Assembly (NCBI GenBank): GCA_964596395.1
Contig: CAZQSY010000006.1
Location: forward strand, 153-64,152
Reading direction: 5' to 3'
Length of the DNA: 64,000 nucleotides
Source: an uncultured Candidatus Saccharibacteria bacterium
GTDB taxonomy: Bacteria; Patescibacteriota; Minisyncoccia; Phycocordibacterales; UBA9973
Shown here: piece after piece, positions 1 to 64,000 of the stretch
Numbering within the stretch: the stretch's first letter is position 1
How the letters are laid out: every line of letters begins with the position of its first letter
Made by a program: the position numbers and the translations under genes
Notes under the pieces: generated by a model
The model's database searches: none
Told to the model about the DNA's origin: nothing
Seen by the model: the letters and a program-made list of their open reading frames with translations, nothing else

Positions 1-80
1 GGTTCTACGGTAAGCTCGGTGACAGGGAATAAGTCGTAACAAGGCACGGGTAGCGGAAGCTGCTCGTGGATTAATTCAAT
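1..80 (+). rRNA. rrs: 16S rRNA, 3'-terminal fragment (gene starts upstream of the window)
   Basis: Contains the universal 16S 3' motif AAGTCGTAACAAGG followed by a helix-45-like GGTAGCGGAAGCTGCTCGTGGAT; the expected CACCTCCTT tail is replaced by TAATTCAATTG. Confidence 0.8.
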
Positions 81-280
81 TGAAAAACTCGGTTCGATTT
101 CGGTCGAACCTTAGTGAGTCGGTATTGTGTACTAGAATTCTGTACACAATGGTTTGGGTAAGACCTACAATACTCTGGCATCTTGGGAAGACAAGAAACC
201 TGCCCGCAATGCTATAGCATAGCTTTTGCAGGCGGGTAAAAAAGTTTAGAAGAACGAAACAAAACAAAGGACAGCACATA

Positions 281-326
281 AGCAAAAGTCGCCACGTTTT
301 ACGTGGCGACTTTTGCGTTTTTTGGT
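281..326 (+). terminator. Rho-independent terminator downstream of the 16S rRNA
   Basis: Hairpin AAAAGTCGCCACGT-TTT-ACGTGGCGACTTTT followed by a T-run. Confidence 0.7.
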
Positions 327-383
327 TGACTTTTTTGAGGGGGGGGTAGAATTAGGTTATTAAAAATTTAACCTAACATATAC

Positions 384-515
384 ATGAGTGATGAAGAATT
401 AAAACAACTTGCCGAAAAGGTCGCGGGAGGCAAAGCCTCTGAAGAAGAAAAATTGGCTTTTATGAAAAGGTTCAATGAGCTTCTTGAGGAATTAAAAAGG
501 GAATTAAGAAAATAA
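384..515 (+). CDS. small hypothetical protein (43 aa, acidic/Lys-rich helical)
   Basis: ATG..TAA ORF not in the track (<60 aa), ending 4 nt before the next gene. Confidence 0.3.
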   Translation: MSDEELKQLAEKVAGGKASEEEKLAFMKRFNELLEELKRELRK

Positions 516-519
516 TTTT

Positions 520-978
520 ATGATAGCAAAAGAAGAAATGCCGTTAAGCTGGTCATCTTTAGATCAACAATTAGCAAAAGAGGGAAAGAATTTAGCCACA
601 AATGCTCATGAGGTTTTGGAACTTTTGGGAAAAAATAAAGAAAAACCAAATGTTTTTTCACTTGAACTAAGATCACTTTTGGCAAAAATTGGGGCGACAT
701 GCTGTAAGTATGTTCAATTTGCTGGAATGGCAGCTGGTGTGGGGGTAACTGTTCCACCGTTCATATATGCGTTTTGGGAAAAGTTTGCCTTAAATAACAA
801 TAATCCGCCGTTTTCAGAAAGAGAAGTGATTATTGGGACCCTCGTTGCGTTTCTTGGGGTAGTAGCAACTCTCGGGGGAGATTTGGGAAGACGTGCACTT
901 GAAGAAAAGTCAACCGAGTTAAAGATTAAGTTAGAACAGATGGCACAACTGGCTTCAAAAACAGAAGGGGTAAAATAA
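520..978 (+). CDS. hypothetical membrane protein
   Basis: 152-aa ORF with hydrophobic segments; followed by a terminator. Confidence 0.5.
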   Translation: MIAKEEMPLSWSSLDQQLAKEGKNLATNAHEVLELLGKNKEKPNVFSLELRSLLAKIGATCCKYVQFAGMAAGVGVTVPPFIYAFWEKFALNNNNPPFSEREVIIGTLVAFLGVVATLGGDLGRRALEEKSTELKIKLEQMAQLASKTEGVK

Positions 979-992
979 TTTTAAAAAACAAA

Positions 993-1028
993 AAACCACC
1001 TAGCATGTTGGTGGTTTTTGTGTTTTTG
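993..1028 (+). terminator. Rho-independent terminator
   Basis: AACCACC-tagcatgtt-GGTGGTT hairpin plus a T-run. Confidence 0.65.
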
Positions 1029-1043
1029 GATTATAATTCACGC

Positions 1044-2006
1044 ATGTCAGACGCCTCGGTAAAAATACGGGTTGGGGTCCTCCGCGGCATGGCGGGGGAG
1101 CATTATGGCGACTCGCTTCAAAAAGGCGCGGATTTGATTTCTTTGATTGCCGAAAATTTGGCGGAGAAATTTAAGACCAGCGATATTTTTATAGACAAAG
1201 ATTATATCTGGCACTTGAACGGCCTGCCGCTCACGCCGGGCGATTTGGCGCACAAGGTTGACGTAATCTGGAACACCTCGCATCCGAGTTTAAACAACAT
1301 TATCGAGAGTTTGTATATTCCGCATGTCGGAGTTCCCGCTTTTTCTTCTGGTCTAGAAAAAAGCCGGGAAATGCTTCGGGAGCACATGAAAAAAATAGGG
1401 GTTAAAATGACTCGGCACGTTTTGATTCCGCCGTATCAAGAAGATTTCGATGCCCGCCCGCATACGCCTGAGCGTAGCGATGGCGGGCGGGGCCCCAAAG
1501 AAAAATATTCAATCAAAAAATCAAAAGAAATTTTTGAAAAATTCGGCGCGCCGTGGCTGGTGAAATCCGTCGCGCCCGACCCGAATATGGCCGTGCATTT
1601 GGCGAAAACTTTCCCAGAACTGGTCGAGGCGATAGAAGACGGAGTAAATCATGAGAGAGGTTTATTGGTAGAAGAATTCATATCCGACAGAAAAGTTTCG
1701 GTTCACTCGGTACCGACGTTTAGAGGCCAAGACATATATCTCTTTTCTCCCGATAACATGAGAGAAGACGAGAAAAAAAGCGCTCACGATATCATGCGGG
1801 GTTTGCACGAGCACACCGGCGCTAGGTATTATTTAAAGTCCGATTTTGTTTTTCACCCGCGAAGGGGGGTGTTTCTCTCGGGCTTGTCTTTTTCGCCGGA
1901 ATTTAAAAAAGATTCCCATCTTGAAAAATCTTGCGAGTCCGTTGGCGCCAAGATGCACCATGTGGTAGAACATATACTAGAGAGTGCGTTGAATTTAAGC
2001 AAATAA
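1044..2006 (+). CDS. ddl: D-alanine--D-alanine ligase-like ATP-grasp enzyme (divergent)
   Basis: N-terminal KIRVGVLRGMAGEHYGDSLQKG resembles the Ddl N-domain [20 protein letters not shown]; central WLVKSV and LLVEEFIS segments parallel the Ddl ATP-grasp core; start moved to ATG 1044 after the terminator. Confidence 0.5.
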   Translation: MSDASVKIRVGVLRGMAGEHYGDSLQKGADLISLIAENLAEKFKTSDIFIDKDYIWHLNGLPLTPGDLAHKVDVIWNTSHPSLNNIIESLYIPHVGVPAFSSGLEKSREMLREHMKKIGVKMTRHVLIPPYQEDFDARPHTPERSDGGRGPKEKYSIKKSKEIFEKFGAPWLVKSVAPDPNMAVHLAKTFPELVEAIEDGVNHERGLLVEEFISDRKVSVHSVPTFRGQDIYLFSPDNMREDEKKSAHDIMRGLHEHTGARYYLKSDFVFHPRRGVFLSGLSFSPEFKKDSHLEKSCESVGAKMHHVVEHILESALNLSK

Positions 2007-2012
2007 GTTTTC

Positions 2013-2092
2013 GGGGTAGAGTATAGTGGCAGTACGCGAGCATGGGGTGTTTGTAGCGGCGGTTCGATTCCGCCTACCCCGACGAGTTAAAG
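2013..2092 (+). tRNA. tRNA-Pro (anticodon GGG)
   Basis: Cloverleaf with C1:G72 acceptor CGGGGTA/TACCCCG, anticodon loop ATGGGGT, T-loop TTCGATT. Confidence 0.7.
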
Positions 2093-2132
2093 GTCTGGAA
2101 AAAATTCTATTTTGTGCTAATTTAATACTACT

Positions 2133-2203
2133 GGGCCTGTAGTATAGTAGTAACACGCGTCCATGGCATGGACGAGTCGGGGGTGCGATTCCCCCCAGGT
2201 CCA
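2133..2203 (+). tRNA. tRNA-Ala (anticodon GGC)
   Basis: Acceptor GGGCCTG/CAGGTCC with G3:U70, anticodon loop ATGGCAT. Confidence 0.8.
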
Positions 2204-2239
2204 CAAGCGCCTGAAATTTGCGCGACCACAAGATATATC

Positions 2240-2313
2240 GCATCCTTAGCTCAGTTGGTTAGAGCGTGCGATTCACATTCGCAAGGTCGGAAGTTCGAGT
2301 CTTCCAGGATGCA
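2240..2313 (+). tRNA. tRNA-Val (anticodon CAC)
   Basis: GCATCCTTAGCTCAGTTGGTTAGAGC 5' half, anticodon loop TTCACAT, T-arm GGAAGTTCGAGTCTTCC. Confidence 0.85.
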
Positions 2314-2329
2314 CACAATTTAATAGTGC

Positions 2330-2400
2330 GGGCCTATAGTAAAGTGGTATTACGCTACATTCGCATTGTAGAGGCGCGAGTTCGATTCTCGCTAGGTCCA
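2330..2400 (+). tRNA. tRNA-Ala (anticodon CGC)
   Basis: Acceptor GGGCCTA/TAGGTCC with G3:U70, anticodon loop TTCGCAT, T-loop TTCGATT. Confidence 0.8.
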
Positions 2401-2501
2401 CAGCCGTTTGTAAAATCTCCCCTGCGTTATATTTTTAGATTAACGCTTCCTTGCCCGAAGTGCTATTATTAGTGGAATATTATTAGTAATATAAAACTTC
2501 T

Positions 2502-3248
2502 ATGCCAACTTTTTATCTCATTGTTGCGGTCGTTGCGATTATTTTGTTCAGCATTAAGCAGATAAATCAATATGAGCGGGGTGTGAAATTCACCCTGGGG
2601 CGGTTCAGTAAAATAATGGAGCCGGGCTGGCGGCTCGTGGTTCCCGTTTTCCAATCCTATCAAAAGGTAGATATGCGGGTAAAAGCGGTAGATGTGCCCG
2701 ACCAGAACGCCATCACCCGCGACAACGTATCTGTCGCCGTAAACGCGGTGATTTACTACAAGGTTGCCTCGGCCGAGAAAGCCATCATTGAAGTTGAGGA
2801 TTTCTTTTACGCAGTGTCTCAATACGCGCAGACGACCATGCGAAACATTGTCGGCGAAGTTACTTTAGATGAGCTCTTGGCCGGGCGGGAGAAAATTGCG
2901 GAGAGAATCAGGGAAATCGTGGACAAAGAAACCGACGAATGGGGACTCAAGGTAAACAACGTGGAGTTGAAAGATATCAAACTGCCCGAGAATATGGAAA
3001 GGACAATCGCCAAGCAAGCCGAAGCCGAGCGTGAAAAGCGGGCCGTGATTATCACTTCTGAAGGAGAGCTGGCGGCCGCGAATAACATGGCGCAGGCGGC
3101 GAAAATTTTGTCTGCTTCCGACGGGGCGCTCCATCTGCGGACCCTGCAGGCGATTAACGACATTTCATCTGATCAATCCAATACCGTTGTCTTTACTCTT
3201 CCTCTAGAAATAGTAAAGGCCTTCATCGGTTACAAAAAAGAGAAGTAA
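2502..3248 (+). CDS. SPFH/band-7 (stomatin/prohibitin-like) membrane protein
   Basis: N-terminal TM helix then the SPFH core (QYERGVKFTLGRF, VDVPDQNAITRDNVSVAVNAVIYYKV, AEREKRAVIITSEGE). Confidence 0.85.
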   Translation: MPTFYLIVAVVAIILFSIKQINQYERGVKFTLGRFSKIMEPGWRLVVPVFQSYQKVDMRVKAVDVPDQNAITRDNVSVAVNAVIYYKVASAEKAIIEVEDFFYAVSQYAQTTMRNIVGEVTLDELLAGREKIAERIREIVDKETDEWGLKVNNVELKDIKLPENMERTIAKQAEAEREKRAVIITSEGELAAANNMAQAAKILSASDGALHLRTLQAINDISSDQSNTVVFTLPLEIVKAFIGYKKEK

Positions 3249-3312
3249 AATGGGGGACGTGATGTAGATATTCTTATAGTATTTAATTGATTCCTGTTTA
3301 TCCACAACTGTT

Positions 3313-3341
3313 TTGTTTTTTGGCTTGCGGTTTTGTATAAT
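3313..3341 (+). promoter_or_regulatory. sigma-70-like promoter (TTGTTT-17-TATAAT with upstream TG)
   Basis: Perfect TATAAT at 3336-3341 preceded by TG; drives a ~110-nt leader for the ATP-grasp gene. Confidence 0.4.
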
Positions 3342-3422
3342 TAGAGAGGTCGCTTAACAAGGATAAAAGAAGAAAATTTCATGTCCCTTGGAGGCCACTA
3401 AAAATACGGGGTTTATCCCTTC

Positions 3423-3450
3423 TTAAGAGACAGCGCGAGCTGTCTCTTAG
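3423..3450 (+). promoter_or_regulatory. 12-bp perfect hairpin 10 nt upstream of a start codon
   Basis: CTTAAGAGACAGC-gcga-GCTGTCTCTTAG. Confidence 0.5.
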
Positions 3451-3460
3451 TGATTTAGGC

Positions 3461-4669
3461 ATGTCTATAACACCGGAAAGCGAAGAAAAAAAAGTTCTAA
3501 ATAAAAAAGTATGCCCTTACTGCGGGGACGCGCCGATGAGTCACGCCTTTTCGTATACGGACGGAGTTTTATCGTACCTTTTTGATTTTCTTCTCGGCTG
3601 GACCCCGCGCATAACCCCTAGGTTTGTCTTGCGTTTGATAGAAAAATTTTTGCGTTTGTGTCTTGACGCCCTTATTATCGTCGGGGCTGTGAAATTTTCA
3701 AAAGACCCCGAGAAAGCGGCTACCTTGCGCTCAAGGGTTATTTGGGATGAAGCCAAAAAGAGAGGTAAAGATATGGAGCAACTTATAATTTTCGGGAAAT
3801 ATACTGATAATTATCGGGCGCGGATAAATGGAAAGTTTTTTTATTTCAACAGCTTGCCTTTAGATGTAGACCCCGCGGGTAATTCAGACAGATGGGATGA
3901 TAAATTTTTCTTGAAAAAGCGCCTGCGTGAAATTTCGGCGCCGGTTCCCCGGTGCGAGAACGTGCCTTTTTTGAAAGCGAATAGACGGCGTCTCTTTGAG
4001 AAGCTTACGAAACCTCTGGTGGTGAAGCCAAGGTCGGGTTCTAGAGGCAGGCACACGACCACAAACATAAATACCTTTGAAGAATTCGAAAAGGCGGTCA
4101 AAGTGGCGAGAAAGTTATCTCCGCATACTGTGGCTGAAGAATATCTCTCGGGTTACGTGTGCCGAGCGACCTGCGTAGACGGTAGGCTCGCGGGATTTTA
4201 CCGCGCAAACGAGCCGTATGTGACGGGAGACGGCGAAAAAACTTTGCGTGAACTGATTCAGAGCAAGAACGATAAAAGGCCCGAACGGGTGAAAGAAATT
4301 TTGGTATCGGACGAGATTCTGCAATTCGTGGGGCGGCTGGGCCTAACGCTCGACGGCATCCCTCAGAAGGGGAGAAGAATTTCTCTCACGCATCGGACGG
4401 GCAGATATTTCGGGGGCGGTACCAGAGAGATGCTCGACGAACTGCATAAAGATTTTATTCCCATACTTGAATCGGCCGCCCGGCTGACTGGTCTGCCGGT
4501 TGTCGGGCTTGATTGCATAGTACCCGACCCGGAACATGCGCCGAGTGCGCAGAGATGGGGAATCATTGAGTGCAACACTCTGCCTTTTATTGATTTGCAT
4601 TATTTTGCGCTTGAAGGAAAGCCCCGAAATATAGCGGGTATGGTGTGGGACATGGTGGAAAAGAAATAA
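3461..4669 (+). CDS. ATP-grasp domain protein (cyanophycin-synthetase-N-terminal-like / RimK-like)
   Basis: PLVVKPRSGSRGRHTT resembles the ATP-grasp motif PVVVKPLDGNQGRGV; Cys-cluster (CPYCGD) at the N-terminus. Confidence 0.55.
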   Translation: MSITPESEEKKVLNKKVCPYCGDAPMSHAFSYTDGVLSYLFDFLLGWTPRITPRFVLRLIEKFLRLCLDALIIVGAVKFSKDPEKAATLRSRVIWDEAKKRGKDMEQLIIFGKYTDNYRARINGKFFYFNSLPLDVDPAGNSDRWDDKFFLKKRLREISAPVPRCENVPFLKANRRRLFEKLTKPLVVKPRSGSRGRHTTTNINTFEEFEKAVKVARKLSPHTVAEEYLSGYVCRATCVDGRLAGFYRANEPYVTGDGEKTLRELIQSKNDKRPERVKEILVSDEILQFVGRLGLTLDGIPQKGRRISLTHRTGRYFGGGTREMLDELHKDFIPILESAARLTGLPVVGLDCIVPDPEHAPSAQRWGIIECNTLPFIDLHYFALEGKPRNIAGMVWDMVEKK

Positions 4670-4728
4670 ACCGGTCGCTTTCTTTTTTTGCCGTTTTGGG
4701 GTATATTTTCCTTGTTCATTTTCAATAT

Positions 4729-4799
4729 CGGGCTGTAGTATACCGGTAGTACGTGCGCTTCGGGTGCGTAAAGACTGGGTTCGATTCCCAGCAGCCCGA
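4729..4799 (+). tRNA. tRNA-Pro (anticodon CGG)
   Basis: C1:G72 acceptor CGGGCTG/CAGCCCG, anticodon loop TTCGGGT, T-loop TTCGATT. Confidence 0.85.
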
Positions 4800-4830
4800 C
4801 AGGATATCTTGTCTGTGTTATAATACTCGT

Positions 4831-4956
4831 CAGATTGTTTCTATCTGCGGCGGGTGGTCGCACTCACATAGGCACATATGTTGGAGTTTCGCCATCACCC
4901 GCTTCAAATGGGAAGAATCAAGCCCCGTCGCTCTAAAGCGACGGGGTTTTGTTTTT
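4831..4956 (+). ncRNA. candidate small RNA or tRNA trailer ending in a strong intrinsic terminator
   Basis: Extended -10 TGtTATAAT at 4816-4824; stem 4850-4856/4896-4902; terminator hairpin CCCCGTCGC-tctaaa-GCGACGGGG plus T-run at 4921-4956; no ORF. Confidence 0.3.
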
Positions 4957-4987
4957 AAAATCTTCCAGCAAAAATAAATTTCTATAA

Positions 4988-5060
4988 CGCACGGATATTT
5001 TTCTGCTGAAAAATTCCTCGTGCTCGCGTCGCCGCGCTCGCAAGGCGTTCTAGAAATTAT
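4988..5060 (-). repeat. degenerate copy (A) of a ~125-nt structured intergenic element family
   Basis: CACGGATATTTTTCTGCTGAAAAATTCCTCGTGCTCGCGTCGCCGCGCTCGCAAGGCG aligns with the copies at 30274-30396 and (reverse orientation) 57356-57480. Confidence 0.5.
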
Positions 5061-5252
5061 TTTCGCTTGCAGATTAAAGTTATCCACAGTTTTGTCTTGA
5101 AAAGTATTGTGCTTGCGTTTGATATGCGGGATAATTATTAGTAGAGCAATAATTATCAAAAATATTTTTCAATAAATTTTTTTAGAAAGAAAATATTTTC
5201 GGGTCGTATTATTGCAAACTAAAAATTAGAAGTTTAATTGCAAAAAACTAAA

Positions 5253-5312
5253 ATGGCAGCTAAAAAGAAGAAAGCTAAGAAGGCAGCAAAAAAGGGAAAG
5301 AAGCGAGCATAG
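5253..5312 (+). CDS. 19-codon poly-lysine micro-ORF (MAAKKKKAKKAAKKGKKRA)
   Basis: ATG..TAG followed immediately by a strong terminator; coding status uncertain. Confidence 0.2.
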   Translation: MAAKKKKAKKAAKKGKKRA

Positions 5313-5330
5313 TTTCTTTTTCCCACTTCT

Positions 5331-5370
5331 AAAAAATCCTCCCCCCCAAAAAAGGAGGATTTTTTAGTTT
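5331..5370 (+). terminator. Rho-independent terminator
   Basis: ATCCTCC-cccccaaaaaa-GGAGGAT hairpin then TTTTT. Confidence 0.65.
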
Positions 5371-5376
5371 TGTTTC

Positions 5377-5462
5377 GGCGAGGCCGGCAAGGTTTGCTCG
5401 GGTCCTCGGGTCGGCCTTTCAGGCCTCAACCAGACCAGCTCGCAGACCTTGCCGGCCTCGCC
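5377..5462 (+). promoter_or_regulatory. long GC-rich stem-loop (17-bp perfect stem) in the secA leader
   Basis: GGCGAGGCCGGCAAGGT ... ACCTTGCCGGCCTCGCC enclosing 52 nt; ends 8-30 nt before the secA start. Confidence 0.55.
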
Positions 5463-5491
5463 TTGATTGAATGTATGCTAATATAAATAGT

Positions 5492-7987
5492 ATGGCTTTT
5501 TTAAGCAGCATATTTGGTGATACCAGTGCGCATTTTGCCAATAAAGCTCGGGGAATTATAGCTAAAATAAACGACCTAGAAGGGGATTTTTCGGCTTTGC
5601 CGGATGAGGATTTTCCGAAAAAAACCGCCGAATTCAGGGAAATGCTAAAGAACGGGAAGACCGAAAACGACATCTTACCCGAGGCCTTCGCTCTGGTGCG
5701 GGAAGCCGCCAAGAGGACTTTAGGCGAGAGGCATTATGATGTACAGCTTATCGGCGGGATGGTGCTAGACCAGGGGAAAATTTCTGAAATGAAAACCGGC
5801 GAAGGCAAGACCTTGGTGGCGACCTTGCCGGCTTACTTGAACGCGCTTTCGGGCGAGGGTGTGCATATTGTCACCGTAAACGACTATCTGGCGAGGAGAG
5901 ACGCGGTTTTGATGGGACAGGTTTACAATTTTCTGGGCCTTTCCGTGGGCGTGATAAATTCGCAAAATGTTTCTTATCTGTACGATGCGAAACATACCGA
6001 AGAAGACAAAGAGCGAGACCAAGTGGGGGAATATAAAATTGTCTATGATTTTCTGAAACCGTGCACCCGCAAAGAAGCGTACGCCGCTGACATAACTTAC
6101 GGCACGAATCATGAGTACGGCTTTGATTATTTGCGCGACAATTTGGCAACCCGGGTTGAGGACCTGACGCAGAGGGGGCACAATTTCGCGATTGTGGACG
6201 AGGTGGACTCGATTTTGATAGACGAGGCGCGCACACCGCTTATAATTTCTTCGGCCTCGGCGGATTCGGGGGATTTTTACGTGAAATTTTCGCAAATTGC
6301 CAGACAGCTAAAGAGGGATACGGATTACGAGGTAGACGAGAAGCTTCGCGCAATCACACTGACGGATGCCGGCATCAGCAAGGCAGAGAATCTTTTGGGC
6401 ATAGAAAATATTTATACCGAAAAGGGCATAAAATATGTGCATCATCTGGAAACGGCGGTCAAAGCGCAGGCGCTTTTCGAGCGAGACAGGGATTATGTGG
6501 TGAAAGAAGGCGAGGTAATCATCGTGGACCCTTTTACCGGGCGGCTGCAGCCCGGCCGGCGCTGGAGCGAAGGCATACACCAAGCAATCGAGGCCAAGGA
6601 AGGAGTGAAAATTGAGAGAGAGACGAGATCTTCGGGTTCGATTACTTTCCAAAATTATTTCCGTTTTTATAAAAAACTTTCGGGTATGACCGGTACAGCG
6701 GCGACTTCGGCTGAGGAGTTTTTAAAAGTTTACGGCCTGGATGTGATTGTGGTACCGACGAACCGGCCGATGATACGTCGCGACCACGGGGACCTGATTT
6801 TTCAGACCGAGAAAGGCAAGTTTCAGGCCATTGCCAAAAAAGTGAAAGAACTCAATCAGAAAGGTCAGCCGGTATTAATCGGCACTATTTCGATTGAGAA
6901 AAACGAACTGCTCTCTGTATATCTAAAGCAGGAAGGCGTGCAGCATGTGATACTGAATGCCAAGAATCACGAGAAGGAAGGCGAGATTATCGCGCAAGCC
7001 GGCAAACGCGGGGCGGTGACGATTGCCACGAACATGGCCGGACGCGGAATCGACATAAAACTTGGCGGCAACCCTATCGTAAAAGAAGAATACGAATTCG
7101 TGAAAAGTGTGGGCGGGCTTTTCGTCCTCGGTACCGAACGGCACGAAGCCCGCCGCATTGACAATCAGCTGCGGGGACGTTCGGGCCGGCAGGGCGACCC
7201 GGGCGAGACACAGTTTTATGTTTCGCTTGAGGATGATTTGATGCGCGTTTTCGGTTCGGAGCGGATTAAGAATATGATGGGCAGGTTCGGAATTCCCGAA
7301 GATGTGCCGATAGACAACCGTTTCGTATCAAAGACGCTTGAGAGTGCGCAGGCGAAAATAGAGGGGTTTCATTTTGACGCGCGCAAGCACACGCTCGAGT
7401 ATGACGACGTGATGAATCATCAGCGCAATGTCGTGTATGACCGGCGCCGCAAGATGCTTTTCTCGGAAAAAGGGGAAATCGAGAATCTTTTGAATAAAAC
7501 TCTGGAGGGCCTAGAGGCTGAAGCAAAAGAAAGATTTGAGAAAATTATCAAGGAAAAAAGAGAAAAACTCGGCGAAGAAGCATTTTTTGAGACCGTTCGC
7601 CGGATCGCGCTTTATACCAATGACTCTCTTTGGATGGAGCATCTGGAAGAGATGGATTATCTACGAAGTTCGGTGAATTTGCGCGCTTACGGCCAGCGCG
7701 AACCGATTGTGGAATACAAGAAAGAAGGCCTATCGATGTTTAAGGCGATGGAAGAGGCGTTTAAAGAACAGGTCTTGTCGCTTATTGAAACGATTAATGT
7801 TGAACAGAAACCAAACTTGCAGGCCGAGGAAAAAGCGCCCAAGCAGACCTTAATCACGAGCCATAGCGAGCCCTCGGAATTAGGAGGGAAAAAGGAAAAT
7901 TTGCCGAAGCATGAAGCCAAAGTCGGCCGTAACGACCCGTGCCCGTGCGGAAGCGGTAAAAAATACAAGAAATGCCATGGTGCGTAA
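5492..7987 (+). CDS. secA: preprotein translocase ATPase SecA
   Basis: DEAD-motor motifs ([56 protein letters not shown]) and C-terminal zinc motif [14 protein letters not shown]; start at MAFLSS by alignment to SecA N-termini (track ORF begins at 5471). Confidence 0.95.
7956..7980 (+). repeat. 25-nt exact repeat, copy 1 (encodes the SecA zinc-finger tail)
   Basis: GTAAAAAATACAAGAAATGCCATGG is also present at 9821-9845. Confidence 0.9.
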
Positions 7988-7990
7988 GAG

Positions 7991-8380
7991 ATGAAAGAGC
8001 TCGAAAAGAAAATTTACAATCATCTGAAAGACAGGAACTGGCATAATTTGCGCCCGGTGGATTTGGCGAAATCAATTATGATAGAAGGTGCTGAACTATT
8101 GGAACTTTTTCAATGGGAAAATTTGCCGCTCCATGAAGTGAAAAAAAATAAAGAAAAGGTAGAGGAAATTAAGAACGAGCTTGCCGACGTGCTGATTTAT
8201 GCCATGGAAATGTCAGTTTTGCTCGGCCTTGATACTGAAAAAATCATAAAGAAAAAGCTAGCCCGCGTGGAGAAGAAATATCCGGCCAAATTAATAAAAT
8301 CGGCGAAACAAGAACCCGACAGTGATTTGAGTTTGTATTGGAAGATTAAAAAGGAACACAGGAAGAATAGGATAGCATAG
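7991..8380 (+). CDS. MazG-like nucleoside triphosphate pyrophosphohydrolase
   Basis: All-alpha MazG/dCTPase-type motif EGAELLELFQW...ELADVLIYAMEMSVLLGLD. Confidence 0.6.
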   Translation: MKELEKKIYNHLKDRNWHNLRPVDLAKSIMIEGAELLELFQWENLPLHEVKKNKEKVEEIKNELADVLIYAMEMSVLLGLDTEKIIKKKLARVEKKYPAKLIKSAKQEPDSDLSLYWKIKKEHRKNRIA

Positions 8381-8387
8381 AAGTATT

Positions 8388-8828
8388 ATGGCTTTTAAAC
8401 CAGACACAATTCGGGTAAAAGCAATGTGCCTAATTATTGATGGGGAGAAAGTACTTTTGGGCGAGGGCTACGATAAAGTAAGAAAAAAACATTTCTATAG
8501 GGTTTTGGGCGGGGGTATGGAATTTGGGGAAACTGCCGAGCAGGCGGTGCGAAGGGAAATTAAGGAAGAATTAAATTCTGAAATTGAAAACTTAAAATTT
8601 CTGAAAGCCCTAGAGAATATATTTACCTATGAAGGCATGAACGGGCACGAAATAACTTTCATGTTTAAGGGAGAATTGAAAGACAAAAGCCTGCTCAGAG
8701 AAGATTCTATCTTTATTGACGAAGGCGATTATTCTTTTGACGCTAAATGGGTTCCGGTTTCCGATATTCTGGAGAAGAAAATAACTTTGTATCCAAGCTG
8801 TGATTATAAAAAATTACTGAACCTATAA
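8388..8828 (+). CDS. NUDIX hydrolase
   Basis: Nudix box GGGMEFGETAEQAVRREIKEELN. Confidence 0.8.
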   Translation: MAFKPDTIRVKAMCLIIDGEKVLLGEGYDKVRKKHFYRVLGGGMEFGETAEQAVRREIKEELNSEIENLKFLKALENIFTYEGMNGHEITFMFKGELKDKSLLREDSIFIDEGDYSFDAKWVPVSDILEKKITLYPSCDYKKLLNL

Positions 8829-8834
8829 AGCAAA

Positions 8835-9296
8835 ATGCCAAGCAAAAGAGTTTTCACGCTTTGTACTATAATTGACGGCTCGAAGATTTTGCTTGGCAGG
8901 AAGAAAAAAGGTTTGGGTAAAGGGAAATGGAACGGCTTTGGCGGGAAGGTGGAGAAGGGGGAAACAATTAGAGAAACAGCAGTAAGGGAAGTGAAAGAAG
9001 AATGCGGGCTTTTGGTAAAGAACTTGAAGAAGGCAGGAGTTTTGGATTTTAAATTTGAGAATATCCGCGAAATTTTTCAGGTGCATTTTTTTTGGACAAG
9101 TGATTTCTCGGGCAAGCTCAAAGAAAGCCAAGAAATGAAGCCGAAATGGTTTGATATAGAAGATGTTCCCTACGAGAAAATGTGGCCAACTGACAAACAT
9201 TGGCTGCCGGTTTTGCTCAAGGGCGGTAAATTCAGGGGTCGGTTTCTCTTCGACAAAAATGAGGTTATACTAAAAGATGAATTAATAGAAACTTAA
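8835..9296 (+). CDS. NUDIX hydrolase (MutT/MTH1-like)
   Basis: Nudix box GFGGKVEKGETIRETAVREVKEECGL; WNGFGGK resembles MTH1-type enzymes. Confidence 0.8.
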   Translation: MPSKRVFTLCTIIDGSKILLGRKKKGLGKGKWNGFGGKVEKGETIRETAVREVKEECGLLVKNLKKAGVLDFKFENIREIFQVHFFWTSDFSGKLKESQEMKPKWFDIEDVPYEKMWPTDKHWLPVLLKGGKFRGRFLFDKNEVILKDELIET

Positions 9297-9301
9297 AAAA
9301 T

Positions 9302-9736
9302 ATGCAAAACGAAAAGGAAAAAATGCAGATGTTGGTTGTTTTGGCTTTGATTCGCGACAGAAAAGGAAAAATATTTCTGCAGAAGCGGCATGATTCTTTA
9401 ATACCAAGCGCTCACAACAAATGGGAATTCCCTGGTGGAAAAGTCAATTACGGAGAACGTCCCGATAAAGCTGTTGTACGGGAATGTTACGAAGAAACTG
9501 GTTTTAAGATAAAAGCATTGAGATTGTTACCTTACATTGCATCGAATGTTTGGAACAGGAACGATGGTAAAGAACACCATGCCCTAGTGTTGTGCTATGA
9601 AGCTAGGTTAGTAAAAAAGATTCCGAGACACTTGCACAGAAAAGTTTCTGAGGCTAAATGGTTTCCTGAAAAGGAGATTAAAAAATTAAATACACTTGCG
9701 GGTACAAGCGAGTTTATTAAGCTGTTTAAATATTAA
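9302..9736 (+). CDS. NUDIX hydrolase
   Basis: Nudix box EFPGGKVNYGERPDKAVVRECYEETGF. Confidence 0.8.
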   Translation: MQNEKEKMQMLVVLALIRDRKGKIFLQKRHDSLIPSAHNKWEFPGGKVNYGERPDKAVVRECYEETGFKIKALRLLPYIASNVWNRNDGKEHHALVLCYEARLVKKIPRHLHRKVSEAKWFPEKEIKKLNTLAGTSEFIKLFKY

Positions 9737-9805
9737 ACCCCGGTTTGTGCTACAATATTCAACATATGATAACGGCCGGCTTCCGAAAGGCAAGGCCTTT
9801 CGGAA

Positions 9806-10189
9806 ATGCGGAAGGAAACAGTAAAAAATACAAGAAATGCCATGGAGAGTAATAAGACAAAAATAGAAGAAAGAGGAGGAATTATTAGAAAAATCCGTGC
9901 CGGATGGAGTTTACTTAATTTGGAAGGTCGGGGAGAGGTTATTAAAGTGTACTACACCCCGGAAGATGAAGTGTTTGAAGATGATGGCCTTTCGCGCCAA
10001 GTAAGAGAGGAAATGGCGCAGTTGCCTGATTCTGTGAGGGATACGATTGAAAATGAAGGTAAGAAAATTTTATCTGAAGTTACTCAAAAAAGTTTTAAAA
10101 AAATCATTAAAGAAGCATCCATTGACGACCTGGAAAGATTTTCTAGAATCATTTCCAAAGTACTTTTAGAAGAAAGGTTTCAAAATTAA
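9806..10189 (+). CDS. hypothetical protein (N-terminus carries a copy of the secA 3' 25-mer)
   Basis: 127-aa ORF; the true start may be ATG 9851 (MESNK...). Confidence 0.4.
   Translation: MRKETVKNTRNAMESNKTKIEERGGIIRKIRAGWSLLNLEGRGEVIKVYYTPEDEVFEDDGLSRQVREEMAQLPDSVRDTIENEGKKILSEVTQKSFKKIIKEASIDDLERFSRIISKVLLEERFQN
9821..9845 (+). repeat. 25-nt exact repeat, copy 2
   Basis: Identical to 7956-7980. Confidence 0.9.
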
Positions 10190-10276
10190 GATATATTTTA
10201 TCGGGAAGCAAAATAGGAGGACACGATTAAGTTTTTTTTATTTACTTTAAAAGTATAGGTAAAGGGTAACAATAGT

Positions 10277-11572
10277 ATGGTCAGAAGAATCAACTACAAA
10301 AACATCTACAGGCGAGCGGTGAATAACTGGACAGGTTTTCATTTTTTCCGCGACCCTTTCAAGAACCTGAAAATAATCGGGGTGACGGGAACTAGCGGAA
10401 AGACGACCACGGCGACCCTGTTGTACAGAATTGCCACGGCGCTTGGCCACAAATCGGGGCTTTTGGGTACGGTAAAAAATGTTATCGGTCCGGAGAGCAA
10501 CGAAATTCCCCAGAAGGGTCCGCACGGCACGCCGGACCTTGCCGATTTGAACAGATATTTTTCTGAAATGGTAAAGCAGGGGTGCGAATACGCTTTCATG
10601 GAAGTCACTTCTATGGCTTCAGACCAGGATAGATACGCTGGCATAAATTTTACCGGCGGTATTTTCACCAATCTCACCCAGGACCACCTTGATTATCATG
10701 AGACCATGGAAAAATATTTTCTGGCCAAGAAAAAATTCTTCAGCCGGCTTTCCAAAAATGCTTTTGCTCTTTCAAATTCGGATGACGCCCGCGGCATATC
10801 GATGATAGAGGGCATCAAAGCGAAAAAATACCTGTACGGTTTCGGCGACATAAAGCTGGAGTTGCCGAACGGCAAGCGTACGCCGGATTGGCGCGACTTT
10901 CACGGGAAAATTTTGAAGTCGGATTTTTCAGGTCTGGAACTTGAACTCGGCGGAGAAAAAGTAAAATCAAAGTTGCTCGGCACATTCAACGCTTACAATC
11001 TGCTTGCCGTCTGGAGCGCCTGCAAACTGCTCGGTTTTGACATGGAAAAGGTTAAAAAAATCATCGAAGGCGTTGAGCCGCCCAAAGGCAGGTTTGACCA
11101 CTTTATGTCGCCCGCCGGGGTAATGATAGTAATTGATTATGCGCACAAACCCGACGCGCTTAAAAACGTCCTCCTCACTGCTAGAGAGATAAACCAAGGA
11201 AACGGAAGAATCATTTCCGTGTTTGGCTGCGGAGGTAACCGGGACAAAACCAAGCGGCCAAAGATGGGCAAAATAGGAGCGGAACTTTCCGACATCGCTA
11301 TTTTTACCTCGGATAACCCGCGCGACGAAAACCCCGACGAAATAATCGAACAAATGAAGGGTGACTTGTCCCACGACGAAATAAAAAAAGTTATTACCAT
11401 AGCTGACCGTCGTTTAGCCATACAACAGGCCGTAGAAATGGCCAAGAAGGGTGATGTGATTCTTTGCGCCGGCAAGGGACACGAAGACACTCAAGAAGTC
11501 AAGGGTATAGAAACCCATTTCAGCGACAGGGAAGAATTCCAAAAAACATTTTCACAAACTAAGATTATCTAG
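10277..11572 (+). CDS. murE: UDP-N-acetylmuramoyl-tripeptide synthetase (Mur ligase, MurE-like)
   Basis: P-loop GVTGTSGKTTT, TPD motif, TNLTQDHLDYH, DYAHKPDAL, GNRD C-domain. Confidence 0.8.
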   Translation: MVRRINYKNIYRRAVNNWTGFHFFRDPFKNLKIIGVTGTSGKTTTATLLYRIATALGHKSGLLGTVKNVIGPESNEIPQKGPHGTPDLADLNRYFSEMVKQGCEYAFMEVTSMASDQDRYAGINFTGGIFTNLTQDHLDYHETMEKYFLAKKKFFSRLSKNAFALSNSDDARGISMIEGIKAKKYLYGFGDIKLELPNGKRTPDWRDFHGKILKSDFSGLELELGGEKVKSKLLGTFNAYNLLAVWSACKLLGFDMEKVKKIIEGVEPPKGRFDHFMSPAGVMIVIDYAHKPDALKNVLLTAREINQGNGRIISVFGCGGNRDKTKRPKMGKIGAELSDIAIFTSDNPRDENPDEIIEQMKGDLSHDEIKKVITIADRRLAIQQAVEMAKKGDVILCAGKGHEDTQEVKGIETHFSDREEFQKTFSQTKII

Positions 11573-12983
11573 GAAACTTTTTTTCCGCCCAGACGGGTAT
11601 TTCTTCCATCAGTCCGCCGATTCTTCCCGAAGACATCAAGATTATCAAATCGTCCGGTCTGACGATGGCGGACAATTTTTTCATTGTTTCTCTTTTGTTC
11701 TTCGCGCCGTAAACATTTTTCTTGAATTTTTTGACCCGCTTCAGGATTTCTTCGAGCCCAACCTGGTCGTGGGTGCTTTTGCCGTGTTCCGGCGGAGAAA
11801 ATACTATGGTTTCGTCGCTATCTTTGAATATATCGTCATACCAGAAAATAGCGTTCCTGTTTCTCCAACTGAAAGTGTGCGGTTCAAATACAGTCACTAC
11901 CCGTTTGTTCGGAAAGTGTAGTTTTATCGCTTCAAAGTCCGTCCTAGCTTTGGCGTACGAAGAACCAAAGCTTTCGTAGACGAGGACGGAAGATTTTTTG
12001 GTTTTTAAATCCAGCCGGCCCGATAACCCTTTGAAACTCTCTACCGATTTTTGCAATTCTCTCGCTGAAATTATTTTTTTCTCTAGCAGGAAGGCGCTAA
12101 TCCCGGTGATGTTCTCAATATTATGTTTACCCAGCAAAGTCGTTTTGAGCCCGATTACTTTCTTTTTGTTTTTGAATAAATCGAAAGAGGTTATCTTGCC
12201 GTAAATTATGTTTTCTGGATGCCAGCCGGATTTTTCGCCGAGCCCGTATTTTATTATCTTGCTTTTTGCGTGTTTGATGACTTTGTCTACGTTCTTTCCG
12301 CTACGCGAGGCCACGATAATGCCGTTCTTCGGCAGTATGGAAACCAAGTCTTTGTACGGTTTGATATATTCTTCTTCAGTCGGAAAAACATTCACATGGT
12401 CGTGTTCGGCCGAAATTAAAATCAAGTTTTTCGGATGCAGATGCAAAAATTTAGACCTGTTGTCCCAATTCGACGAAGGGTATTCGTCGCCTTCCATGAC
12501 GAAATATTTTCCTTTGCCTATTTTGCCGCTGGTTTTCAAGCCGAAAGGTATCGCGCCGATAAAATAAGACGGCTTCTTGCCGTTTTTCTCGAGGCACCAA
12601 GCCAGCAGGGAAGTCACCGTGGATTTGCCGAAGCTTCCGGCTACGACAATATTTTCGGTATTTTCAGCCAGCTGTCCCAGTGTTTCCGGCAACGATTGTA
12701 TTTTGATTCCGGTTTTGAAAGCCTGAGCCACCTCTTTGTTGTCTTCCGGCGTCAAATCCGCAGCTTTACTGATTACGATTAAATCTGCGTCTTTGGGGAT
12801 ATTGGCGGGGGAATACCCGATAGCAAAATTTTTAACGCCGTTTTTTCTTAGGAAGTTTATGAACGGGTTATGCGCCAAGTGGCAGGAACCGCTTACGGCA
12901 AATCCCTTTTGTTTAAGCATCAAAGCCAGGGCAGACATGCCTCTGCCAGCGATTCCTATCAAATGGACTTTCTTTTCGCGCAT
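11565..12983 (-). CDS. Mur ligase of the MurC/Mpl family (Mpl-like)
   Basis: N-terminal HLIGIAGRGMSALA, P-loop GSFGKST, and EGDEYPSSNWDNRSKFLHLHPKNLILISAEHDH resembling the Mpl motif EADEYDCAFFDKRSKF...LEFDH; start trimmed to MREKKVH (ATG at 12983). Confidence 0.7.
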   Translation of the reverse strand: MREKKVHLIGIAGRGMSALALMLKQKGFAVSGSCHLAHNPFINFLRKNGVKNFAIGYSPANIPKDADLIVISKAADLTPEDNKEVAQAFKTGIKIQSLPETLGQLAENTENIVVAGSFGKSTVTSLLAWCLEKNGKKPSYFIGAIPFGLKTSGKIGKGKYFVMEGDEYPSSNWDNRSKFLHLHPKNLILISAEHDHVNVFPTEEEYIKPYKDLVSILPKNGIIVASRSGKNVDKVIKHAKSKIIKYGLGEKSGWHPENIIYGKITSFDLFKNKKKVIGLKTTLLGKHNIENITGISAFLLEKKIISARELQKSVESFKGLSGRLDLKTKKSSVLVYESFGSSYAKARTDFEAIKLHFPNKRVVTVFEPHTFSWRNRNAIFWYDDIFKDSDETIVFSPPEHGKSTHDQVGLEEILKRVKKFKKNVYGAKNKRETMKKLSAIVRPDDLIILMSSGRIGGLMEEIPVWAEKKFPR

Positions 12984-12988
12984 GGGGT

Positions 12989-14221
12989 TTATTTTACCAT
13001 GTTGGCCGAGTAATTTTGTTTGAGTATCGTGTCTCTTATCGCCAGAATAGTTTCCCCGAAGAGCGTGTGTTCGTTCGCTTCCAGATTTGAATCTGCGCGC
13101 AAGTCGAGAGGCCGGAGTGAACTGTTTTTCGGGAAAGCTCCGGTTGTTGTCAGGTTTTCCGTCGGCGCTTCTAAAATGGCGCGCCCGTGCAGGCACGGAA
13201 TTTCCGAGAAATTTTTCTTATACACGGGCAGGTATTCCGTCTGTGCGAAGGAACCGAAACATTTAAAGCGATTTAAAAATGTCAGCGCCAGAAATCCCAG
13301 CGGCAATCCCGGACAAAGCCGGTTATTTCGCATTTCCTCCTCCAAAATTTCCGGTTCAAGTTTTATTTCCCTCTCCGAGCTTTTCAGGCACTTGTTTTTG
13401 AGATAAAAGGCCTCCATGCGGCCGTACTTTCCTTTTTTTGCGCTGCCGTAAAAGAAAACTTCTTTGCCAAAAAATTCGACTGTTTTTTTATTGTCTTTTT
13501 CCGCGAATAAAATCTTATAAACGGGATGGCTGGCGTCTTTTACGGCAGACAGCAGGTAATTTGTCACAACCTCATTGAAGTCAAAAAAAACGGGTTTTCC
13601 GCGCAGGTACTTTTCATTAATCATCAGGGATGACTGAACCGCCCATTTTGTGTAGGACTCGCCGATTTTCGCGTCGGGTAAAAGTTTTTTTACTTTCGGC
13701 GGGGCGGTTTTCAGGGTATCAATCATTTTCTCGGGGATGACGCTCCTGTACACAAGTTCATCCTGCATTACGGCCGGTACCAAATTTATTTCTGTGTCAT
13801 GAAAGCATATTCGGCCCGGGCGGGTTTTGTTTGAGAAGGGAACACCCGAGAACATGGCAACTGGGTAGTATTCTTCCTTTTTTAGGGCAAGCGCTCCCAG
13901 CCAAGTAAAAAAGAAATGGCGCGGAACATTCACAGGGGAAAGAATATGCGGTCCGGTCTGCAGAATTCTTCTTTTTTCCAGAGAGGAAAGTATTTTTTCG
14001 CGCGAAGTGGTGTCAAAATCAAGTCGAGCAAGCTCTTCATCAAAGGCATCTTTAAGTTCCGGCTCCATCGGCCGGTCGGGGGAGTAAGTATTTAGCTCTT
14101 TTGAGTATTCCAGGCAGGTTTTGTCCCAATTTTCTTCGATTTGCCGGGCGAGGTTGATTTTTCCGTCACTTTTCAGCTTTTCTGTCAGGCCGAGAACCTC
14201 TTTTTGCAGGGAATCGCGCAT
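12989..14221 (-). CDS. hypothetical protein (410 aa), immediately upstream of and co-oriented with the Mpl-like ligase
   Basis: Long ORF, 5-nt gap to the downstream ligase; no recognisable motif. Confidence 0.55.
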   Translation of the reverse strand: MRDSLQKEVLGLTEKLKSDGKINLARQIEENWDKTCLEYSKELNTYSPDRPMEPELKDAFDEELARLDFDTTSREKILSSLEKRRILQTGPHILSPVNVPRHFFFTWLGALALKKEEYYPVAMFSGVPFSNKTRPGRICFHDTEINLVPAVMQDELVYRSVIPEKMIDTLKTAPPKVKKLLPDAKIGESYTKWAVQSSLMINEKYLRGKPVFFDFNEVVTNYLLSAVKDASHPVYKILFAEKDNKKTVEFFGKEVFFYGSAKKGKYGRMEAFYLKNKCLKSSEREIKLEPEILEEEMRNNRLCPGLPLGFLALTFLNRFKCFGSFAQTEYLPVYKKNFSEIPCLHGRAILEAPTENLTTTGAFPKNSSLRPLDLRADSNLEANEHTLFGETILAIRDTILKQNYSANMVK

Positions 14222-14325
14222 CCCCTGATACTAAACGTTTTCCACATGTTTTGCAATATGGCCCAAAAACCTTTATTTTACAAGGATTTTTGACCTTGAC
14301 ACAATGGAAATTTGTTGTTTAACTA

Positions 14326-14354
14326 TTGACTTTTTCTCGCAAGTATGCTATCAT
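14326..14354 (+). promoter_or_regulatory. sigma-70-like promoter TTGACT-17-TATCAT
   Basis: Canonical spacing; gives a ~140-nt leader for the gene at 14503. Confidence 0.45.
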
Positions 14355-14447
14355 ATCAATATAACCTTTATTAGAGGACTTAGGTCTTTTAATAGAGGTT
14401 TTTAGTTTCCTGCGGTAACTAATCCCAGAAAAATAGATGAGTTGGCA

Positions 14448-14485
14448 CCCGCCCGCCTCGCACACGCGAAGCGTTGCGGGCGGGG
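14448..14485 (+). promoter_or_regulatory. GC-rich stem-loop 17 nt upstream of a start codon
   Basis: CCCGCCCGC-(20 nt)-GCGGGCGGG. Confidence 0.5.
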
Positions 14486-14502
14486 AGCAATAACCGCTCA
14501 AT

Positions 14503-15165
14503 ATGAAAAATAACAATATAATACGGTTCGCCCAGTCCCTTTTTCTCTTGCCGTTTGTTACAGGGACAGTATCGCTTGGCGGTATTGAGATATTAAACAG
14601 TAATGCCACCAGCGAGGCCATCAAAGCCGTATTTGAGGAAAAACAAAATATGATAGGGGTTTCCGGGACAATCGTTTTTAACCAGGCGATGGACCAAAAG
14701 AAACTCGATTTAGATGCCCGTCTTGATTTAGCGAGACAGGCCAAAGCTCGGGCGATTGACGATTATTTCAAGGAATACGACATGCCCCTTCACGGCATGG
14801 GAGAGAAAATGGTTTTAGAGGCCGAGAAGAACGGCATCGATTGGCGGCTTCTGCCCGCGATTGCCGTGATTGAATCGACCGGAGGCAAGTTCGCCTGCAA
14901 GGGTGCCACGCACAGCTTCTTCGGTTGGGGTTCCTGCAAGATTAACTTCAAATCAAAAGAACAGGCCATCGAGATTGTGGCCATGAATTTGGGCGGCAAC
15001 AACCCGAATACCGACCATCATTATGCCGGCAAGACCGTCAAAGAAATTCTTGAGGCCTACAATCCTCCTTCTATTGTTCCGAATTACGCCAAAAAAGTTA
15101 TGAAGGTGATGAGCGTCATTGGTCCCGAGGAAATAGATACGGCTATAACTTTGGCTAAATCATAA
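14503..15165 (+). CDS. secreted lysozyme-like/peptidoglycan-hydrolase-like protein
   Basis: Signal peptide; GIDWRLLPAIAVIESTGGK...HSFFGWG resembles glucosaminidase/transglycosylase catalytic segments. Confidence 0.4.
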   Translation: MKNNNIIRFAQSLFLLPFVTGTVSLGGIEILNSNATSEAIKAVFEEKQNMIGVSGTIVFNQAMDQKKLDLDARLDLARQAKARAIDDYFKEYDMPLHGMGEKMVLEAEKNGIDWRLLPAIAVIESTGGKFACKGATHSFFGWGSCKINFKSKEQAIEIVAMNLGGNNPNTDHHYAGKTVKEILEAYNPPSIVPNYAKKVMKVMSVIGPEEIDTAITLAKS

Positions 15166-15170
15166 AAATA

Positions 15171-15304
15171 AAAAAGGCCAGAAAAAAGTTTTTAAGGGGT
15201 TTGGCGAGCCCTGCCTGCCGGCAGGCAGGGACGGCGAGCCAATTTCAGGAATTTTTAAGCTTCAAAAATTCCGTACCGACAAAAACTTTGTTTCTGGCCT
15301 TTTT
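15171..15304. repeat. 134-bp element of nested palindromes with ~24-bp terminal inverted repeats (MITE-like / bidirectional terminator) between convergent genes
   Basis: AAAAAGGCCAGAAAAAAGTTTTT ... AAAAACTTTGTTTCTGGCCTTTTT; inner perfect palindromes CTGCCTGCCGGCAGGCAG and GGAATTTTTaagcttcAAAAATTCC; flanking GGCGAGCC direct repeat. Confidence 0.5.
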
Positions 15305-16414
15305 CTACTCCAGATGCACCAGAGTCATTTTGTGCTCTTTTGGCTCAAAGAGCGTGATTTGGAAGTTGTAGTTTTTTCCGAGTTCCAGTTTTTCACGCAG
15401 TTTGACTTCTCCGCCTAAAGTAGAATTGTGCACTAGGCCGGCCACGCCTTCTTTGATCGAGACCAGCGCGCCATGCTTGTTGTATTTAATCACCACGCCC
15501 TGCACTATGTCGCCTTTCTTTAGTTTTCCTTCGAACTCTGTCCAGGGGTTTTCTTTGAGCTGTTTGATTGATAGCGATACTTTGCCTTCTTTTATTTCAA
15601 TCACCTTGGCGCGAACCTTTTCTCCGATTTTAAAGAGCGCCCGTGGGTCTTCCACCAGTCCCCAGTCAAGTTCCGAGATGTGCACCAGCCCTTCCAGGCC
15701 CTCTTCGAGTTTTAAGAACACGCCGAAATCCACAATGCCGGCCACCGTGCACTCCAGCTCGTCGCCGATTGAATATTTCGAGAGAATTTCTTTTTTCTCC
15801 TCGGGGTTATTTTCCTTTTCCGAGAAAATCAGCTTGCCTTCCTTGGGGAGCGTCGAGATTATCATCACCGACAATTTTTCGCCGACCAATTTTTTCAATT
15901 CTTTCAGGATTTTGTCCTTATCCGAATCGAGCACGCGGGGGTAATGTTCAGCTTTGAGCTGAGAAGCCGGGAGAAATCCCGAGAGTCCCTGCCATTCCAG
16001 AATCAGCCCGCCCTTGTTCGCGTCTTTTACCTCCAATAGAAAGGCGATTTTTTCCTTGATTGCTTTTTCCGCTTCGCTCCAAGTGAGCGCCTGCTTGGCT
16101 TCTTTAAGCGAAAGCTCCACATATCCGTCCTCATTTTCCGCCTCAACCACCTTTGCCTTGATAATGTCGCCTAGGTTTATTTTCTTGATGATGTCCTTGG
16201 CGTTGATGAATTCCCGTCCGTAGATGATGCCCGTGCCGAAAGGCGCGAGGTCCACGAAGACCGAAGATTTCTCCACCAGAATCACTTTTCCTTCCACCAG
16301 CGAATCAACCATCGGCTTCGCGATGCTTCTGTCCACGACGGATTTTAGAACCGGGTTCTCGTTTACGTCTTTTTGGGCTCCTCCGCGGGTTACATGTGTT
16401 TTTTCCTTTAACAT
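15305..16414 (-). CDS. rpsA: 30S ribosomal protein S1 (short, ~4 S1 domains)
   Basis: Repeated S1-domain motifs (GDIVQGVVIKYNKHGALVSI, GDELECTVAGIVDFGVFLKL). Confidence 0.85.
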   Translation of the reverse strand: MLKEKTHVTRGGAQKDVNENPVLKSVVDRSIAKPMVDSLVEGKVILVEKSSVFVDLAPFGTGIIYGREFINAKDIIKKINLGDIIKAKVVEAENEDGYVELSLKEAKQALTWSEAEKAIKEKIAFLLEVKDANKGGLILEWQGLSGFLPASQLKAEHYPRVLDSDKDKILKELKKLVGEKLSVMIISTLPKEGKLIFSEKENNPEEKKEILSKYSIGDELECTVAGIVDFGVFLKLEEGLEGLVHISELDWGLVEDPRALFKIGEKVRAKVIEIKEGKVSLSIKQLKENPWTEFEGKLKKGDIVQGVVIKYNKHGALVSIKEGVAGLVHNSTLGGEVKLREKLELGKNYNFQITLFEPKEHKMTLVHLE

Positions 16415-16619
16415 AAAATTTATCTAAAAATCTGCTTCAAAATAAAATATCCGCTCTGAAGCGGACATAAGGTCTTAGGTTTCCGTCCTTCTGTCAAAGA
16501 CCGTCTTTGACATCAAAACAGAGGTTACCCTAAATCCGTGCTTTTAAATATTACAGGACACTCTACCTCAATTTTTCCCAAAAAGCAACTGCTTTTCGGT
16601 TTCATTTTTTCCTTATATT

Positions 16620-16628
16620 TGTTATACT
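16620..16628 (+). promoter_or_regulatory. extended -10 (TGtTATACT) placed for a leaderless transcript
   Basis: -10 ends 7 nt before the ATG at 16636. Confidence 0.35.
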
Positions 16629-16635
16629 GTTACCA

Positions 16636-17280
16636 ATGATAATCACATACTTCGGTGAAGAGTTTTTTAAGGTAACGCAGGGGGACCTGGTGCTTGCTTT
16701 TAACCCCGTTTCCAAAAACTCCGGCTCTCAAGCGGCGGCCCATTTCGGCGCCGATATTGCTTTCGTTACAACCCGCCATCCGCTTTTTGCGGGGGTGGAG
16801 CAACTTTCGCACGGCGAACGAGAGCCGTTCGTGATTGACGGCCCGGGGGACTACGAAGTGAAGCAAATTTTCGTAAAAGGCGTGATGTCCGAGGCATTCA
16901 TCGGTGGCAAAAAATATATAAACACTATTTACTCTTTTGAACTTGAAAATATAAATGTTACCTTTTTGGGCGCGCTGGCGAATGGGGAAATTTCTAAAGA
17001 GGCGCGCGAGGCGCTAGACGGGCCCGATATTCTTTTTGTGCCGATTGGGGGAACGGGGGTGCACAAAGGGGTGAATCTCTTGGATGCGAAAGAGGCCGCC
17101 AAGCTCGCGCTTTCGTTCGAGGCGAAATTGGTGATTCCAATGAGCTACGACGAGAAATCGCTGCAGGTTTTTTTGAAGGAAATGGGCGAAGAAAAAGCGC
17201 CGGTTTTAGACAAGCTCACGCTTAAGGCGAAAGAATTGGAAGGAAAGGAAGGTGAAGTGGTAGTATTAAAACCAGTTTAA
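16636..17280 (+). CDS. metallo-beta-lactamase-fold hydrolase
   Basis: MBL-fold-like segments (FLGALANGE, DILFVPIGGTGV). Confidence 0.55.
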   Translation: MIITYFGEEFFKVTQGDLVLAFNPVSKNSGSQAAAHFGADIAFVTTRHPLFAGVEQLSHGEREPFVIDGPGDYEVKQIFVKGVMSEAFIGGKKYINTIYSFELENINVTFLGALANGEISKEAREALDGPDILFVPIGGTGVHKGVNLLDAKEAAKLALSFEAKLVIPMSYDEKSLQVFLKEMGEEKAPVLDKLTLKAKELEGKEGEVVVLKPV

Positions 17281-17293
17281 TAAAAATCATAAG

Positions 17294-17515
17294 ATGAAAA
17301 AAGTAATTCATCATTTAAGGAAACAGCCGGAAGAAGTCAGGAGACATGTTTTGCATCTCTCTATGATTGTTATCACCGCGATTATGTTCGGGTTGTGGAT
17401 TTTGAGTTTAGGTAAAAGCTTGGGCAACGCGGAAACGGCCGACAAAATAAAAGAAGACCTGAAACCCTTTTCCGAATTGAAAGAAGATTTGGTTGAAAGA
17501 TACAATCAGCAATAA
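17294..17515 (+). CDS. small membrane protein, hypothetical
   Basis: 73 aa with one TM helix; tightly packed between neighbours. Confidence 0.45.
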   Translation: MKKVIHHLRKQPEEVRRHVLHLSMIVITAIMFGLWILSLGKSLGNAETADKIKEDLKPFSELKEDLVERYNQQ

Positions 17516-17518
17516 TTT

Positions 17519-19981
17519 ATGCCGAAAAAACAGAACGACACAGAAGACGTGAAGCCGCGCGCCGAAGGAATAATACCGGTAGATGTGGTGCGGGAAATGA
17601 AAGATTCATATCTCGCTTATTCCATGTCGGTCATTACTGCGCGAGCTCTGCCCGACGTCAGAGACGGTTTGAAGCCCGTGCATCGCAGAATTTTGTATGC
17701 CATGCATGAAATGGGGCTTGCTTCGACGGCCCGGTTCAGAAAATCGGCGGCGGTGGTCGGCGACGTTTTGGGTAAATACCACCCGCACGGCGACGTGGCC
17801 GTTTATGACTCAATGGTCGGCATGGCGCAGGAATTTTCTTTCCGCTACCCGCTCATTTTAGGGCAGGGCAACTTCGGCTCGATCGACGGCGACGGTGCGG
17901 CAGCTATGCGCTACACCGAAGCGAAAATGTCTAAAATTTCTTCCGAACTTTTGCGCGACCTTGAAAAAGAAACGGTTGACTTCCGTCCGAACTACGACCA
18001 AACCCGCAAAGAGCCGGCAGTGCTGCCGGCCGCCGTTCCCTCGCTTCTCTTAAACGGTACTTTGGGTATCGCGGTGGGTATGGCGACGAATATCCCTCCG
18101 CACAATTTGGGCGAGGTCTTAGACGCGGCTGGGTATCTCATACAAAACGAGGATGCCACTACCGAAGACCTCATGCAATTCGTCAAAGGGCCCGATTTCC
18201 CGACGGGCGGAGTTGCTTACGGCTACAAAGACATGTTGCACGCTTACGGTACCGGCCGGGGCGGGGTGGTTTGCCGCGGTGAAGCCGAAATCATAGACCA
18301 AAAGGGCGGAGGGAACCAAATCATCATCACTTCCATTCCTTACCGGGTGAACAAGTCAACGCTGATTATGTCGATTGCCGAGCTGGTGCAGGAGAAGAAA
18401 CTCGAAGGCGTGAAAGGCCTGCGTGACGAATCGACCAAAGACATCCGCATAGTAATCGATTTGAAAAACACGGCCGTTCCGGAAAAAGTTTTGAATTACA
18501 TTTACAAAAATACCCAGCTTGAATCAAATTTCAATTTCAACATTGTCGCGCTGGTTGACGGCGTGCCGCAAACGCTCTCGCTCAAATCCATCCTTTCGCT
18601 TTTCATACAGCACCGCAAAGAAGTGGTGCGAAGGAGGAGCGAGTATGATTTGCGCAAGGCAGAGGAACGCGAACATATTCTGCTCGGTTTGAAAAAGGCG
18701 CTGGATAAAATAGACCGGGTGATTTCCGTGATTCGCGGCTCCAAAGACGCTACGGTGGCTAAAGTGAATTTGATTAAAGAATTCAAGTTTACCGAGCTCC
18801 AGGCCGTTGCGATACTTGAGATGAAACTGCAAAAACTCGCCGGACTCGAGAGAAAGGCGGTGGAAGACGAGCTCTTAGAAAAACAGAAATTTATCAAAGA
18901 AATGAACGAGCTTCTGGCCAGCCCGAAAAAAATTCTGGGGGTTATTTCCAAAGAACTGAAAGAAATTCGCGACAAATATGCCGACCTACGCCGCACGAAA
19001 ATCATCAAAGGCGGCAGCAAGGAATTGAGCGACGAGGACCTGATACCAGACAAAGAAACGGTGCTGGTGTTTACCCAGGGTGGATACGTGAAGCGCACCG
19101 ACCCTTCCGAGTACCGTTCGCAAAAGCGCGGCGGGGTGGGCGTGGTTGACCTTGAGACCAAAGAAGAGGATTTCGTGACCATGCTCGTCTCGGGGTCCAC
19201 CCATTCGGACCTTCTTTTCTTCACGAATCTAGGCAAGGCGTATCAGATGAAAATGTACGACCTGCCCGAAGGACGCCGCGCGACTCGCGGAAAATCAATC
19301 ATGAATTTCCTCCAGCTTGGCGCCGAAGAAAAAGTTACGTCCATCTTGACGATGCCGAAAGAACTCAGGAAGTCCCCGATTTCGCTTATGCTCGTCACTA
19401 AGCAGGGTACCGCCAAGAAAATGTCCGGCGAGTCGTTCAAAGACGTGCGCAGGAGCGGCATTATTGCCATACGTTTGGATAAGGGAGACCAGCTTGTTTC
19501 CGCGCTTTTGGTTGAAAAAGGCGATGAGGTGATGGTGGCGACGGGCGGCGGCCAGGCAATCAGATTCAAAGAAGGGGATATCCGGGAAATGGGCCGTACG
19601 GCCGGAGGTGTCCGCGGCATGAAGCTCGGCAAAGGCGACGAGGTAATCAGTGTGGATGTGGTGAAGAAAGAAGGGAAGGAAGGCACATTTCTCACCATGA
19701 GCGCGAACGGCTTCGGCAAGAAGACCGCTCTCAAAGAATACAAAGTGCAGAAACGCGGCGGCTCTGGCATTAAAACCGCCAAAGTTACTCCAAAAACCGG
19801 CAAGCTTATTGTGGCCAAGGTTCTTTCGGGCGAAGAAGAAGAGCTGATTGCTATGTCTAAAAAAGGTCAGGTGATTCGCACCGCGCTCAAAGATATTTCC
19901 GTGCTTGGCCGGCAGACCCAGGGCGTTACCATCATGCGCCTCCGTCCAGGCGACAATATCGCTTCCCTTACGTGCTTTTAG
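17519..19981 (+). CDS. gyrA: DNA gyrase subunit A
   Basis: [29 protein letters not shown], catalytic Tyr region AAMRYTEA, C-terminal beta-pinwheel repeats. Confidence 0.95.
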
Positions 19982-20030
19982 AAGTAAAAAGCAACATGTC
20001 AAAGGGCACCTTTGACAACATGAAAAACAT

Positions 20031-20522
20031 ATGGGTTACGAAAAATCTAATAAATTGCACATAGTCACACCAGTTGCAGTAATCATGAGAAGTGATGGAC
20101 GCATTCTTTTGCTTAAAAGACGCGATGATGAAGTTGTTTACCCAGGGTTTTATACTTTTCCGGGCGGAAAAGTCGAGGGTAACGATACTATCAGCCAGAC
20201 CTTGATTAAAGAGGTAAAAGAAGAATGTGGCTTAGATTTAAAAACAGGTTTTATCCTGATAAAAGAAAAGGCGATTTTTCGACCCGATGGTCAAACTTCC
20301 AAATCACTCTCTTTTTTGTGTGAAGTAACCGACCCCGAAAAAGTTGTCTTGGATACTAAAGATTTTACTGATTTTAGATGGACCAATTTAGAGGAGTTGA
20401 AGACGATAAAACATGTGGGGATTGAGGCTGAATTTATAAAAGCCCGAGCTATTTACGACTCAAAAATTGATAGAAATTTATTTTTTACGGATACCGACCA
20501 AGTAGACTTTAGTAAAAAGTAA
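20031..20522 (+). CDS. NUDIX hydrolase
   Basis: Nudix box FPGGKVEGNDTISQTLIKEVKEECGL. Confidence 0.8.
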   Translation: MGYEKSNKLHIVTPVAVIMRSDGRILLLKRRDDEVVYPGFYTFPGGKVEGNDTISQTLIKEVKEECGLDLKTGFILIKEKAIFRPDGQTSKSLSFLCEVTDPEKVVLDTKDFTDFRWTNLEELKTIKHVGIEAEFIKARAIYDSKIDRNLFFTDTDQVDFSKK

Positions 20523-20602
20523 TAGTGTCAAGGACGGTCCTTGACATTTGTTGATAACTTGGCTTGAAAATTGAGAAATTGTTTCGCTTTTAGTTTATAA
20601 TT

Positions 20603-21145
20603 ATGGCGATGTTCACCGACCCGGTAAAAAATTTGAAGGCCCTTGGTCTCGCCGAGGATGCCGTAGTGGCTGACCTCGGGGCGGGAAGCGGTTTTTATTC
20701 TATTCCGCTCGCCGGGCTCGTCCCGAACGGGCGCGTTTACGCGATAGAAGTGCAGAAAGATTTTCTGGCGACCGTAAGAAATAAAGCCAAAGAAGCGCGC
20801 TTGGAAAATCTGGAATGCATTCTCGGAGACGTGGAGAAAATAGGCGGCACCAAGCTGGCGGACGGAGTGGCCGATGCAGCGGTGGCCTCGGATGTTTTTT
20901 TTCAGCTGGAAGAAAAAGACAAATTTGCGGAGGAAGCGAAGAGGATATTGAAGCCGGGAGGTAAGGTGCTTTTGGTTGATTGGTCGCCTGATTCTCCGCT
21001 TTCGCTTTTTCCTAAAGAAAGAGCTATTCCCAAATCGCGAGCCCGCGAAATATTTGAGAGCAAGGGGTTGGTATTCACACGGGAGATTGATGCCGGAGCG
21101 CATCATTATGGTATGATATTTCAAAATGAGCTTAGCGCGAAATAA
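20603..21145 (+). CDS. class I SAM-dependent methyltransferase
   Basis: Motif I VADLGAGSGFYSIPLA; ILKPGGKVLLVDW. Confidence 0.65.
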   Translation: MAMFTDPVKNLKALGLAEDAVVADLGAGSGFYSIPLAGLVPNGRVYAIEVQKDFLATVRNKAKEARLENLECILGDVEKIGGTKLADGVADAAVASDVFFQLEEKDKFAEEAKRILKPGGKVLLVDWSPDSPLSLFPKERAIPKSRAREIFESKGLVFTREIDAGAHHYGMIFQNELSAK

Positions 21146-22457
21146 CGGAAGCTTTCAAGTTATAGTTGTGTTTATTTTCATGGTCGCCGCAGTGGCGGGC
21201 GTGCTTACCTTTGCCGGTGTGATTAAGCTTGGCGGAGGAGGAGACGGCAATACCGGTTCTGGCTCGGTGGTTTTGTGGGGTACCGCCAAGGCCTCTCTCG
21301 TAGAACCCTTGATAGTTGGTTTTAACCGCGCGAACGGCAATTTCACCGTAAAATACGAAGAAAAATCAGCCGATACTTTCGATAACGACCTCCTAGAGGC
21401 CTTGGCTGCCGGAAAAGGCCCTGATATATTTCTGATTTCCAACGAACTTTTGTTCAAATACAGCGACAAGATTTTTACCGTGCCTTACCAAAGCTACCCC
21501 CTGAGCGTTTTCAAACAGAATTTTCTCTCGGCCGGCGATGTTTTTTTGAGTTCAAAAGGCATTCTTGCTTTCCCGCTTGCGGTTGACCCGCTTATGACGT
21601 ATTACAACCAGAATTTACTGGAGGCGGCGGGCCGGGCCTATCCGCCGGCCACTTGGGAAGAGATTGCCGAGACAGTCCCGCTTTTTCTTGAAAGAAACGA
21701 AAAAGGTTTTTTGTCCCGTGCGCCCGTGGCCATGGGCCAGTTTACAAATGTTTTAAATGCCAAAGACATTCTTTCTGCCTTATTCTTGCAGACGGGCAAT
21801 TCTCTGGTGGCGGAAAATAATTTAGGCGCGAATGTTTCGCGTTTGAACGAAAAAGGCGGGCAATACGATTTGTCTCCGGTCCTGCGTTTTTACACCGATT
21901 TCGCTGACCCGAGCAAGGACGTTTATTCTTGGAACAAGTCCATGCCGGATTCGCGGGACGCTTTCGGCTCAGGCGCGCTTGCGTTTTATTTCGGCTTTGC
22001 GAGCGAGCTATCGGAAATCATAAATAAAAACCCGAATCTGAATTTTCACGTTGCTTCTTTCCCGCAGGCCGAGAGCGCTCCTTTCAAGCTGACGCTTGCT
22101 CGCGTTTCAGGCATCGCTATTTCTTCCGCCTCCAAAAATTTCAACACCGCTTTTACCGCCGCGAACCTGCTTACGAGCGGGAATTCCAGCTTTGCCAGGG
22201 ATTTCAGCGTTGCCTTAGGCGTGGCGCCGGCCCGCCGCGAATTTCTGAAGGCCCCCTCAGACAATCCCTTCCTGCCGGCTTTCTACGCCTCGGCTCTTTT
22301 GGCGCGCAGCTGGCTCGACCCTTCCCCGAAAGAAACGGAAAAAATTTTCCAGTCCATGGTTGAGAGGGTGCTTTCCGGTAGCGCGACCCCATCACAGGCA
22401 ATAGAAGATGCGGACGCCAGGTTCCGCTTATTATTAATCAAGAACAGTTCTCGCTAG
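21126..22457 (+). CDS. membrane-anchored extracellular solute-binding-protein-like protein (orphan, no adjacent permease or ATPase)
   Basis: N-terminal TM helix plus ~400-aa periplasmic-binding-protein-like body; weak family assignment. Confidence 0.4.
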   Translation: MSLARNNGSFQVIVVFIFMVAAVAGVLTFAGVIKLGGGGDGNTGSGSVVLWGTAKASLVEPLIVGFNRANGNFTVKYEEKSADTFDNDLLEALAAGKGPDIFLISNELLFKYSDKIFTVPYQSYPLSVFKQNFLSAGDVFLSSKGILAFPLAVDPLMTYYNQNLLEAAGRAYPPATWEEIAETVPLFLERNEKGFLSRAPVAMGQFTNVLNAKDILSALFLQTGNSLVAENNLGANVSRLNEKGGQYDLSPVLRFYTDFADPSKDVYSWNKSMPDSRDAFGSGALAFYFGFASELSEIINKNPNLNFHVASFPQAESAPFKLTLARVSGIAISSASKNFNTAFTAANLLTSGNSSFARDFSVALGVAPARREFLKAPSDNPFLPAFYASALLARSWLDPSPKETEKIFQSMVERVLSGSATPSQAIEDADARFRLLLIKNSSR

Positions 22458-22469
22458 GCGGCAAAACAA

Positions 22470-23675
22470 ATGAAAATAAAAATAATTTTTCTTCTCTTCC
22501 TGCTTGCCGCGGCTTTCGGCGCGTCCGCCCAATCCGGCGCGCCCGAAGACGACATCATAATGAATACGCTCGGGTACAGAATCCTAGGGCAAAGTGCTTA
22601 CGTTTTCAGGGGATACTATTCAGGCAATTATTTGAGAAAGGGTTTGACTGTTTATTTTGAATACAAAAAAGACGACGCTAATTTTAACTCTGGCGCACAG
22701 AAGACCATAGTGATTGAAGACAGTGGCGCGGATGAGTCCAAAGATTTTTATATAAGTCCAGAGCTCAACATGTTTTCGGTTTATCATTTTCGCGCGGTCG
22801 GTTATTTTAATGACAACCCGAATGTGAAATTTTACGGGGGCACTATTTCTGTAAATACCGGCACAGGTGTGAGCCCTTCTGGCTCTTACCCGTACACTCC
22901 GTCGGTGGAAAACGGAGGATGGAGCAGTTGGACGCTGTGGACGGCTTGTTCGGCGGTGGGGGAAGGGGCGACGGGTACGCGCTCCAGAAGTCGTACTTGC
23001 ACGAATCCGATACCGTCGGCGGGAGGCAGGGGTTGTTACGGGTCTAACGGAGGAGAGATGTTTGGAAAAGAAACAGTGTCCAAACCTTGTCAAAACGGAA
23101 AATGGGGCGCGTGGACTCCGCCGGCAAGCTCTTGTACCCCTCAATGCAATCAAAGGTGTTCGGATATCTATACCCGCCAATGCGATAGTCCTCCTCCTTC
23201 AAACGGCGGGCGCACTTGCCCGGGGGCCAGTACTGATTTGAGGTTTACAGAAGGGGCGCCCTGCGGTATACCCTTAGGCGGGAATGGAGGAGGAAATCCT
23301 CCCGTTACTACACCGCCCACCGGCACTCCCATTACAACACCGACTTCGGCTTCTGCTCCAACAGGGGGTCTGGTCACTTGCGCTGGTGATAACGTTAATT
23401 GCGGCTTTAAAGAACTGATGGAAATGCTAAAGAATGTCATAGATTATCTTTTTAAATACCTCGTTTTGCCGATTGCCGCCCTGATGTTCGCTTATGCCGG
23501 GTTTGAAATGGTTTTTTCGGGGGGCGTGCCTGAAAAAAGACAAAAAGCCATAAGTATATTCACGAATGTGGGCATCGGTTTGGTACTCGCCGCTGGGGCA
23601 TTTGTCATTATCAGAACAGTACTTTCAATTCTCGGCGCACAACCGGGTTATACCGACTGGTTTGGAATTTTTTAG
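22470..23675 (+). CDS. secreted protein with two thrombospondin-type-1-like repeats, a Pro/Thr linker and a C-terminal VirB2/TrbC-like T4SS-pilin domain
   Basis: Signal peptide; WSSWTLWTACSAVGEGATGTRSRSRTC and WGAWTPPASSCTPQCNQRCS... match the TSP1 W-x2-W...CS-x2-CG...R-x-R-x-C pattern; PPVTTPPTGTPITTPT linker; C-terminal LVLPIAALMFAYAGFEMVFSGG...IFTNVGIGLVLAAGAFVII homologous to the next four genes. Confidence 0.55.
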   Translation: MKIKIIFLLFLLAAAFGASAQSGAPEDDIIMNTLGYRILGQSAYVFRGYYSGNYLRKGLTVYFEYKKDDANFNSGAQKTIVIEDSGADESKDFYISPELNMFSVYHFRAVGYFNDNPNVKFYGGTISVNTGTGVSPSGSYPYTPSVENGGWSSWTLWTACSAVGEGATGTRSRSRTCTNPIPSAGGRGCYGSNGGEMFGKETVSKPCQNGKWGAWTPPASSCTPQCNQRCSDIYTRQCDSPPPSNGGRTCPGASTDLRFTEGAPCGIPLGGNGGGNPPVTTPPTGTPITTPTSASAPTGGLVTCAGDNVNCGFKELMEMLKNVIDYLFKYLVLPIAALMFAYAGFEMVFSGGVPEKRQKAISIFTNVGIGLVLAAGAFVIIRTVLSILGAQPGYTDWFGIF

Positions 23676-23681
23676 GGTTAA

Positions 23682-24065
23682 ATGTTACAATTTAGAAAAA
23701 TGAAATTTCTAAAAAAAAATTTTTTGCTTTCGTTGGCCTGTTTTTTTGTTTTAATTTTTCCCTTGATTTCTTTGTCCGATAGTACTGTGCCTGTTGACTC
23801 TGGCGTCACCATAACAAACCCCATAAATTCCGGCGACATCACCACTCTTGTCACGGCCGTGCTCCAAGGGGTTGTAAAAATAGCCCTGCCTATACTTGCC
23901 TTGGCGATTATCTATTCGGGATTCTTGTTTGTGGCCGCCCAAGGCAAACCCGAGGACTTGGATAAAGCGAGAAAGTCGCTTCTCTACACCTCAATCGGCG
24001 CGGCAATACTCCTCGGGGCGTATGCCATAGCCGAGCTTATATCAGAGACCGTGAAGTCATTATAA
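23682..24065 (+). CDS. VirB2/TrbC-like T4SS-pilin-like small membrane protein
   Basis: Signal/TM, then KIALPILALAIIYSGFLFVAAQGKPEDLDKARK...SIGAAILLGAYAIAE. Confidence 0.55.
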   Translation: MLQFRKMKFLKKNFLLSLACFFVLIFPLISLSDSTVPVDSGVTITNPINSGDITTLVTAVLQGVVKIALPILALAIIYSGFLFVAAQGKPEDLDKARKSLLYTSIGAAILLGAYAIAELISETVKSL

Positions 24066-24076
24066 ATAAAAAAATT

Positions 24077-24790
24077 TTGATTTTCGAAATGAAAAATTTT
24101 CAAAAAACAATTCTCTTCGCGTCAGTGCTTGCCTCAATATTCTTACCGTTTTTTTCTTTCGCCCAGTCACCTCAATGTTCTGGCTTGGACGGAGCAGGAC
24201 TCATAATTTGCAAATTCGGTTCTATCTTGGCATCGATTATTCCGGTGCTGATTGCGCTCGGCGTGGTTTATTTCATATTCGGCGTGGTGCAGTATGTGAT
24301 AAACGACGATGAAGAGGCCAAAACCAAAGGCAAGGATCGCATGATTTGGGGCATTATCGGGCTTACTGTCATTTTCGCCATGTGGGGGCTGGTATCCCTC
24401 GTTATCACCACTTTTGGCTTAGACCAAGGCGACTCTGCTCTCGTACAGAATTTTATTCAAAACAATGCTCAGGCCGTTTCAGGCAGTGCGAGTTCGTGTC
24501 AGAACGTCATTGTACTTAATAAGAGTTTAGGCAGTTACATTGATTATGCTACTTGCCTTATTGGCCGCTCGGTAATTCCTCTTATTATTGGTATCGCGGT
24601 AGCGACTTTTTTGTGGGGAGTGGTGCAATATGTCATAAATACCGACGATGAGGCCAAGCGGGAAAAGGGCAAACAATTTGTGGTGTGGGGGCTGATTGGT
24701 CTTTCGGTGATGATTTCGGTTTGGGGGCTCGTGCGGATTGTCGGCGTGAGCTTGGGCATTGAATATGCCATCCCCCAGCTTAAGAAATAA
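24077..24790 (+). CDS. tandem double T4SS-pilin-like domain protein
   Basis: Two copies of IIP[VL]LIALGVVYFIFGVVQYVIN[DT]DDEAK...GLIGL...WGLV within one ORF. Confidence 0.55.
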   Translation: MIFEMKNFQKTILFASVLASIFLPFFSFAQSPQCSGLDGAGLIICKFGSILASIIPVLIALGVVYFIFGVVQYVINDDEEAKTKGKDRMIWGIIGLTVIFAMWGLVSLVITTFGLDQGDSALVQNFIQNNAQAVSGSASSCQNVIVLNKSLGSYIDYATCLIGRSVIPLIIGIAVATFLWGVVQYVINTDDEAKREKGKQFVVWGLIGLSVMISVWGLVRIVGVSLGIEYAIPQLKK

Positions 24791-24900
24791 GTATCCACAC
24801 CTGCAATTGCGCTTTTTATCGGGTTCCTAGTATAATTATTGAAACATTATCAGGTCGTTCGCCGAATAGGCGAAATTATTAGAAAATTTTAAAAAATTTA

Positions 24901-25278
24901 ATGAAGAAAACTTTAATTGGTTTGTCCGGCTTGACTGCAGTTTTCCTGCCGATGGTTGCTTTCGCGCAAGGGGGATGCGGCGGAACCGGCAATGTTCCGG
25001 GAACTATTGAGGGAATGATTTGCAAAATCGGGGACATCTTGTCCATAATCATACCGATATTGATTGTTTTGGGCGTGCTTTACTTCGTCTGGGGTGTTGT
25101 GCAGTATGTTATATCCGATGACGAGGAAGCCAAGACCAAGGGCCGCGATAGAATGATTTACGGAATCATCGGTTTAGTGGTGATTGTTGCCATGTGGGGT
25201 TTGGTGCGGCTGGTGATTTCTACTTTTAGTTTAGACGCTGACAACACGCCTCTTCCGCCCCCAGGAGTGCAGTACTAA
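24901..25278 (+). CDS. VirB2/TrbC-like T4SS-pilin-like small membrane protein
   Basis: IIPILIVLGVLYFVWGVVQYVISDDEEAKTKGRDRMIYGIIGLVVIVAMWGLV. Confidence 0.55.
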   Translation: MKKTLIGLSGLTAVFLPMVAFAQGGCGGTGNVPGTIEGMICKIGDILSIIIPILIVLGVLYFVWGVVQYVISDDEEAKTKGRDRMIYGIIGLVVIVAMWGLVRLVISTFSLDADNTPLPPPGVQY

Positions 25279-25288
25279 ACCACCTCTC

Positions 25289-25579
25289 ATGCTCGGTTTA
25301 TTCTTTCCAAACACAGCTTACGCCAGTGTTGATACGTTCGTCGCGAACATCAACAGGATGATAATTAATCCGTTGATAAAGTTGCTCTTTGCGCTGGCGA
25401 TTGCGTATTTTCTGTGGGGGGTGTACAAGTATTTTGCCAACCCCGAAAGCGAAGAAGACAGGACACAAGGCAGACAGCACATGCTCTGGGGCATTATTGG
25501 TATCGTGGTAATGATGGGGGTATTCACGATTATCAACCTTATTACTTCGACCTTCGGTTTGCCCGCGCAAAATCCGTAG
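25289..25579 (+). CDS. VirB2/TrbC-like T4SS-pilin-like small membrane protein
   Basis: IKLLFALAIAYFLWGVYKYFANPESEEDRTQGRQHMLWGIIGIVVMMGVFTII. Confidence 0.55.
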   Translation: MLGLFFPNTAYASVDTFVANINRMIINPLIKLLFALAIAYFLWGVYKYFANPESEEDRTQGRQHMLWGIIGIVVMMGVFTIINLITSTFGLPAQNP

Positions 25580-25602
25580 CAAAATTGGAAAGATGTATGT
25601 GA

Positions 25603-25642
25603 ACAAAAAAACGCCCGGCTCTCGCCGGGCGTTTTTGTTTTT
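25603..25642 (+). terminator. bidirectional intrinsic terminator; 34-bp direct repeat copy 1
   Basis: AAAAAAACGCCCGGCtctcGCCGGGCGTTTTT; the 34-mer AACAAAAAAACGCCCGGCTCTCGCCGGGCGTTTT recurs at 28483-28516. Confidence 0.75.
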
Positions 25643-25720
25643 AAAAAGTTTTATATAAAAAATAAATTCCGTTAGATACTGTTCAAATCAATATCTCTAA
25701 TAGGATAAATCACTCTGAAA

Positions 25721-25759
25721 TAGAAAAACGGCAGGTCCACCAAGGTGAATCTGCCGTTT
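25721..25759 (-). terminator. Rho-independent terminator for the island operon (minus strand)
   Basis: AAACGGCAG-(16 nt)-CTGCCGTTT followed on the minus strand by TTTTT. Confidence 0.6.
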
Positions 25760-25784
25760 GCCGTTCCCTGCTTTAGGGGAGCGG

Positions 25785-26306
25785 CTAATAAAACAGCTCG
25801 ACACCCGTCGCGGACGAATCCGCGGGGGTGACGAGAATCGTGCCGGGGCGCTGCTTTGGCCCCACTACATCGACTCCCGGCGTGTCGATGTAGCTTGTCC
25901 CGTCGGGCAAACCGATCCATGTCGGCCCGCCTTTCGGGAAGAACTTCACGGTTCGCCGTACCGTGAAGCGCAGGGTGTCCCCGAACCCTGCAAATTCGTA
26001 CAAAGTGAACCCGCCTGGGGGGACGATGGTTCCAGCGGGGGTTGTTACGGTAGCCGCTTGGGGAGCGGTTGCCGTGTCGCTCTGGGGGGATTTGGAGCTG
26101 GGGACGATTTTGCTCTTGGTTTCAGGTTCTGGTTTGAAGCATGTGTAAACACAGCTTCCAAACCAGAAAATCAGGCCTAGAGCAATCGCCCCCATCAGGA
26201 AGTTTTCCCAAGGGAATTTCTTACCCGACTTCCTGTAACTTCCCAATACCAGCAAGAGAATCATGCCGGCGATGAGAAGTATGAACGCTACACGGGCGTA
26301 CATCAT
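25785..26306 (-). CDS. membrane-anchored protein, possible NfeD-like partner of the SPFH protein
   Basis: One N-terminal TM helix, Pro/Thr/Ala linker, beta-rich C-domain; 4-nt overlap with the upstream SPFH gene. Confidence 0.4.
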   Translation of the reverse strand: MMYARVAFILLIAGMILLLVLGSYRKSGKKFPWENFLMGAIALGLIFWFGSCVYTCFKPEPETKSKIVPSSKSPQSDTATAPQAATVTTPAGTIVPPGGFTLYEFAGFGDTLRFTVRRTVKFFPKGGPTWIGLPDGTSYIDTPGVDVVGPKQRPGTILVTPADSSATGVELFY

Positions 26307-27349
26307 TTTTTATCATCTCCTTTCTCCGGTGGTTTTTGGCCACCGCCAACAGGAAGGACGGGTGGGGCACCTGCACCGTCCACCAGAGTTGTGAGCTTCG
26401 ACTCTGGTCCCGCCAGGCTTTCGGCGCGGAGGGCGTCGGCCACAGCCCTGGCCAGAACATCTCCAGATGCGCCAGATTTGGCCAGTTCGGCAACGGTTTC
26501 GCGAATGCGTGCGCCGCGGGCCTTCGCAAGGCGTTCCTGTGCTGCCGCCTGGCCCTCAGCCTCGGCCATCACTCCCTTTGCTTTCGCTTTTGCGACTGCC
26601 TCGGCCTGCATGGCTTGCTTAATTGTCTCGTCGCTCGGGTTGTATTGAGCAACAGAGACGGCAACAAGACGGGGGCCTACCTGCCCAATGAGTTCTGTAT
26701 TGAGGGGTCCAGAGGAGTCCTTGAGAGATTTTAGGATTCCACTTTCCCCTTTGTCGGCCTTGATAAATTCATCAAGGTCAAACCCCTTCAACACATCGTT
26801 CACCGAAGCGCGGATGATGGACCCTGCAAGTTCGAAGAACTTGCCTTTAAGTTGAAAAACCGGAAGATAGGGGTCCACTATCTCCATTTTTGCGACGAGC
26901 AGTAGGTCGACCGACTGCCGGTCCTTCAACTCCACCGCCCTGAGGACAAATGGTCTCGGAAACGCAAAACGGAGAGACGAGACCATCTCCTCTCCGCCTT
27001 CCGTTATCCAATCCTCCGGCCCTTTGCCAGCCGGATTCTCCTTCTCCTTGGTGATAAGGAAGGAGTGAATGGACAAAAATGGCGGGATCCCAATCCAATA
27101 TATTCCAATGGACGGGAAATCCAACCAGTGCCTCTCGGGTTGTGTAATCGAGGATTCGAATTGCCCGGCACTAGACAAGACGAAACCCCTGACATCATAG
27201 ATTATCCTCCAGGGGCTCTCGCCCCTGACGATAAACTTGATATCCCCGCCCTGGACTCGCGTCCAGAACAGATCGAGCCCAGATAGTGCATATGCGAAAA
27301 ACGGCAATATGACTATCACGAGCCCTAAATAAATCAATAGCTCTAACAT
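26303..27349 (-). CDS. SPFH/band-7 flotillin-like (YqiK-like) protein
   Basis: N-terminal TM helix; SPFH core (DLLLVAKMEIVDPYLPVFQLKG, SVNDVLKGFDLDEFIK) and C-terminal Ala/Glu-rich coiled coil (AEAVAKAKAKGVMAEAEGQAAAQERLAKARGA); start placed at MLELLIYLGL (track ORF extends to 27424). Confidence 0.75.
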   Translation of the reverse strand: MLELLIYLGLVIVILPFFAYALSGLDLFWTRVQGGDIKFIVRGESPWRIIYDVRGFVLSSAGQFESSITQPERHWLDFPSIGIYWIGIPPFLSIHSFLITKEKENPAGKGPEDWITEGGEEMVSSLRFAFPRPFVLRAVELKDRQSVDLLLVAKMEIVDPYLPVFQLKGKFFELAGSIIRASVNDVLKGFDLDEFIKADKGESGILKSLKDSSGPLNTELIGQVGPRLVAVSVAQYNPSDETIKQAMQAEAVAKAKAKGVMAEAEGQAAAQERLAKARGARIRETVAELAKSGASGDVLARAVADALRAESLAGPESKLTTLVDGAGAPPVLPVGGGQKPPEKGDDKK

Positions 27350-27523
27350 CTTGCCTCCTTGTTTTGTTTTTTTGACTTCAGTTTGTTGGCTCGAAAGATT
27401 AGGCACAATCTGCCAAATCAACAAACCAAGTCGTCATTGTCAAGGTACATTCTTACCCCACAGGCAAGGCCTATGGGGTGGCGGGACTCCCGCTCACCTA
27501 TATATTATAGCATTTACAAACCA

Positions 27524-27552
27524 AAAAGTCAAGTCAAATCTTGACTTTTTTC
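27524..27552. terminator. bidirectional intrinsic terminator between the regulator and the SPFH operon
   Basis: AAGTCAAG-tcaaat-CTTGACTT flanked by an A-run and a T-run. Confidence 0.55.
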
Positions 27553-27712
27553 TCTCAAATGTCTTTATTTTCCAACCTTTTTTAGAAACTGTCAGTTAAA
27601 CTCGTACGAACAGCAAAAAGTCCATCTTACGCGCTAACCGTAGTTTATCCGCAAAATATCCGCCAAAACCAATCTCATTAAAAACATCACCTTAAAACTC
27701 CACCCAATTTCC

Positions 27713-27730
27713 CTACAATATACTGTAGCA
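27713..27730. promoter_or_regulatory. operator-like palindrome CTACAATATACTGTAGCA (site 1)
   Basis: Identical 18-mer to site 2; related to the perfect palindrome at site 3. Confidence 0.5.
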
Positions 27731-27812
27731 AATACCCTGTAAGGCAGTTTTTAAAAAACAACCCACGCTAAAACATACCCCGAAAGAACTCCCCAAAAAA
27801 TAATCAAATTTA

Positions 27813-27830
27813 CTACAATATACTGTAGCA
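27813..27830. promoter_or_regulatory. operator-like palindrome CTACAATATACTGTAGCA (site 2)
   Basis: Identical to site 1, 100 bp away. Confidence 0.5.
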
Positions 27831-27911
27831 GATTATGGTGAAGCTTTTGCAGACGATAAAAGACGTAATATACAAAGATCAGAGAAATAAAATAAAAAAG
27901 AAAAAACTTTT

Positions 27912-28319
27912 TTATTTCTTTGAGCTTTTCTTCCAGTACTTTTTCCCGTATTTAGGCGGCATAAACCCCCACAACAGCAAAATATCCTCAACAATTTTCA
28001 GAATATCGGTCTTTTCTTTTTCGGAAACTTGAAGTATGGTGTCGTATTTTCCGATTTCCAAATTCAAAGACATCCTGGCAACGGTCGTAGGGCTGACCTT
28101 GAGCACGTCCGCGATTTTGTCTTGAGGCGTTTCGCTTTGAAGCATTAGGATAATGGCCAGACGCTTAGCCAGCATGATTTTTTCCGTTTTGGTAAAGAGC
28201 TCCTGCATTACCTCTTTGGCGAATTTTCTACTGTGAGCTTTTTCAAAAACAGCCAAAAATTTTTCCAGCAATTTTCCTAAAAGCTTCGGTTTTATTTTTC
28301 TTTTCGAAACGTGCGGCAT
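27912..28319 (-). CDS. TrpR/YerC-YecD-like small HTH regulator
   Basis: KRLAIILMLQSETPQDKIADVLKVSPTTVARMSLNL parallels the YerC segment QRLQVAKMIKQGYTYATIEQESGASTATISRVKRSL; start trimmed to MPHVSK (ATG at 28319). Confidence 0.55.
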   Translation of the reverse strand: MPHVSKRKIKPKLLGKLLEKFLAVFEKAHSRKFAKEVMQELFTKTEKIMLAKRLAIILMLQSETPQDKIADVLKVSPTTVARMSLNLEIGKYDTILQVSEKEKTDILKIVEDILLLWGFMPPKYGKKYWKKSSKK

Positions 28320-28363
28320 AGGGTTTGTTATTCTTGGAATTTTATCTCCCAGTATTATGTTAT

Positions 28364-28385
28364 TTGCTACAATATATTGTAGCAA
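28364..28385. promoter_or_regulatory. 22-bp perfect palindrome TTGCTACAATATATTGTAGCAA (site 3), 45 nt upstream of the regulator start
   Basis: Perfect dyad overlapping the likely promoter of the TrpR-like gene; same half-sites as sites 1 and 2. Confidence 0.6.
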
Positions 28386-28482
28386 ATCTAAGATTGGGTG
28401 CAAGGGGCTGGTGCAAGCAGGCGTAAACAAAACAATATGAATTATGCAAGTGATTTATGTTGCCGTTGATTAAAAAATAGAA

Positions 28483-28516
28483 ACAAAAAAACGCCCGGCT
28501 CTCGCCGGGCGTTTTG
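28483..28516 (-). terminator. intrinsic terminator; 34-bp direct repeat copy 2
   Basis: Identical 34-mer to 25603-25636; terminates the minus-strand gene 28538-29347. Confidence 0.7.
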
Positions 28517-28537
28517 GTTTGTGTCTTACGGTGCGAG

Positions 28538-29347
28538 TTACGCGTGTTTCAGCGGCTTTGACTGATAATCTTCTTCGCCGTACACGTAGCGGAAGAGGAA
28601 GATTATGCCGAAGATTATAACAATCGCCATGAGCCACTGCATAAGACCGGAAGGCAGGAAGCTGTCGTAGCCGAGCATCGCGTTCGCGGTCACACCTTCG
28701 TATTCTTCGTTAATGTCGTCTTTGGTTTCTATCCGGTTGGACGTTTTCTTGACGGCAGTATTTGTATTTGCCGTAGTTGTGACAGCGGCGGTTTTGTTTA
28801 CGCTGTAGCTCGTGCCCGAGGTTTTGTAATTGTAATTCGTATCCGTGCTGTAATTACTGTAGCCGTAGCTCGTTTTGCTCTTGGTGTCTTTGACTGTATC
28901 TGCGTTTGCTTTGATAGAGAAGGAAGCCGCGTTCGAGTATTCTCCCTCGTCGCGGTTGTAGACCGAGACGTAGAATTCTGCCTGGTTGTCGGCGATTTCG
29001 CCCGGGCGGATATCAAACTGCATATGTCTCGGGTCTATGAACCTGCTCGAGTGGTTTATGCCGTCGATTTTTACCACCGAGCTCTCGTTGAAATTGTCGC
29101 CGGTAATCGTGATTCTCACCCTTTCCGTAAGTTCATCTGCGCCTTTCGGGTTGATGTAGGCGATGTAAGGTGTATCTTCTTCACCTTCGCGCACGTACCT
29201 GCGTAAATAAGCCCCGTTGTCGTCGGTTGCGAAATAATATTTATCGGCGGCCTGAGCCCTGGTAGCCATGAAGGTAATCAATCCGAAGCCCAAAATAACC
29301 AATATTTCAAAGCCCCAAATTATGAATTTTTTATTTACCTTAAACAT
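28538..29347 (-). CDS. cell-surface protein with IPT/TIG-like domain, Ser/Thr/Asn/Tyr-rich region and C-terminal TM anchor
   Basis: Signal peptide; VRITITGDNFNESSVVKIDGINHSS IPT-like strand pattern; low-complexity STNY region; C-terminal TM helix. Confidence 0.5.
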   Translation of the reverse strand: MFKVNKKFIIWGFEILVILGFGLITFMATRAQAADKYYFATDDNGAYLRRYVREGEEDTPYIAYINPKGADELTERVRITITGDNFNESSVVKIDGINHSSRFIDPRHMQFDIRPGEIADNQAEFYVSVYNRDEGEYSNAASFSIKANADTVKDTKSKTSYGYSNYSTDTNYNYKTSGTSYSVNKTAAVTTTANTNTAVKKTSNRIETKDDINEEYEGVTANAMLGYDSFLPSGLMQWLMAIVIIFGIIFLFRYVYGEEDYQSKPLKHA

Positions 29348-29384
29348 ATTTAAATTATAGCATACTAGGGCTTAAAAGTCAAGG

Positions 29385-29466
29385 TGCCCGAGGTGGGGGT
29401 CGAACCCACATCCCTTGCGAGACACGATTTTAAGTCGTGCGCGTATACCAATTCCGCCACTCGGGC
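29385..29466 (-). tRNA. tRNA-Leu (anticodon TAA)
   Basis: Reverse complement GCCCGAGTGGCGGAATTGGTA...; anticodon loop CTTAAAA; long variable arm; T-arm GGGTTCGACCCCC. Confidence 0.85.
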
Positions 29467-29507
29467 TTTTTAGAAAACATATTTCATGTTTCCTGTTTTG
29501 CAAAGCA

Positions 29508-29584
29508 AAACCAAAACCCGAGCGTCGGCCTCCTCACTTCGTTCGGATGAGAAACAAAGCAGTTTGTTTTTCATCCACTCGGGC
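29508..29584 (-). terminator. structured terminator after tRNA-Cys (long hairpin plus U-run on the minus strand)
   Basis: Outer stem CCCGAG/CTCGGG, inner stem GGATGAGAAACAAA/TTTGTTTTTCATCC, then TTTTGGTTTTG on the transcribed strand; the 5' 10-mer GCCCGAGTGG duplicates the tRNA-Leu 5' end. Confidence 0.45.
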
Positions 29585-29598
29585 ATTGCTTCGCAAAG

Positions 29599-29670
29599 AG
29601 GCCTGGGTGGGAATCGCACCCACGTATAAGAGTTTTGCAGACTCTTGCCTTACTACTTGGCGACCAGGCC
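29599..29670 (-). tRNA. tRNA-Cys (anticodon GCA)
   Basis: Reverse complement GGCCTGGTCGCCAAGTAGTAAGGCA...; anticodon loop CTGCAAA; discriminator U73. Confidence 0.8.
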
Positions 29671-29759
29671 TTGTTTTTTTAAAAGAAATAAACAAGATAT
29701 AATCTAACATTTTTTTCACAACTTTCAAAATAAAAAAGAATGTGTTAAATTTAAAAAAA

Positions 29760-29832
29760 CCGCCCGTAGCTCAGCTGGTAGAGCAACTCCCTCTTAAGGA
29801 GATGGTCCTCAGTTCGATTCTGAGCGGGCGGA
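29760..29832 (+). tRNA. tRNA-Lys (anticodon CTT)
   Basis: CCGCCCGTAGCTCAGCTGGTAGAGC; anticodon loop CTCTTAA; T-loop TTCGATT. Confidence 0.8.
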
Positions 29833-29852
29833 CAGTTAACCGAAATTGATTG

Positions 29853-29936
29853 GCCGAGGTGGCGAAATTGGCAGACGCACTTGCCTTAGGAGCAAGCGAG
29901 AGAAATCTCTTGGGAGTTCAAATCTCCCCCTCGGCA
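29853..29936 (+). tRNA. tRNA-Leu (anticodon TAG)
   Basis: GCCGAGGTGGCGAAATTGGCAGACGC; anticodon loop CTTAGGA; long variable arm; acceptor GCCGAGG/CCTCGGC. Confidence 0.85.
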
Positions 29937-29940
29937 CCGC

Positions 29941-30264
29941 TTATTTTCCCCGCAACAGTTCGTCGATTCGTTGCCGTCTTTTTTCGCCCGCGTCTATGGC
30001 GAAATCCAGGAAGGGGAGATTTTTGGTTTTCAAGTTTTTCGCCAGAACTTCGCGCAGCTCGCGGCGCTTGCGTTTTACAAATTCAAGCGCGAGTTTTTCT
30101 TTTTCCTCAGGTAGCACGCTGATGAGAATAGTGGCCCGTTTCAGGTCGGGGGAGACATTTGCCGAAGTGACAGTGATGAGAGACGATTTGTCCGTCTCCC
30201 GCTCCAAAAAATTCGCCGCGAGCTCTTTTATAAGGTTTGCCACTTTGTCTTGTCTGTCTGACAT
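29941..30264 (-). CDS. rbfA: ribosome-binding factor A
   Basis: 107 aa; KVANLIKELAANFLERETDKSSLITVTSANVSPDLKRATILISV matches the RbfA KH-like fold. Confidence 0.8.
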   Translation of the reverse strand: MSDRQDKVANLIKELAANFLERETDKSSLITVTSANVSPDLKRATILISVLPEEKEKLALEFVKRKRRELREVLAKNLKTKNLPFLDFAIDAGEKRRQRIDELLRGK

Positions 30265-30273
30265 ATTTTTCTT

Positions 30274-30396
30274 AAATCACGAAACCCTTTCTTGGCGTAC
30301 TTTTTGATAGACACGAAAATTTTCTGCTGAAAATTTTCTCTGTCCGGCGCCGCCGCGCCTCCCAAGGTCTCTCAAAAAGTACGCCCGCGACGGGTT
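30274..30396 (-). ncRNA. copy B of a ~125-nt conserved structured intergenic element, between the infB stop and the rbfA start
   Basis: On the transcribed minus strand aligns base-by-base with copy C at 57356-57480 (about 85% identity) with compensatory changes in the outer stem (CGAAACCC/GGGTTTCG vs TCTGAAACTC/GAGTTTCAGA). Confidence 0.45.
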
Positions 30397-30406
30397 TCGA
30401 GGTAGG

Positions 30407-31930
30407 TTACCTTTGCGTTATGCTAAACGCTTCGATTACATCACCTTCGGCGATTTCAATTTTCGATTCCAGCATCATTCCAAATTCCACCCCTTCTTCG
30501 ACTTCGCGTACTTTCGTTTTGCTTTTTTCCAGGTTCACGATTTTTCCGCGTCCGATTTCAAACTCCCGGCGCAGGATTTTTACCGTACCGTCCATGGTTA
30601 CCTTGCCTTTTAGCGTTTTCGCCCCGACGATTTGCCGTTCTTTGGTGCGGCTGAAGGTCTTTAAAATTTTCGCCCGGCCCGTCACCTCTACCGTTTCAAT
30701 TCTCGGCCGGCGCTTTTCCAGCTCTTCGGTGAGCCATTCGGTCATCTTGTAAATTATGTCAAAGGAATGTATGTCGATGCCTTTCTTGTTCGCCAGCTCG
30801 GCCGCGTTTTTGTCGGCTTTCACGTTAAAGGCGACAATAAGCGCTTCTTCGGAAGGCCCGATTCCTTTTATGTCTCCTTCTGAAACCGGCCCGACTCCCT
30901 TTTGGATTATCCTGAATTCCGCGTTGTCCGTTTTTATTTTTCCGATTTCCTTTTCAATGGCTTCGAGCGAACCGACAATATCGGCCTTCAGCACCATCGG
31001 AATCATTTTCTTCTGATTTTCGCTTTCATTCAGATGGATGGCCGGGCTTTCGTCCGAGCGCGTCTTCTCTTTGCATCCCTCGCAATATTCCGAGGCATCT
31101 CCCTTTTTTTCAAAAGACCTGAATTCCGCGCCCACTTTCGGGATTTTGCTGAAACCGACCAGCCGCACGGGCGAAGAGAAAGTAGCTTCTTTCACCGGCT
31201 TGCCCTGAAAGTCCTCCATTATGTTTGTGCCCGCCATGCTGTCTCCAGCCGCCACACACATGCCTTTTTTTAGCGTGCCGTTTTTTATGACGAGCGTCGC
31301 CTGGATGCCACGGCGGGAATCCAAATTTGCCTCAAGCACGAAGCCCGAAGCGGGGAGGTTCTTGTCTCCTTCCAGATTTTCCATTTCGGCCACAATCGAG
31401 AGAAGTTCCAAAAGATTATCCACGCCGGCACCGGTCTTGGCTGATATTTCGGCGAAAGGAATTTTGCCCCCGTAGTTTTCGAGGTAAATTTCGTTTTCGG
31501 CCAGCTCTTGTTTTGTTTTCTCCACGTTCGCATTCGGTTTGTCTATTTTGTTAATTGCCACCACGCAGGGGATTTTGTTCTGGCAGATGCTTTTCCACGC
31601 TTCCACCGTCTGCGGCTTCGCGCCGTCTTCGGCCGATACGATGAGTATCGCGATGTCGGCAGTTTTCGCTCCGCGTTCGCGCATGCCCGAAAATGACTCG
31701 TGGCCGGGAGTGTCTATGAAAGTCACCCTTTCTTCTTTTCCGCCCGCGTTTTTGCGCGAGACCTCGTATGCCGAAATTCGCTGGGTTATTCCGCCGGCTT
31801 CTTTTTCGGTGATGTTCGTTTTTCTGATGTAGTCGAGCAGAGTCGACTTGCCATGGTCAATATGACCCATTACCACCACGATTGGCGGTCTCGAAATCTT
31901 TCCGTTGTTTTTTGTTTCTTTCTTGTCCAT
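30407..31930 (-). CDS. infB: translation initiation factor IF-2 (short form, 507 aa)
   Basis: G-domain GHIDHGKSTLLD, DTPGHESF, NKIDK; beta-barrel domains; lacks long N-terminal domains. Confidence 0.9.
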   Translation of the reverse strand: MDKKETKNNGKISRPPIVVVMGHIDHGKSTLLDYIRKTNITEKEAGGITQRISAYEVSRKNAGGKEERVTFIDTPGHESFSGMRERGAKTADIAILIVSAEDGAKPQTVEAWKSICQNKIPCVVAINKIDKPNANVEKTKQELAENEIYLENYGGKIPFAEISAKTGAGVDNLLELLSIVAEMENLEGDKNLPASGFVLEANLDSRRGIQATLVIKNGTLKKGMCVAAGDSMAGTNIMEDFQGKPVKEATFSSPVRLVGFSKIPKVGAEFRSFEKKGDASEYCEGCKEKTRSDESPAIHLNESENQKKMIPMVLKADIVGSLEAIEKEIGKIKTDNAEFRIIQKGVGPVSEGDIKGIGPSEEALIVAFNVKADKNAAELANKKGIDIHSFDIIYKMTEWLTEELEKRRPRIETVEVTGRAKILKTFSRTKERQIVGAKTLKGKVTMDGTVKILRREFEIGRGKIVNLEKSKTKVREVEEGVEFGMMLESKIEIAEGDVIEAFSITQR

Positions 31931-31931
31931 G

Positions 31932-32387
31932 TCATATTTTTGCCTTACTTAGCACTTCTCTTTCTTCGGCGGTAAGCTCATACTCGGATTTTCCGGATTT
32001 CACCGGTTTACAGAAAACGCTCATCCGGTCCCGGGCATACAAACTCGAAAGCACTAATCCGTTTCCTTCTTCGTCAAGCATTCCCACCGCGAAACTTTGG
32101 TTGCCGCCTTGGTCAGGGAAAGGGTTGAAACGCAGAACTTCCAAACTGCGCACGCTTTTTTTCAGTTTCTGGTTTATTCCGGCGAGCTGTGCTGCGGTTT
32201 CTTTTTTCGCCGATTCAAGATTTTCTATGTTTTTCTCTAAGAGTAGAATTTTTTCCTCGAGGTCTTTCGCTTTTTTGCCGGCGAAAAATTTTCGCAAGCG
32301 ATGCTCTGTGCGAAGCGACCAGAGCAGGCCGATGAGAAAAGCGGCAACGAAAAAAACAAAAAGAAAAAATTGGAGCTTTGTATCCAT
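31932..32387 (-). CDS. hypothetical membrane protein with coiled-coil (DUF4446-like)
   Basis: TM helix then coiled coil; start placed at MDTKLQ to avoid overlap with the downstream divergent gene. Confidence 0.4.
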   Translation of the reverse strand: MDTKLQFFLFVFFVAAFLIGLLWSLRTEHRLRKFFAGKKAKDLEEKILLLEKNIENLESAKKETAAQLAGINQKLKKSVRSLEVLRFNPFPDQGGNQSFAVGMLDEEGNGLVLSSLYARDRMSVFCKPVKSGKSEYELTAEEREVLSKAKI

Positions 32388-32427
32388 CGCATTTTCACTA
32401 TATACTATCTTTACGCCTAAATCAAAT

Positions 32428-33684
32428 ATGCCTGGCAAGAAAAAAAAGAGAATTATCCATATGGATTACGCGGCCGCCGCCGAACCGAATCCGAGTTCTA
32501 TACATTCCGAGGGGGTGGCCGCCGGCGCGAAACTCGCGGAAGCGCGAAGCGCAGTTGCCCGCATTTTGGACGCCCGGCCGGAGGAAATAATTTTTACCAG
32601 CGGGGGGACGGAATCAAACAACCTGGCCATCCAAGGGGTTGTTTTAGCCGCGAAAGAAAAATTTTCCCCGTCGGCAAAATTTCATATTGTCACCACCAAC
32701 ATAGAGCACCCCTCGGTGTTTGAAACTTGCCGGTTGCTTGAAAAAAGGGGAATGGCCGAAGTTTCTTTCGTGCCAGTGGAATCGGACGGCCTTGTGCAGG
32801 CGAAGAAAGTAAAAAAAGCAATCAAAGAAAACACCGTGCTTGTTTCGGTAATGTACGCGAACAATGAAGTCGGCACCATCCAGCCGGTTCGCGAAATTGT
32901 CAGAGAAATTCGTCATTTTCGAAAGACGCGCGGCGCAGAGCATGCGACTCACAGCGTGTATCCGCTCTTTCACCTGGATGCGGTTCAGGCTACTAATTTT
33001 CTGGATTTAAACGTCGAGCGGCTGGGGGTTGATTTGCTCTCAATTTCTGGCGCGAAGTTGGAAGGAGCCGGCGGGACCGGCGTGTTGTATAAAAAGAAAA
33101 CAGTTCCGCTCGCGCCGGTCTTCGGCGGAGGAGACCAGGAATTCGGTCTTCGTCCCGGCACAGAAAACCTGAAGGCCATCGTTCATTTCGCTTCGGCGTT
33201 TCAAAAATCGGAAAAGGCGAAAGAAAAAGAATTTAAACGGCTAGCCAAACTGCGGGATTATTTCATAAAAAAGCTCGTTTCGCAGACAGCCAATTCTCTC
33301 GGTCCTCGGGTCGCCCATGCAGAAAGTTTTAACAGGAATGGGCTCAGCCAGACGCTCGAAAATCGGCAGTCTGCTTTACTCGTTATAAACGGTGATTTGA
33401 AAGAGAGATTGCCGAACAATTTGAACGTGACTTTTCCTAAAATTCCGAGCGACCTTCTGGTAATCGAACTTTCGGCGAGGGGAATTATGTGTTCTTCAAA
33501 GAGCGTGTGCAAAATCGGAAGTTCCGAAGGTTCTTACGTAATCAAAGCGCTCCGGCCCGGCGCCGACCCTGAAGAGGGCGGCGTGCGTTTTTCTTTCGGT
33601 GCGGAAACGACCAAAGCGGATATTGACTATGTTGTCAAAGCGCTTGGCGAAATTTTAAAAAAGCTCGGGAGGTGGTATAAATAA
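32428..33684 (+). CDS. cysteine desulfurase-like class V aminotransferase (IscS/NifS family)
   Basis: IHSEG...AKLAEARSAVARIL..EIIFTSGGTESNNLAI, HLDAVQA, SISGAKL; start chosen at MPGKKKK (track ORF is artificially extended upstream). Confidence 0.75.
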   Translation: MPGKKKKRIIHMDYAAAAEPNPSSIHSEGVAAGAKLAEARSAVARILDARPEEIIFTSGGTESNNLAIQGVVLAAKEKFSPSAKFHIVTTNIEHPSVFETCRLLEKRGMAEVSFVPVESDGLVQAKKVKKAIKENTVLVSVMYANNEVGTIQPVREIVREIRHFRKTRGAEHATHSVYPLFHLDAVQATNFLDLNVERLGVDLLSISGAKLEGAGGTGVLYKKKTVPLAPVFGGGDQEFGLRPGTENLKAIVHFASAFQKSEKAKEKEFKRLAKLRDYFIKKLVSQTANSLGPRVAHAESFNRNGLSQTLENRQSALLVINGDLKERLPNNLNVTFPKIPSDLLVIELSARGIMCSSKSVCKIGSSEGSYVIKALRPGADPEEGGVRFSFGAETTKADIDYVVKALGEILKKLGRWYK

Positions 33685-33691
33685 AAAATCT

Positions 33692-34219
33692 ATGAAATTT
33701 GAAGCGCTAAGCGGTAAAAGATCATACGGAATAAAAAAAGGTGCTAAAGCGGCTGTGATAACGGCAATGATGCTAGCTCCATTCGCAAAGGACGTTTTGG
33801 CTCAAGACAAAAACACAAACCCGGGTTACTCGGCTAACAGCGGGGAAATAAAACCGATTGATTTCGAATATAGCGCCCTACTGGATAGCACTGAAGCATA
33901 CGGTAAAAAACTGAAGCTAGAAGAAAACCCTTTAAGTATAAAAGGTTTGGAATTAGCGCTTTCTCAGGCGAATATAAAATTTACTTTTCCCGAATACAAA
34001 AAATGGGCGGATTTAGCAAAAGAGAATGGATGGACAACAGCACACCTCGCGTTTGAAAGATTTAGACAGCCGGTTGGAGTCACATCGCAACCTTCTGGAC
34101 TTCATAGAGTTCCTGAACGTATACCAAAAAATAAATATACAAATTTGGAAACAAGCGGTAATACTGGTGTAAAGAAGGTAGAGCTTAAAAAACCTTTTCC
34201 CAGAAACAAAAAGAAATAG
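33692..34219 (+). CDS. secreted hypothetical protein
   Basis: Signal-peptide-like N-terminus; no recognised domain. Confidence 0.4.
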   Translation: MKFEALSGKRSYGIKKGAKAAVITAMMLAPFAKDVLAQDKNTNPGYSANSGEIKPIDFEYSALLDSTEAYGKKLKLEENPLSIKGLELALSQANIKFTFPEYKKWADLAKENGWTTAHLAFERFRQPVGVTSQPSGLHRVPERIPKNKYTNLETSGNTGVKKVELKKPFPRNKKK

Positions 34220-34256
34220 AATTTTGTTAAACTTTTGAAAGTGTTATAATACCGCT

Positions 34257-34997
34257 ATGGATATCAAGGATTTAAACAAACCTCAGCTTATTCTGCTTGC
34301 CCTGCTTATTTCTTTTGTCACTTCGCTGGCCACCGGCATTACCACGGTGACTTTGATGCAGCAGGCGCCCGATACTGTAACTACGCCGATTACCAACGTG
34401 GTAAGACAAACGGTAGAGAAGATAGTGCAGGTGCCGGGAAAAACCGCCGTGCAGACAGTGGTCATAAAAGAAGAAGACCTGGTGGTGGACGCGATAGAAA
34501 AAAATAAATCAGCTCTCTTTTCTTTGACGAAAGAATGGAAGGATAATGATGGGAATGCAATGCAGGCCTCCGCGGGGTACGGATTCGCAGTTTCTGAGGA
34601 CGGGATACTGGTCGCCGACAGTTTTCTGATTTCTCCGGAAGAAAATTACTACGCGGAAAATGAAAGCGGAAAGTTCAAAGCGACTCCGATTGCTTCGCAG
34701 GGAAAAAAGGACTTTGTTTTTTTGAAAATCGGAGAGCCCTTGGACCCCGCGAGTAAAATTTCTTTTTCCGTACCCGAGGCGGGCGATATCGGCCAAATGA
34801 AAGCCGGCCAGAAAATTTTGATTTTGGGGGAATCAGTGTCCTCGCTCTTTCTTTCTGGAAGCAAAGAGCTGAAAATACCCGGCGCAAGCGGGGGCTCTCT
34901 GGTACTGAATCTTGAAGGGCAGGCGCTCGGCATGGTTTCTTCGGCCGGCGAAGTAAAGTTTGTTCCGATAGATAAAATTCTTGAATCCCTAATTTAA
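34257..34997 (+). CDS. membrane-anchored trypsin-like serine protease (HtrA/DegP catalytic domain only, no PDZ)
   Basis: TM anchor; GASGGSLVLNLEGQALGMVS resembles the catalytic-serine segment GNSGGPLVN..G.VIGI. Confidence 0.6.
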   Translation: MDIKDLNKPQLILLALLISFVTSLATGITTVTLMQQAPDTVTTPITNVVRQTVEKIVQVPGKTAVQTVVIKEEDLVVDAIEKNKSALFSLTKEWKDNDGNAMQASAGYGFAVSEDGILVADSFLISPEENYYAENESGKFKATPIASQGKKDFVFLKIGEPLDPASKISFSVPEAGDIGQMKAGQKILILGESVSSLFLSGSKELKIPGASGGSLVLNLEGQALGMVSSAGEVKFVPIDKILESLI

Positions 34998-35006
34998 AAT
35001 TTATTT

Positions 35007-37706
35007 ATGCCACCGCTGCACAAATTCACAACCAAATCAAAAGACGCCATAAAGAAAGCGCATGAACTGGCGATTGAACGGGGACAGAACCATGTTTCTT
35101 CGACGCACCTTCTGGCCGCCTTGCTTTTGCAGGAAGAAAGCATGGTTGGCTCGATATTGGACAAGCTCGAAATAGACACTGTGTTCTTGACCGACTCGGT
35201 GATGGAAAGCATCGAGTCGCCCGAGCGCGCGAGCACCCTTTCTCCTTCGTATCAGATATATTTAAATCCGGACCTGGCGCAGGTGATTGAGCATTCGGTG
35301 AAACTGGCCGAGTACATGAAGGATGATTTTGTTTCGACCGAGCATCTTTTCTTGGCTTTGCTCGAAGTGCCGGGCGAAGCACGGGAAGTCCTTGCCCGTT
35401 TTCGAATACTGAAGGAACCGGTGGTAAAGGTTTTGGAAGAGCTTCGCAGTCAGAACATTACCGACGTCACCGAGCCGAAGAAATTCAAACTACTTCTGAA
35501 ATACACCCGCAATCTGACCAAGCTGGCCAAAGAAGACAAGCTCGACCCTGTTATAGGCCGCGACACCGAAATCATGCGGATTGTGCAGATTCTTTCCCGG
35601 CGCACCAAAAACAACCCGATACTTATCGGCGAAGCGGGTACTGGCAAGACCGCCGTGGTAGAAGGGCTGGCTGAACGGATTGCCAAAGGCAACGTACCCG
35701 AATCCTTGAAAGACAAAGAGCTTGTTTCTCTTGATTTGGGCCTTCTTATAGCCGGTACTAAATACCGCGGAGAATTCGAGGAAAGATTGAAGGGCATCAT
35801 GAAAGAAATAGAACGGGCCGACGGCCGGGTGATTATTTTCATAGACGAGATACACACGATAGTCGGAGCCGGCGGCACCGAAGGCACGATGGATGCCTCG
35901 AACATGTTAAAGCCCGCCCTCTCGCGCGGAGAATTGCGCGCAATCGGCGCGACAACTCTGAAAGAATATCAAAAGCATATTGAAAAAGACCCGGCGCTGG
36001 CCAGGCGTTTTCAGCCTGTGTACATAGACGAGCCGACGCTTGAAGATGCCATCACGATTTTGCGCGGACTCAAAGAGAAGTACGAGCTTTTTCACGGAGT
36101 GCGCATTACCGACGATGCCATAGTCGCGGCGGTGAACCTTTCCACCCGCTATGTTACGAACAGGTTCTTGCCCGACAAGGCAGTTGACCTGATAGACGAG
36201 GCCTCTTCGTCCCTAAAAATCGCGCTTGAAAATAAGCCGCCGGTTTTGGAAGACGCGCATAGAAAGGTTATGCGATTGGAGATAGAAAAGGAAGCGCTTA
36301 AAAAAGAAATCGAAAGCGACACAAAAGAAGAAAAAGAAAAAATCACCAGCACCAAGGCAAGAATCAAGGAGATAGACAAAGAAATTGCCGAGCTGCGCGA
36401 AAAAACGAAAGAATTGGAATTAAAATGGCAGAACGAAAAAGAGACGGTAGCTGAAATTCGTTCAATTAAAAAAGAGCTGGACACTTTGCGCCTGTCTGCC
36501 GAAGACGCCGAAATGCGGGCCGACCTAGCGCGCGCCGCCGAAATACGCTATGGCAAAATTCCGCTTCTTGGCAAAGAGCTCGAGACCAAATCGGCGCGTT
36601 TGAAAAAATTGCAGAAATCAAGGAGGATTCTGAAAGAAGAAGTTACGTCGGAAGATATAGCCGAAGTCGTCGCCCGCTGGACCGGCATCCCGCTCACCAA
36701 GATGCTCGAAGAAGACCGGGCCAAGCTTGCCAGAATGGAAGAAGAATTAAGGAAAAGAGTCGTCGGCCAAGATGACGCCATCGCGCGCGTTTCAGACGCG
36801 ATTCGCCGCTCGCGCGCGGGTATCGGCGACCCGAACCGCCCGGCCGGTTCTTTCATCTTTCTCGGGCCTACCGGTGTGGGAAAGACCGAACTCACCAAGG
36901 CCTTGGCGCAGTTTTTGTTCAACGACGAGAGCGCCCTGATTCGCGTGGATATGTCGGAGTATATGGAGAAACATTCGGTGTCGAAGCTCGTCGGCTCACC
37001 GCCGGGGTACGTGGGTTACGACGAAGCGGGACAGCTCACTGAATCGGTGCGGCACAGGCCTTTCTCAGTGGTGCTTTTCGACGAGATTGAGAAAGCGCAT
37101 CCGGAGGTTTTCAATATACTGCTTCAGGTTATCGACGAAGGCCGGCTTACCGACGGCAAAGGCAGGGTGGTGAATTTCAAAAACACCGTAATTATTTTGA
37201 CGTCGAACATCGGTTCGCAGTTCATAGAAAAGATGCAGACCATCGGCTTTTCAAATAATTCAGACAAAGATAACTACGAGAGCATGAAAGAAAAAGTCAT
37301 GGAGGCGATGAAAGACCACTTCCGGCCTGAGTTCATCAATCGTCTGGATGAAATAATAGTATTCGACATACTTTCCGAAGAATCCATCAAGAAAATCGTC
37401 GGTCTGCGCATGAATACGGTGAAGGAGAGATTGGCCGCCAAAAATATAGACTTGAAAATCTCGGAAGAAGCGCTGTCGTATCTGGCTCAAAAAGGGTATG
37501 ACCCGAATTACGGCGCGCGTCCGCTTAACCGCCTGATTCAGAACAAAATTTTGAATCCCATCGCTTCGCACATAATTTCAAACAACGTGAAAGAGGGGGA
37601 TACTGTCTTCGTGTCAATGAAAAATGATGAACTTTTGATAGAAGTTAAGAAGGGTAAAATCAAAAGCCCGATTCGCCTGCATTCAAGCTCGGGCGCGAAG
37701 GCGTAA
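35007..37706 (+). CDS. clpB: ATP-dependent chaperone ClpB
   Basis: Clp N-domain, two AAA+ modules ([15 protein letters not shown]; [15 protein letters not shown]) separated by a coiled-coil M-domain. Confidence 0.95.
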
Positions 37707-37747
37707 TATGGTGCAAAAAATTTGCTTTTGTGCTAGCTTTTAGGCAA

Positions 37748-37833
37748 GCGCCGATGATAGAGTGGTCAATTATAGCACGCTGTAAACGTGCCGCCTTCGG
37801 GCTACGGGGGTTCGAATCCCTCTCGGCGCACCA
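37748..37833 (+). tRNA. tRNA-Tyr (anticodon GTA), CCA encoded
   Basis: Acceptor GCGCCGA/TCGGCGC, anticodon loop CTGTAAA, long variable arm, terminal ACCA. Confidence 0.85.
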
Positions 37834-37989
37834 AAACAAAACTATTGAGGATTATTTGAAGTTCAAAAATTTTGGGCAAACAAATGCTTAAAAAGATTTT
37901 TCGGGTCTTGATACTGATTTATGGCTTTGCTTTTTTCTGTTAAATAAATTTAGCAAAAGACGTGAAATTCTGCAGTTGTGATATTTTCC

Positions 37990-38018
37990 TTGCAAAAAAG
38001 GTAATTTTTTTGTACAAT
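37990..38018 (+). promoter_or_regulatory. sigma-70-like promoter TTGCAA-17-TACAAT (with TG) upstream of groES
   Basis: Canonical spacing; no inverted CIRCE element visible nearby. Confidence 0.45.
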
Positions 38019-38101
38019 TCCTATTGCCTTAAATGTGCTTTGGCAGAAGCCAGAGTGCTTTTGGGTCTTGTATTACAAGCTTAATTTAATTATTTAGCCA
38101 T

Positions 38102-38458
38102 ATGAAGAAAGAAAAGAAGCTTGCTCGCCGAAGCACTAGCGCAGGCGGGAAAATTTTAAGCAAGATAACTCCGCTCGGAGACAGGGTTTTGGTTTTGCCG
38201 CTTGAACTTTCAGGTGGCGAACACAAAAAAACCGAATCCGGAATTTACGTCCCGGATAGCGAAGCGAAAGAAAAACCCGAACGAGGCACGGTGATAGCCG
38301 TGGGCAAGGGGCATTACGATGACGGCAAGCTCGTGCCAATGTCGGTGAAGGTCGGAGACAAAGTCATGTTTTCGAAATACGGCTACGACGAGGTGAAAGA
38401 AGGCGAGAAGAAATTTTTCATTATAAAAGAAGAAAACATTTTAGCGGTTATAAAATAA
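38102..38458 (+). CDS. groES: co-chaperonin GroES (with short N-terminal basic extension)
   Basis: ITPLGDRVLVLP...GIYVPDSEAKEKPERGTVIAVGKG...GDKVMFSKYG. Confidence 0.85.
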   Translation: MKKEKKLARRSTSAGGKILSKITPLGDRVLVLPLELSGGEHKKTESGIYVPDSEAKEKPERGTVIAVGKGHYDDGKLVPMSVKVGDKVMFSKYGYDEVKEGEKKFFIIKEENILAVIK

Positions 38459-38477
38459 TTTAATTTTTCCGAAAAAT

Positions 38478-40106
38478 ATGTCAAAACAAATTCTATACGA
38501 CCAGGATGCCCGCAAGGCGCTCAAAAAAGGCGTGGATGTCGTGGCAAACGCGGTGAAAATAACGCTCGGCCCGAGAGGAAGAAACGTAATCTTGGAAAAA
38601 AGTTACGGCGCGCCGACTATCACGAACGACGGGGTGACTATTGCGCGGGATATTTCGCTCAAAGACAAGTTTGAGAACATGGGCGCGGAGATTGTGAAAG
38701 AGGTGGCTTCAAAGACGAACGACAGCGCCGGCGACGGCACTACCACTTCGGTCATTCTTACTCAGGCAATCATCGCCGAAGGCCTGAAGCATGTTTCTAT
38801 GGGGGTGAATGCGGTGGCTCTGCGCGTGGGAATTGAAAAAGCGGCGCAAGAAGTAGTAAAGGCGCTTCGCGAAATTTCCAAGGCCATAAAAAACAAAGAC
38901 GAAATAAAACAAGTCGCCACTATTTCGGCTGAATCGGCTGAGATCGGCAAAATTATCGCCGACACGATTGAAAAAGTCGGCAAAGACGGGGTGGTGACAG
39001 TAGAAGAATCCCAATCCTTCGGAGTTGATTCAGAAGTGGTTGAAGGGCTTGAGTTTGACAAGGGCTACGTGTCTCCATACATGATTACCAATCCGGAAAG
39101 AATGGAGGCCGAAATGAAAGACCCTTACATATTGGTGACTGACAAGAAAATTTCTTCAGTGAAAGAGATTTTGCCGGTAATGGAAAAAATGGCGCAGGCA
39201 GGAAAGAAAGAACTGGTAATTATCGCCGAAGATGTAGATGGTGAAGCGTTGGCGACATTTATTTTGAACAAATTGCGCGGGGCTTTCAGTGTGCTGGCAG
39301 TCAAGGCGCCCGGTTTCGGAGACGACAAAAAGAGCCAGCTTGAGGATATCGCTGTGGTTGTCGGCGGGAAGCCGGTGATTTCCGACCTTAACATGAAGCT
39401 TGAAGACACGACGCTTGCTATGCTGGGGCGAGCGAACAAGGTTTTATCGGCCAAAGACAGCACCGTGATTGTGGGTGGCAAGGGTAAAAAAGTCGACATT
39501 GAAAAAAGAATCTCTGAGCTGAGGGTGCAAAAAGAAAATTTTGATTCAAAATACGACAAAGAGAAATACGAAAAGAGAATCGCCAAACTTTCGGGTGGCG
39601 TGGCGATTATACGAGTAGGCGCGGCTACCGAGACCGAGATGAAGTATCTGAAATTAAAGATTGAAGACGCGGTAAATGCGACCAAGGCGGCCATCGAGGA
39701 AGGTATTGTGGTGGGCGGCGGCAGCGCCTTAGTGAAAGTTTACAAAAAACTTTCCGGCAAGAAAGGTACCTCGGGCGAGACGATGGAATCCGCTTTGGGT
39801 TCGGAGATAATTCTGAAAGCGCTGCTTTCTCCACTTAAACAAATCGCGGTGAATGCCGGCAAGGAAGACGGTTCGGTAATCGTGGACAAAGTGATGAATT
39901 CTCTGAAGGAAAACGCCGGTTACGACGCGCTGGCCGACAAATTCGTGGATGACATGCTGAAAGCGGGAATTATAGACCCGGTGAAAGTGACCCGCACGGC
40001 GGTAGAGAACGCTTCTTCTGCGGCGGCCATCCTTCTTACCACCGAAGTGGCGATTACCGACGAGCCGGAAAAAGAAAAACCGGTTCCCCCGGCGCCGGAA
40101 TACTAA
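38478..40106 (+). CDS. groEL: chaperonin GroEL
   Basis: [43 protein letters not shown], and further conserved apical and equatorial motifs along the full-length protein. Confidence 0.97.
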
Positions 40107-40107
40107 A

Positions 40108-40362
40108 GTGAGCGAAAACAGCAATTCTCTTCTAAAAGTAACACCAGGAAAAAAATTAGAACCAGCGTTGGAAGTTGGGGATATTGGTTTAGAATTGACT
40201 GCAATTCAAAGTTGTCTCGAGAAAAGATTAGTGAATATAGCTAAATTACACACAAGAGATTTAATGGAAAGAATAATATCTTCTAAAAAAATACCAGAGG
40301 TAGACAAGCAGGCCTTAATAAAAAATCTAGAAGCGTTAATCTCCAATCATAAAGGTTCATGA
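40108..40362 (+). CDS. hypothetical small protein (GTG start, 4-nt overlap with maf)
   Basis: 84-aa ORF translationally coupled (ATGA) to the downstream gene. Confidence 0.4.
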   Translation: MSENSNSLLKVTPGKKLEPALEVGDIGLELTAIQSCLEKRLVNIAKLHTRDLMERIISSKKIPEVDKQALIKNLEALISNHKGS

Positions 40363-40937
40363 AACTCATCCTTGGTTCTGCTTCAAAACACCGTAAAGAA
40401 ATCCTAGAAAAAGAAGGATATATTTTTGATGTTCTTGTTTCAGATATAGACGAAAGAAAAATTAAGACAGATAACCCTCGCGAAAGACCTCTTGTGTTGG
40501 CTCGTGCGAAAGCTGATGCTTTGGCGGCGAAAGTGAAAGAACCGGCTTTCATAATAACTTCTGACACAGTTATAATAGCTGGCGGCGAGCTTCGCGAGAA
40601 ACCTGAAACAGAAGGAGAAGCAAGAAAATTTCTTAAGGAATATAGTGCGGGAGTTGCACCAGAAGCAATCACAGCCGTAGTGATTATGAACACCGAAACT
40701 GGAAAGAGATACGAGGGCGTAGATACAGGTAAAACGTTCTTCAAACACCTTCCTGATTCTTTCGTAGAGGACTTCATAAAGTATGGGGAGCCTCTGACCC
40801 TTGCTGGAGGATTCGGTGTTGGTCATCCTCTCATGAAACCGTACATTGAGAGGATTGAAGGCGACGCCGAGGCCATTATTGGTATGCCGGCTCACTTGCT
40901 TAAGGACTTGCTTTCCAAGGCAGGATACAAAAATTAA
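40359..40937 (+). CDS. maf: Maf-like nucleoside triphosphate pyrophosphatase
   Basis: MKLILGSASKHRKEIL..., SDTVII, LAGGFGV typical of Maf/Ham1-like family. Confidence 0.7.
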   Translation: MKLILGSASKHRKEILEKEGYIFDVLVSDIDERKIKTDNPRERPLVLARAKADALAAKVKEPAFIITSDTVIIAGGELREKPETEGEARKFLKEYSAGVAPEAITAVVIMNTETGKRYEGVDTGKTFFKHLPDSFVEDFIKYGEPLTLAGGFGVGHPLMKPYIERIEGDAEAIIGMPAHLLKDLLSKAGYKN

Positions 40938-42785
40938 ATGGAAATTAGAAATATAGCGATAATAGCTCACGTGGACCATGGGAAGACCACGCTTACTGAC
41001 GCATTAATGAAGCAGTGTGGGGTGGTTGAAGAAGGTGTGTCAATGGATTCAAACGCGCTTGAGAAAGAGCGCGGTATAACCATTTATTCAAAGAACACTT
41101 CTGTCTATTACAAGAACACAAAGATAAATATCGTGGATACTCCCGGCCATGCCGATTTCGGCTCGGAAGTGGAACGCGTTTTGCGGGCGGTTGATTCGGT
41201 ATTGCTTCTGGTAGACGCGGTAGAGGGACCGATGCCACAGACCAGATTCGTGCTCAAGAAATCGCTAGAGCTCGGCATCAAGCCGATTGTCGTGATTAAT
41301 AAAATAGACAAGCCGGCCTCGGACATCAAAAGAGTGCATGACGAGATTTTTGAATTGTTTCTGGAGCTCGGCGCGAACAATGAGCAGCTTGATTTCGAGA
41401 CGGTGTACGCCATAGGGCGGGAAGGCAAGGCCTTTAGAAAACCCGGGGATGCTTCGGGGGACTTATCTCCGCTTCTCGACGTGATACTTGAAAGGGTGCC
41501 CGAGGCCTCAAGTCAAGGGGCATCCTTGACGAGCTCGTCAAAGATGCACCTTGACGCCGGCGCCGCCAAGCTTGCCGCGCAGGTTTTCAATTTGGCGTAC
41601 GATAATTTTCTGGGCCGTATGGCCGTATGCAGGATTTATTCGGGAGAAATTTTTTCGGGCCGGCCGGTGGTGGTAAAGGGAGAAAATGGGGAGAGAAACG
41701 GAAAAATCAGCAAACTTTTCACTTTTGAAGGAGTGAGCAGAAAAGAAACATCTTCTGCACTGACAGGCGACATCGTTTTGGTGGCCGGCATACCCGACAT
41801 CTATATCGGCGAGACGATTTGTGAAGACAAAGATGTGCCCGAATTACCCCATATCGCCATCGACGAACCCACTTTGTCGCTAAATTTCTTAGTAAACGAT
41901 TCACCCTTCGCCGGACGCGAAGGAAAATTTGTAACCAGCAGACAGCTCAAAGAACGGCTTCTAAAAGAATTGGAAGTAAACGTGGGTCTGAAAGTTGATT
42001 TTTCGCCTGATGAGGCAAAAAATTCCGGAACTGCTTTTTTCAAGGTCTACGGGCGGGGAGAGCTTCACATCGCGATACTTTTAGAAAACATGCGCCGCGA
42101 GGGTTTCGAAGTGCAGGTATCCCAGCCCGAGGTCATAATCAAAATTATTGGCGGAATTCAAAGCGAACCGTACGAAGAACTTGTGATTGACGTGCCGATG
42201 GAATACTCCGGCGGAGTCATAGAAAAAATCGGCAAACGGAAGGGGATTATGAAAAGCATGGCGGACAAAGAAGGCATCGCCAGAATGATTTTCGACATAC
42301 CCACCCGCGGGCTTCTGGGCTATCGCGGAGAATTTATAGTAGATACCAAGGGCTTAGGCATAATGTCTTCGCGGGTTACGGGTTTCAGGGAATATGCGGG
42401 AGAAATCAAGCGCCGGGAGTACGGTTCTATGGTTTCAATGACTTCCGGCAAGGCGGTGGCCTTTGCTCTTGCAAATTTACAAGAACGTGGTATAATATAT
42501 ATTGAGCATGGGACAGAAGTGTACGAAGGCATGGTGGTGGGGAATGTCTTAAAGGGCGGTGATATGTCGGTAAATCCCACCAAAGGAAAGGAGTTATCAA
42601 ACATGCGGGCGTCGGGTTCGGATGAAGCGATATACCTTTCTCCGGCTTTTATTTTAAGCATCGAACGCGGGTTGGAGGCAATCAGCGGAGACGAATACCT
42701 AGAAGTCACCCCGAAATCGGTGCGATTGCGTAAAAAGTATCTTACCGAACTTGACAGGGTGAGAGCCGAGAGGAAAAAACTTTGA
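40938..42785 (+). CDS. typA: translational GTPase TypA/BipA
   Basis: RNIAIIAHVDHGKTTLTDAL, DTPGHADFGSEVER, NKIDK; ~610 aa with EF-G-like domains. Confidence 0.85.
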   Translation: MEIRNIAIIAHVDHGKTTLTDALMKQCGVVEEGVSMDSNALEKERGITIYSKNTSVYYKNTKINIVDTPGHADFGSEVERVLRAVDSVLLLVDAVEGPMPQTRFVLKKSLELGIKPIVVINKIDKPASDIKRVHDEIFELFLELGANNEQLDFETVYAIGREGKAFRKPGDASGDLSPLLDVILERVPEASSQGASLTSSSKMHLDAGAAKLAAQVFNLAYDNFLGRMAVCRIYSGEIFSGRPVVVKGENGERNGKISKLFTFEGVSRKETSSALTGDIVLVAGIPDIYIGETICEDKDVPELPHIAIDEPTLSLNFLVNDSPFAGREGKFVTSRQLKERLLKELEVNVGLKVDFSPDEAKNSGTAFFKVYGRGELHIAILLENMRREGFEVQVSQPEVIIKIIGGIQSEPYEELVIDVPMEYSGGVIEKIGKRKGIMKSMADKEGIARMIFDIPTRGLLGYRGEFIVDTKGLGIMSSRVTGFREYAGEIKRREYGSMVSMTSGKAVAFALANLQERGIIYIEHGTEVYEGMVVGNVLKGGDMSVNPTKGKELSNMRASGSDEAIYLSPAFILSIERGLEAISGDEYLEVTPKSVRLRKKYLTELDRVRAERKKL

Positions 42786-42842
42786 TATAAAATGAAACTG
42801 TTGTATAATACCTAGGTTTCACCCTAAGCAGAATATTTTTTC

Positions 42843-43871
42843 ATGTCTACACTTTCCTTTAAACCAAAACAAGTAACTAAGAGAATAACTTCCCACCTGC
42901 AGGACCGCATGCGGGATATCATTCTCAACCGTTTCGGCTTGACGGCTGACGTACGCAAAAAAACGCTGGACGAAATCGGCAAAAAATACAGCATCACCCG
43001 CGAGCGCGTTCGCCAGATAGAGGATGTCGCGATTAAAATGATAAAAAAGTCGGCTGTTTATCATGAAGAGCAGAAAATTTTTGAAGAACTGAAAGAGCTA
43101 GTTCATTCCCTGGGAGGGATTGTTGCCGAACACGACCTGCTTTCGCACGTTTCCAAAGATAAAAACACTCAAAATCACATCCGTTTTTATCTGGAACTTG
43201 GGGACTATTTCAGAAAACATCATGAAGATGAACATTTCAAAGCCCGCTGGAGTGTAGATGACGAGTTAGCCGAGAGGGTGCACAGTTCGCTGAAAAAATT
43301 GTACGAAGGACTTAAAGACGAGGAGCTTTTGCATGAGACCGAGATGATAAAAAGATTTTTGGAGCACATGAAAGACGTGGCTGAAAAGTATCAGAACGAT
43401 GAAATTGTAAAAAGGTGGCTGGCGCTCACTAAAACCATTTCCCGAAATCCGCTCGGCGAATGGGGCAAATCAACTTCGCCGAATGTTCGCACCCGCGGTG
43501 TCAAGGACTTTGCATACTTGGTTATGCGAAAGCACGGCAGCCCGATGCATTTCAAAGAAGTGGCCGACGCGATTTCAAGAACCTTCGGCAGAAAGACGCA
43601 TTATGCCACTTGCCACAACGAGCTGATTAAAGACCCGCGCTTCGTGCTGGTGGGGCGGGGGCTCTACGCGCTTTCCGAGTGGGGTTATAAGACAGGCATC
43701 GCCAGAGACGTGATACGCGATATTTTAAAAAGGGAAGGCCCGCTTTCCAAGGAACAAGTGGTAGAAAAAGTGATGAAAGAGAGATACTTCAAGAAGAACA
43801 CTATACTGGTAAATTTAGTGAATTCAAAGTATTTCAAGAAGCTGAAAAACGGCTTGTATTCCGCGGTCTAA
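42843..43871 (+). CDS. protein with N-terminal sigma-70 region-4-like HTH and long C-terminal extension
   Basis: LDEIGKKYSITRERVRQIEDVAIKMIKK matches the sigma70 r4.2 signature; no regions 2 or 3 visible. Confidence 0.45.
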   Translation: MSTLSFKPKQVTKRITSHLQDRMRDIILNRFGLTADVRKKTLDEIGKKYSITRERVRQIEDVAIKMIKKSAVYHEEQKIFEELKELVHSLGGIVAEHDLLSHVSKDKNTQNHIRFYLELGDYFRKHHEDEHFKARWSVDDELAERVHSSLKKLYEGLKDEELLHETEMIKRFLEHMKDVAEKYQNDEIVKRWLALTKTISRNPLGEWGKSTSPNVRTRGVKDFAYLVMRKHGSPMHFKEVADAISRTFGRKTHYATCHNELIKDPRFVLVGRGLYALSEWGYKTGIARDVIRDILKREGPLSKEQVVEKVMKERYFKKNTILVNLVNSKYFKKLKNGLYSAV

Positions 43872-43915
43872 ATTCTCTAGTTTCTCTTTTCTAAGAAATG
43901 TACTAAAATATACAG

Positions 43916-45316
43916 GTGCGGCATTTTCTTGAAGAGATAAAAAACTTTTGGCCGATTATTTTGTTTGTTATCTTGGCCTATTTCATAACTGCCGAAGCCG
44001 GAGCGGTGGCTTTTCGCGTTGACCTGACTGCTTTGTGGGTATACAAGGTGGCGCTGGCTCTTCTGCCGTTTCTGGCAACGGCTCTTCTGGCTTATGCCGC
44101 TTACAAAATGTGGCTTCATTATGTGCAGGCCGACTTTATTTCGGGCATTGACTGGGTATTGTTAGAGATTGTGCCACCGCGCGATGTGGTGCGCTCGCCG
44201 AAGGCCATGGAGCTTTTTATCACGAACGCCTTATATCACTGGAGCGAAAAAGGCGGGCTTGAAACCTACTGGCAGGGAGCGGTGTGGTTTTGGTTTTCGC
44301 TCGAAATTGCCTCAATCGACGGGCAGGTGCATTTTTATATTCGTACGCCGACCCGCGTGAAGGGTTTGATAGAGACCCAGATGTACGCGCAGTATCCCCA
44401 AGCGCAGGTAAAGGTGGTCGAGGACTATACTTTGGCGGTTGATAAAATCACTGCCGACAGCCCTTGGAATTTGTGGGGCTGCGAATTCAAACTCAAGAGA
44501 CCGGATGTCTTTCCCATTATGACTTATGTTGACTTCGGGCTGGATAAAGACCCGAAGGAAGAATACAAAGTTGACCCGATAACGCCGGTCGTAGAGCTTT
44601 TCGGCTCACTTCAGAAGGGAGAACAAATGTGGATGCAAATAGTGGTAAGGCCGTCTAAAAAAGAATACAAGGTGCCTGGCAAATGGTTTAAGAAGCACGA
44701 CTGGCTTACGCAAGGCGAGATTGATTTGAAAAAATACATGCAGGAGTTCACCAGATTGAACAAATCTGAAGACCCCGCGCATCCGACTGCCAAAGAAATT
44801 CGTCTGCCGGATTATTTGCAGGAAAATGTGAAGAGAGCTGGCGCTAAAATGAACAAGGTCGGTTTCGACGCGGGTATCCGTGTGTGCTATGTGGCCAAGA
44901 GAGAGCTTTTTAACATGAACAATCGCCGTAATTTGCGCTTGATTTTCCGCCAGTATGCCGCGCCTTACCGTAATGAGCTTTGGCGCTTCAACGCTACCCA
45001 GGCCGATGCTTTTGCGTCGGGCCTGTTCAGCGGTTTCTTCTTGGCTTCTAAGAAATCAATAATTCGCCTTTGCGACAGAATGCTCGAAGAATATCGCGAG
45101 CGGGAATTTTACCATCCGCCCATGCGCCACAAATTACACCTTCCTTGGCCGATATCGCCTTACATTTTTCCGAACTATTTTCACCACCACATAAATATTC
45201 TGAATACCGAAGAACTTGCCACTTTATGGCACTTCCCGGGCCAGATACTGCGTGTCCCGGCGCTCGAGCGTATAGAATCAAAAGAGGCGTCGCCCCCTAC
45301 GAACTTGCCCACGTAA
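43916..45316 (+). CDS. hypothetical membrane protein (2 N-terminal TM helices + ~400-aa soluble domain)
   Basis: Long ORF, hydrophobic N-terminus, His/Pro-rich C-terminus; no recognised motif. Confidence 0.5.
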   Translation: MRHFLEEIKNFWPIILFVILAYFITAEAGAVAFRVDLTALWVYKVALALLPFLATALLAYAAYKMWLHYVQADFISGIDWVLLEIVPPRDVVRSPKAMELFITNALYHWSEKGGLETYWQGAVWFWFSLEIASIDGQVHFYIRTPTRVKGLIETQMYAQYPQAQVKVVEDYTLAVDKITADSPWNLWGCEFKLKRPDVFPIMTYVDFGLDKDPKEEYKVDPITPVVELFGSLQKGEQMWMQIVVRPSKKEYKVPGKWFKKHDWLTQGEIDLKKYMQEFTRLNKSEDPAHPTAKEIRLPDYLQENVKRAGAKMNKVGFDAGIRVCYVAKRELFNMNNRRNLRLIFRQYAAPYRNELWRFNATQADAFASGLFSGFFLASKKSIIRLCDRMLEEYREREFYHPPMRHKLHLPWPISPYIFPNYFHHHINILNTEELATLWHFPGQILRVPALERIESKEASPPTNLPT

Positions 45317-45322
45317 AATATT

Positions 45323-46264
45323 ATGGAGAATTTTTCTCAATCGGACAACGAATCTGAATACGATTTTGAATTCCGGCGGCGGATGTCCGGTTTGGACAGA
45401 AAAATCGCCTTGGGCGCTTTTCTGGTTGTTCTGGCTCTATTTCTGGCCTATTTGTTTTTTTTCAGCCCGCCTGGGGATTTTCCGGTTGGAGAGTTTGTGA
45501 GTGTGCAAGAGGGGGCGGGTTTGCGTTCCGTTTCGCAGAGTTTAGAGGAGAGCGGAATAATCCGTTCCCGGGCCGTTTTCGAGACCTTGGTGATAACTCT
45601 GGGCAGCGACAGGCGAGTGATTGCCGGGGACTACTTTTTCGAGAGAAAGATTACTGTTTTTGAAGTTGCCCGCCGGCTGGCCAAAGGCGAACAGAACCTT
45701 TTGCCGGTACGGGTGACTATACCCGAGGGTTTTACCGCTTTGGATATTGCTACACTGTTAGCCGAAAAGCTTTCGAAATTTAATAAAGAAAATTTTCTAA
45801 AGGAAGCGAGGGAGGGGTATCTTTTCCCGGACACTTACTTTTTTACGGTCCGCGACAGCGAGACCGACGTGTTGCGTTCGATTCAGAGAAATTATGAGAA
45901 AAAAATTTCTTTAGTGCGCGAGGACATAAAGAAGAGCGGCAGAACAGAGGGGGAAATAATAACCATGGCTTCCCTAATCGAGAAAGAAGCGAACGGCGAC
46001 GGCGACCGAGAAATTATTTCCGGGATTTTATGGAAAAGGCTGGGGAAGGGTATGCCGCTTCAGGTTGACGCCGAGCCCAAGACCTACGAATCAAAGGGTC
46101 TGCCCAAGACGCCCATCGCGAATCCCGGGATGGACTCGATAAAGGCGGCCATTTACCCTAAAAGTTCGGCTTATCTTTATTATCTGCACGACAAAGACGG
46201 CAAGGTGCACTATGCCAGTACTTTGGCCGAGCATAACGCGAACATACGGAAGTATTTAAAGTAA
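45323..46264 (+). CDS. mltG: endolytic murein transglycosylase MltG (YceG family)
   Basis: TM anchor; YceG motifs GDYFFERKITVFEV, IPEGFTALDIA, EGYLFPDTYFF, ITMASLIEKEA, MPLQVDA. Confidence 0.8.
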   Translation: MENFSQSDNESEYDFEFRRRMSGLDRKIALGAFLVVLALFLAYLFFFSPPGDFPVGEFVSVQEGAGLRSVSQSLEESGIIRSRAVFETLVITLGSDRRVIAGDYFFERKITVFEVARRLAKGEQNLLPVRVTIPEGFTALDIATLLAEKLSKFNKENFLKEAREGYLFPDTYFFTVRDSETDVLRSIQRNYEKKISLVREDIKKSGRTEGEIITMASLIEKEANGDGDREIISGILWKRLGKGMPLQVDAEPKTYESKGLPKTPIANPGMDSIKAAIYPKSSAYLYYLHDKDGKVHYASTLAEHNANIRKYLK

Positions 46265-46265
46265 C

Positions 46266-46793
46266 ATGGAAAAACGCAGTTTTGCTTTCGTGGACATAGA
46301 AACCACCGGACTCGACGTAGCAGTGCACGAGATTGTTGAAATCGGGTGCGTTATAGTTAACCCCGAACTCGAAATTATCGGGACTTTTGAAGCGAAAGCA
46401 AAACCGGAACACATAGAAAACGCCGACCCGGTTTCGCTCAAGGTGAATCACTACAGCGAGAGCGGCTGGGAAAATGCGGGGACGCTAGCCGAGGCCATGA
46501 AGTCCTTCTCCGAGAAAGCCAGGGATTGCGTGATGGTGGGCCACAACGTGGCGTTTGATTCGTGTTTTTTAGAACAGGCCTTCGCGAAAACGGGGGTGAA
46601 AAATACCATGCATTACCACAAGCTCGATACTATTTCAATCGCTTGGGCCAAACTTCACGGGCGCGAAGATGTGAAGCACCTTTCGCTACGCGACCTTACC
46701 AAACATTTCGGCATAGAAAACCCAAAAGCGCACAGCGCCCTCTCCGACGCTTATGCTACGTTCGAGCTTTACAAGAAATTGATGGAGGTTTAG
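46266..46793 (+). CDS. DEDDh 3'-5' exonuclease domain protein (DnaQ/epsilon-like)
   Basis: Exo I FAFVDIETTGLD, Exo II MVGHNVAFDSCFL, Exo III HSALSDAYAT. Confidence 0.7.
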   Translation: MEKRSFAFVDIETTGLDVAVHEIVEIGCVIVNPELEIIGTFEAKAKPEHIENADPVSLKVNHYSESGWENAGTLAEAMKSFSEKARDCVMVGHNVAFDSCFLEQAFAKTGVKNTMHYHKLDTISIAWAKLHGREDVKHLSLRDLTKHFGIENPKAHSALSDAYATFELYKKLMEV

Positions 46794-46814
46794 TTTTATG
46801 TAAAGATAATTTGT

Positions 46815-47042
46815 CTATTCCTCACTTTTTATTATTTTGGCTCGCGCTGTGTTTACGAAATTATCTAACAATGAGAGTAGCTGAGGTGATGTAATTTCTC
46901 TACTCCTGAACTTTTGTAGTAGTTCTGCAAGTTTTGCTAAAATTTCCCGTTGACCCATTCTGTTGGCTACTTCAGCGATATTTGCTACTTCCCCATCGGC
47001 AAGTTGTTCAGGTTGTACGGGTGCTCTACTTTCTTTCACCAT
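46815..47042 (-). CDS. small hypothetical protein (75 aa)
   Basis: Fills the 300-bp gap between convergently/divergently arranged genes; no homology recognised. Confidence 0.3.
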   Translation of the reverse strand: MVKESRAPVQPEQLADGEVANIAEVANRMGQREILAKLAELLQKFRSREITSPQLLSLLDNFVNTARAKIIKSEE

Positions 47043-47092
47043 ATGCTTTATTTATCAAATATGTTAATAATGTAATTTATTATACCACTTTT

Positions 47093-48280
47093 ATGAAAAG
47101 CAAGAAGAAAACAATATTTGTCGGGCTTTCGGGGGGTGTGGATAGCGCTGTTTCCGCCGCTTTGCTCAAAAAAGAAGGTTGCGAAGTGGTCGGGGTTTTT
47201 ATGAAGACCTGGCACCCGGATTTTTTGCCCTGCAACGAAGAAAAAGAGCGCCGAGACGCGATGCGGGTTGCCGCGCATTTAGATATACCTTTCCTCACTT
47301 TTGATTTTGAAGAAGTTTACAAAAAGGAAGTTGCTGATTACATGATTGCCGAGTATAAAGCGGGGCGGACGCCGAATCCCGACATAATGTGCAACAAATA
47401 CGTGAAGTTCGGCGCTTTTTTAGATAAAGCGCTCTCTATGGGGGCGGATTTCGTGGCGACGGGGCACTACGCTAGGGTAGAAAAGATTTCAGCGGGAAAT
47501 GCTTTTTCTCAGGTCCTCGGGTCGCCCGCGCAGAATTTTTTTAAGGAGCGGGCTCAACCAGACCGTTCGAAAAAGCATTTCCCGCTTTCATTACTAAAAG
47601 GCAAAGACCCCGCCAAAGACCAAAGTTATTTTCTTTGGACCCTGACGCAAAAACAACTGTCTAAAATTTTGTTCCCCGTTGGCCATTTGCCGAAGCCCGA
47701 AGTTCGCAAGGTTGCCAAAAAAATCGGGCTTCCGGTCTCAGAAAAAAAAGACAGCCAGGGAATCTGTTTTTTGGGCGAAGTGGATTTGAAAAAATTCCTG
47801 AAGCACTACATCAAAGAAAAGAAGGGAAAAGTTTTGCGCGCCGAAGACGGCGCGGAAATCGGATATCATGACGGAACGGTTTTCAGCACTTTGGGCGAGC
47901 GTCACGGATTCACCATTACCAAGAAAAACCCGAACGACGGGCCGTACTACATAGTGAGTAAAGATTTAGAAAAAAATGTTTTGATAGTTTCATCCAGGCA
48001 AGGCCTAGCTCAAAATCATTCTAACATTCCCTGCTTGCCGGACAGGCAGGTAACGAACATTAGAATAAGAAATATTAATTGGGTTTCTGATATTCCTGAG
48101 GCCGAAAAAAAATACACCGCCCAAATCCGCTACCACGGAGAATTTTTGCCATGCAAGATTGAATGCAAAACGCCGGATGCCGGGCAGGCGGTTTTCGATA
48201 GGCCCGTTTTGGTTGCGCCCGGGCAATCTTTGGTTCTATACGATCAAGATGTTTGTCTAGGCGGTGGAATTGTGCGATAA
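47093..48280 (+). CDS. mnmA: tRNA-specific 2-thiouridylase MnmA
   Basis: PP-loop VGLSGGVDSAVSA; catalytic Cys region DIMCNKYVKFGAF; start trimmed to MKSKKK (track ORF extended upstream). Confidence 0.85.
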   Translation: MKSKKKTIFVGLSGGVDSAVSAALLKKEGCEVVGVFMKTWHPDFLPCNEEKERRDAMRVAAHLDIPFLTFDFEEVYKKEVADYMIAEYKAGRTPNPDIMCNKYVKFGAFLDKALSMGADFVATGHYARVEKISAGNAFSQVLGSPAQNFFKERAQPDRSKKHFPLSLLKGKDPAKDQSYFLWTLTQKQLSKILFPVGHLPKPEVRKVAKKIGLPVSEKKDSQGICFLGEVDLKKFLKHYIKEKKGKVLRAEDGAEIGYHDGTVFSTLGERHGFTITKKNPNDGPYYIVSKDLEKNVLIVSSRQGLAQNHSNIPCLPDRQVTNIRIRNINWVSDIPEAEKKYTAQIRYHGEFLPCKIECKTPDAGQAVFDRPVLVAPGQSLVLYDQDVCLGGGIVR

Positions 48281-48287
48281 TTAAAAA

Positions 48288-48767
48288 ATGAACGAATTTT
48301 TTGTTCAAAACGGGGAAGTAGCAATTCGGCTCGCGATAGCCGTCGTTTTAGGTGCGCTTATAGGTGCCGAGCGCCTACTAGTACGCAAGGACGCGGGAGT
48401 CAAAACGCACGCACTGGTGTCTTTGGGGGCGGCGCTTTTTGTCATCGTTTCGGAAGCCATGGCTGCGAAATACAGCTCTTTTGGAAATTTTGACCCGAGC
48501 CGTATAGCCTCGCAGATAGTGGTAGGCATAGGTTTCCTGGGAGCGGGTCTCATAATTTTCCAAGACAACAAGCTTTTAGGGCTTACCACAGCGAGCGGAC
48601 TTTGGGTGACAGCTGGCATTGGCACGGCCGCCGGTTTTGGTCTCTTTGGGATAGCTCTTATTGCCACATTGCTTGTACTTGTCGTGCTTACGATTATGTT
48701 TTTTGTCGAGAGACCCATAAGGAGAATTTCGGAAAAGAACTTTGAGAATTATAATTCTAGAAGTTGA
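48288..48767 (+). CDS. MgtC/SapB family membrane protein
   Basis: RLAIAVVLGALIGAER...GVKTHALVSLGAALFVI...GLWVTAGIGTAAG. Confidence 0.7.
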   Translation: MNEFFVQNGEVAIRLAIAVVLGALIGAERLLVRKDAGVKTHALVSLGAALFVIVSEAMAAKYSSFGNFDPSRIASQIVVGIGFLGAGLIIFQDNKLLGLTTASGLWVTAGIGTAAGFGLFGIALIATLLVLVVLTIMFFVERPIRRISEKNFENYNSRS

Positions 48768-48773
48768 TTTTTT

Positions 48774-50621
48774 ATGCAATCAGGCGAAATACGCTCAAGG
48801 TTTTTGAAGTTTTTTGAAGAAAGGGGGCATAAAATAATTCCCTCGGCTCCACTTGTTCCTGTTAACGACCCTAGCACCCTTTTTACCGGCTCTGGCATGC
48901 AACCAATGGTTCCATATCTGCTCGGCGAGCCACATCCTCTCGGTAAACGCATTGCTGATTCTCAAAAATCTTTCCGTACCGTTGATATAGACGAGGTTGG
49001 AGATAATCGTCACACTACTTTTTTCGAGATGCTTGGCAACTGGTCCTTGGGAGATTATTTCAAGAAAGAACAAATTAAATGGGTGTTTGAATTTCTCGTT
49101 GATGGTATCGGACTTAATCCCAAAAAACTCTATGTCTCTGTTTTTATTGGCGATGAGAAAAACAATATTCCTAAAGATCCGGAATCGGCCAGTTTTTGGA
49201 AAGCCCTGTTTGAAGAAAAAGGCATAGAGGCGAAGGAAATTAATATCGGTAGTGAAGAAAACGGATACAGGGTTGGCATGCAGGGTGGCCGTATATTTTA
49301 CTACGACGTGAAAAAAAATTGGTGGAGCCGCGCGGGTACTCCGGATGATATGCCCGTGGGAGAACCGGGCGGTCCCGACTCGGAAGTTTTCTACGAATTT
49401 GAAGGAATTGAGCATAACCCTAAGTTTGGCGAGTATTGTCATCCTAACTGCGACTGTGGAAGATTTTTAGAGATAGGTAACAGTGTTTTTATGGAGTACA
49501 AGAAAAATGAGGATGGCACTTTTTCCAAATTACCGAAACAAAACGTTGATTTTGGCGGGGGCCTAGAGCGCATTACCATGGCGGTAAATAATAATCCAGA
49601 CATCATCAAAACCAACCACGGTTACATTCTTGATTTTCTCGAAAGAATTTCCGGTAGGAAGTACGGAGAAAAAATCGAAGACACAAAAGCTTTTCGTGTT
49701 ATTTCAGACCATATGAAAGCAGCCGTATTTTTGATTGCCGATGGTGTTACTCCATCTAATACCGAACGTGGTTATTTTATTAGACGACTAATTCGCCGCG
49801 CGGTCCTATTTTCCGATAAACTAGGCATAGAGCATAGTGGTTTAGCCCATGTAACCGATTCAATAGTTGAATCTTACAGAGATATATATCCCGACACGTA
49901 TGAAAAAAGAGAACAAGTTAAAAAGGAAATTTCACTCGAAGAGCAAAAGTTTAGAGAAACACTTGCAAGAGGAATGAAAGAATTTGAAAGAGGTACCGAC
50001 CCGTTCGTTTTATTCACTACTTACGGATTTCCTATTGAACTAACCCAAGAAATTGCGAAAGAACGAGGCAAAGAAATCGATATTGAAGATTTTCGCAAAA
50101 AGATGGCCGAGCATCAAAAACTTTCACAAACTGCTTCGGCTGGCATGTTCAAAGGGGGACTTGCGAACCACAACGAAAAAACAGTCAAATTGCACACCGC
50201 GCACCACCTTCTGCTTGCTGGTTTGCAAAATGTCGTGGGGAAAAGTGTAAAACAGAGGGGGAGCAATATAAATGAAGAGCGTTTGCGTATGGATTTCATA
50301 TGCGACCATAAACTAACCGAGGAAGAAAAGAAGAAAGTGGAAGATTTTGTGAATGAAAAAATAAAACAGGGTTTAAATGTCGTGCGCCGCGAAATGCCGC
50401 TCGAGGAAGCGCAGAAATTGGGCGCCGAGATGGAATTCGGTGCTAAATATCCCGATGTCGTTTCGGTTTATTTTGTGGAGGACGGGGAGGGGAATATTAT
50501 TTCAAAAGAATTCTGCGGCGGACCGCATGTGAAAAATACTTCTGAACTTGGCCCTTTCAAAATACAAAAAGAAGAAGCCGTTTCCGCCGGTATTCGCCGC
50601 ATCAAGGCGATGTTAGCTTAG
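48774..50621 (+). CDS. alaS: alanyl-tRNA synthetase (short form lacking the C-terminal C-Ala domain)
   Basis: Catalytic-domain motifs (RFLKFFEERGHKIIPSAPLVP, FTGSGMQ, GNWSLGDYFK) and editing-domain HTAHHLL plus CGGPHV. Confidence 0.9.
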   Translation: MQSGEIRSRFLKFFEERGHKIIPSAPLVPVNDPSTLFTGSGMQPMVPYLLGEPHPLGKRIADSQKSFRTVDIDEVGDNRHTTFFEMLGNWSLGDYFKKEQIKWVFEFLVDGIGLNPKKLYVSVFIGDEKNNIPKDPESASFWKALFEEKGIEAKEINIGSEENGYRVGMQGGRIFYYDVKKNWWSRAGTPDDMPVGEPGGPDSEVFYEFEGIEHNPKFGEYCHPNCDCGRFLEIGNSVFMEYKKNEDGTFSKLPKQNVDFGGGLERITMAVNNNPDIIKTNHGYILDFLERISGRKYGEKIEDTKAFRVISDHMKAAVFLIADGVTPSNTERGYFIRRLIRRAVLFSDKLGIEHSGLAHVTDSIVESYRDIYPDTYEKREQVKKEISLEEQKFRETLARGMKEFERGTDPFVLFTTYGFPIELTQEIAKERGKEIDIEDFRKKMAEHQKLSQTASAGMFKGGLANHNEKTVKLHTAHHLLLAGLQNVVGKSVKQRGSNINEERLRMDFICDHKLTEEEKKKVEDFVNEKIKQGLNVVRREMPLEEAQKLGAEMEFGAKYPDVVSVYFVEDGEGNIISKEFCGGPHVKNTSELGPFKIQKEEAVSAGIRRIKAMLA

Positions 50622-50654
50622 CCCTCCGAAGCATGCTTATGATATAATTAGCGT

Positions 50655-51860
50655 ATGGGGATTTTTTCCAAGCGTGAAAAAGAAGAAAACCTTTTTCTCC
50701 TTTTTGATGTCGGTTCTGCTTCGGTTGGCGGGGCCTTGTTCAAGGCCGGTGGTTCCCGGGTTCCGGAAGTTATTTTCTGCGCGCGCGAAAGCATCGACTT
50801 TGAAGAAAAGATAGAGCCGGAGAAGTTTTTTTCTTCTACTTTGCGCGCGTTGAACGCGGTTACCGGCAAAATTCATCTCTCGGGTCTAGGCAGGCCGGAG
50901 AAAATTTTTTGCGTGCTTTCGTCTCCCTGGTACGTATCGCAGACCAGATTTATCAAGCTTGAAAAAAACACGCCTTTCGTTTTCACCGAGAAGGTCGCCG
51001 ACGAGCTGATTCAGAAAGAAATAGAAATTTTGGAAAAAGAAAACACGGAAAAGTTTGGAAAAGAGTCGAAAAAAATCCGGCCGATAGAATTCAAGAGCAT
51101 GAAGACCTTCTTGAACGGCTATCCGATTGCGAATCCTTACGGCAAGAAAGCCAGGATTCTGGAAATGCCCGCTTTCATTTCTGCCGGAGCGGAAAAGATT
51201 TTGAAGAAGATGGAGCAAACAATAAGGAAACATTTCCATACGGAAAATGTGAAGTTCATGTCTTTCGCCATGGCGCAGTTCGCGGTGGCGCGGGACGTCT
51301 GGCGCGATAAAGAAAATTTTCTTCTGGTGGATATTGCCGGCGAAGTAACCGATGTCTCGATAGTCAAAAAAGAAGTGCTACACAATTCTGTCTCTTATCC
51401 GCTCGGGCGCAATTTTATCATCCGAAAAATCGCGCAGGAATTCGGTTTTACCTTAAACGAAGCCGAGTCGGTCATATCGCTTTATATCCAAGGACACGCC
51501 GATAAATCCCTGCTCAGGAAGATTCTGCCTTTTATGAAAGAGGCCGAAAGCGATTGGCTCAGGGGCTTTCAGCAGTCCTTGATAAAAATATCCAACGATA
51601 TTTCAATCCCGGCCGATGTTTTTATGTCGGCGGACAGGCAATTTGAAAAATTTTTCGGAGATATCATAGAGACGGAACAATTTAGCCAGTACACCCTGAC
51701 CGAGTCGAAATTTCGGGTTGTTCCGATGAATACCGAAATACTGCACGGCTTGGCGTCTTTCAAAGAAGGAGTGAAGCGCGACCCTTTCATAATCGCGGGT
51801 ATTTTTTATGCAAGCCGTTTTTTGCTGGCGCCCGCCTTGGGTAGCGGAACGAGGATTTAA
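50655..51860 (+). CDS. actin-like ATPase-fold protein (FtsA/PilM-like)
   Basis: LLFDVGSASVGGALF (phosphate-1-like) and LLVDIAGEVTDVSIV...LGRNFIIRKIAQEFG (phosphate-2/adenosine-like) arranged as in FtsA/PilM. Confidence 0.4.
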   Translation: MGIFSKREKEENLFLLFDVGSASVGGALFKAGGSRVPEVIFCARESIDFEEKIEPEKFFSSTLRALNAVTGKIHLSGLGRPEKIFCVLSSPWYVSQTRFIKLEKNTPFVFTEKVADELIQKEIEILEKENTEKFGKESKKIRPIEFKSMKTFLNGYPIANPYGKKARILEMPAFISAGAEKILKKMEQTIRKHFHTENVKFMSFAMAQFAVARDVWRDKENFLLVDIAGEVTDVSIVKKEVLHNSVSYPLGRNFIIRKIAQEFGFTLNEAESVISLYIQGHADKSLLRKILPFMKEAESDWLRGFQQSLIKISNDISIPADVFMSADRQFEKFFGDIIETEQFSQYTLTESKFRVVPMNTEILHGLASFKEGVKRDPFIIAGIFYASRFLLAPALGSGTRI

Positions 51861-51901
51861 CTCTCCTGGATTTTGCGTCTCTGGAGATATAAAATAAAGT
51901 T

Positions 51902-53161
51902 ATGACCAAAAGAATACTTCAGGATATGGTAAAGGTGAGAAAATCGCCGCCCGAGGCCATAAGGCCGCCGAGGGAAAGGGAAGAAAATATTTTCCCCGCG
52001 CGAGAGAGGCCGAAGGTTTTGAAGACCGATTCGAAATATGGAATTTATTTCGTCGCGCTGGTTTCCGTCGTTTCTTTACTTTTCGCGCTCTCATATCTTT
52101 TTTCCGGGGTGAAAATCACTCTGACCCCGAAGACGGAAGAAATACAGTTCAAGAAAAGTTTCTCTGCCTCTGGCGCGAACAGTTCAGCCGACCTTTCCTT
52201 CGAGACGGTGGTTCTCACCGGGGAACAGAGCAAGACCATTTTGGCCGGCGAGCAAAAAGACGTGAAGATTCCGGCTAAAGGCACCGTGGTTATCTACAAT
52301 TCGTTCAGTTCTTCCCCACAGGCGCTGGATATAGATACACGGCTGGAGGGTTCGAACGGCAAACTATACAAGACCGACCAGAAGATAACGGTGCCAGGCA
52401 TGAAAGAAGACGGCAAGCCAGGAAGTGTGGAAGTCGGGATACATGCCTCTGAAGGAGGTCCTTCATACAACAGCGGGCCGCTTGATTTTAAAATTTTTGG
52501 TTTCAAGGGAACTCCGAAATACGCGAAATTTTACGGCCGGTCAAAAGGCGACATAGCCGGCGGTTTCGAAGGAAAGTCGCCGGTGGTTTCTTCGCTCGAC
52601 AAGAGTATTGCCGTAAACGATTTGAAGTCGAAACTCAAAGATGGTCTTCTCCCTAAGATCGGCGCGCAGATACCGCAGGGCTTTGTGTTTTTCAAAAACG
52701 CGGCTTTTCTCTCGGTGGATGACAGGCAAACCATCGTTTCCGCCTCGGGGGAAGATATGGCATTGGTAACCATCAAGGGTTCTCTGTACGGCGTGCTTTT
52801 TGACGAGAAAAAATTAGCCAAGAAAATCGCAGAGACGGTGGTTGACAAATATGACGGGAGTGAAATTTATATACCGAATATCCGTGAGCTCGAGTTTTCC
52901 CTGCCCGGCGCAGAGGACATAAATTTTGCCGAAGCAAAAAGCATAAACTTCTCTCTTTCCGGCACGCCGAAGATTGTCTGGAGAGTTGACGAGGGCAAGT
53001 TCGTCTCTGACCTGCTTCGAAAAGAAAAAAGCGAATTCAATAACATTCTCTCGAAACACACCAGCATCTCTACTGCCAAATTGGTCATACGTCCGTTCTG
53101 GAAAGGTTCTTTTCCGGAAAAAGCGGAAGACATACAAATCATCGTCAACTATCCGCAGTAA
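51902..53161 (+). CDS. bitopic membrane protein, hypothetical (possible partner of the FtsA/PilM-like protein)
   Basis: Basic cytoplasmic N-terminus, one TM helix, ~330-aa extracytoplasmic beta-rich domain. Confidence 0.45.
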   Translation: MTKRILQDMVKVRKSPPEAIRPPREREENIFPARERPKVLKTDSKYGIYFVALVSVVSLLFALSYLFSGVKITLTPKTEEIQFKKSFSASGANSSADLSFETVVLTGEQSKTILAGEQKDVKIPAKGTVVIYNSFSSSPQALDIDTRLEGSNGKLYKTDQKITVPGMKEDGKPGSVEVGIHASEGGPSYNSGPLDFKIFGFKGTPKYAKFYGRSKGDIAGGFEGKSPVVSSLDKSIAVNDLKSKLKDGLLPKIGAQIPQGFVFFKNAAFLSVDDRQTIVSASGEDMALVTIKGSLYGVLFDEKKLAKKIAETVVDKYDGSEIYIPNIRELEFSLPGAEDINFAEAKSINFSLSGTPKIVWRVDEGKFVSDLLRKEKSEFNNILSKHTSISTAKLVIRPFWKGSFPEKAEDIQIIVNYPQ

Positions 53162-53174
53162 TATACCTTTACTG

Positions 53175-53203
53175 TTGACTCTAAAAGTTTAATTTAGTAT
53201 TAT
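53175..53203 (+). promoter_or_regulatory. sigma-70-like promoter TTGACT-17-TATTAT upstream of infA
   Basis: Canonical hexamers and spacing, TSS ~12 nt before the start codon. Confidence 0.5.
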
Positions 53204-53214
53204 CTAACGAATTG

Positions 53215-53448
53215 ATGAACGGGCAAAAAATTGAAAAGGACTTGACGGCGAGGGGAGTGGTTACCGAATCGCTTCCTTCAACCTTGTTTCGGGTAAAAAT
53301 AAAAGAGAAGGACGGCGAAGAAAAAGAAATCTTGGCGTATCTCTCGGGTAAAATGCGCATGCATCGAATCAAGGTATTAATCGGCGACTCGGTTGAAGTC
53401 GTACTAGACGAGTACGGGGGGAAAGGAAGGATTGTGAAAAGGTTGTAA
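53215..53448 (+). CDS. infA: translation initiation factor IF-1
   Basis: S1-like fold sequence GVVTESLPSTLFRVKI...AYLSGKMRMHRIKVLIGDSVEV..GKGRIV. Confidence 0.85.
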   Translation: MNGQKIEKDLTARGVVTESLPSTLFRVKIKEKDGEEKEILAYLSGKMRMHRIKVLIGDSVEVVLDEYGGKGRIVKRL

Positions 53449-53550
53449 TTTTTTTAGTTATAGTGTATTATACTGATTACAGTTTTATAAAAGGTTTTAT
53501 ACATTGAAAAATCAAGGGTTTTTCCCTTATTTTTTGTCTTGTTTGTTTTT

Positions 53551-53661
53551 ATGCGCATAAGAGCAACCGTCAAAAAAATATGCGACAACTGCAAAATGGT
53601 GAAACGCGGAAGGCACCTGCGGGTTGTCTGTTCTAATCCGAAGCATAAGCAGAAACAGTAG
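53551..53661 (+). CDS. rpmJ: 50S ribosomal protein L36
   Basis: [36 protein letters not shown] with a CxxC...C...H zinc ribbon; not in the track (<60 aa). Confidence 0.85.
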
Positions 53662-53669
53662 AAATTTTC

Positions 53670-54050
53670 ATGAGAGTATTTGGCATAACAATACCAGACG
53701 ATAAAAGATTGGAATTCGGCCTCACTTGCCTTTACGGCATAGGTGTTTCTACTGCGCGCAAGATTTTGGCGAAGGTGGATATAGATTTAGGCAAGAAGGC
53801 CAAAGAACTTACCGCCGAAGAGGAAAACAAAATACGAACCATCATCGAGGGGATGAAAATCGAAGGAAACCTGAAGAGAGAAGTTTCCGCCAACATCAAG
53901 AGATTGAAAGACATCAAGACCTACCGCGGAGTGAGGCACGCCAAGAGGTTGCCCGTCAGAGGCCAGCGCACTAAGACCAATTCAAGAACAGTCAGAGGCA
54001 ATGTCAGAAAGACGATGGCTTCGGGACGAAGAAAAGAGAGCAAGACCTAA
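53670..54050 (+). CDS. rpsM: 30S ribosomal protein S13
   Basis: GITIPDDKRLEFGLTCLYGIG..; C-terminal basic tail. Confidence 0.9.
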   Translation: MRVFGITIPDDKRLEFGLTCLYGIGVSTARKILAKVDIDLGKKAKELTAEEENKIRTIIEGMKIEGNLKREVSANIKRLKDIKTYRGVRHAKRLPVRGQRTKTNSRTVRGNVRKTMASGRRKESKT

Positions 54051-54065
54051 AATAGTTATGTAGTT

Positions 54066-54521
54066 ATGGGAAAAACAAAAATCACAACTAAACCCGAAGA
54101 AGAATCCGTCGAGAAAGGCGCAAAGCCGGCGCCGACCGAAGAGAAGGGAACTTCCGCGAAAACCCCGAAGAAAAAAATCACTTCGGGCACTTTATATATC
54201 GATGCCACCTTCAACAACACGAAAGTTCTTTTCGGAGACAAGATAGGCAATACTTTGTTTTGGTCAAGCGCCGGCAGTTTGGGTTTCAAAGGGGCGAAGA
54301 AAGGAACGCCTTTTGCCGCTTCGAAAGTGGGTGACCTGATAGCCGAGAAGGCGGCGGCTCTGGGTGTGAAAGACGCCGGAGTAGTGGTGCGGGGGGTTGG
54401 CTCTGGACGTGAACCGGCGATAAGGGCCTTCATGGCACGGGGCATAGACATAACTTCCATCAAAGATGTGACTCCGGTCCCGCACAACGGGCCGAAGCCG
54501 AAGAAGCCGAGGAGAGTTTAA
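54066..54521 (+). CDS. rpsK: 30S ribosomal protein S11 (with N-terminal Lys/Glu-rich extension)
   Basis: ATFNNTKVLFGD..GNTLFWSSAGSLGFKGAKKGTPFAA...GVVVRGVGSGREPAIRAF. Confidence 0.9.
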   Translation: MGKTKITTKPEEESVEKGAKPAPTEEKGTSAKTPKKKITSGTLYIDATFNNTKVLFGDKIGNTLFWSSAGSLGFKGAKKGTPFAASKVGDLIAEKAAALGVKDAGVVVRGVGSGREPAIRAFMARGIDITSIKDVTPVPHNGPKPKKPRRV

Positions 54522-54555
54522 CAAATGAGCGGGCGGTATATTTTAAAAATCAGCA

Positions 54556-55161
54556 ATGATAAAGAAACCAAAATTTAAAATAGCAAGAAGGTTAGGGGCA
54601 GGGGTTTATGACAAATGCCAGACCCCGAAATTTTCGGCTTCTTCCGGGAAGTTTGGCGGTTCGTTCGGGAAGCGTCCCAAGGCCCTGACCGAATACGGCA
54701 CTCAGTTGATTGAAAAGCAGAAGATTCGCTATTCGTACGGGATTACCGAGCGCCAGCTGGGAAATTACGTGGGAAAAGCGACCCAAGCGAAAGGCGCCGG
54801 CGCGGCCGAGAAATTTTATGAAGAACTCGAATCCCGGCTCGATAATGTAATTTACAGAATGGGCTTGGCTCCATCCAGACGCGCGGCCAGGCAGATGGTT
54901 TCTCACGGACATTTCGTAGTGAATAAAAAGAAAGTAACGGTCCCGTCTTACGGAGCCAGAGTCGGGGATTTGATAGAAATACGCGAGGGTTCCAAGGGCA
55001 GGAAAATTTTTGACAATTTGAATGAAAGAATGAAGAATTACAATCCGCCGGCTTGGCTTGTTTTTGATACGTCAAAGATGGAAGGAAAGGTGCTGGCCAA
55101 ACCCAAAAATACGGAGACATTTCTCGACCTAAACTCCGTGCTTGAATTTTATAGCCGTTAA
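54556..55161 (+). CDS. rpsD: 30S ribosomal protein S4
   Basis: LDNVIYRMGLAPSRRAARQMVSHGHFVVNKKKVTVPSY. Confidence 0.9.
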   Translation: MIKKPKFKIARRLGAGVYDKCQTPKFSASSGKFGGSFGKRPKALTEYGTQLIEKQKIRYSYGITERQLGNYVGKATQAKGAGAAEKFYEELESRLDNVIYRMGLAPSRRAARQMVSHGHFVVNKKKVTVPSYGARVGDLIEIREGSKGRKIFDNLNERMKNYNPPAWLVFDTSKMEGKVLAKPKNTETFLDLNSVLEFYSR

Positions 55162-55187
55162 TTTTATTAATATTTAAAAGCAAAAAA

Positions 55188-56174
55188 ATGCCCGAATATA
55201 AAATAATTTTGCCCTCCAAGCCCCGCGTTGTCTTGGAAGAGGAAAAAAAAGGAGTGTTTGAGATAGACGGCCTTTACCCCGGCTATGGTCACACTCTAGG
55301 CAACAGCTTACGGAGAATCATTCTCTCATCTCTCCCGGGCGCCAGCATTACCTCTATCAAGATAGACGGCGTAAGCCATGAATTTCAGACAATCGAGGGG
55401 ATAAAAGAAGATGTAATCATTATGATTCTGAACTTAAAAAAAGTTCGTTTCAAGATGCTGTCTGACGAGCCACAGATGGTCACCTTGTCGGTGAAAGGTC
55501 CGAAGGAAGTCACCGCGAAAGACATAAAGACCGGCGGGCAGGTTGAAATACTCAATCCGGAAATGCATATTGCCGAAGTTACGGGCAAAGCGAATCTGAA
55601 TATAGAGATGAGAATAGAAAAGGGGCTGGGTTTTGTTCCGAAAGAGGCCCTGCAGAAAGAAAAAGTGGATATCGGCACGATAGCGGTGGACGGCATTTTT
55701 ACTCCGATTCGCCGGGTTTCTTATGAAGTTGAAAATATGCGCGTGGGGGACAATACGAATTTCAACCGCCTGCGCGTTTCGATAGAGACCGACGGCACCC
55801 TCACGCCGCGCGAGGCGCTGATGCGTTCGATTGATATAATGATAAACCAGCTCAAAGCCATAACCGGTTTCAAGGAAGTCGAAATTCCGGTTTCAGAGGA
55901 AACGGAGGTTTCGGGTGGAGGCGGAGAGCAAGAAGCAGAGGGAATGTCCGATAAAAAATCCGACGACCTCACCGACGTGCTTAAAACACGCACGGAAAGC
56001 TTAGACCTTTCCACCAGAACGATGAACGCTCTGGCTGCCAAAGGAATCCGCACGCTGGGCGGTTTGGCCAGAAAGAAACGGGAAGATTTGCTTGAAATCG
56101 AAGGAATCGGGGAAAAAGGAATCAGCGAAATCAAAAAGGTATTGAATAAATTCGGGCTTAGCTTGAAAGAATAA
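55188..56174 (+). CDS. rpoA: DNA-directed RNA polymerase subunit alpha
   Basis: N-terminal GYGHTLGNSLRRILLSSLPG; C-terminal domain DLSTRTMNALAAKGIRTLGGL. Confidence 0.92.
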   Translation: MPEYKIILPSKPRVVLEEEKKGVFEIDGLYPGYGHTLGNSLRRIILSSLPGASITSIKIDGVSHEFQTIEGIKEDVIIMILNLKKVRFKMLSDEPQMVTLSVKGPKEVTAKDIKTGGQVEILNPEMHIAEVTGKANLNIEMRIEKGLGFVPKEALQKEKVDIGTIAVDGIFTPIRRVSYEVENMRVGDNTNFNRLRVSIETDGTLTPREALMRSIDIMINQLKAITGFKEVEIPVSEETEVSGGGGEQEAEGMSDKKSDDLTDVLKTRTESLDLSTRTMNALAAKGIRTLGGLARKKREDLLEIEGIGEKGISEIKKVLNKFGLSLKE

Positions 56175-56179
56175 GAAAC

Positions 56180-56533
56180 ATGCGGCACCACAACACAAAC
56201 AGAAAATTCGGCAGAACAAGGAATCAGAGAAACGCGCTTCTATCTTCTTTGGCGCTCAATCTTATCCTGCGCGAGAAGATAAAAACCACTTTGCCGAAAG
56301 CGAAAGAAACCAGGCCTCTGGCCGAAAAGCTCGTTACCCGGGCGAAAAAAGACAACATGAGCTCGCGAAGATTCGTCGCATCCAGGCTGTCCAACAGCGA
56401 CAAAGGAGTGAAGAAGCTTTTCGAGAAAATTGCTCCGAAATACGCCGACAGAAACGGCGGCTACACTAGGATTCTGAAATTGGAAATTCGAAAATCCGAC
56501 GGCGCACAGATGGCGCGTTTAGAGTTTGTTTAA
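56180..56533 (+). CDS. rplQ: 50S ribosomal protein L17
   Basis: MRHHNTNRKFGRTRNQRNALLSSLALNLI. Confidence 0.9.
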   Translation: MRHHNTNRKFGRTRNQRNALLSSLALNLILREKIKTTLPKAKETRPLAEKLVTRAKKDNMSSRRFVASRLSNSDKGVKKLFEKIAPKYADRNGGYTRILKLEIRKSDGAQMARLEFV

Positions 56534-56912
56534 AATAAAAATGGAGAAAAAAGCGAAAAAACAGAATAAGGAAAAAGTCATAGACGCGTCGGGGAAAGTG
56601 CTCGGCCGGCTCGCCAGCGAGGTGGCTGTGTCGCTCATAGGCAAAGACAAGGCCTCGTACGAGCGCCACAATTATTCAGGGAGCCCCGTCAAGGTCTTGA
56701 ATGTTTCAAAAATAAAAATTACGCCGAAGAAACTCGACAATATAACCCACCTCAGATACACCGGCCATCGGGGCGGTTTGCGCTCGGCCGTGGCGAGAGA
56801 GACCGTTGCAAAAAAAGGGTTCAAAGAACTTTTGCGCTTATCGGTGTACCGCATGCTTCCTTCAAACAAGCTGAGGAGGGAAATGATGAAAAATTTAAAA
56901 ATAGAAGAATAA
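56526..56912 (+). CDS. rplM: 50S ribosomal protein L13
   Basis: [38 protein letters not shown]. Confidence 0.85.
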
Positions 56913-56913
56913 T

Positions 56914-57354
56914 ATGGACAAAAAAACAGCAAAACCTGTTCGCCGAGAAGGCGGAGAGAAATATACCGAAGCCACAGGCAGAAGAAAGACCGCGACCGCC
57001 CGAGTACGCCTTTTTGAAGCGGCCAAATCGAGTTTCTCGGTGAACGGTAAGGACATAAAGGAATATTTCAAGACCGAAGAAGAAAGGCGGCTGGTAGAAG
57101 GTCCGCTTACAAAAGGAGTGGAAAAGAAATTTGATTTTAAATGGAAAATCGAAGCGAGGGTTTCGGGTGGCGGGCATCACGCGCAGGCCGAGGCCGTGCG
57201 CCACGGTATCGCTCGGGCGTTGGTTTTACACGATGGGGAATTGCGTTCGGGTTTGAAGTCCCTGGGATATCTGAAACGCGACCCGCGCGCCAAAGAGCGT
57301 CGCAAGTTCGGCCTAAAGAAAGCCCGCAAAGCTCCGCAGTGGTCTAAGAGATAG
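56914..57354 (+). CDS. rpsI: 30S ribosomal protein S9
   Basis: [15 protein letters not shown]...[19 protein letters not shown]...[26 protein letters not shown]. Confidence 0.9.
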
Positions 57355-57355
57355 T

Positions 57356-57480
57356 TCTGAAACTCTTCGCAGGTGTACTTTTTAGAAGGCCTTGGGAGGA
57401 GCGACGGCGACGGACAGAGAAAATTTTTAGCAAAAAATTTTCGTGCCTGATAAAAAGTATGCCAAGAGTAGAGTTTCAGA
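57356..57480 (+). ncRNA. copy C of the ~125-nt conserved structured intergenic element (rpsI 3' side), followed by an intrinsic terminator
   Basis: Outer 12-bp stem TTCTGAAACTCT/AGAGTTTCAGAA encloses conserved GTACTTTTT..CCTTGGGAGG..GACGGACAGAGAAAATTTTT..AAAATTTTCGTG..AAAAAGTA.GCCAAGA core shared with copy B. Confidence 0.45.
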
Positions 57481-57487
57481 ACACTGA

Positions 57488-57514
57488 CCTCCTTGAAGAA
57501 AGGAGGTTTTTTGT
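57488..57514 (+). terminator. Rho-independent terminator
   Basis: CCTCCTTgaagaaAGGAGG plus TTTTTTG. Confidence 0.7.
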
Positions 57515-57528
57515 GTTAGTATAAAAAC

Positions 57529-58125
57529 ATGTCAGATGAAAAAGAAGAATCAAAAAAAGAAGAAAAGACCCCCGAGGAATCGGAGGTTCTTGAGTTTGAA
57601 TTTAACGAAGACGGGGAGGAAGATTTAAAAAAGACAATCAAGAAACTCCGCGCCGAACTAAAAACCGCCAAGGCAGAACGAGACGAATACCTTACCGGCT
57701 GGCAGAAAGAGCGGGCCGATTTTGCCAATTACAAAAGAGAGGAGGAGAACCGCAAGGCAAGTTTTTCCGAATCGGTTCGGGAGCGCATTTTGACGAAATT
57801 TTTGGCGGTGCTGGATAGTTTCAGCATGGCTTTCGCCAACAAAGACGCTTGGGAGAAAGTTGACGAGGGCTGGCGCAAGGGGGTTGAATATATCCATTCA
57901 CAGTTTCAGAATGTTTTTGAAGAATACGGAGTAAAAGAAATCGGGGAAATTGGAGAAAGTTTCGACGCCAACATTCACCATTCGGTAGGCGGTACCCCGA
58001 CCGAAGAAAAAGAGAAAGACCACAAGGTCGCCCTGGTCGTCCAAAAAGGATACAAGCTGGGCGAACGCGTGCTGCGCCCGGCCAAGGTGAACGTCTACGA
58101 ATATGTCGAAAACGGAGGAGAATAG
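57529..58125 (+). CDS. grpE: nucleotide exchange factor GrpE
   Basis: Coiled-coil N-terminus, GWQKERADFANYKRE (GrpE signature-like), C-terminal beta-domain. Confidence 0.85.
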   Translation: MSDEKEESKKEEKTPEESEVLEFEFNEDGEEDLKKTIKKLRAELKTAKAERDEYLTGWQKERADFANYKREEENRKASFSESVRERILTKFLAVLDSFSMAFANKDAWEKVDEGWRKGVEYIHSQFQNVFEEYGVKEIGEIGESFDANIHHSVGGTPTEEKEKDHKVALVVQKGYKLGERVLRPAKVNVYEYVENGGE

Positions 58126-58248
58126 AATTTGCGAGCGGTGCTATCAGCAAGAAGTGTATTAATTTTCTAGAAAGTGGTACAATTAAGTTAAACCCCGTCG
58201 TTCGCGAACGACGGGGTAAAGGTCGAGCATTAGTAAATATCACTCTAT

Positions 58249-58557
58249 ATGGTATTTATTCATACGACTTGCGCTACCTCCGAAGAAGCAGAACGCCTGG
58301 GCAAAATGATTTTGGATAAAAAGCTCGGCGCCTGCGTTGAATATTGGCCGGTTACATCTATATATCGCTGGAAAGGGGAATTAAAGAACACGCAGGAAGT
58401 CATGATGACTATTACCACGTTCGAGCCGCGCCTAGAAGACGTGAACAATCTGATTTCACAAGAACACAGCTATTCTACCCCGATGATTGCCGGCATAGAC
58501 GTGCGCCGCATTAACCGCGCCTACAAAGAGTGGATGATGGAAGAGGTAGTTCAATAA
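58249..58557 (+). CDS. cutA: CutA1-like divalent-cation tolerance protein
   Basis: ~100 aa with C(V)EYWPVTSIYRWKGEL...TTFEPRLEDV..YSTPMIAGIDV pattern typical of CutA1 trimers. Confidence 0.6.
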   Translation: MVFIHTTCATSEEAERLGKMILDKKLGACVEYWPVTSIYRWKGELKNTQEVMMTITTFEPRLEDVNNLISQEHSYSTPMIAGIDVRRINRAYKEWMMEEVVQ

Positions 58558-58572
58558 AATTTGTGCCCGTGA

Positions 58573-59091
58573 CTATCCGTTTGCGCTTTTCAAAAAAGCG
58601 TGCCTGGTCTTTTCATCTATTTTATTTGAGACGATTATCATGAGTTCAGAGAGAAGCCCCATGTCTTTTTTAATATTTTCAAAAAGAAATTCGTACGGAT
58701 ATGGGGAAATCCAGACGGTATTTTTTACGCACCGGAAGCCGGCTTTTTTCAGTAGGTAGCGTAGCGCCTCGCGTTCGTTTTTTCTTTCTTCAGGCATGTC
58801 TAAAATAACGATTCGCCAAAAACCGTCCCAGGCGGGGGATACCAGAGCGCCTTCGCCTTCGAGTTTTATGCGGTCCAACTTTTCTTTGCCGGCCTTGGTA
58901 AGACGCAGGTAGCTTTTGTTGTCTGATTTTATTATTTCCACGCACCCTGCGGTGGCCAGGTTTTTTATCGAACGGTTTATGGCATATCTGGTTTTTTTGT
59001 CTGTCTTTTCCGCGATGGATTCTATCGAGACAACCCTTTTTTCAGCCAATTTTTTCAATATTTTACCGGAATATTCTTTTCTGCTTGACAT
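58573..59091 (-). CDS. PaaX-family-like transcriptional regulator (wHTH plus C-terminal PaaX-type domain), divergent from dnaK
   Basis: C-terminal WDGFWRIVILDMPEERKNEREALRYLLKKAGFRCVKNTVWISP fits the PaaX pattern W.G.W..V.YDIPE..R..R..LR..L...GF..LQ.SVW..P. Confidence 0.5.
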   Translation of the reverse strand: MSSRKEYSGKILKKLAEKRVVSIESIAEKTDKKTRYAINRSIKNLATAGCVEIIKSDNKSYLRLTKAGKEKLDRIKLEGEGALVSPAWDGFWRIVILDMPEERKNEREALRYLLKKAGFRCVKNTVWISPYPYEFLFENIKKDMGLLSELMIIVSNKIDEKTRHAFLKSANG

Positions 59092-59183
59092 GTGGATATA
59101 CTATCATATATACTCTTATTATACAAATATTTCGTGGTCGCAAAATTATTGTTATCAACATATTATAAAATAAAAATCAAAAT

Positions 59184-61109
59184 ATGTCAAAAATAATAGG
59201 TATTGATTTAGGAACAACCAACTCGGCCTTTGCCGTTATAGAAGGCGGTGAACCGAAAATTTTAGAAAATGCGGAAGGTATGCGCACCACGCCTTCAATC
59301 GTGGCCATGGCCAAGAATGGAGACCGTCTGGCTGGAGTTTTAGCCAAAAGGCAGTCTGTCACTAATCCGAAAAACACCATTTTTCAAATCAAGAGATTCA
59401 TGGGGCACACTTTCGACGAGCCGGGCGTGCAGAAAGATATTAAAGCTGTCTCTTTTGACATTCGTAAATCTGAAAACGGTGGAGTCGAGGTGAAGATGAG
59501 CGACAAATGGTACCGGCCGGAAGAAATTTCCGCGATGATTCTGCAAAAAATTAAAGCCGACGCCGAGGCCCGGCTCGGAGAAAAAGTAACCGAAGCGGTA
59601 ATCACTGTGCCGGCTTACTTCAACGATTCGCAAAGAAAAGCCACCAAAGACGCCGGGGCGATTGCCGGTCTTGATGTGAAGCGCATCATCAATGAGCCGA
59701 CAGCTGCCGCCTTGGCTTACGGATTTAACAAAAAGAAAAACGAAAAAATTGCCGTGTTTGATTTCGGCGGCGGAACTTTTGACATTTCGGTACTCGAAGT
59801 CGGTGAAGACGTGGTAGAAGTGAAAGCCGTCGATGGAGACGCGCATCTGGGCGGCAAAGACATCGACCAGAAAATAATAAACTGGCTGGCGGAAGGATTC
59901 CAGAAAGAACACGGGATTGATTTGAGGAAAGATACTCTGGCCCGACAGCGCCTAGACGATGCCGCCGAAAAAGCGAAAATCGAGCTTTCCACCGCAGTTG
60001 AGTCAGAAATTAATCTGCCTTTCATTACGTCTTCAGACGCCGGGCCCCTGCACTTGGTACGTACCATGAAAAGAGCTGACCTAGAAGATATTTGCCGAGA
60101 ATTTGTGGATAGAGCGATGCAGATTACCAAGCGAGCAGTAGAAGCATCTCCATTTAAATTATCCGACATAAATGAAGTTGTCTTGGTCGGCGGTCAGACC
60201 CGCATGCCGATGATTCAGGCGGAGGTTGAAAAATTTTTCGGCAAGAAACCGCACATGGGTGTGAACCCCGACGAAGTTGTAGCTCTCGGCGCCGCGGTGC
60301 AGGCCGGAGTTTTGCAAGGCGACGTTAAAGATGTTTTACTTCTCGACGTTACGCCCCTGTCTTTGGGCATTGAGACCTTGGGCGGAGTCGCTACAAAGTT
60401 AATTGAAAGAAACACGACTATTCCGGCTTCGAAGTCGCAGGTTTTTTCTACTGCCGCCGACAATCAGACCTCGGTAGAAATTCACATCGTGCAGGGCGAG
60501 CGCCCGATGGCTTCTGACAACAAATCGCTAGGCCGGTTTATTTTGGATGGCATTCCGCCGGCGCCTAGGGGCATGCCGCAGGTTGAGGTTACTTTTGATA
60601 TCGATGTAAATGGAATTCTCCACGTGAAAGCTGCGGATAAGGCCTCTGGTAAAGCTCAATCAATCAAGATTGAAGCGAGCTCTGGCTTAAAAGATGAAGA
60701 CATCAAGAAGATGCAGCAGGACGCCGAAGCGCATGCGGAAGAAGATAAGAAGAAAAAAGAAAACGCCGACGCGCGGAACACGGCCGAAATGATTATTTAT
60801 ACGGCGGAGAAAGCGCTTAAAGACAATGAAGCGAAAATTCCGGCAGACGTGAAAGACGGCGTGAATAAAAAAATCGCCGTTTTAAAAGAAGTGAAAGACG
60901 GCGCGGACGCGGAAAAAATCAAAAAAGCCACAGAAGAACTTTCTTCCGAGATGTCTAAAATTGGCGAGGCGATTTCAAAATCTGCCGGAGCCGGACAGTC
61001 TGGTTCTAACCCGAGCTCGGAACAGCCCGGTAGTAACAATCAAGACGGCAATGTCCGCGACGCTGACTTCAAGGAAGGCGATAAAGACCAAGAGCCGCCG
61101 AAACAGTAA
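59184..61109 (+). CDS. dnaK: molecular chaperone DnaK (Hsp70)
   Basis: [28 protein letters not shown], substrate-binding domain and Gly-rich C-terminus. Confidence 0.97.
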
Positions 61110-61131
61110 AGTTAAACCGAAATAAAAACTA

Positions 61132-61169
61132 GCGCAAAAAGCCCCAAATAATGTCGGGGCTTTTTGCGC
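61132..61169. terminator. 14-bp palindromic intrinsic terminator after dnaK
   Basis: GCGCAAAAAGCCCC-aaataatgtc-GGGGCTTTTTGCGC. Confidence 0.65.
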
Positions 61170-61195
61170 TATCCTTTGTATGTCATAATAATATC

Positions 61196-62887
61196 ATGCA
61201 GGCAGAAACCCGTATTTGTCAAAATTGTAGGCAAAACTTCACCATTGATTCCGACGATTTCGGCTTTTACGAAAAAATCCACGTCCCTCCGCCGACGTTT
61301 TGCCCGGAGTGCCGTAGACAAAGAAGATTGGCCTGGCGGAACGATTTTAATTTTTATAATCGTAACTGCGACTTATGTAAAAGAAATATTATCTCAGTCT
61401 ATTCTCCCGATAATCCCCAGGTAATCTATTGCAACAAATGCTGGTGGAGCGATAAATGGGACCCGAAAGCTTACACCATGGATTTTGATTTTTCAAGACC
61501 CTTTTTTGAGCAGTTTGCCGAGTTCCGGATGAAGGTTCCCGCCCTGGCGCTTTTCAACGATAATAATATTGGCAGCGAAAACTGCGAGTACACCCAAGAT
61601 TTTGCTTTCGGAAAAAATTGCTATATGTGCATGGTGGCTTGGAAGATACAGGATTGTATGTATTTCTGTTACGGAGCAGATGGAAAAGAGTTAGTTGATT
61701 CGATGGGTATATTCGATACGAGTCAAGGGCTTTATGAGGCGATGTATTCTGGCAAATGTTTCGGCTCTAGAAACATACATTATTCTTCTGCTTTGATAAA
61801 CTGTGCTTTCTGTTATGATTGCGACGGCTGCGAATACTGTTTTATGTGCGTGAATTTGAAAGGGAAAAAATATTGTGTTTTAAACAAGCAGTATAGCAGG
61901 GAAGAATATGAGAAGATTTTACAATCATATCAACTAAACACTTGGAGTGGAGTTCAAGAAGCAGAAAAGGAATTTTGGAGATTTGTGCTTACACAACCTA
62001 GGAAATTTGTGTTTTTCAGGAATTGTAAAAATTGCACGGGTAACAATTTAGTGAATAGCAAGAATGCGAAAAATGTTTTCCATGGACGAAGGTCAGAGGA
62101 TTCAAAATATTTGGAAAATGGCGATACTCAAAAAACCAGTTATGATTTGTCGGTCGGTGGAGAGCTCACGGAATGTTATGAAGGGCTTACCCCAGACCAT
62201 TCAAACAGAGCTTTATTTGTTATTTACACATGGAGGTGCGTCGATGTAGCTTACTCAGAATCTTGCCAATCTTCCCAGAATTGTTTCGGATGTATTGGGC
62301 TTAAACATGGAGAATATTCTATTTTCAATAAACAATATCCTAAGGAAGAATATCTAGAACTCAAGGAGAAAATTATAGAGCACATGAAAAAAACGGGAGA
62401 GTGGGGAGAATTTTTCCCAATGAAATTCTCGCCTTTTGCATACAACGAATCCATGGCGAATTTATCTTTCCCGATGACAGAAGAAGAGGTGATAAATTTT
62501 GGCTTGCGTTGGCAGGATAATTTACAACGAACGAGGGGAAGGACAACGTTAGAAAGTATCCCAGACAGTATTGATAATGTACCAGAAAATATTACGGACG
62601 AAATTTTAGAATGTAAAAAATGCGAAAGAAATTACAAGATAACACCAAACGAATTTTCTTTTTATAAAAAGTGGCGGATTCCCGTCCCTAGGCATTGTTT
62701 CTTTTGTCGTTTAGAAAAACGTTTTTCACTTCGAACGCCTTCTCGCCTTTGGTACCGTTCCTGCATGTGTGAAAAAGGAAATCACGGGCATGCTGGAAAA
62801 TGTCCGAATGAATTCGAAACCAGTTATGCTCCTGATCGGCCGGAAATAGTTTACTGCGAACGGTGTTACCAGCAGGAGGTTTACTGA
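61196..62887 (+). CDS. very cysteine-rich protein (~50 Cys in 563 aa) with duplicated terminal zinc-ribbon-like modules; function unknown
   Basis: N-terminal CQNCRQNFTIDSDDFGFYEKIHVPPPTFCPECRRQRRLAWRN and C-terminal CKKCERNYKITPNEFSFYKKWRIPVPRHCFFCRLEKRFSLR are paralogous; internal CYDCDGCEYCFMC and CQSSQNCFGC clusters; start trimmed to MQAETRIC. Confidence 0.6.
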   Translation: MQAETRICQNCRQNFTIDSDDFGFYEKIHVPPPTFCPECRRQRRLAWRNDFNFYNRNCDLCKRNIISVYSPDNPQVIYCNKCWWSDKWDPKAYTMDFDFSRPFFEQFAEFRMKVPALALFNDNNIGSENCEYTQDFAFGKNCYMCMVAWKIQDCMYFCYGADGKELVDSMGIFDTSQGLYEAMYSGKCFGSRNIHYSSALINCAFCYDCDGCEYCFMCVNLKGKKYCVLNKQYSREEYEKILQSYQLNTWSGVQEAEKEFWRFVLTQPRKFVFFRNCKNCTGNNLVNSKNAKNVFHGRRSEDSKYLENGDTQKTSYDLSVGGELTECYEGLTPDHSNRALFVIYTWRCVDVAYSESCQSSQNCFGCIGLKHGEYSIFNKQYPKEEYLELKEKIIEHMKKTGEWGEFFPMKFSPFAYNESMANLSFPMTEEEVINFGLRWQDNLQRTRGRTTLESIPDSIDNVPENITDEILECKKCERNYKITPNEFSFYKKWRIPVPRHCFFCRLEKRFSLRTPSRLWYRSCMCEKGNHGHAGKCPNEFETSYAPDRPEIVYCERCYQQEVY

Positions 62888-62911
62888 TAAAATATGCTAT
62901 AATTTTACGGT

Positions 62912-64000
62912 ATGGAGCTCCACGAACTGCCCAAGAACAAGGAAATAACTTACCTGGGTCTTACTACCTATAGAGACAAAAACACGCTTTTTGGAATCAA
63001 GCGCAAAGACCGGCGCCAGCATGTGTACATTCTCGGAAAATCCGGCACCGGTAAGTCGGCTCTCATGTTTAATATGATTATCCAGAACATCGAGAACGGC
63101 GATGGCGTGTGTCTTGTCGACCCGCACGGCGAAAATGTGGAAGCAGTGCTCTCGGCCATTCCGCCACACCGCATGAAGGATGTAGTTTATTTCAACCCGG
63201 CCGATACCGATTACCATATTGGTTTTAACGTGCTTGAGCTGATTGATCCGAAATACAAGCATCTAGTGGCCTCGGGTCTCATGGGAATTTTCACCAAGAT
63301 TTGGGCGAATGCCTGGAGCGCCCGCATGGAATATATTTTAAACAACGCGATTCTGGCCCTCTTGGATACTCCAGGTTCGACCTTGCTTGGTATTATGCGC
63401 ATGCTGGTGGATAAAGATTACCGCCAGAAAATAATCACCAACCTGAAAGACCCGGTGATAAAGGCATTTTGGATTCACGAGTACGAGGCCTGGCAGGATA
63501 AATTCAGGAATGAAGCTATTGCCCCGATTCAGAACAAAGTCGGGCAGTTTCTCTCTACATCTATCATCAGGAATATTGTCGGCCAATCCAAGAGCACGAT
63601 TAACATTTTTGACATCATGAACCAGGGGAAAATTTTCTTGGTGAACGTGTCAAAGGGGCGCATCGGAGAAGACAATTCGTCGCTGTTGGGAGGAATTATC
63701 ATTACCAAGATTCAGCTCGCAGCCATGGAAAGGGTGCGCATACCCGAAGAAAGCAGGAAAGATTTCTATCTGTATGTCGACGAGTTTCAGAATTTCGTAA
63801 CGCAGGCCTTTGCCGGCATTTTGTCGGAAGCCAGGAAGTACCGCTTGAATCTGACCGTCGCCCATCAATACACCGCCCAGCTTATTTCTGAAAAAAATAC
63901 CAGCGTGAAAGACGCGATTTTCGGCAACGTCGGCACGATGATAGTTTTCCGCGTCGGCGCGGACGACGCGAAGTTTTTGGAAAAAGAATTTGAGCCGGAA
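62912..64000 (+). CDS. soluble VirD4/TrwB-like type IV coupling-protein ATPase (3' end beyond window)
   Basis: Not in the ORF track (no stop in window); HVYILGKSGTGKSALMFNMIIQNIENGDGVCLVDPHGE parallels TrwB HLLVVGATGTGKSVLLRELAYTGLLRGDRMVIVDPNGD; C-terminal YVDEFQNF matches the TraG/TraD DEFqn motif; no N-terminal TM helices. Confidence 0.7.
   Translation, partial: MELHELPKNKEITYLGLTTYRDKNTLFGIKRKDRRQHVYILGKSGTGKSALMFNMIIQNIENGDGVCLVDPHGENVEAVLSAIPPHRMKDVVYFNPADTDYHIGFNVLELIDPKYKHLVASGLMGIFTKIWANAWSARMEYILNNAILALLDTPGSTLLGIMRMLVDKDYRQKIITNLKDPVIKAFWIHEYEAWQDKFRNEAIAPIQNKVGQFLSTSIIRNIVGQSKSTINIFDIMNQGKIFLVNVSKGRIGEDNSSLLGGIIITKIQLAAMERVRIPEESRKDFYLYVDEFQNFVTQAFAGILSEARKYRLNLTVAHQYTAQLISEKNTSVKDAIFGNVGTMIVFRVGADDAKFLEKEFEPE

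Follow-up and report, generated by a model that had tools for sequence, protein, structure and literature searches.

The 16S rRNA of this bacterium has lost its anti-Shine-Dalgarno (anti-SD) sequence, its genes lack Shine-Dalgarno (SD) motifs, and the SD/anti-SD system has been lost rather than given a new pairing code. SD/anti-SD pairing is the textbook start mechanism of bacteria and CCUCC is nearly invariant across them; a large free-standing lineage without CCUCC is a natural experiment in start-codon finding. The DNA that we analysed, hereafter the window, is a stretch of 64 kb that begins inside the 16S rRNA gene, close to its 3' end. Taken as a whole, the evidence is probably best explained if, with the anti-SD lost, translation began on leaderless messages, by coupling between neighbouring genes or on unstructured leaders, and if the remaining rRNA tail were kept by a hairpin formed with the trailer. 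Two leads follow from this. A promoter-at-start (leaderless) signature together with tight gene coupling is the likely replacement for SD pairing, and the tail appears still to be constrained through pairing with the trailer, which ties it to experiments on the anti-SD in rRNA maturation. The leaderless signature and the covarying hairpin make the question of how translation starts in these bacteria directly testable.

Window positions 1-81 correspond to E. coli 16S rRNA from about 1453 to 1542, and the 5' part of the gene lies outside the window (Table 1; the E value of the Rfam match refers to a search on 400 nt). Helix 45 is intact, and it is identical or compensated in 100 relatives. The tail that follows, GAUUAAUUCAAUU, is 13 nt long and differs from the consensus GAUcACCUCCUUu at five positions with no indels. 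Four of the five C's and one U have changed, each now being U or A (C1533, C1535, C1536, C1539 and U1540 in E. coli numbering), and G1530, A1531, U1532, A1534, U1537, C1538 and U1541 are kept. The anti-SD core CCUCC (E. coli 1535-1539) has become AUUCA at window 74-78. An earlier note on this DNA had quoted the 16S end, a string that we located at window 58-82, and had read it as a tail without the CCUCC anti-SD; the gap-free RF00177 alignment, with helix 45 intact, bears out that reading. The 64 kb contain no copy of GATCACCTCC, and there is no CCTCC in the window before position 1079, where the copy lies inside a coding sequence.

Table 1. Features of the window, with coordinates in window positions; leaderless starts are predictions from the sequence.
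Feature	Position	Strand	Evidence or remark
16S rRNA gene, 3' end	1..81	+	Rfam RF00177, 50.7 bits, E 9e-14, model 1453-1533
Helix 45, intact, GGAA loop: CACGGGUAGC-GGAA-GCUGCUCGUG	45..68	+	cmscan alignment, all 10 pairs standard
16S 3' tail GAUUAAUUCAAUU, replacing GAUCACCUCCUUU	69..81	+	Gap-free alignment to Rfam consensus
Putative tail-trailer mini-hairpin UUC-AAUU-GAA	75..84	+	Covariation in relatives
Trailer hairpin GGUUCGAUUUCGGUCGAACC	91..110	+	Inverted repeat read in the sequence
Conserved trailer element: GUCGGU, then hairpin AUUGUGUAC-UAGAAUUCU-GUACACAAU	118..150	+	Hairpin in MFE fold
3' strand of 16S leader-trailer (RNase III-type) processing stem, GAACGAAACAAAACAAAGGACAGC	252..275	+	
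Intrinsic terminator of the 16S unit	282..325	+	16-bp stem plus T run
Predicted leaderless start, Ddl-like gene: TATAAT (1032-1037), 6 nt, ATG (1044)	1032..1046	+	
Predicted leaderless start: TGtTATAAT extended -10, 6 nt, ATG (34257)	34242..34259	+	
Predicted leaderless start: TGaTATAAT extended -10, 6 nt, ATG (50655)	50640..50657	+	
Predicted leaderless start, grpE: TGtTAGTAT, 6 nt, ATG (57529)	57514..57531	+	
Predicted leaderless start: TTGACT, 17 nt, TATAAT, 6 nt, ATG (start base 29347)	29345..29388	-	
Predicted leaderless start: TGaTAGTAT, 6 nt, ATG (start base 59091)	59089..59106	-	
bS1-like protein, four S1 domains, 369 aa	15305..16414	-	NCBIfam S1 models, E 1e-62, below equivalog cut-offs
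IF2, short form, 507 aa	30407..31930	-	Pfam GTP_EFTU, IF-2, EF-G_D2
IF1	53215..53448	+	Pfam PF01176, E 2.7e-15
alaS	48774-50621	+	
mnmA	ORF 46934-48280, probable start 47093	+	

The whole 3' region of the 16S precursor lies within the window. The stem-loop at 91-110 occupies the same place in relatives with a variable sequence. Further downstream, GUCG[AG] occurs 20-110 nt past the tail in 100 of 119 relatives as against 15% in shuffles, and the trailer element at 118-150 may be a processing or factor-binding site. Many relatives have the motif GUCG[AG]U about 50 nt after the 16S tail and a hairpin resembling GUGCCUCAAUUGAGCAC. A direct search for a complementary 14-mer was used to find the leader-trailer stem. 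L002 and L003, two relatives whose 16S genes are complete, have the equivalent of 252-275 some 195 nt beyond the tail and its complement, GCUGUUUUUUGUUUUGUUUCGUUC, just upstream of the 16S 5' end, which identifies 252-275 as the 3' strand of the processing stem. The stem is roughly 24 bp long, and the corresponding stretches of L002 are 8070-8097 and 9953-9985. Since no 23S, 5S or spacer tRNA gene follows, the 16S gene is a stand-alone unit, with its own leader-trailer stem and terminator, and the 64-kb window holds no other rRNA gene. The tRNA clusters of the window (Pro-Ala-Val-Ala at 2012-2401; Pro at 4729-4800; Leu, Cys, Lys and Leu at 29383-29938) are not linked to it.

The earlier note had left itself an escape, namely that the true tail might lie elsewhere, beyond an insertion. 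CPR 16S genes do often bear insertions, such as the group I intron of L001 (384-591) and the LAGLIDADG-type ORF of L004 (226-963), and the window holds just 81 nt of the gene, so that one could imagine the observed tail to come from an insertion or intron, from a pseudogene copy or from a chimeric assembly while a functional canonical tail lies elsewhere. We find this hardly credible, and it is already largely refuted: the alignment to the model is free of indels, no CCUCC occurs from the tail through the leader-trailer stem to the terminator, and the same degenerate junction and tail type recur in more than 100 independent assemblies, including full-length 16S genes that score 1330 bits. The 16S gene of L001 has a further insertion between model position ~1380 and its 3' end at 1854.

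By its sequence, the host is a Parcubacteria/Paceibacteria CPR bacterium of Nomurabacteria-like type. The Ddl-like protein encoded beside the 16S gene (1044-2006) has 622 homologues, and those with names come from Candidatus Nomurabacteria, Paceibacterota and 'Patescibacteria group' MAGs, at 54-60% identity. The contigs of two Ddl-like homologues, from independent assemblies, share the gene order 16S, ddl-like, secA, and in them the tail reads GGAAUAAUUCAAUUU. We assembled the loci of relatives from a metagenome scan with the helix 45 sequence (120 loci), to which other loci were added. CCUCC was absent from 122 of the 123 readable tails of relatives that share this helix 45, the exception being locus L095, and two more of these tails were near-canonical (CCUUC and CUUCC). 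Tails were diverse, with 56 different 12-mers among the relatives, and AAUAAUUCAAUU and AUUAAUUCAAUU were the commonest forms in the Nomurabacteria-like group. A separate pattern search of genome contigs returned three loci, of which one ended in a canonical tail and two in degenerate tails of other sequence; a single contig among the relatives' loci ends 5 nt after helix 45. Loss of the anti-SD is a clade-wide trait, common to essentially all relatives with this helix 45, and the comparison with related genomes proposed in the earlier note has come out in its favour. One contig, L005, with the end of its 16S gene on the minus strand, has been binned as a MAG of Fodinibius sp. (Balneolales). 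It matches the Nomurabacteria-like relatives exactly in helix 45, ends in a degenerate tail (GGAUAUAUUUAAUUU) and is probably a CPR contig that was binned wrongly. The core finding, anti-SD loss in about half of Parcubacteria, is already known: Tsurumaki, Saito, Tomita & Kanai (2022, RNA 28:1041; PMC9297842) detected the CCUCCU motif in just 48% of Parcubacteria, the members without it overlapping with the group that lacks uL1, and concluded that the SD helix is presumably not formed in them. The rplK-rplA region, which bears on uL1, lies outside the window.

We called 61 genes in the window as long non-overlapping ORFs with the first ATG as start, a crude longest-ORF rule under which several starts (mnmA, a cysteine desulfurase-like gene, secA and groES) are visibly too long. 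Two over-extended ORFs illustrate this: in 31882-33684 (+), which overlaps the IF2 start region, a class-V aminotransferase domain begins at residue 201, and in 46934-48280 (+) the MnmA domain begins at residue 60. The genes that the earlier note had named (secA, gyrA, clpB, groES, groEL, dnaK, rpoA, rpsD, alaS and mnmA) could all be verified; at 615 aa, the alanyl-tRNA synthetase is a short one without the usual C-terminal region. Its assertion that genes lack SD motifs also stood up, as GGAGG was found upstream of none of the 61 genes and an SD core (GGAG, GAGG or AGGA at -20..-4) was as frequent before the starts (11%) as before 1544 control ATGs (11%). The anti-SD pairing-energy check that it had proposed, run here on the 61 window genes, gave a mean duplex energy to the canonical anti-SD of -2.4 kcal/mol at starts versus -3.8/-3.9 at controls; pairing is thus depleted rather than enriched. 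SD enrichment was seen in no gene class of the window, first or internal. Upstream of starts, G makes up 7-13% of bases at -13..-1, and the -15..-5 region is of the SD-less, A-rich type known from Bacteroidia (A 44% vs 27%, G 14% vs 24%). The enrichment of A and depletion of G run all along -15..-1 at all starts, internal genes included. As a positive control, 50 kb of E. coli K-12 were treated with the same crude calling: SD cores stood before 39% of starts vs 5% of controls, with duplex energies of -5.2 vs -3.9, and the method is therefore able to see SD. Among relatives, the few real genes that lie beside canonical or near-canonical tails, a tiny sample of a handful of genes, have AGGAG- or GAGG-like motifs. 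Gene callers built on SD models will misplace starts in the genomes of this lineage, and in the present one start calling free of such models is needed.

A changed tail could in principle have acquired a new partner. A new anti-SD (for instance UUCAAUU) might pair with a new upstream motif, as the ASD2/ASD3 of Flavobacteriales do, and the fair conservation of the tail in the Nomurabacteria-like group, with its two commonest forms, would fit such a re-specification. We regard it as very improbable, however, since window starts give no tail-complementary signal: the duplex energy of the -20..-1 region with the real tail was much the same at starts (-1.72) and at control ATGs (-1.75), and thirty shuffled tails, averaging -2.14, paired at least as well as the real one. 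GAATT, AATTG, TTGAA and similar words were not enriched upstream of window starts, and the 56 different 12-mers among relatives are matched by no upstream motif. The tail-complement test covers the genes of the window, which do not include rpsU, the gene for bS21. With no upstream motif complementary to the new tail, it is the system that has been lost, not the pairing code that has changed. The central proposal of the earlier note, SD-independent initiation coupled to a modified rRNA tail, is accordingly supported by the tail itself, the SD scan, the clade-wide spread of the trait and the published survey (PMC9297842), with the addition that the tail has not been re-specified.

What may have taken the place of SD pairing is suggested by the position of promoters. 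The earlier note had remarked that sigma-70-type -35/-10 boxes are easy to find, which is true, but they are not above chance: a two-hexamer promoter scan of 1-20000 gave 29 hits versus 24.3 +/- 5.3 in shuffles. The real promoter signal is positional. We took as a box any TAnnnT with at least 4/6 matches to TATAAT and plotted a histogram of its distance to the start codon. Such a box stood exactly 6 nt before 10 of 61 curated window starts (expected 0.36), as against none at 5 nt and one at 7 nt; with automatic gene calls it stood there in 9/61. The relatives (62 loci) showed the same spacing in 46 of 387 genes (expected 5.8), and again the spike was confined to one position, with 12 boxes at 5 nt and 23 at 7 nt. 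None of 41 E. coli starts had a box at this spacing. The extended-10 element TGn, whose TG lies two bases upstream of the box, accompanied 33 of the 55 pooled spacing-6 boxes (60%), against a background of 6.7% for boxes of this kind anywhere in that DNA (p = 5e-25), and the start codon was ATG in 53 of these 55 cases. In the window, the box preceded 9 of 37 genes that come first in a transcription unit and 1 of 24 internal genes. Homology-corrected starts have similar boxes nearby, at spacing 7 for secA (5492) and spacing 9 for mnmA (47093). Transcription normally begins about 7 nt after the -10 hexamer, and a box 6 nt before the start would therefore place +1 on the A of AUG and yield leaderless mRNAs. 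The presence in many genes of a -10 box some 6-7 nt upstream of the start is what is expected of a leaderless genome, and we predict that the spacing-6 box is a signature of leaderless mRNAs. In the literature searched we found no paper that links leaderless mRNAs with CPR/Patescibacteria, nor this signature itself, which is an addition of the present analysis.

Could the TAnnnT at -12..-7 instead be a translational element, a 'Kozak' or A-rich signal read by bS1 and the 30S subunit on mRNAs with normal leaders, with SD-less initiation of the 30S type? The enrichment of A and depletion of G at all starts, internal ones too, would suit such an element, as would the bS1-like protein encoded in the window, and Bacteroidia translate SD-less mRNAs in such a way (PMC13000453). 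As an account of the box it is nevertheless unlikely. The spike in relatives occupies a single position, the box has the -10 consensus T-A-t-a-a-T, TGn lies upstream in 60% of cases, and first genes have it far more often than internal ones. TGn is a sigma-factor contact, and we know of no translational role for it. A translational element of this kind probably describes the other genes, those without a spacing-6 box.

Under the leaderless reading, roughly between a quarter and a third of the genes that come first in a transcription unit would give rise to leaderless mRNAs: a -10 or extended -10 box ending 6 nt before the start would set the first transcribed base on the A of AUG or beside it, and the 5'-terminal AUG would recruit the ribosome together with IF2 and fMet-tRNA. 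The spacing-6 box is carried by about 15% of all genes, and the majority of genes need a different route. Operon-internal genes (24 of the 61) closely follow the gene before them: the median distance from its stop codon is 6 nt, and the gaps, which range from -4 to 23 nt, are at most 9 nt in 19 of the 24. Such gaps are the pattern expected for termination-reinitiation or coupling, which suggests that internal genes are probably translated in this manner. The remaining genes would have short, A/U-rich, G-poor leaders on which the start is chosen through lack of structure, possibly aided by the bS1-like protein, a candidate recruiter of such SD-less leaders. The gene of this protein (15305-16414) is not mnmA.

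Several proteins of the window were noted alongside. IF2 begins directly with the G domain, its N-terminal region being absent. uS11 sits on the ribosomal platform beside the 16S 3' tail; the uS11 of the window (54066-54521, +) has some 40 residues before the Pfam domain and no alternative start in its first 50 codons. A single protein encoded at 42843-43871 (+) combines Sigma70 region 4 and HARE-HTH domains, and a 401-aa protein (22470-23675, +) has a T4SS-pilin-like C-terminal domain.

The degenerate tail appears to keep a covarying mini-hairpin with the first bases of the trailer, a feature that we did not find in the literature searched and that is added here. In the window its 5' arm corresponds to E. 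coli 1536-1538 and its 3' arm to the first three bases past the canonical 3' end; in relatives, tail positions 6-9 (E. coli 1536-1539) are matched with the nucleotides that directly follow that end. Variants include UUCA-AUU-UGAA, UUCC-AAUU-GGAA, GUC-AAUU-GAC, CUC-AAA-GAG and UUUCA-AGG-UGAAA, and L095, the single relative with a canonical tail, has CUCC-UUUCUAU-GGAG at -4.9 kcal/mol. A1531 and U1537 are invariant among the relatives' tails, A1534 is conserved in 92% and C1538 in 76%. We examined covariation with an anchored test on tails with U7 C8, in which the first downstream GA was taken as the partner of UC and the flanks were scored, so that the alignment was not fitted to the structure. 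Position 9 and its partner formed 50 A:U and 20 C:G pairs, 8 were unpaired and none was A:G or C:U (Fisher 6e-18); paired cells numbered 70, whereas permuted data averaged 41.6 and never exceeded 55, all of these being plain sequence counts that ignore kinship among relatives. A:U and C:G pairs at position 9 are each found with every one of the three helix 45 backgrounds, and tails of one 5' class include both. Position 6 showed C:G three times and G:C once, which does not beat permutation (p = 0.15). A MAFFT alignment left the hairpin arms out of register and a covariance model was built; in the resulting alignment of 100 sequences, which leans toward the model, the hairpin pairs in 94% with double changes at all four pairs, as against 27-47% pairing when the whole 14-pair structure is slid along the alignment. 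Conservation stops 3-4 nt past the 3' arm, information content dropping from 0.8 to 0.07 bits.

It might be objected that the tail decays neutrally and that A/T richness, palindromic AATT cores and common descent suffice to create the look of a hairpin. The hairpin is indeed weak (+0.5 to -2 kcal/mol, and a marginal +0.5 in the window), RNAalifold did not predict it, position 6 does not depart from permutation, and a generic longest-stem test was modest (4.45 vs 4.14 in shuffles), A/T-rich tails allowing alternative registers. We nevertheless hold neutral decay to be unlikely, because position 9 pairs beyond the permutation maximum with no A:G or C:U, and does so with both pair types on every helix 45 background and within 5'-tail classes. 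Moreover, C6:G, G6:C and CUC/GAG variants occur, the loops AGG, AAGA, AAC and UUUCUAU are non-palindromic, which speaks against a DNA palindrome, and information content falls directly past the 3' arm.

The covarying mini-hairpin is probably a pre-rRNA processing element, part of pre-16S, that aids 3'-end processing. We propose this role because of the CUCC/GGAG hairpin of L095, the SD-like motifs of genes beside canonical tails and the F. johnsoniae data, in which ablation of the anti-SD impairs 16S maturation independently of SD reading (PMC13000453). Era, whose binding site is GAUCACCUCC, has been lost in most CPR (PMC10582724). With both SD pairing and Era binding gone, the tail would have decayed toward A/U, and what would still constrain it is a hairpin of 3-4 bp formed with the start of the trailer, changes in the trailer compensating for those in the tail. 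A bolder version, which we consider quite unlikely, is that the hairpin is retained in mature 16S rRNA, giving an end 7-8 nt longer and a cis helix, formerly CUCC/GGAG, that permanently fills the site of the SD/anti-SD duplex. If true, this would be an RNA-built form of the anti-SD sequestration that proteins perform in Bacteroidia. The high conservation of helix 26, the contact of the SD helix, in Parcubacteria, noted as unexplained (PMC9297842), could then also be accounted for. Such a structure would suit a ribosome specialised for leaderless and reinitiating messages.

How does this genome compare with known systems? Leaderless messages abound in Actinobacteria, Deinococcus-Thermus and many archaea, and in comparative studies leaderless transcription is deduced from a -10/TATA signal that precedes the start codon by about 10 nt. 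The window resembles these prokaryotes in that a good share of its genes have a -10 box at one short, constant spacing from the start codon, and in the strong preference for AUG. However, the leaderless-rich bacteria among them (Actinobacteria, Deinococcus) keep the anti-SD, and SD motifs on internal genes, and the window has neither. Mammalian mitochondrial mRNAs are leaderless or nearly so. Mitochondria share with our bacterium a small-subunit rRNA without anti-SD (PMC10582724), but they are organelles with dedicated factors and their loss is evolutionarily independent. Bacteroidia such as F. johnsoniae, with their SD-blind ribosomes, are alike in having SD-less genes with A-rich upstream regions, in translating SD-less mRNAs and in a second role of the anti-SD region, in rRNA maturation (PMC13000453). 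They differ in that CCUCC is kept, sequestered by bS21, bS18 and bS6 and used for rpsU autoregulation; here the sequence is gone, the 16S end in the window retaining no CCUCC. The window holds no bS21 gene. The alternative anti-SDs of Flavobacteriales (UCUCA / UCUCU), as they are cited in PMC13000453, are likewise naturally altered 16S tails, but there a compensating rpsU SD keeps the pairing, whereas no complementary motif was found here. The closest match is with the anti-SD-less Parcubacteria (PMC9297842), to which our bacterium belongs both by lineage and by the missing CCUCCU at its 16S 3' end. That paper offers neither an initiation mechanism nor an account of what the tail became, and the present analysis adds to it the absence of SD as measured on genes, a predicted leaderless signature and a putative covarying tail-trailer hairpin.

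Follow-up and report, generated by a model that had tools for sequence, protein, structure and literature searches.

In the 64-kb stretch of DNA analysed here (the window), which comes from an uncultured member of the Paceibacteria (CPR), three genes form a module: one for a TrpR-like regulator, one for an SPFH protein and one for its membrane partner, with no transposase gene among them. The module lies between the last gene of a T4SS-pilin-like cluster and the gene of an IPT/TIG-domain surface protein, and both flanking genes are transcribed towards it (Table 1). On either side the module is bordered by the same 34-mer, AACAAAAAAACGCCCGGCTCTCGCCGGGCGTTTT, of which a search of the window found two exact copies on the + strand. 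The similarity reaches 39 nt with one mismatch (38/39) and then stops abruptly at the borders, and no third copy of the hairpin core is present in the 64 kb with up to 3 mismatches allowed. The identical 34-bp direct repeats of the original prediction were thus borne out, their true coordinates lying one base lower. In 100 dinucleotide-preserving shuffles such a match never arose. Run SRR15237813 supplies two independent Logan contigs that align with the window at 25606-26506 and 28486-29413, and each stops 4 nt inside a repeat copy. A k=31 graph is expected to break in this way where a repeat is real; the repeat therefore does not stem from a fault of the present assembly. The 34-mer had no homologous match in JGI metagenome contigs (241 million metagenome records), and its 26-nt core was absent from the viral contigs searched.

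Table 1. Features of the locus, in window positions.
Feature	Position	Strand	Remarks
Last gene of T4SS-pilin-like cluster, 96 aa (left flank)	25289..25579	+	Pfam T4SS_pilin, E 4.7e-9
Left repeat copy	25602..25640	both	34 nt exact (25602-25635); 39 nt with 1 mismatch
Terminator hairpin of the SPFH-partner operon, then TTTTTCTATTT	25726..25759	-	-19.6 kcal/mol, z -4.4
Partner gene, 173 aa	25785..26306	-	ORF; start codon overlaps SPFH stop codon
Divergent SPFH (Band 7) gene, 348 aa	26303..27349	-	Pfam Band_7, 28 bits (cut-off 23.6)
SPFH mRNA 5' leader, ~148 nt, with box CCTTGACAA and long hairpin	27350..27497	-	Leader comparison, eight lineages
SPFH promoter, TTGACT-17-TGcTATAAT	27532-27504	-	11/12 consensus positions plus extended -10
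A/T-flanked hairpin upstream of SPFH	27516-27545	-	-12.4 kcal/mol; 3' arm contains promoter -35
Third palindrome copy, core CTACAATATACTGTAG	27705..27733	both	Second downstream of TrpR-like gene
Second palindrome copy	27805..27833	both	First downstream of TrpR-like gene; matches the family's downstream site
Weak AT-rich hairpin over TrpR-like stop codon	27875..27932	-	-11.5 kcal/mol, z -1.5, not significant
TrpR-superfamily regulator gene, 135 aa	27912..28319	-	Pfam Trp_repressor PF01371, 40.8 bits (cut-off 27)
Perfect palindrome ATTTGCTACAATATATTGTAGCAAAT	28362..28387	both	Inverted repeat; 43 nt upstream of TrpR-like start codon
Right repeat copy	28482..28520	both	34 nt exact (28482-28515)
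IPT/TIG-domain surface protein gene, 269 aa (right flank)	28538..29347	-	Pfam TIG, E 2.2e-6

Each 34-mer is a full bidirectional Rho-independent terminator, and the two are copies of one another. Folded as RNA, they reach -23.7 kcal/mol on the + strand (z -6.4) and -22.7 kcal/mol on the - strand (z -5.3), with a stem of 12-13 pairs including 8 G-C pairs, a 4-nt loop and T-tracts on both strands of both copies; folding energies and T-tracts in both directions agree with the earlier assignment of each copy as an intrinsic-terminator hairpin. The left copy lies 22 nt past the pilin stop codon on the + strand, its hairpin followed by TTTTTGTTTTT, and would halt the + strand transcription leaving the pilin cluster. 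The right copy lies 22 nt past the stop codon of the TIG gene on the - strand, its hairpin followed by TTTTTTTGTTT, and would halt the - strand transcription leaving that gene. Jointly, the two copies would insulate a 2.85-kb module of two independent units. The first is the TrpR-superfamily gene, which has its own palindromes on either side; the second is the SPFH-partner operon, which has a near-consensus promoter, a structured leader and a terminator to itself. Bidirectional terminators flanked by A/T are usual in these genomes, so that the shape of the repeat is in itself no evidence of a shared target.

The SPFH-partner operon and the TrpR-like gene

The SPFH protein consists of an N-terminal transmembrane helix, the SPFH domain and a long coiled-coil helix, which a structure model renders as a helix (2-24), an alpha/beta core and a second helix (241-291). 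The model matches HflK/C, stomatin, prohibitin, flotillin and the major vault protein with a Foldseek probability of 1.0. The likeness in sequence to characterised members is marginal (E 0.07 to the Pyrococcus stomatin), and a search of 5.8 billion protein clusters yielded only 13 homologues. Judging by this fold and the topology, the protein, like other SPFH proteins, most likely assembles into an oligomeric cage or scaffold anchored in the membrane. The same TTGACTTTTT-N-TAnAAT promoter stands ahead of the SPFH gene in all relatives, and the transcription start that we assign to the leader follows from the promoter position. The leader itself matched no Rfam family.

The partner carries two N-terminal transmembrane helices, a Pro/Ser/Thr-rich linker and a C-terminal beta domain of ~70 aa. 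Its AlphaFold2 model is confident for the helices (2-27 and 33-57), with pLDDT below 40 for the remainder. The C-terminal domain matches repeats of cadherin-like/Big_9 proteins, and the protein as a whole matched no Pfam, NCBIfam or PADLOC family; PADLOC models likewise gave no match for the SPFH protein, the TrpR-like protein or the paralogues in L019, a relative described below. On the predicted topology, the partner is probably a two-helix membrane protein that displays a small beta domain outside the cell. The arrangement resembles the SPFH-NfeD operons (E. coli QmcA-YbbJ, B. subtilis YuaF-FloT, Pyrococcus stomatin with its protease partner), in which an SPFH-fold protein is also coupled translationally to a small membrane partner, and the SPFH model here indeed matches the HflK/C, stomatin and QmcA structures. 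It differs in the gene order, SPFH then partner, in a partner C-terminal domain resembling cadherin-like/Big_9 repeats, and in the missing NfeD signature: at the level of sequence, for a region whose fold is modelled with pLDDT below 40, NfeD was found in none of 10 partner homologues at E <= 1 and not in a PDB profile search.

The TrpR-like protein passes the Pfam cut-off and stays under the NCBIfam trusted cut-offs of both TIGR01321 (TrpR; 30.4 vs 67.25) and TIGR02531 (YerC/YecD; 16.4 vs 42.2). In Paceibacteria it has 259 homologues with 46-65% identity. The palindrome upstream of the gene holds TGCTACAAT, an extended -10, on both strands, and its position fits the family's upstream site, which lies 25-48 nt ahead of the start codon; from these sequence features, it is likely to serve as the promoter and autoregulatory site of the TrpR-like gene. 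A second copy typically stands just 3' of the gene in this family, usually in a convergent intergenic region. At the window locus there are three copies, compared with 0.13 expected from shuffles, and elsewhere the same palindrome flanks the gene on both sides in 48 of 50 loci. The palindromes, listed as operator copies in the original prediction, are therefore standard flanks of the TrpR-like gene wherever it occurs and are not specific to the SPFH gene; the parts of the module themselves (TrpR-like gene, SPFH gene, partner, promoter, two hairpins, three palindrome copies) were confirmed. With the TrpR superfamily (TrpR, YerC/YecD, HisR) the gene shares a Trp_repressor-type helix-turn-helix and a palindromic site over its own promoter, an overlap which suggests autoregulation. 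From TrpR and YerC/YecD it is set apart by the scores given above and by the family-wide second palindrome 3' of the gene. A full-text literature search found no description of such a palindrome pair around a TrpR-like gene. More speculatively, and with considerable doubt, the gene and the palindromes that co-vary with it on either side could represent a self-insulating or relocatable regulatory unit of a new kind.

Composition and conservation of the slot

Is the enclosed segment foreign to its surroundings? The GC rise between the repeats that had been reported holds for the SPFH and partner genes and not for the segment as a whole, which has 47.1% GC compared with 46.3% for the window. The SPFH gene has 54.2%, not the ~60% claimed, and the partner 56.7%, making them ranks 1 and 2 in GC among 60 window genes, while the TrpR-like gene has 40.4% and two intergenic stretches have 34-37%. 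By tetranucleotides, nothing in the window deviates more than the 1.57-kb SPFH-partner block (99.6th percentile), whose dinucleotide signature lies at the 98th percentile. The SPFH gene, however, is unremarkable in GC3 (0.587, 80th percentile) and in codon bias (53rd percentile), which places its excess GC in codon positions 1 and 2; an extreme GC3, 0.678, is found only in the partner gene. The proposed compositional check is thus answered in two ways, by an outlying SPFH-partner block on the one hand, and by a segment that is not GC-rich overall and native-like SPFH codon usage on the other. The lineage-specific gene in the slot is the AT-rich TrpR-like gene and not the GC-rich operon.

The slot is conserved in Paceibacteria. 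In all seven syntenic relatives, each scored over the part of the locus held by its contig, the SPFH and partner genes stand between the TIG gene and the pilin cluster, within the order DUF4446, IF2, RbfA, tRNAs, TIG, SPFH, partner, pilins, SBP, methyltransferase, GyrA. The empty site that a simple insertion had led one to expect was found in none of these relatives; the slot is filled in all, and the operon is therefore ancestral to the slot and no newcomer. The TrpR-like gene, in contrast, occupies this slot only in the window lineage among the syntenic relatives: it was missing from the slot by tblastn in 5 relatives and by gene calls in 2 more. The border repeats are absent in six of eight lineages. 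In the interval between partner and pilin, where the window has the terminator of the partner operon besides the 34-mer, relatives have a single hairpin.

The flanking genes are conserved to different degrees. Pilin-gene orthologues are ~50% identical and stand beside the partner gene in all relatives. Positional orthologues of the TIG gene in L003, L016 and L017 have 28-30% identity over most of the protein, and in L010 the match is limited to the C-terminal 57 residues. Between relatives, the surface proteins of the locus evolve fast (TIG ~29%, partner 15-33%, with positional homologues of the partner in all relatives) compared with GyrA (81-84%). Compared with its relatives, the window SPFH protein shows identities in line with the values for SBP and the methyltransferase. 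Within the wider neighbourhood, the tRNA-Lys/tRNA-Leu(tag) pair of the window lies on the strand opposite to the other two tRNAs of the cluster, all four being co-oriented in L017, and in L082 and L086 a TrpR-like gene is found within the same IF2-RbfA-tRNA neighbourhood. The hairpin upstream of the window SPFH gene resembles the terminator-promoter junction that lies directly behind the TIG gene in L016, L017, L019 and L020.

Two relatives show that the content of the slot changes. L003 and L017 are the closest pair by their flanks (92% identity in the C-terminal 330 residues of GyrA, 71% in SBP, 77% in the methyltransferase); their SPFH proteins are only 55% identical, and nucleotide homology is nearly nil across the cassette. 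In L003, GC3 is 0.59 for the SPFH gene and 0.70 for the partner, compared with ~0.32 in its other genes, and its slot holds a compositionally foreign cassette replacement. In L019 the slot contains three cassettes with pairwise SPFH identities of 27-34%, and behind each stands the same terminator block of 66-75 nt. The block copies after cassettes 1 and 3 are identical over ~66 nt, and the full repeat after cassettes 1 and 2 spans 132 nt at 97% identity; here the cassettes have multiplied, with repeated terminators at their borders. Beside the pilin genes, then, the module of the window occupies a slot that is conserved yet prone to recombination, and it did not arise simply by foreign DNA entering an empty site.

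Origin of the duplicated terminator

How did the same terminator come to stand on both sides of the module? Our best explanation, which we put forward tentatively, is that the repeat pair is a recombination scar in a cassette slot. The slot between the TIG gene and the pilin cluster always holds at least one SPFH-partner cassette, and its content turns over by recombination; the identical repeats would be the scar of one recent event, which copied the pilin-side terminator to the far border of the module as the module, or at least its TrpR part, arrived or was rearranged. The copying could have occurred when a circle with a single repeat integrated homologously (Campbell-type), or as a templated copy during break repair; we infer the link between the duplication and an insertion or rearrangement, the identity of the incoming DNA and the enzymology. 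The reading is supported by an exact, bounded repeat without a third copy, by bidirectional hairpins 22 nt behind the stop codons and by the Logan contigs, as well as by the conserved synteny, the replacement in L003, the tetranucleotide outlier and the additional partner terminator. The repeats in L019 point the same way, with a topology in which cassettes are likewise bracketed by identical copies of the pilin-side terminator. Against it, the event itself is unobserved, there being no empty site and no SPFH relative above 57% identity in the collections searched, and most lineages (6/8) are without border repeats. The ordinary GC3 and codon bias of the window SPFH gene, together with its congruent identities, indicate that the operon may be vertically inherited here. 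The L019 repeats could also stem from a tandem duplication long ago whose intergenic regions later underwent gene conversion, and the scenario needs an earlier loss of the resident cassette or a second deletion step.

In a different account, possible though rather unlikely, the SPFH-partner operon is vertical and only the ~970-bp TrpR block (28515 to 27546) is new. A local rearrangement, in a tRNA/TIG/pilin region that is plastic, would have placed it between the TIG gene and the SPFH promoter, with a 34-39-nt templated copy of the nearby pilin terminator at the junction (by template switching or microhomology-mediated repair), which was kept because the TIG gene had lost contact with its old terminator. 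Indeed, no gene other than the TrpR-like one is absent from the slot in every relative, the right repeat copy coincides exactly with the outer end of the TrpR block, and the hairpin that embeds the SPFH -35 looks like a former TIG terminator when compared with L016, L017, L019 and L020. The native-like SPFH codon usage and the identities congruent with flanking genes fit as well, and local shuffling is indicated by the location of the TrpR-like gene in L082 and L086 and by the strand of the tRNA-Lys/tRNA-Leu(tag) pair relative to L017. This account leaves unexplained, however, why the partner/pilin interval, which in relatives has one hairpin, here holds two terminators plus a spacer of 90 nt, and why the SPFH-partner block is the top tetranucleotide outlier. 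To our knowledge, templated junction insertions of such a kind are undocumented for these organisms.

In the strict form of the original prediction, the 2.85-kb segment would be an integrated mobile element and the 34-mers its attL and attR, formed by site-specific recombination at the terminator with a recombinase supplied in trans from elsewhere; this we consider improbable. Like attL/attR islets and other integrative elements, the module is self-contained, atypical in the composition of its enclosed genes and surrounded by identical repeats of a few tens of bp (34/34 at both borders, 38/39 extended), which restore a functional 3' end, here a terminator, to each flanking gene; the tandem accretion of cassettes at the same site in L019 and the replacement in L003 would also fit. 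It differs in its size of only 2.85 kb and in having no integrase, excisionase or transposase: no recombinase or transposase was found in the segment, among the neighbouring window proteins scanned, which are syntenic core genes, or in the Pfam assignments of the syntenic genes of relatives. Terminal inverted repeats were found neither at 25636 nor at 28481. The site holds homologous genes in every relative (0/7 with an empty site), the SPFH gene, the TrpR-like gene and the 34-mer core were absent from viral contigs, the SPFH gene had no match in phage genomes, and the metagenome records held no homologous 34-mer. Of the proposed acquired cassette with target duplication, the exact bounded repeats, the self-contained module, the outlying SPFH-partner block and cassette turnover in L003 and L019 stand; the missing empty site, the missing recombinase and the native-like SPFH codons speak against it. 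Transposon target duplications range from 2 to 15 bp, and a target-site duplication by a transposon or insertion sequence finds no support, the 34-39-bp repeat being far longer and accompanied by neither a transposase nor terminal inverted repeats.

It is quite improbable, furthermore, that the repeats are maintained to let RecA-mediated unequal crossing-over delete or amplify the module and thereby generate on/off or copy-number variation of a surface-associated module in the population. A perfect identity of 34 bp may support homologous recombination at low frequency, copy number has expanded at the same slot in L019, and the locus encodes fast-evolving surface proteins. No variants are evident in the available data, however, a deletion would be irreversible, and such repeats are lacking in six of eight lineages. 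A match by chance, by convergence of two terminators or by assembly artefact is the least probable and effectively already refuted by the shuffles and the Logan contigs, which cover both junctions: although A/T-flanked GC hairpins are a common terminator type in these genomes, structural selection would not fix the loop and the A/T tracts, which are identical too, and the assembly is backed by synteny with relatives.

Beyond the recombination scar that we prefer for the window, we speculate, with considerable doubt, that Paceibacteria keep an integrase-free cassette slot by the pilin genes, in which SPFH-partner modules are swapped, stacked and lost via bidirectional terminators acting as portable recombination handles. 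If true, this would be a terminator-based analogue of the integron for cell-surface or membrane modules, with the window as a fresh event and L019 as an array of three. It would differ from integron-like arrays in that no IntI-type integrase is involved (no integron integrase was found in the window locus, L019 or L020), that the cassettes have their own promoters and leaders, and that the repeats are canonical intrinsic terminators. Common to both are a fixed slot with variable and sometimes multiple cassettes, and near-identical hairpin-containing repeats, which lie between the divergent cassettes in L019 and around the module in the window.

Terminator repeats at the module borders

The 34-mer AACAAAAAAACGCCCGGCTCTCGCCGGGCGTTTT occurs in two exact copies in the 64-kb window, both on the + strand, which confirms the identical 34-bp direct repeats of the original prediction at positions one base lower than first given. 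None of 100 dinucleotide-preserving shuffles contained any such match. The similarity between the copies extends over 39 nt with one mismatch and ends abruptly at either side, and a third copy of the hairpin core CGCCCGGC-N4-GCCGGGCG was not found in the 64 kb with up to three mismatches allowed. Two Logan contigs of run SRR15237813 match window 25606-26506 and 28486-29413 exactly, and both end 4 nt into a 34-mer copy, which is how a k=31 graph behaves where a repeat is genuine. Thus, the repeat is real and not an artefact of a single assembly.

Each copy indeed forms an intrinsic-terminator hairpin, as had been proposed, with a strong fold of -23.7 kcal/mol on the + strand and -22.7 kcal/mol on the - strand (z -6.4 and -5.3). 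Due to the A-tract before and the T-tract after the hairpin in each copy, termination should be possible in both directions. Perfect GC-rich hairpins of comparable strength are rare: a scan of the window gave seven loci, with both 34-mer copies among them. Transcription from either flanking gene enters the segment and runs into one of the two copies, so that a single sequence in a single orientation acts in opposite senses at the left and right borders of the module. The present role of the repeats is clear from the sequence: as terminators, they shield the module from the two neighbours that read towards it. The three enclosed genes all lie on the minus strand, and the parts of the predicted self-contained module (regulator, promoter, SPFH gene, partner and own terminator) could be located by ORFs, Pfam and hairpins.

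Features of the module and its flanks in the window, and cassette and motif sites in relatives
Feature	Position	Strand	Remarks
IPT/TIG surface-protein gene	28538-29347	-	right flank
Right 34-mer	28482-28515	+	22 nt past TIG stop codon
Perfect 26-nt palindrome	28362-28387		94 nt beyond right 34-mer; contains TGCTACAAT on both strands
TrpR-superfamily gene	27912-28319	-	135 aa; Pfam Trp_repressor 40.8 bits (cut-off 27)
Two more palindrome copies	27805-27833 and 27705-27733
A/T-flanked hairpin	27516-27545		3' arm holds -35 element of SPFH promoter
SPFH promoter	27532-27504	-	near-consensus TTGACT-17-TGcTATAAT
SPFH leader		-	~148 nt, between promoter and SPFH gene
SPFH gene	26303-27349	-	Band_7 28 bits (cut-off 23.6)
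Partner gene	25785-26306	-	overlaps SPFH stop codon
Terminator of SPFH-partner operon	25726-25759	-	-19.6 kcal/mol
AT-rich spacer			90 nt, between operon terminator and left 34-mer
Left 34-mer	25602-25635	+
Last T4SS-pilin-like gene	25289-25579	+	stop codon 22 nt past left 34-mer; other strand from module
Motif ATCGCG-N2-3-GGCCA(A)CGCA	L003:2731; L016:3917; L017:~7610; L019 (three copies); L020:~5045		relatives
Compared cassettes	L003:868-2722; L017:5773-7600		relatives

The 34-mer had no match in JGI metagenome contigs, and its 26-nt core none among viral contigs. Rfam gave only tRNAs above threshold; sub-threshold sRNA matches at the 34-mers are due to the terminator hairpin. We also dropped the idea that the bidirectional shape is a sign of former sharing by convergent genes, because A/T-flanked bidirectional hairpins also stand behind co-directional genes in relatives. 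A second, diverged pair of related terminators lies at window 4923-4946 and 58193-58216, with a common stem CCCCGTCG[C/T]T, a compensatory change and different loops.

A conserved slot with changing cassettes

Did the module arrive as a foreign cassette at an unoccupied terminator? A search of 5.8 billion protein clusters gave just 13 homologues of the SPFH protein, on contigs of metagenome-assembled genomes that carry the label Candidatus Paceibacterota, Paceibacteria or Nomurabacteria. The nearest share 55% identity by BLASTP (56-57% in a multiple alignment), and no closer relative was found in the collections searched. Exact look-ups of the SPFH protein with either start codon returned no record, those of the TIG and partner proteins matched solely short Logan contigs of one run, and the TIG protein had no relative among GTDB representative genomes. 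Seven lineages (loci L003, L010, L012, L016, L017, L019 and L020) are syntenic with the window. The conserved gene order, pieced together from these seven contigs that each span a part only, is DUF4446, IF2, RbfA, a tRNA cluster, a TIG-like gene, SPFH, partner, convergent pilin genes, SBP, methyltransferase, GyrA, Lactamase_B and an S1-domain gene; on contigs that include GyrA, this protein shares 81-84% identity with that of the window.

An empty site, which the original prediction had itself proposed to look for in relatives, occurs in none of the seven, and all carry the SPFH-partner pair, so that the foreign-cassette claim in its simple form is not upheld. Given the synteny, the SPFH-partner operon is ancestral to this slot between the TIG gene and the pilin cluster. 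None of the seven has a TrpR-like gene there (tblastn on five, gene calls for L019 and L020), and in six of them no direct repeats of at least 16 nt (at least 20 nt in L020) were found at the borders. Between the partner stop codon and the terminator, a non-coding motif, ATCGCG-N2-3-GGCCA(A)CGCA, is conserved in five lineages and absent from the window. Its reading as a small ORF was ruled out, since the implied frame differs between L003 and L019.

The predicted GC-richness of the ~2.9-kb segment held for two genes only: SPFH (54.2%) and partner (56.7%) rank second and first in GC among the 60 window genes, whereas the whole inter-repeat segment has 47.1% against 46.3% for the window, with 40.4% in the TrpR-like gene and 34-37% in non-coding parts. 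Taken as a 1.57-kb block, the pair is the top tetranucleotide outlier of the window (99.6th percentile) and reaches the 98th percentile in dinucleotide relative abundance. The GC excess of SPFH sits in codon positions 1 and 2, i.e. in amino-acid composition. Its GC3 of 0.587 is in the range of GyrA (0.629), IF2 (0.596) and TIG (0.626), its codon bias is at the 53rd percentile, and only the partner is extreme in GC3 (0.678, the window maximum). Thus, the composition of the module is atypical, but not decisive. Of the seven relatives, five have cassette genes that clearly exceed their flanks in GC3 (L010 shows a small excess; L017 is not assessable), and in the window this holds for the partner only.

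An AT-rich NUDIX hydrolase gene at window 20031-20522 (GC 36.6%; GC3 0.335 vs a window mean of 0.525) makes a better candidate than the flagged segment for foreign DNA inserted in this lineage alone. It sits between the GyrA and methyltransferase genes, which are directly adjacent in L003, L010 and L012, the contigs holding both, and in five relatives tblastn did not find a NUDIX homologue there. Further compositional outliers are AT-rich genes (GC3 0.30-0.48) at window 7991-10189, 520-978, 33692-34219 and 61151-62887, and tetranucleotide outlier windows at ~7500-9000 and 61250.

By flanking genes, L003 and L017 are the closest pair (GyrA 92% over the C-terminal 330 residues, SBP 71%, methyltransferase 77%), yet their SPFH proteins share just 55% identity. 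Nucleotide homology between the two runs through TIG, is near nil across the cassettes and is back 32 nt past the partner stop codon. In L003, GC3 is 0.59 for SPFH and 0.70 for the partner; it is 0.32 for GyrA and ~0.32 for neighbouring genes. This pattern amounts to a xenologous replacement limited to the slot. The transfer argument uses this contrast alone; the pair L010-L012 (SPFH 87%, SBP 58%) was dropped, as nucleotide identities of 75% in the cassette and 70% in the flanks fit vertical descent.

In L019, three SPFH-partner cassettes stand in tandem (L019:780-5950; ERZ1292638 NODE_5133), and their SPFH proteins share only 27-34% identity. Each cassette has a common promoter ahead of it and, behind it, a common 66-75-nt block of motif (ATCGCGCTGGCCACGCA) and terminator. 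The block copies behind cassettes 1 and 3 are identical across ~66 nt, while the full repeat behind cassettes 1 and 2 comprises 132 nt at 97% identity. The pilin-side terminator recurs at cassette borders in L019, which is the topology of the 34-mers in the window.

The TrpR-like unit and the origin of the repeats

The TrpR-like protein has 259 homologues in Paceibacteria (46-65% identity) and none in IMG/VR viral contigs. Its gene occurs in varied surroundings: in L021 the neighbours are the transketolase and ribulose-phosphate epimerase genes, in L024 a gene for threonyl-tRNA synthetase and one for GyrB. At 86 such loci, no SPFH, TIG or pilin gene lies closer than 3 kb. Both L021 and L024 carry the same palindrome up- and downstream of the gene. 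Among 50 metagenomic loci, the 120 nt on either side have a common 16-mer with at most two mismatches in 48, compared with 3 of 48 controls. At window 27705-28387 and in loci L021, L024 and L027-L106, the site is a 20-24-bp palindrome with a constant central ATATAT and arms that co-vary between lineages. The upstream copy is mostly 25-48 nt ahead of the start codon, and the downstream copy is in most cases found between convergent genes (downstream neighbours convergent in 28/35).

Based on this recurrent layout, the three palindromes of the window are the TrpR unit's own flanks and one extra copy. These operator copies of the original prediction accompany the TrpR-like gene elsewhere and are no sign that SPFH is under its control; 173 nt past the last palindrome, the promoter of SPFH is conserved in relatives without the regulator. 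We know of no earlier description of a palindrome on both sides of a TrpR-superfamily gene, and literature searches returned nothing on such a layout, which represents a testable regulatory motif.

In L082 and L086, the TrpR-like gene lies within the same IF2-RbfA-tRNA cluster, between tRNA-Leu(taa) and tRNA-Lys. The four-tRNA cluster of the window (Cys, Leu-taa, Lys, Leu-tag; 29383-29938, between RbfA and TIG) has tRNA-Lys and tRNA-Leu(tag) on the strand opposite to the other two, whereas all four are co-oriented in L017; the cluster is rearranged between lineages (window, L010, L017, L082, L086). The gene's position in L082 and L086 and the strand switch suggest a neighbourhood prone to local rearrangement.

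To account for the two identical 34-mers, we tentatively favour that the module occupies a conserved cassette slot recombining at terminators, where a single recent event made a second copy of what is now the pilin gene's terminator; this duplication would have accompanied the arrival or rearrangement of the module, or at least of its TrpR part. The main rival, which we consider less likely, keeps the SPFH operon vertical in the window and has only a ~970-bp TrpR block as the newcomer, at whose outer junction the nearby terminator was copied from template. It agrees with an SPFH-partner pair in all seven relatives and a TrpR-like gene in none of their slots; the replacement in L003 and the array in L019 speak for recombination of the slot itself. 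Insertion as first proposed is supported in part: it retains the exact terminator repeats and the self-contained module in its favour and has against it the missing empty site and a segment that is not GC-rich overall. A strict attL/attR model is improbable, as the segment and the neighbouring window proteins scanned contain no recombinase and none of the seven relatives has an empty site. Chance and artefact are ruled out, so that the repeat is a real, non-random feature, and the locus is a repeat-bounded islet without recombinase in a conserved slot of a CPR genome.

CPR bacteria (Patescibacteria) have small genomes in which classical mobile elements are thought to be scarce, and their routes to diversified surface and membrane functions are poorly understood. 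If terminators are recombination handles for a fixed slot by the pilin cluster, they would offer epibiotic bacteria a simple, recombinase-independent variation of gene content, and the SPFH-partner pair would be a fast-turnover module, probably host- or phage-facing. If the ordinary reading of a local rearrangement scar is right, the repeat is a small structural feature of a single metagenome-assembled genome. The TrpR palindrome unit, the three-cassette array of L019 and the replacement in L003 may outweigh the repeat in worth.

The SPFH and partner proteins

In the SPFH model (mean pLDDT 65, core confident), a transmembrane helix at the N-terminus is followed by an alpha/beta SPFH core and a coiled-coil helix of 50 residues. 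The model matches HflK/C, stomatin, prohibitin, flotillin, QmcA and major vault protein with a Foldseek probability of 1.0; sequence similarity to solved SPFH proteins is marginal. SPFH proteins of Patescibacteria did not come up in literature searches. For SPFH and the partner, neither PADLOC nor NCBIfam returned a match. IMG/VR viral contigs contained no SPFH homologue and INPHARED phage genomes no SPFH match, and on these empty PADLOC and viral/phage searches we abandoned the reading of the module as part of a phage or defence island.

In the partner, two transmembrane helices are modelled with confidence; a disordered linker joins them to a C-terminal beta domain, for which the single-sequence AlphaFold model is unusable. 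It evolves very fast, with 15-33% identity among positional homologues, and matched itself alone in a word-indexed search; NfeD was rejected on sequence, as there is no NfeD signature. Its C-terminal domain (residues ~100-172, window 25785-26000) matches single-domain membrane proteins and repeats of large proteins of 507-1998 aa with 4-12 matched stretches; two of these large proteins carry cadherin-like/Big_9/He_PIG domains. These matches suggest an exposed Ig-like module.

An ORF of 401 aa at window 22470-23675 combines a C-terminal T4SS_pilin domain with a long Cys-/Trp-rich N-terminal part containing W-S-x-W-like strings. A thrombospondin-like W-S-x-W repeat is unsupported, since Pfam recognises the pilin domain alone.

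The SPFH leader is a candidate cis-regulatory RNA, judging from a layout common to the window (27350-27532, minus strand) and all seven syntenic relatives, and had no Rfam match. The promoter TTGACTTTTT-N12/13-TAnAAT is followed ~25-45 nt downstream by a box, cTTTGACAA, and next by a long hairpin whose sequence varies between lineages with the pairing kept. Several lineages have an additional GC hairpin at the SPFH ribosome-binding site.

Follow-up and report, generated by a model that had tools for sequence, protein, structure and literature searches.

A gene for a Trp-repressor-family protein of a Paceibacteria-type CPR bacterium was found to be bracketed by three copies of one palindrome, one upstream of the gene (U) and two downstream of it (D1 and D2), in the 64 000-nucleotide stretch of DNA that was analysed here (the window). 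The three palindromes probably serve as binding sites for the product of the intervening gene, a member of the TrpR family, the whole forming a self-contained operator–gene–operator unit; this reading is based on the sequence of the window and its comparison with related loci. The features of the locus are given in Table 1.

Table 1. Features of the regulator locus and its flanks (window coordinates)
Feature	Position	Strand	Description
SPFH/Band_7 gene	26303–27349	−	Domain match; preceded by a strong Shine–Dalgarno sequence, AAGGAGG; listed as context
SPFH promoter	27504–27532	−	TTGACT-17-TATAAT with upstream TG, 11/12 matches; outside the operator system
Bidirectional terminator-like hairpin	27525–27553		Stem of 11 bp with an A-tract on one side and a T-tract on the other; separates D2 from the SPFH promoter
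D2 operator copy (putative)	27705–27733		Core 27713–27730, exact copy of CTACAATATAYTGTAGCA (+); 100 bp beyond D1
D1 operator copy (putative)	27805–27833		Core 27813–27830, exact copy of CTACAATATAYTGTAGCA (+); counterpart of the family-wide downstream copy
Weak AT-rich hairpin across the regulator stop codon	27874–27928	−	Possibly a leaky terminator; ΔG −12.3, z −1.4 (not significant)
Regulator gene	27912–28319	−	135 aa, TrpR family; extra C-terminal helix and basic tail
U operator (putative)	28362–28387		Perfect 26-bp palindrome ATTTGCTACAATATATTGTAGCAAAT (13 + 13 nt, 100% complementary); exact copy of CTACAATATAYTGTAGCA at 28367–28384 (both strands); position kept in relatives
Candidate extended −10 box TGCTACAAT	28376–28384	−	Promoter-distal half of U, directed toward the regulator; predicted from the sequence

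Palindromic sites and the regulator

The three sites were recognized as exact copies of the 18-mer CTACAATATAYTGTAGCA, which gave no match in 100 dinucleotide-preserving shuffles, even with three mismatches permitted. The sequence that U, D1 and D2 have in common spans about 26–29 nt and, with the relatives added, its consensus is about AATTTRCTACARTATAYTGTAGYAAATT; D1 matches U at 88% over 26 nt. From its sequence, D2 is an extra copy that resembles the extra copies of some relatives. A tandem duplication of D1 and D2 was ruled out, as their likeness ends at about 29 nt.

Within the 64-kb window the pattern CTACA-N6-TGTAG occurs at the three sites only, and the only further match obtained when one mismatch was permitted, at 18223, was rejected as unrelated sequence. 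Perfect palindromes of the form N5-NTATAN-N5′ were likewise restricted to the three sites, compared with 0.36 expected. The initial annotation had reported three copies of the palindrome, including two downstream 18-mers 100 bp apart; all were recovered as exact matches at the places reported, with none expected by chance. A frequent, generic AT-rich palindrome, which it had named as grounds for rejecting the sites, is not what the window contains, and the search that it had proposed for further CTACA-N6-TGTAG sites, run here over the window, returned none. Its description of the upstream palindrome as perfect is correct, but not the length of 22 bp or the distance of 45 nt: the palindrome measures 26 bp and leaves 42 nt to the ATG at 28319, or 44 nt if the 22-bp core is taken.

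The regulator matches Pfam family PF01371 over residues 19–92 with 40.8 bits (cut-off 27; E = 2.4e-10), and the same precomputed label is carried by nearly all of its homologues. Its true start is the ATG at 28319, which gives a protein beginning MPHVS..., with the N-terminus common to all homologues. In an AF2 monomer model (pLDDT 85.7) the helices span residues 11–30, 34–41, 44–61, 66–73, 77–88 and 93–101, with an extra helix at 105–116; all six TrpR helices (A–F, of which D and E form the helix-turn-helix) are present and the model has the all-helical TrpR fold. The top 35 Foldseek matches in the PDB are TrpR or TrpR-like, with probabilities of up to 1.0 and target TM-scores of 0.7–0.8. The nearest entries in a sequence search of the PDB are the YerC/HisR-like proteins 3KOR, 3FRW and 3G1C (E of about 1e-6 to 6e-5). 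In a profile alignment, residues Thr43, Arg53 and Arg82 fall on Thr44, Arg54 and Arg84 of the TrpR pocket; this correspondence is a hint that the co-repressor may be a small carboxylate. The twofold symmetry of the sites implies that the regulator is at least a dimer.

A full HMMER search returned 1504 clusters at 50% identity (E ≤ 1e-10), nearly all of 130–145 aa, and homologues were found in Paceibacteria, Nomurabacteria and related CPR lineages. Two short motifs were observed at the ends of the protein. The N-terminal MPH(V/I)S (residues 1–5; window 28305–28319) is invariant or nearly so, its codons varying at synonymous positions, and a C-terminal GG(I/L)MPP...YW(R/K)K motif (residues 117–130; window 27927–27971) lies outside the TrpR core. 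Elsewhere in the window, two adjacent paralogous genes for T4SS pilin-like proteins (PF18895, E = 3e-13 and 5e-9) were noted on the plus strand at 24901–25278 and 25289–25579, respectively.

Conservation of the layout and co-variation of protein and putative operator

Relatives were sampled at 80 loci, with regulator identities of 28–61%, of which 76 were usable for flank comparison. A palindrome just before the start and a matching palindrome just past the stop were present in almost every one of the 80 loci fetched. The flanks were also compared with no palindrome assumed, over 175 nt on the start side and 245 nt on the stop side of the gene. In 63 of the 76 loci the two flanks have an identical stretch of 12 nt or more in common (median 18 nt; at least 20 nt in 34 of the 76), with 7/75 and 10/76 in the controls, and most of the remaining 13 loci have imperfect copies. 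The upstream dyad lies 12–48 nt before the start in most of the loci and the downstream dyad mostly 9–66 nt after the stop, and the distance between the two has a median of 472 bp (range 419–653 bp). This layout is kept from Paceibacteria to Roizmanbacteria. The window locus fits the family pattern, with the U dyad 55 nt upstream of the regulator ATG (farther from the start than in most relatives), the D1 dyad 91 nt past the stop, a U–D1 dyad distance of 554 bp and one extra copy.

Palindrome arms of at least 16 nt were found for D in 17/39 loci versus 7/39 for U, those of D often measuring 16–26 nt. Some relatives have several sites on each side: two upstream and two downstream in locus L063, four and four in L076, and, in L057, double sites with a spacing of 31 bp. 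As read from their sequences, such matched arrays on both sides suggest multi-site cooperativity. Two MAGs were observed to encode two regulator paralogues each (DATDWN01, loci L002 and L038; JAHFOB01, loci L006 and L054), and each paralogue has its own, differing flanking palindrome, e.g. GTACAATATATTGTAT versus ATACGATATATCGTAT, as if the specificities were kept orthogonal.

The pairing of protein and site was examined by comparison between lineages. U and D match at 18.6 of 20 positions inside one genome versus 10.3 of 20 across genomes, and distant lineages have unrelated palindromes, e.g. TAGCGATGCATCGCTA, CAATACTTTAAAGTATTG and AGTGGTTTGAACCACT. The half-sites vary symmetrically between lineages, and the variable half-site triplet sits 4–6 bp from the dyad. 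This triplet changes with the start of the recognition helix: SPAT is found with ATC (15/15), SPST with ACG (12/13), SPTT with ACA (9/11) and SSST with TCG (3/3). Within the S-x1-x2-T sequence, Thr, Ser and Ala at x2 accompany CA, CG and TC, respectively. The partial Mantel correlation between site and helix, given the rest of the protein, is 0.42 (permutation p = 0.0005). In a profile alignment the co-varying residues correspond to Ile79 and Ala80 of TrpR, beside Thr81 and Arg84, and the DNA contacts of TrpR include Ile79, Ala80, Thr81 and Arg84 (PMC9413887). The triplet also switches inside one protein clade (L022 and L027 versus their SPAT neighbours, with a hybrid site in L020), so the co-variation signal is not due to shared ancestry alone. 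By comparative inference the family thus has a palindromic operator of about 20 bp, recognized through the first residues of the recognition helix as in TrpR, and the regulator very probably binds the three palindromes of the window. The initial annotation had taken the palindrome to be the operator of the adjacent TrpR-like protein; the symmetric half-site change and the helix co-variation support that assignment.

Further sites were sought beyond the regulator locus. None was found in the window, which covers about 10% of the genome, nor did four relative loci of 20 kb contain one that reached 13/16; perfect distal sites were rare in about 600 kb of 8-kb relative loci (L003, L048, L064 and L080). 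No second regulator paralogue was found beside the extra sites. The fast drift of specificity argues for very few sites per genome. One candidate target outside the regulator's own unit, among only a few, is a divergent Y-family DNA polymerase gene (IMS domain, E = 1.5e-40) in L063, the start of which is abutted by the second upstream palindrome (1973–1988).

A metagenome-wide scan for CTACARTATAYTGTAGCA gave 85 loci, with the regulator adjacent in four (L107, L125, L143 and L160), of which three show the core unaltered on either side of the gene. The other matches, considered as a wider regulon, were rejected: they span 25–67% GC, lie inside an ORF in some of those examined and look like chance or unrelated sequence, and the scan is uninformative on the regulon. 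Three Hainich groundwater contigs (L081 at 7340, L083 at 5761 and L092 at 2924) have the motif with the extended flanks AATTTGCTACAATATACTGTAGTAAATT and no regulator nearby; the motif lies within a 334-aa minus-strand ORF in two of the three.

The regulator repeatedly adjoins genes of the non-oxidative pentose-phosphate pathway (L167–L169, 10001–10414 and flanks; L013, L016, L026, L027 and L030). In the clade of the window the genes run tkt, regulator, rpe-rpiB (convergent), and in the TATC clade the regulator is followed by rpiB-rpe (tandem). Regulation of tkt, rpe or rpiB, which this synteny might suggest, was not adopted, as no site is present at their promoters in the convergent arrangement.

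Roles of the upstream and downstream copies

The candidate −10 feature in U, TGNTACARt, also occurs in the clade relatives of the window. The gene-facing half of U reads TGnTATACT, TATAAT or TATGAT in two clades, TATC and TACG, where it lies 5–9 nt before the ATG, the spacing expected for a leaderless mRNA. The gene-facing half has a higher −10 score than the outward half (U_right versus U_left, p = 2e-4). In either arrangement a bound dimer would cover the candidate promoter, which makes self-repression through U well supported as a prediction. Autoregulation through the upstream copy, as proposed in the initial annotation, is thus upheld on comparative grounds by the conserved palindrome before the start, its co-variation between lineages and the directional extended −10 element.

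The downstream copy shows no such orientation. Across the family its halves have no preferred promoter direction (p = 0.24) and their −10 score is below that of U_right (p = 0.012). Its position follows the stop of the regulator gene and not the start of the next gene. In 52 paired loci the next gene is convergent in 33 and co-directional in 19; next genes in relatives include gyrB, rpe-rpiB, dapF and DUF4406, and the downstream copy is present whichever of them follows. Since D is kept whatever the neighbour, lies near the regulator stop and is non-directional, it is best read as an auxiliary operator of the regulator's own predicted unit, not as an operator of the next gene.

Control of the SPFH operon through D1 and D2, combined with autorepression through U in a two-target regulon, had been the model of the initial annotation and is unlikely. 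The regulator and SPFH genes share a strand, with D1 and D2 inside the 487-bp spacer, and in tandem loci elsewhere D likewise precedes the next gene. The minus-strand reading of D1 and D2, TGCTACAGT, resembles an extended −10 element; it points at SPFH and could fire toward it, which counts against a self-contained unit. Against the two-target model stand the indifference of D to its neighbour, mostly a convergent gene, and the content of the relative loci: homologues of SPFH, of the 173-aa protein encoded after it and of the upstream TIG-domain protein were found in 0/80 loci within about 4 kb. SPFH moreover has its own promoter 180 bp past D2 (the D copies lie 180–300 bp upstream of it), and the terminator-like hairpin that separates the two has ΔG values of −12.9 and −11.7 and z-scores of −2.7 and −4.3 on the minus and plus strands, respectively. 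Neither an operator at the target promoter nor an association kept in relatives was found, and the tempting link to SPFH membrane-microdomain biology was removed as unsupported. It is correspondingly improbable that protein bound at D1 and D2 alters read-through into SPFH in this genome or that TGCTACAGT fires toward it. As separate observations, the SPFH promoter takes its −35 element, TTGACT, from the 3′ arm of the terminator-like hairpin, and the predicted 5′ leader of SPFH, which runs from that promoter to the Shine–Dalgarno sequence (27350–27505, minus strand), is unusually well folded, with a ΔG of −56.1 kcal mol−1 (z = −4.9; 0 of 200 shuffles fold as well). This leader matches no Rfam family and may represent a cis-regulatory RNA that is so far undescribed.

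The downstream copies might alternatively act as a regulated promoter, either for an antisense RNA running into the regulator gene or for a small RNA or antisense transcript running downstream, and this we regard as quite unlikely. Every palindrome half holds a TAnnnT hexamer preceded by TG, D_right outscores U_left (p = 0.005) and a promoter scan shows TTAAAA-16-TACAAT on the plus strand at 27692–27719. The TA...T positions, however, belong to the palindrome and are therefore not independent evidence, and the absence of a direction preference and the scores below U_right given above speak against a promoter. A search of Rfam over 27300–28500 returned nothing at gathering thresholds or at E ≤ 1, the only small ORFs between the regulator and SPFH (27425–27911) are implausible TTG-initiated frames of 20–27 aa, and convergent loci leave only about 30 nt between D and the stop of the next gene. 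The unit as a whole has been considered as a mobile or once-mobile cassette, i.e. a helix-turn-helix gene with terminal repeats resembling a minimal insertion sequence. Identical repeats about 470 bp apart around one gene, a weak similarity of the regulator to HTH_23 (E = 0.002) and the MAGs with two copies bearing different repeats would fit such an origin, which is nonetheless very improbable: the protein has a plain TrpR fold and no catalytic domain, single copies are syntenic within clades (ThrRS-regulator-gyrB and tkt-regulator-rpe-rpiB) and no relatives (0) were found among 2.9 million viral contigs. Each repeat is palindromic in itself, with no terminal inverted-repeat pair, the flanks are unduplicated and nothing is shared outside about 28 bp; the locus shows neither the transposase domain, the variable location nor the target-site duplication of an insertion sequence or MITE.

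Least probable of all is that the palindromes are RNA hairpins (terminators or stability elements) or generic AT-rich repeats unrelated to the protein. The sites do fold as RNA (ΔG −8 to −12; z = −4.4 for U), and the long arms of many D palindromes would suit a hairpin. In many relatives, however, U overlaps the −10 element at leaderless spacing and would therefore be untranscribed, D is not followed by a T-tract, the motif is missing from the rest of the window, and co-variation with the recognition helix is not expected of an RNA element.

In the operator–gene–operator unit favoured here, a dimer would dock on the palindrome in the manner of TrpR, with Ser76-Pro77-Thr78-Thr79 (aligned to TrpR Gly78-Ile79-Ala80-Thr81) reading the ACA triplet 4–6 bp from the dyad. 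Binding at U, which overlaps the regulator's own candidate promoter, would repress transcription of the regulator. D1 and D2 would represent the local form of the second operator that nearly every family member keeps past the stop. As its most likely role, D is predicted to be occupied cooperatively with U by way of a loop that encloses the gene and measures about 470–650 bp, which would tighten the feedback. In a related option the protein at D would be a roadblock to transcription entering or leaving the gene and would insulate a weakly expressed regulator. D might also serve as a decoy. No helical phasing of the U–D spacing was detected (Rayleigh test not significant at 9.5–12 bp), which gives no support for a constrained loop.

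A tentative proposal is that each protein of the family, by binding on both sides of the gene that encodes it, loops or insulates that gene; across Patescibacteria (about 1500 clusters at 50% identity) a private palindrome would stand on either side of the gene and almost nowhere else. If it is true, it would amount to an undescribed form of tight, low-noise self-control in ultra-small cells, or else the protein–DNA complex, as a chromosomal landmark, would itself be the function. As a natural library, the family would further provide orthogonal repressor–operator pairs whose recognition code is readable.

Comparison with known systems

The regulator shares with Escherichia coli TrpR the Pfam family, the fold and a palindromic operator (here putative) that overlaps its own promoter, and the start of helix E, in TrpR as by prediction here, reads about 4–7 bp from the dyad. 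TrpR residues Ile79, Ala80, Thr81 and Arg84 align to Pro77, Thr78, Thr79 and Arg82 of the regulator. The two proteins differ in length (135 versus 108 aa, the regulator adding a helix and a basic tail), have about 15–19% identity and have different operator sequences. At its own promoter trpR has a single operator, and it is not known to have a copy behind the gene. The trp, aroH, aroL and mtr genes, which are also under TrpR control, are largely missing in CPR bacteria.

The looping repressors offer an analogy in layout. Looping and oligomerization have been demonstrated for λ CI (OL–OR), phage 186 CI (flanking sites), LacI (O1–O2), AraC and DeoR, and here as there the repressor gene is flanked or enclosed by identical sites at distances of a few hundred base pairs, which a single oligomer could bridge. 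The regulator belongs to an unrelated protein family, and its loop is a prediction, with no helical phasing seen in the spacing of its sites. The rep genes of P1- and F-type plasmids have Rep sites on both sides (incC and incA), which are direct-repeat iterons tied to the replication origin. As there, the gene is bracketed by the (here predicted) sites of its own product, sometimes in arrays (four and four in L076). Unlike these plasmid systems, the present locus is chromosomal, its sites are palindromic and its protein has the TrpR fold; the window shows no GC-skew switch that would mark a replication origin or terminus.

HisR (YerC) binds 20-bp palindromes, the consensus of which depends on the lineage, and about half of the genomes show its autoregulation; the protein is shorter than 100 aa, and its motif cacTTTA-N6-TAAAgtg is found at his operons and histidine transporters (PMC9413887). 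The regulator shares with HisR its nearest solved sequences, the palindromes and autoregulation (here predicted). It differs in its 135-aa length, in its CTACA-N6-TGTAG motif and in the confinement of its sites to the two flanks of its own gene. No his genes were found near the regulator in the window or in the relative loci examined, the neighbours being the TIG-domain and SPFH genes in the window and ThrRS, gyrB, tkt, rpe and rpiB elsewhere. The regulator thus shows neither the length, the TTTA-N6-TAAA motif nor the his-gene sites of the HisR/YerC subfamily. Of the TrpR/YerC-like label given in the initial annotation, the TrpR family is retained on the strength of PF01371 and the fold, and the HisR/YerC subfamily is dropped on length, motif and gene context. 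From its sequence the regulator is classed as a TrpR-family autorepressor that is distinct both from HisR/YerC and from TrpR proper.

In the searchable literature we found no description of a bracketing operator pair in a CPR-specific subfamily with co-evolving specificity, and no regulatory site described for CPR/Patescibacteria. These bacteria have very few transcription factors. The present analysis adds for CPR a predicted repressor–operator pair that is backed by co-variation in dozens of genomes. Its layout poses the question of why a repressor encloses its own gene only, and the code that links residue x2 to the triplet is directly testable and could be of use for building orthogonal repressors.

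Follow-up and report, generated by a model that had tools for sequence, protein, structure and literature searches.

What kind of element occupies the spacer between rpsI and grpE in this genome? In the window, meaning the whole 64,000-nt stretch of DNA analysed here, the two genes are separated by a hairpin of about 125 nt, in which the original prediction saw a new structured RNA, either an sRNA or a 3'-UTR element tied to translation genes, with a structured MITE as its fallback. The locus is laid out as follows:

56914 to 57354, + strand: rpsI (ribosomal protein S9), 5' neighbour of copy C (Pfam Ribosomal_S9, E 1e-37)
57354 to 57482, + strand: copy C, the whole hairpin, subtype T1 (MFE folds; match to covariance model R1)
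57356 to 57365, + strand: 5' arm of the outer stem, UCUGAAACUC, pairing with 57471-57480
57390 to 57445, + strand: 56-nt core, CCUUGGGAGG...CGUG (pattern match; family alignment A2)
57398 to 57411, + strand: core hairpin A, G+C-rich (family pairs 31-35/42-46)
57419 to 57442, + strand: core hairpin B, an A+U-rich 10-bp stem with an AGCA loop (family pairs 55-64/69-79)
57471 to 57480, + strand: 3' arm of the outer stem, GAGUUUCAGA, partner of 57356-57365
57486 to 57514, + strand: intrinsic terminator of the rpsI transcript, distinct from copy C (terminator scan)
57529 to 58125, + strand: grpE, 3' neighbour of copy C (Pfam GrpE, E 1e-37)

Copy C starts on the final base of the rpsI stop codon and folds with an MFE of -47.4 kcal/mol (z -6.4; 0 of 200 shuffles equally stable); covariance model R1 matches it at 57368-57467 with 77.9 bits. 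Its core is a three-way junction bearing two hairpins, whose helices are those originally drawn, GUACUUUUU/AAAAAGUAC and GAAAAUUUU-AGCA-AAAAUUUUC, hairpin A carrying a tandem G.A/A.G at positions that form Watson-Crick pairs in other copies. No U run follows the stem and copy C itself does not qualify as an intrinsic terminator; the terminator that had been placed 3' of it is recovered by the terminator scan as a hairpin at 57486-57508 followed by a T run. Further downstream lies TGTGTTAGTAT, a motif kept in relatives: TGTGYTAAYAT stands 7-12 nt upstream of the grpE ATG in the window (57509-57531) and in most relatives, and is probably grpE's own promoter. Because this probable promoter comes after copy C, the element lies in the rpsI 3' UTR. 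The motif resembles an extended -10 promoter, which would give grpE a very short leader or none.

The window holds four copies in 64 kb, belonging to three subtypes. Those other than copy C are:

4968 to 5067, - strand: copy A, subtype T2 (the commonest), core 4990-5045 (covariance model 90.1 bits; fold)
about 15171 to 15304, + strand: copy D, a divergent subtype (covariance model 21.9 bits, E 1e-3; sequence and ORFs)
30274 to 30402, - strand: copy B, subtype T1, in the infB-rbfA spacer, core 30312-30367 (covariance model 87.8 bits)

The resemblance between B and C, put at about 85% by the original prediction, amounts to 82.4% identity over 119 nt (blastn E 5e-29), and their outer stems, UCUGAAACUC/GAGUUUCAGA in C and CGAAACCC/GGGUUUCG in B, do differ by compensatory changes as described. 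Both run with local transcription, rpsI and grpE being on the + strand and infB and rbfA on the - strand (Pfam verifies all four neighbours, as Ribosomal_S9, GrpE, IF-2 and RBFA). Copy B sits within its operon, 10-20 nt upstream of the rbfA start, and is the more stable of the two by MFE (-61.7 kcal/mol, z -8.0; 0 of 200 shuffles as stable). The third, inverted copy that had been reported is present, but calling it degenerate was wrong: copy A has the best covariance-model score of all window copies and represents the commoner subtype. It is flanked by a tRNA terminator and the secA upstream region. Copy D lies between convergent genes, for a glucosaminidase-like protein and an S1-domain protein, and its stem is terminator-like, bordered by an A tract and a T tract; the same subtype occurs 3' of rpsI in three other loci (L135, L147 and L157).

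The neighbourhood of copy A has features of its own. Between it and secA, positions 5254-5366 hold a 19-codon lysine-rich ORF, MAAKKKKAKKAAKKGKKRA, and after it a clean terminator (5332-5366); the ORF could be the gene of a tiny basic protein. Directly upstream of the secA start codon (5471) is a palindrome of about 90 nt and 68% G+C (5375-5464) with a perfect 16-bp outer stem, GGCGAGGCCGGCAAGG...CCTTGCCGGCCTCGCC; it has no Rfam match and its sequence is unrelated to the family of copies A to D. Positions 1-81 of the window are the 3' end of a 16S rRNA, with a tRNA cluster about 2 kb downstream (2012-2400); Rfam finds no 23S rRNA in the window, so the rRNA genes appear to be unlinked.

Across the family, the hairpins measure about 100-180 nt, each with a stem of 20-60 bp that is capped by the core of about 56 nt. 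The core combines a G+C hairpin (GACG or GACUG loop) and an A+U hairpin (AGCA loop) with conserved single-stranded bases between them; it is near-constant, its two principal forms being T1 (CCUUGGGAGG-hairpin-GGACAGAGAAAAUUUUCAGCAGAAAAUUUUCGUG) and T2 (CCUUGCGAG-hairpin-GAGCACGAGGAAUUUUUCAGCAGAAAAAUAUCCGUG), and T1 copies often having the tandem G.A/A.G in place of two Watson-Crick pairs of the G+C hairpin. In alignment A2, which covers the core and 22 nt on either side in 116 copies, 91.2% of cells are paired in the three-helix structure, as against 35-53% once the partners are shifted 1-3 columns out of register, and the covariation score is 0.659 against 0.12-0.20 in these controls. Double changes occur in 29 of the 34 pairs, including all five of the G+C hairpin (family pairs 31-35/42-46) and seven of the ten of the A+U hairpin (family pairs 55-64/69-79), where 99.7% of cells are paired. 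The element is thus a conserved, structured, multi-copy one with real covariation, as had been proposed, and its further copies keep the structure. Nor does it match an Rfam family: at gathering thresholds Rfam 15 finds only tRNAs and the 16S 3' end in the entire window, E-value scans over copies C, A and D return chance-level matches only (the best 26.6 bits against a threshold of 60), and hammerhead, twister, twister-sister, pistol, hatchet, HDV-like and group I/II models have no match at E<=10 over copy C. By our own reading, the junction strands CUUGSGA / GAGCACGA / GUG do not fit a hammerhead core; hammerhead, SRP-like and tRNA-like readings of the core were all set aside, given the sequence and the absence of Rfam matches.

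How far the family extends was read from a pattern of the bases common to copies A, B and C (CCTTGSGA-N12-24-GAGRAA-N6-AGCA-N9-10-CGTG), for which the chance expectation in the window is 0 matches. Scanned against one genome per GTDB species, it matched at least 117 stretches, at least 113 of them in Patescibacteria or in MAGs of unclassified bacteria, and since the pattern fixes parts of the core, core conservation in these 113 or more copies is partly circular; four of the 117 matches listed are unrelated chance matches outside that group. Record titles that carry a CPR lineage name Nomura-, Zambryski-, Taylor-, Wildermuth- and Giovannonibacteria, Minisyncoccia and Paceibacterota; many TPA assemblies bear the title Saccharibacteria. 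Some MAGs have 3-6 loci among the matches listed. More divergent cores exist (copy D, L070_3790, L012_6671), and covariance model R1 recovered all aligned copies together with 26 more inside the same 8-kb loci, with up to three copies per 8 kb, including tandem and head-to-head pairs. In such pairs the elements can lie 8-30 nt apart, either in tandem (L029 2967-3176) or head-to-head (L045 2572-2790, L012 6671-6897). No viral contig in IMG/VR matched the family pattern, so that nothing points to a phage vector, and a literature search on palindromic elements, MITEs and structured RNAs of Patescibacteria, Parcubacteria and CPR found no description. The family is large, apparently undescribed, and specific to Paceibacteria (Patescibacteria/CPR).

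We consider that this family is probably selfish mobile DNA, of an RPE- or MITE-like kind, in which the folded single strand is the propagated unit; the structured MITE that the original prediction kept as a fallback is close to this reading. We infer mobility from presence and absence at orthologous sites rather than from a mechanism, and the rpsI-grpE spacer is one such site. The synteny of the two genes is kept in 80 metagenomic relatives, and an element lies just 3' of rpsI in five of the 80 loci, inverted relative to copy C in all five; the nearest S9 relatives of these five loci (80-88% identity) are without it. Filled and empty sites are compared across distances at which the best S9 relative is 72-76% identical in protein sequence. 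The spacer of L129 is empty and only 24 nt long, those of L126, L138 and L170 contain a plain, long, A+T-rich palindromic terminator, and those of L135, L147 and L157 contain a D-type element with A- and T-tract flanks as the sole terminator-like hairpin before the grpE promoter; in all of these spacers TGTGYTAAYAT stands upstream of the grpE start codon.

Other arrangements are seen 3' of rpsI. In L131 (1045-1093) the element is truncated by the contig end, which fits repeats breaking metagenome assemblies. In L119, L128 and L152 the first ~100 nt after the rpsI stop contain another conserved block, TAAYTGCTTARCG...TTTCGTGCAAGAGAAAATTTCCGGTGCGAGC...GAGCCGGAAATAGCGGGA, internally complementary and not of copy C's family, which may be a different structured element. 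About 100 nt after rpsI, L121 carries a palindrome with arms of similar style, ACAAAATATACTTTCT...AGAAAGCATATTTTGT, around an unrelated centre; this suggests that other core families ride on similar stems.

The D-type spacers are one argument for a different view, that the family is a host-beneficial, REP- or SPRITE-like hairpin of general utility (a terminator, an RNase III site or a 3'-end stabiliser), kept for supplying such functions in regulator-poor genomes, its mobility being secondary. Window copy D between its convergent genes would suit this, as would the many intergenic copies that begin a few bases after a stop codon, in short spacers, and the fact that the native terminators of relatives are long A+T-rich perfect palindromes (L138). 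However, copy C has its own canonical terminator downstream, copy B lies inside an operon just before the rbfA start, a terminator role is impossible for copies inside genes, and a terminator or stabiliser needs no conserved 56-nt three-way-junction core. As an account of the whole family we judge it unlikely, while some copies have probably been recruited as terminators. For copy C, a dedicated regulatory role at rpsI that goes beyond that of a very stable hairpin is unlikely.

Less probable still, and in our estimation improbable, is the reading first proposed for this locus, a dedicated structured ncRNA, acting as an sRNA or in cis as a 3'-UTR or intercistronic element, that would regulate translation-related operons. 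The strong structural covariation, the conservation of unpaired core nucleotides, the tolerance of G.U over A.C on one strand and the orientation of B and C along their operons all speak for it, and without an Rfam match such an RNA would be new. The wider family does not behave accordingly. In co-directional spacers (gene calls being simple longest-ORF calls) 18 copies are sense and 15 antisense, with 11 more between convergent and 10 between divergent genes, so that orientation relative to the neighbours is unbiased; the intergenic neighbours are complete and functionally unrelated (FtsZ/TrxB, DnaJ, XerC/Xth, ScpA/ScpB, FtsX/FtsE, L31); some 17% of copies lie in-frame in ORFs, in both orientations; the rpsI-grpE element is usually absent from relatives and inverted where present; and there are multiple subtypes and several copies per genome. 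The closeness of B and C to translation genes is thus incidental, given the mixed orientation, the diverse neighbours, the genic copies and the variable rpsI-grpE spacer, and the proposed tie to translation genes is not supported. The strand bias itself points elsewhere. Arm mismatches on the core's sense strand are G.U in 224 cases and A.C in 90, and the bias holds in every context class, even where the core is antisense to the host gene (genic antisense, 36 vs 6; antisense in co-directional spacers, 28 vs 10). It therefore tracks the core strand and not host transcription, and the relevant fold is that of one core-defined strand; the folded form would be either an ssDNA intermediate or an RNA whose synthesis does not depend on the host gene.

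Of the 116 copies, 20 lie inside genes, spanned by reading frames that continue for 100 aa or more to either side, nine in the sense and eleven in the antisense orientation, and all 20 are in-frame and stop-free, which implies, at the level of predicted reading frames, that the inserts are translated. In alignments they appear as insertions of about 27-60 aa, with clean gaps against orthologues, and the predicted insert-spanning peptides include TLGRSDGDGQRKFSAENFRG, TLGRSDGDGQRK, FSAENFR and CTDIFLLENSSCSAQSASQG. Ten hosts are identified by Pfam (UvrD, SecA, TsaD, DnaE, Dus, KsgA, Fmt, UvrC, an Aminotran_5 enzyme and UvrB), and RecG, RNase HII, ComEC and methyltransferase hosts were named by reading the sequence. 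The UvrD_C, SecA_DEAD, TsaD, Dus and Aminotran_5 matches each come in two stretches, of which the best stops before the core or begins after it. A tblastn search against all fetched DNA found insertion-free orthologues in eleven families (UvrD, DnaE, TsaD, KsgA, RecG, NifS, RnhB, Dus, the methyltransferase, SecA and Fmt), and the window's own SecA and NifS-like genes are without insert. NifS carries the element at a single site in both orientations (L080, L114), TsaD has one at a site common to L019 and L097 but in different reading frames, and the sites in Fmt and UvrC differ between genomes. Eight insert peptides compared with NCBIfam and Pfam at E<=1 gave no match except one chance hit, and a profile of the antisense-frame insert peptide run against 5.8 billion proteins gave four candidates and three short ORFs, the word index evidently missing the hosts.

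That the element would be an RNA-level intervening sequence, its long stem juxtaposing the insertion boundaries so that it is excised or bypassed by the ribosome and the host proteins are made without insert, would fit the way genic structure is kept at the expense of the encoded peptide (L036 vs L052), but is very improbable: excision would lift the constraint on the frame and disrupted-looking genes should then exceed open ones several-fold, when in fact all 20 genic copies are open, none of 14 candidate co-directional spacers holds a gene split by an out-of-frame copy (all 14 separate complete, different genes), which amounts to a translational constraint that argues against excision, and no Rfam ribozyme or intron matches.

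Returning to selfish mobile DNA, the ends and arms of the element hint at how it could be copied. The arms differ nearly fully between loci yet are always complementary over 20-60 bp. The CAZFHL MAG has five copies of two core subtypes with common ends, AAAAGTYGTYG...GAGAAAGACTTTT, and even the few locus-specific bases outside these ends are complementary; in JBAVTE and CAILDB near-identical inner parts are enclosed by different, perfect outer stems of 19-23 bp. Element ends differ between genomes and sometimes within one (JBAVTE). Inspection of the within-genome alignments by reading revealed no direct repeats at the element ends; the flanks are complementary instead, as inverted copies. Neither a transposase nor a terminal inverted repeat conserved across the whole family was found; the covariance-model matches are all full-length elements, and none flanks an ORF.

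Two genic copies show what an outer arm can be made of. The 3' outer arm of the RecG copy (L115), GGUUCCGGAAAGCUC, is read as GSGKL, which lines up with AGEL in the orthologue that has no insertion, and the 5' arm repeats this 3' arm as a reverse complement. The TsaD copy (L019) is built alike: TLEIFP, from the conserved ..LE.I.FPRPM motif, is encoded by its 3' arm, whose reverse complement forms the 5' arm. In both genes the empty orthologue conserves the host coding sequence that makes up the one arm. Since one arm thus holds host codons, the stem can in part be an inverted copy of the host flank. Arms also co-vary in genic copies that have been inherited vertically (L001/L078, L036/L052). 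Inverted flank copies and compensatory evolution of genic copies together suggest hairpin-templated copying, by template switching, as the process that may keep the arms perfect and extend them into flanking DNA. The idea that the outer arms are always pre-existing terminator stems with the element inserted in the loop was discarded, the arms of genic copies being equally long.

Under this hypothesis, propagation or selection would act on the folded sense strand of the core, as RNA or ssDNA; the conserved core would presumably be recognised by a trans-acting factor; hairpin-templated copying would perfect the arms and sometimes extend them into host flanks; and certain copies, such as D, would have been co-opted as terminators. 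Class-wide core conservation and arm co-variation are unlike decaying junk and point to continuing selection or conversion, which leaves room for a cellular function. In a bolder version, the core may serve a so far undescribed way of copying as its recognition or catalytic module; this mechanism would operate on a folded single strand of fixed polarity (RNA or ssDNA) and integrate through fold-back, hairpin-primed synthesis. We regard this as speculative and would not bet on it; if true, fold-back copying would leave inverted and not direct target duplications, and a non-coding element would be colonising essential CPR genes in-frame. In a weaker form, the sense-strand RNA may serve the cell in its own right and not depend on host transcription.

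The closest known parallel is found in Rickettsia, where RPE-1 to RPE-10 are palindromes of about 100-150 bp that lie in spacers and in-frame in unrelated housekeeping ORFs (Ogata et al. 2000, as summarised in PMC10969869). The likeness is extensive: both are dispersed palindromic repeats in small genomes of host-dependent bacteria, with intergenic copies and in-frame copies in housekeeping ORFs (here 20 of 116 are genic), several subfamilies per genome and no associated transposase. There are key differences as well: (i), the two show no sequence relationship, as judged by comparing insert peptides with NCBIfam and Pfam (NCBIfam includes RPE domain models); (ii), the Paceibacteria element is predicted to be translated in either orientation and in four or more frames, whereas each RPE family encodes one conserved peptide; (iii), it is the apical three-way-junction core that is conserved, whereas the arms vary greatly in sequence and yet stay complementary; (iv), the element spans a whole CPR class and RPEs one genus; and (v), its outer arms can be inverted copies of the host flank.

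With MITEs and similar repeats (Correia/NEMIS, ERIC, RUP, BOX, SPRITE) the element shares its size, its non-coding nature, an inverted-repeat build and a presence in transcribed spacers. Some of these repeats act as terminators (SPRITE) or as RNase III substrates (Correia; see also PMC10969869). What defines a MITE is a set of conserved terminal inverted repeats, direct target-site duplications and usually a cognate IS; the Paceibacteria element differs in having variable termini, a centrally placed conserved part and no direct duplication that could be seen. In REP/BIME elements, which are mobilised by RAYT (IS200/IS605-like) transposases, and in integron attC sites, the functional form is a folded single strand of one polarity, and there too structure is conserved over sequence and G.T is tolerated in the stem; REPs, however, are 20-40 nt long with a conserved 5' tetranucleotide, and attC sites are located in cassette arrays and conserved at their ends, not at their centre. 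The Ripley model of quasipalindrome template-switch mutagenesis describes a replication error mechanism and not an element. It explains the perfected and extended arms and the inverted host codons of RecG and TsaD, and possibly the flipping of the core at one site (NifS, the rpsI spacer), but leaves the conservation of the core, the element's spread to new sites and the G.U bias of one strand unaccounted for.

The genomes of CPR/Patescibacteria count as extremely streamlined, and selfish palindromes nonetheless thrive in them, even within UvrD, SecA, DnaE, TsaD and RecG, in convergence with Rickettsia, likewise reduced and host-dependent. In practice, the elements inflate protein lengths, apparently split Pfam matches at the insertion and probably break assemblies, and they could be mistaken for novel sRNAs or for lineage-specific protein inserts; the covariance model is a ready marker of Paceibacteria. 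The combination of a conserved core, complementary arms, a G.U bias and inverted flanks makes the family a tractable system for studying how palindromic elements, including RPEs, move.
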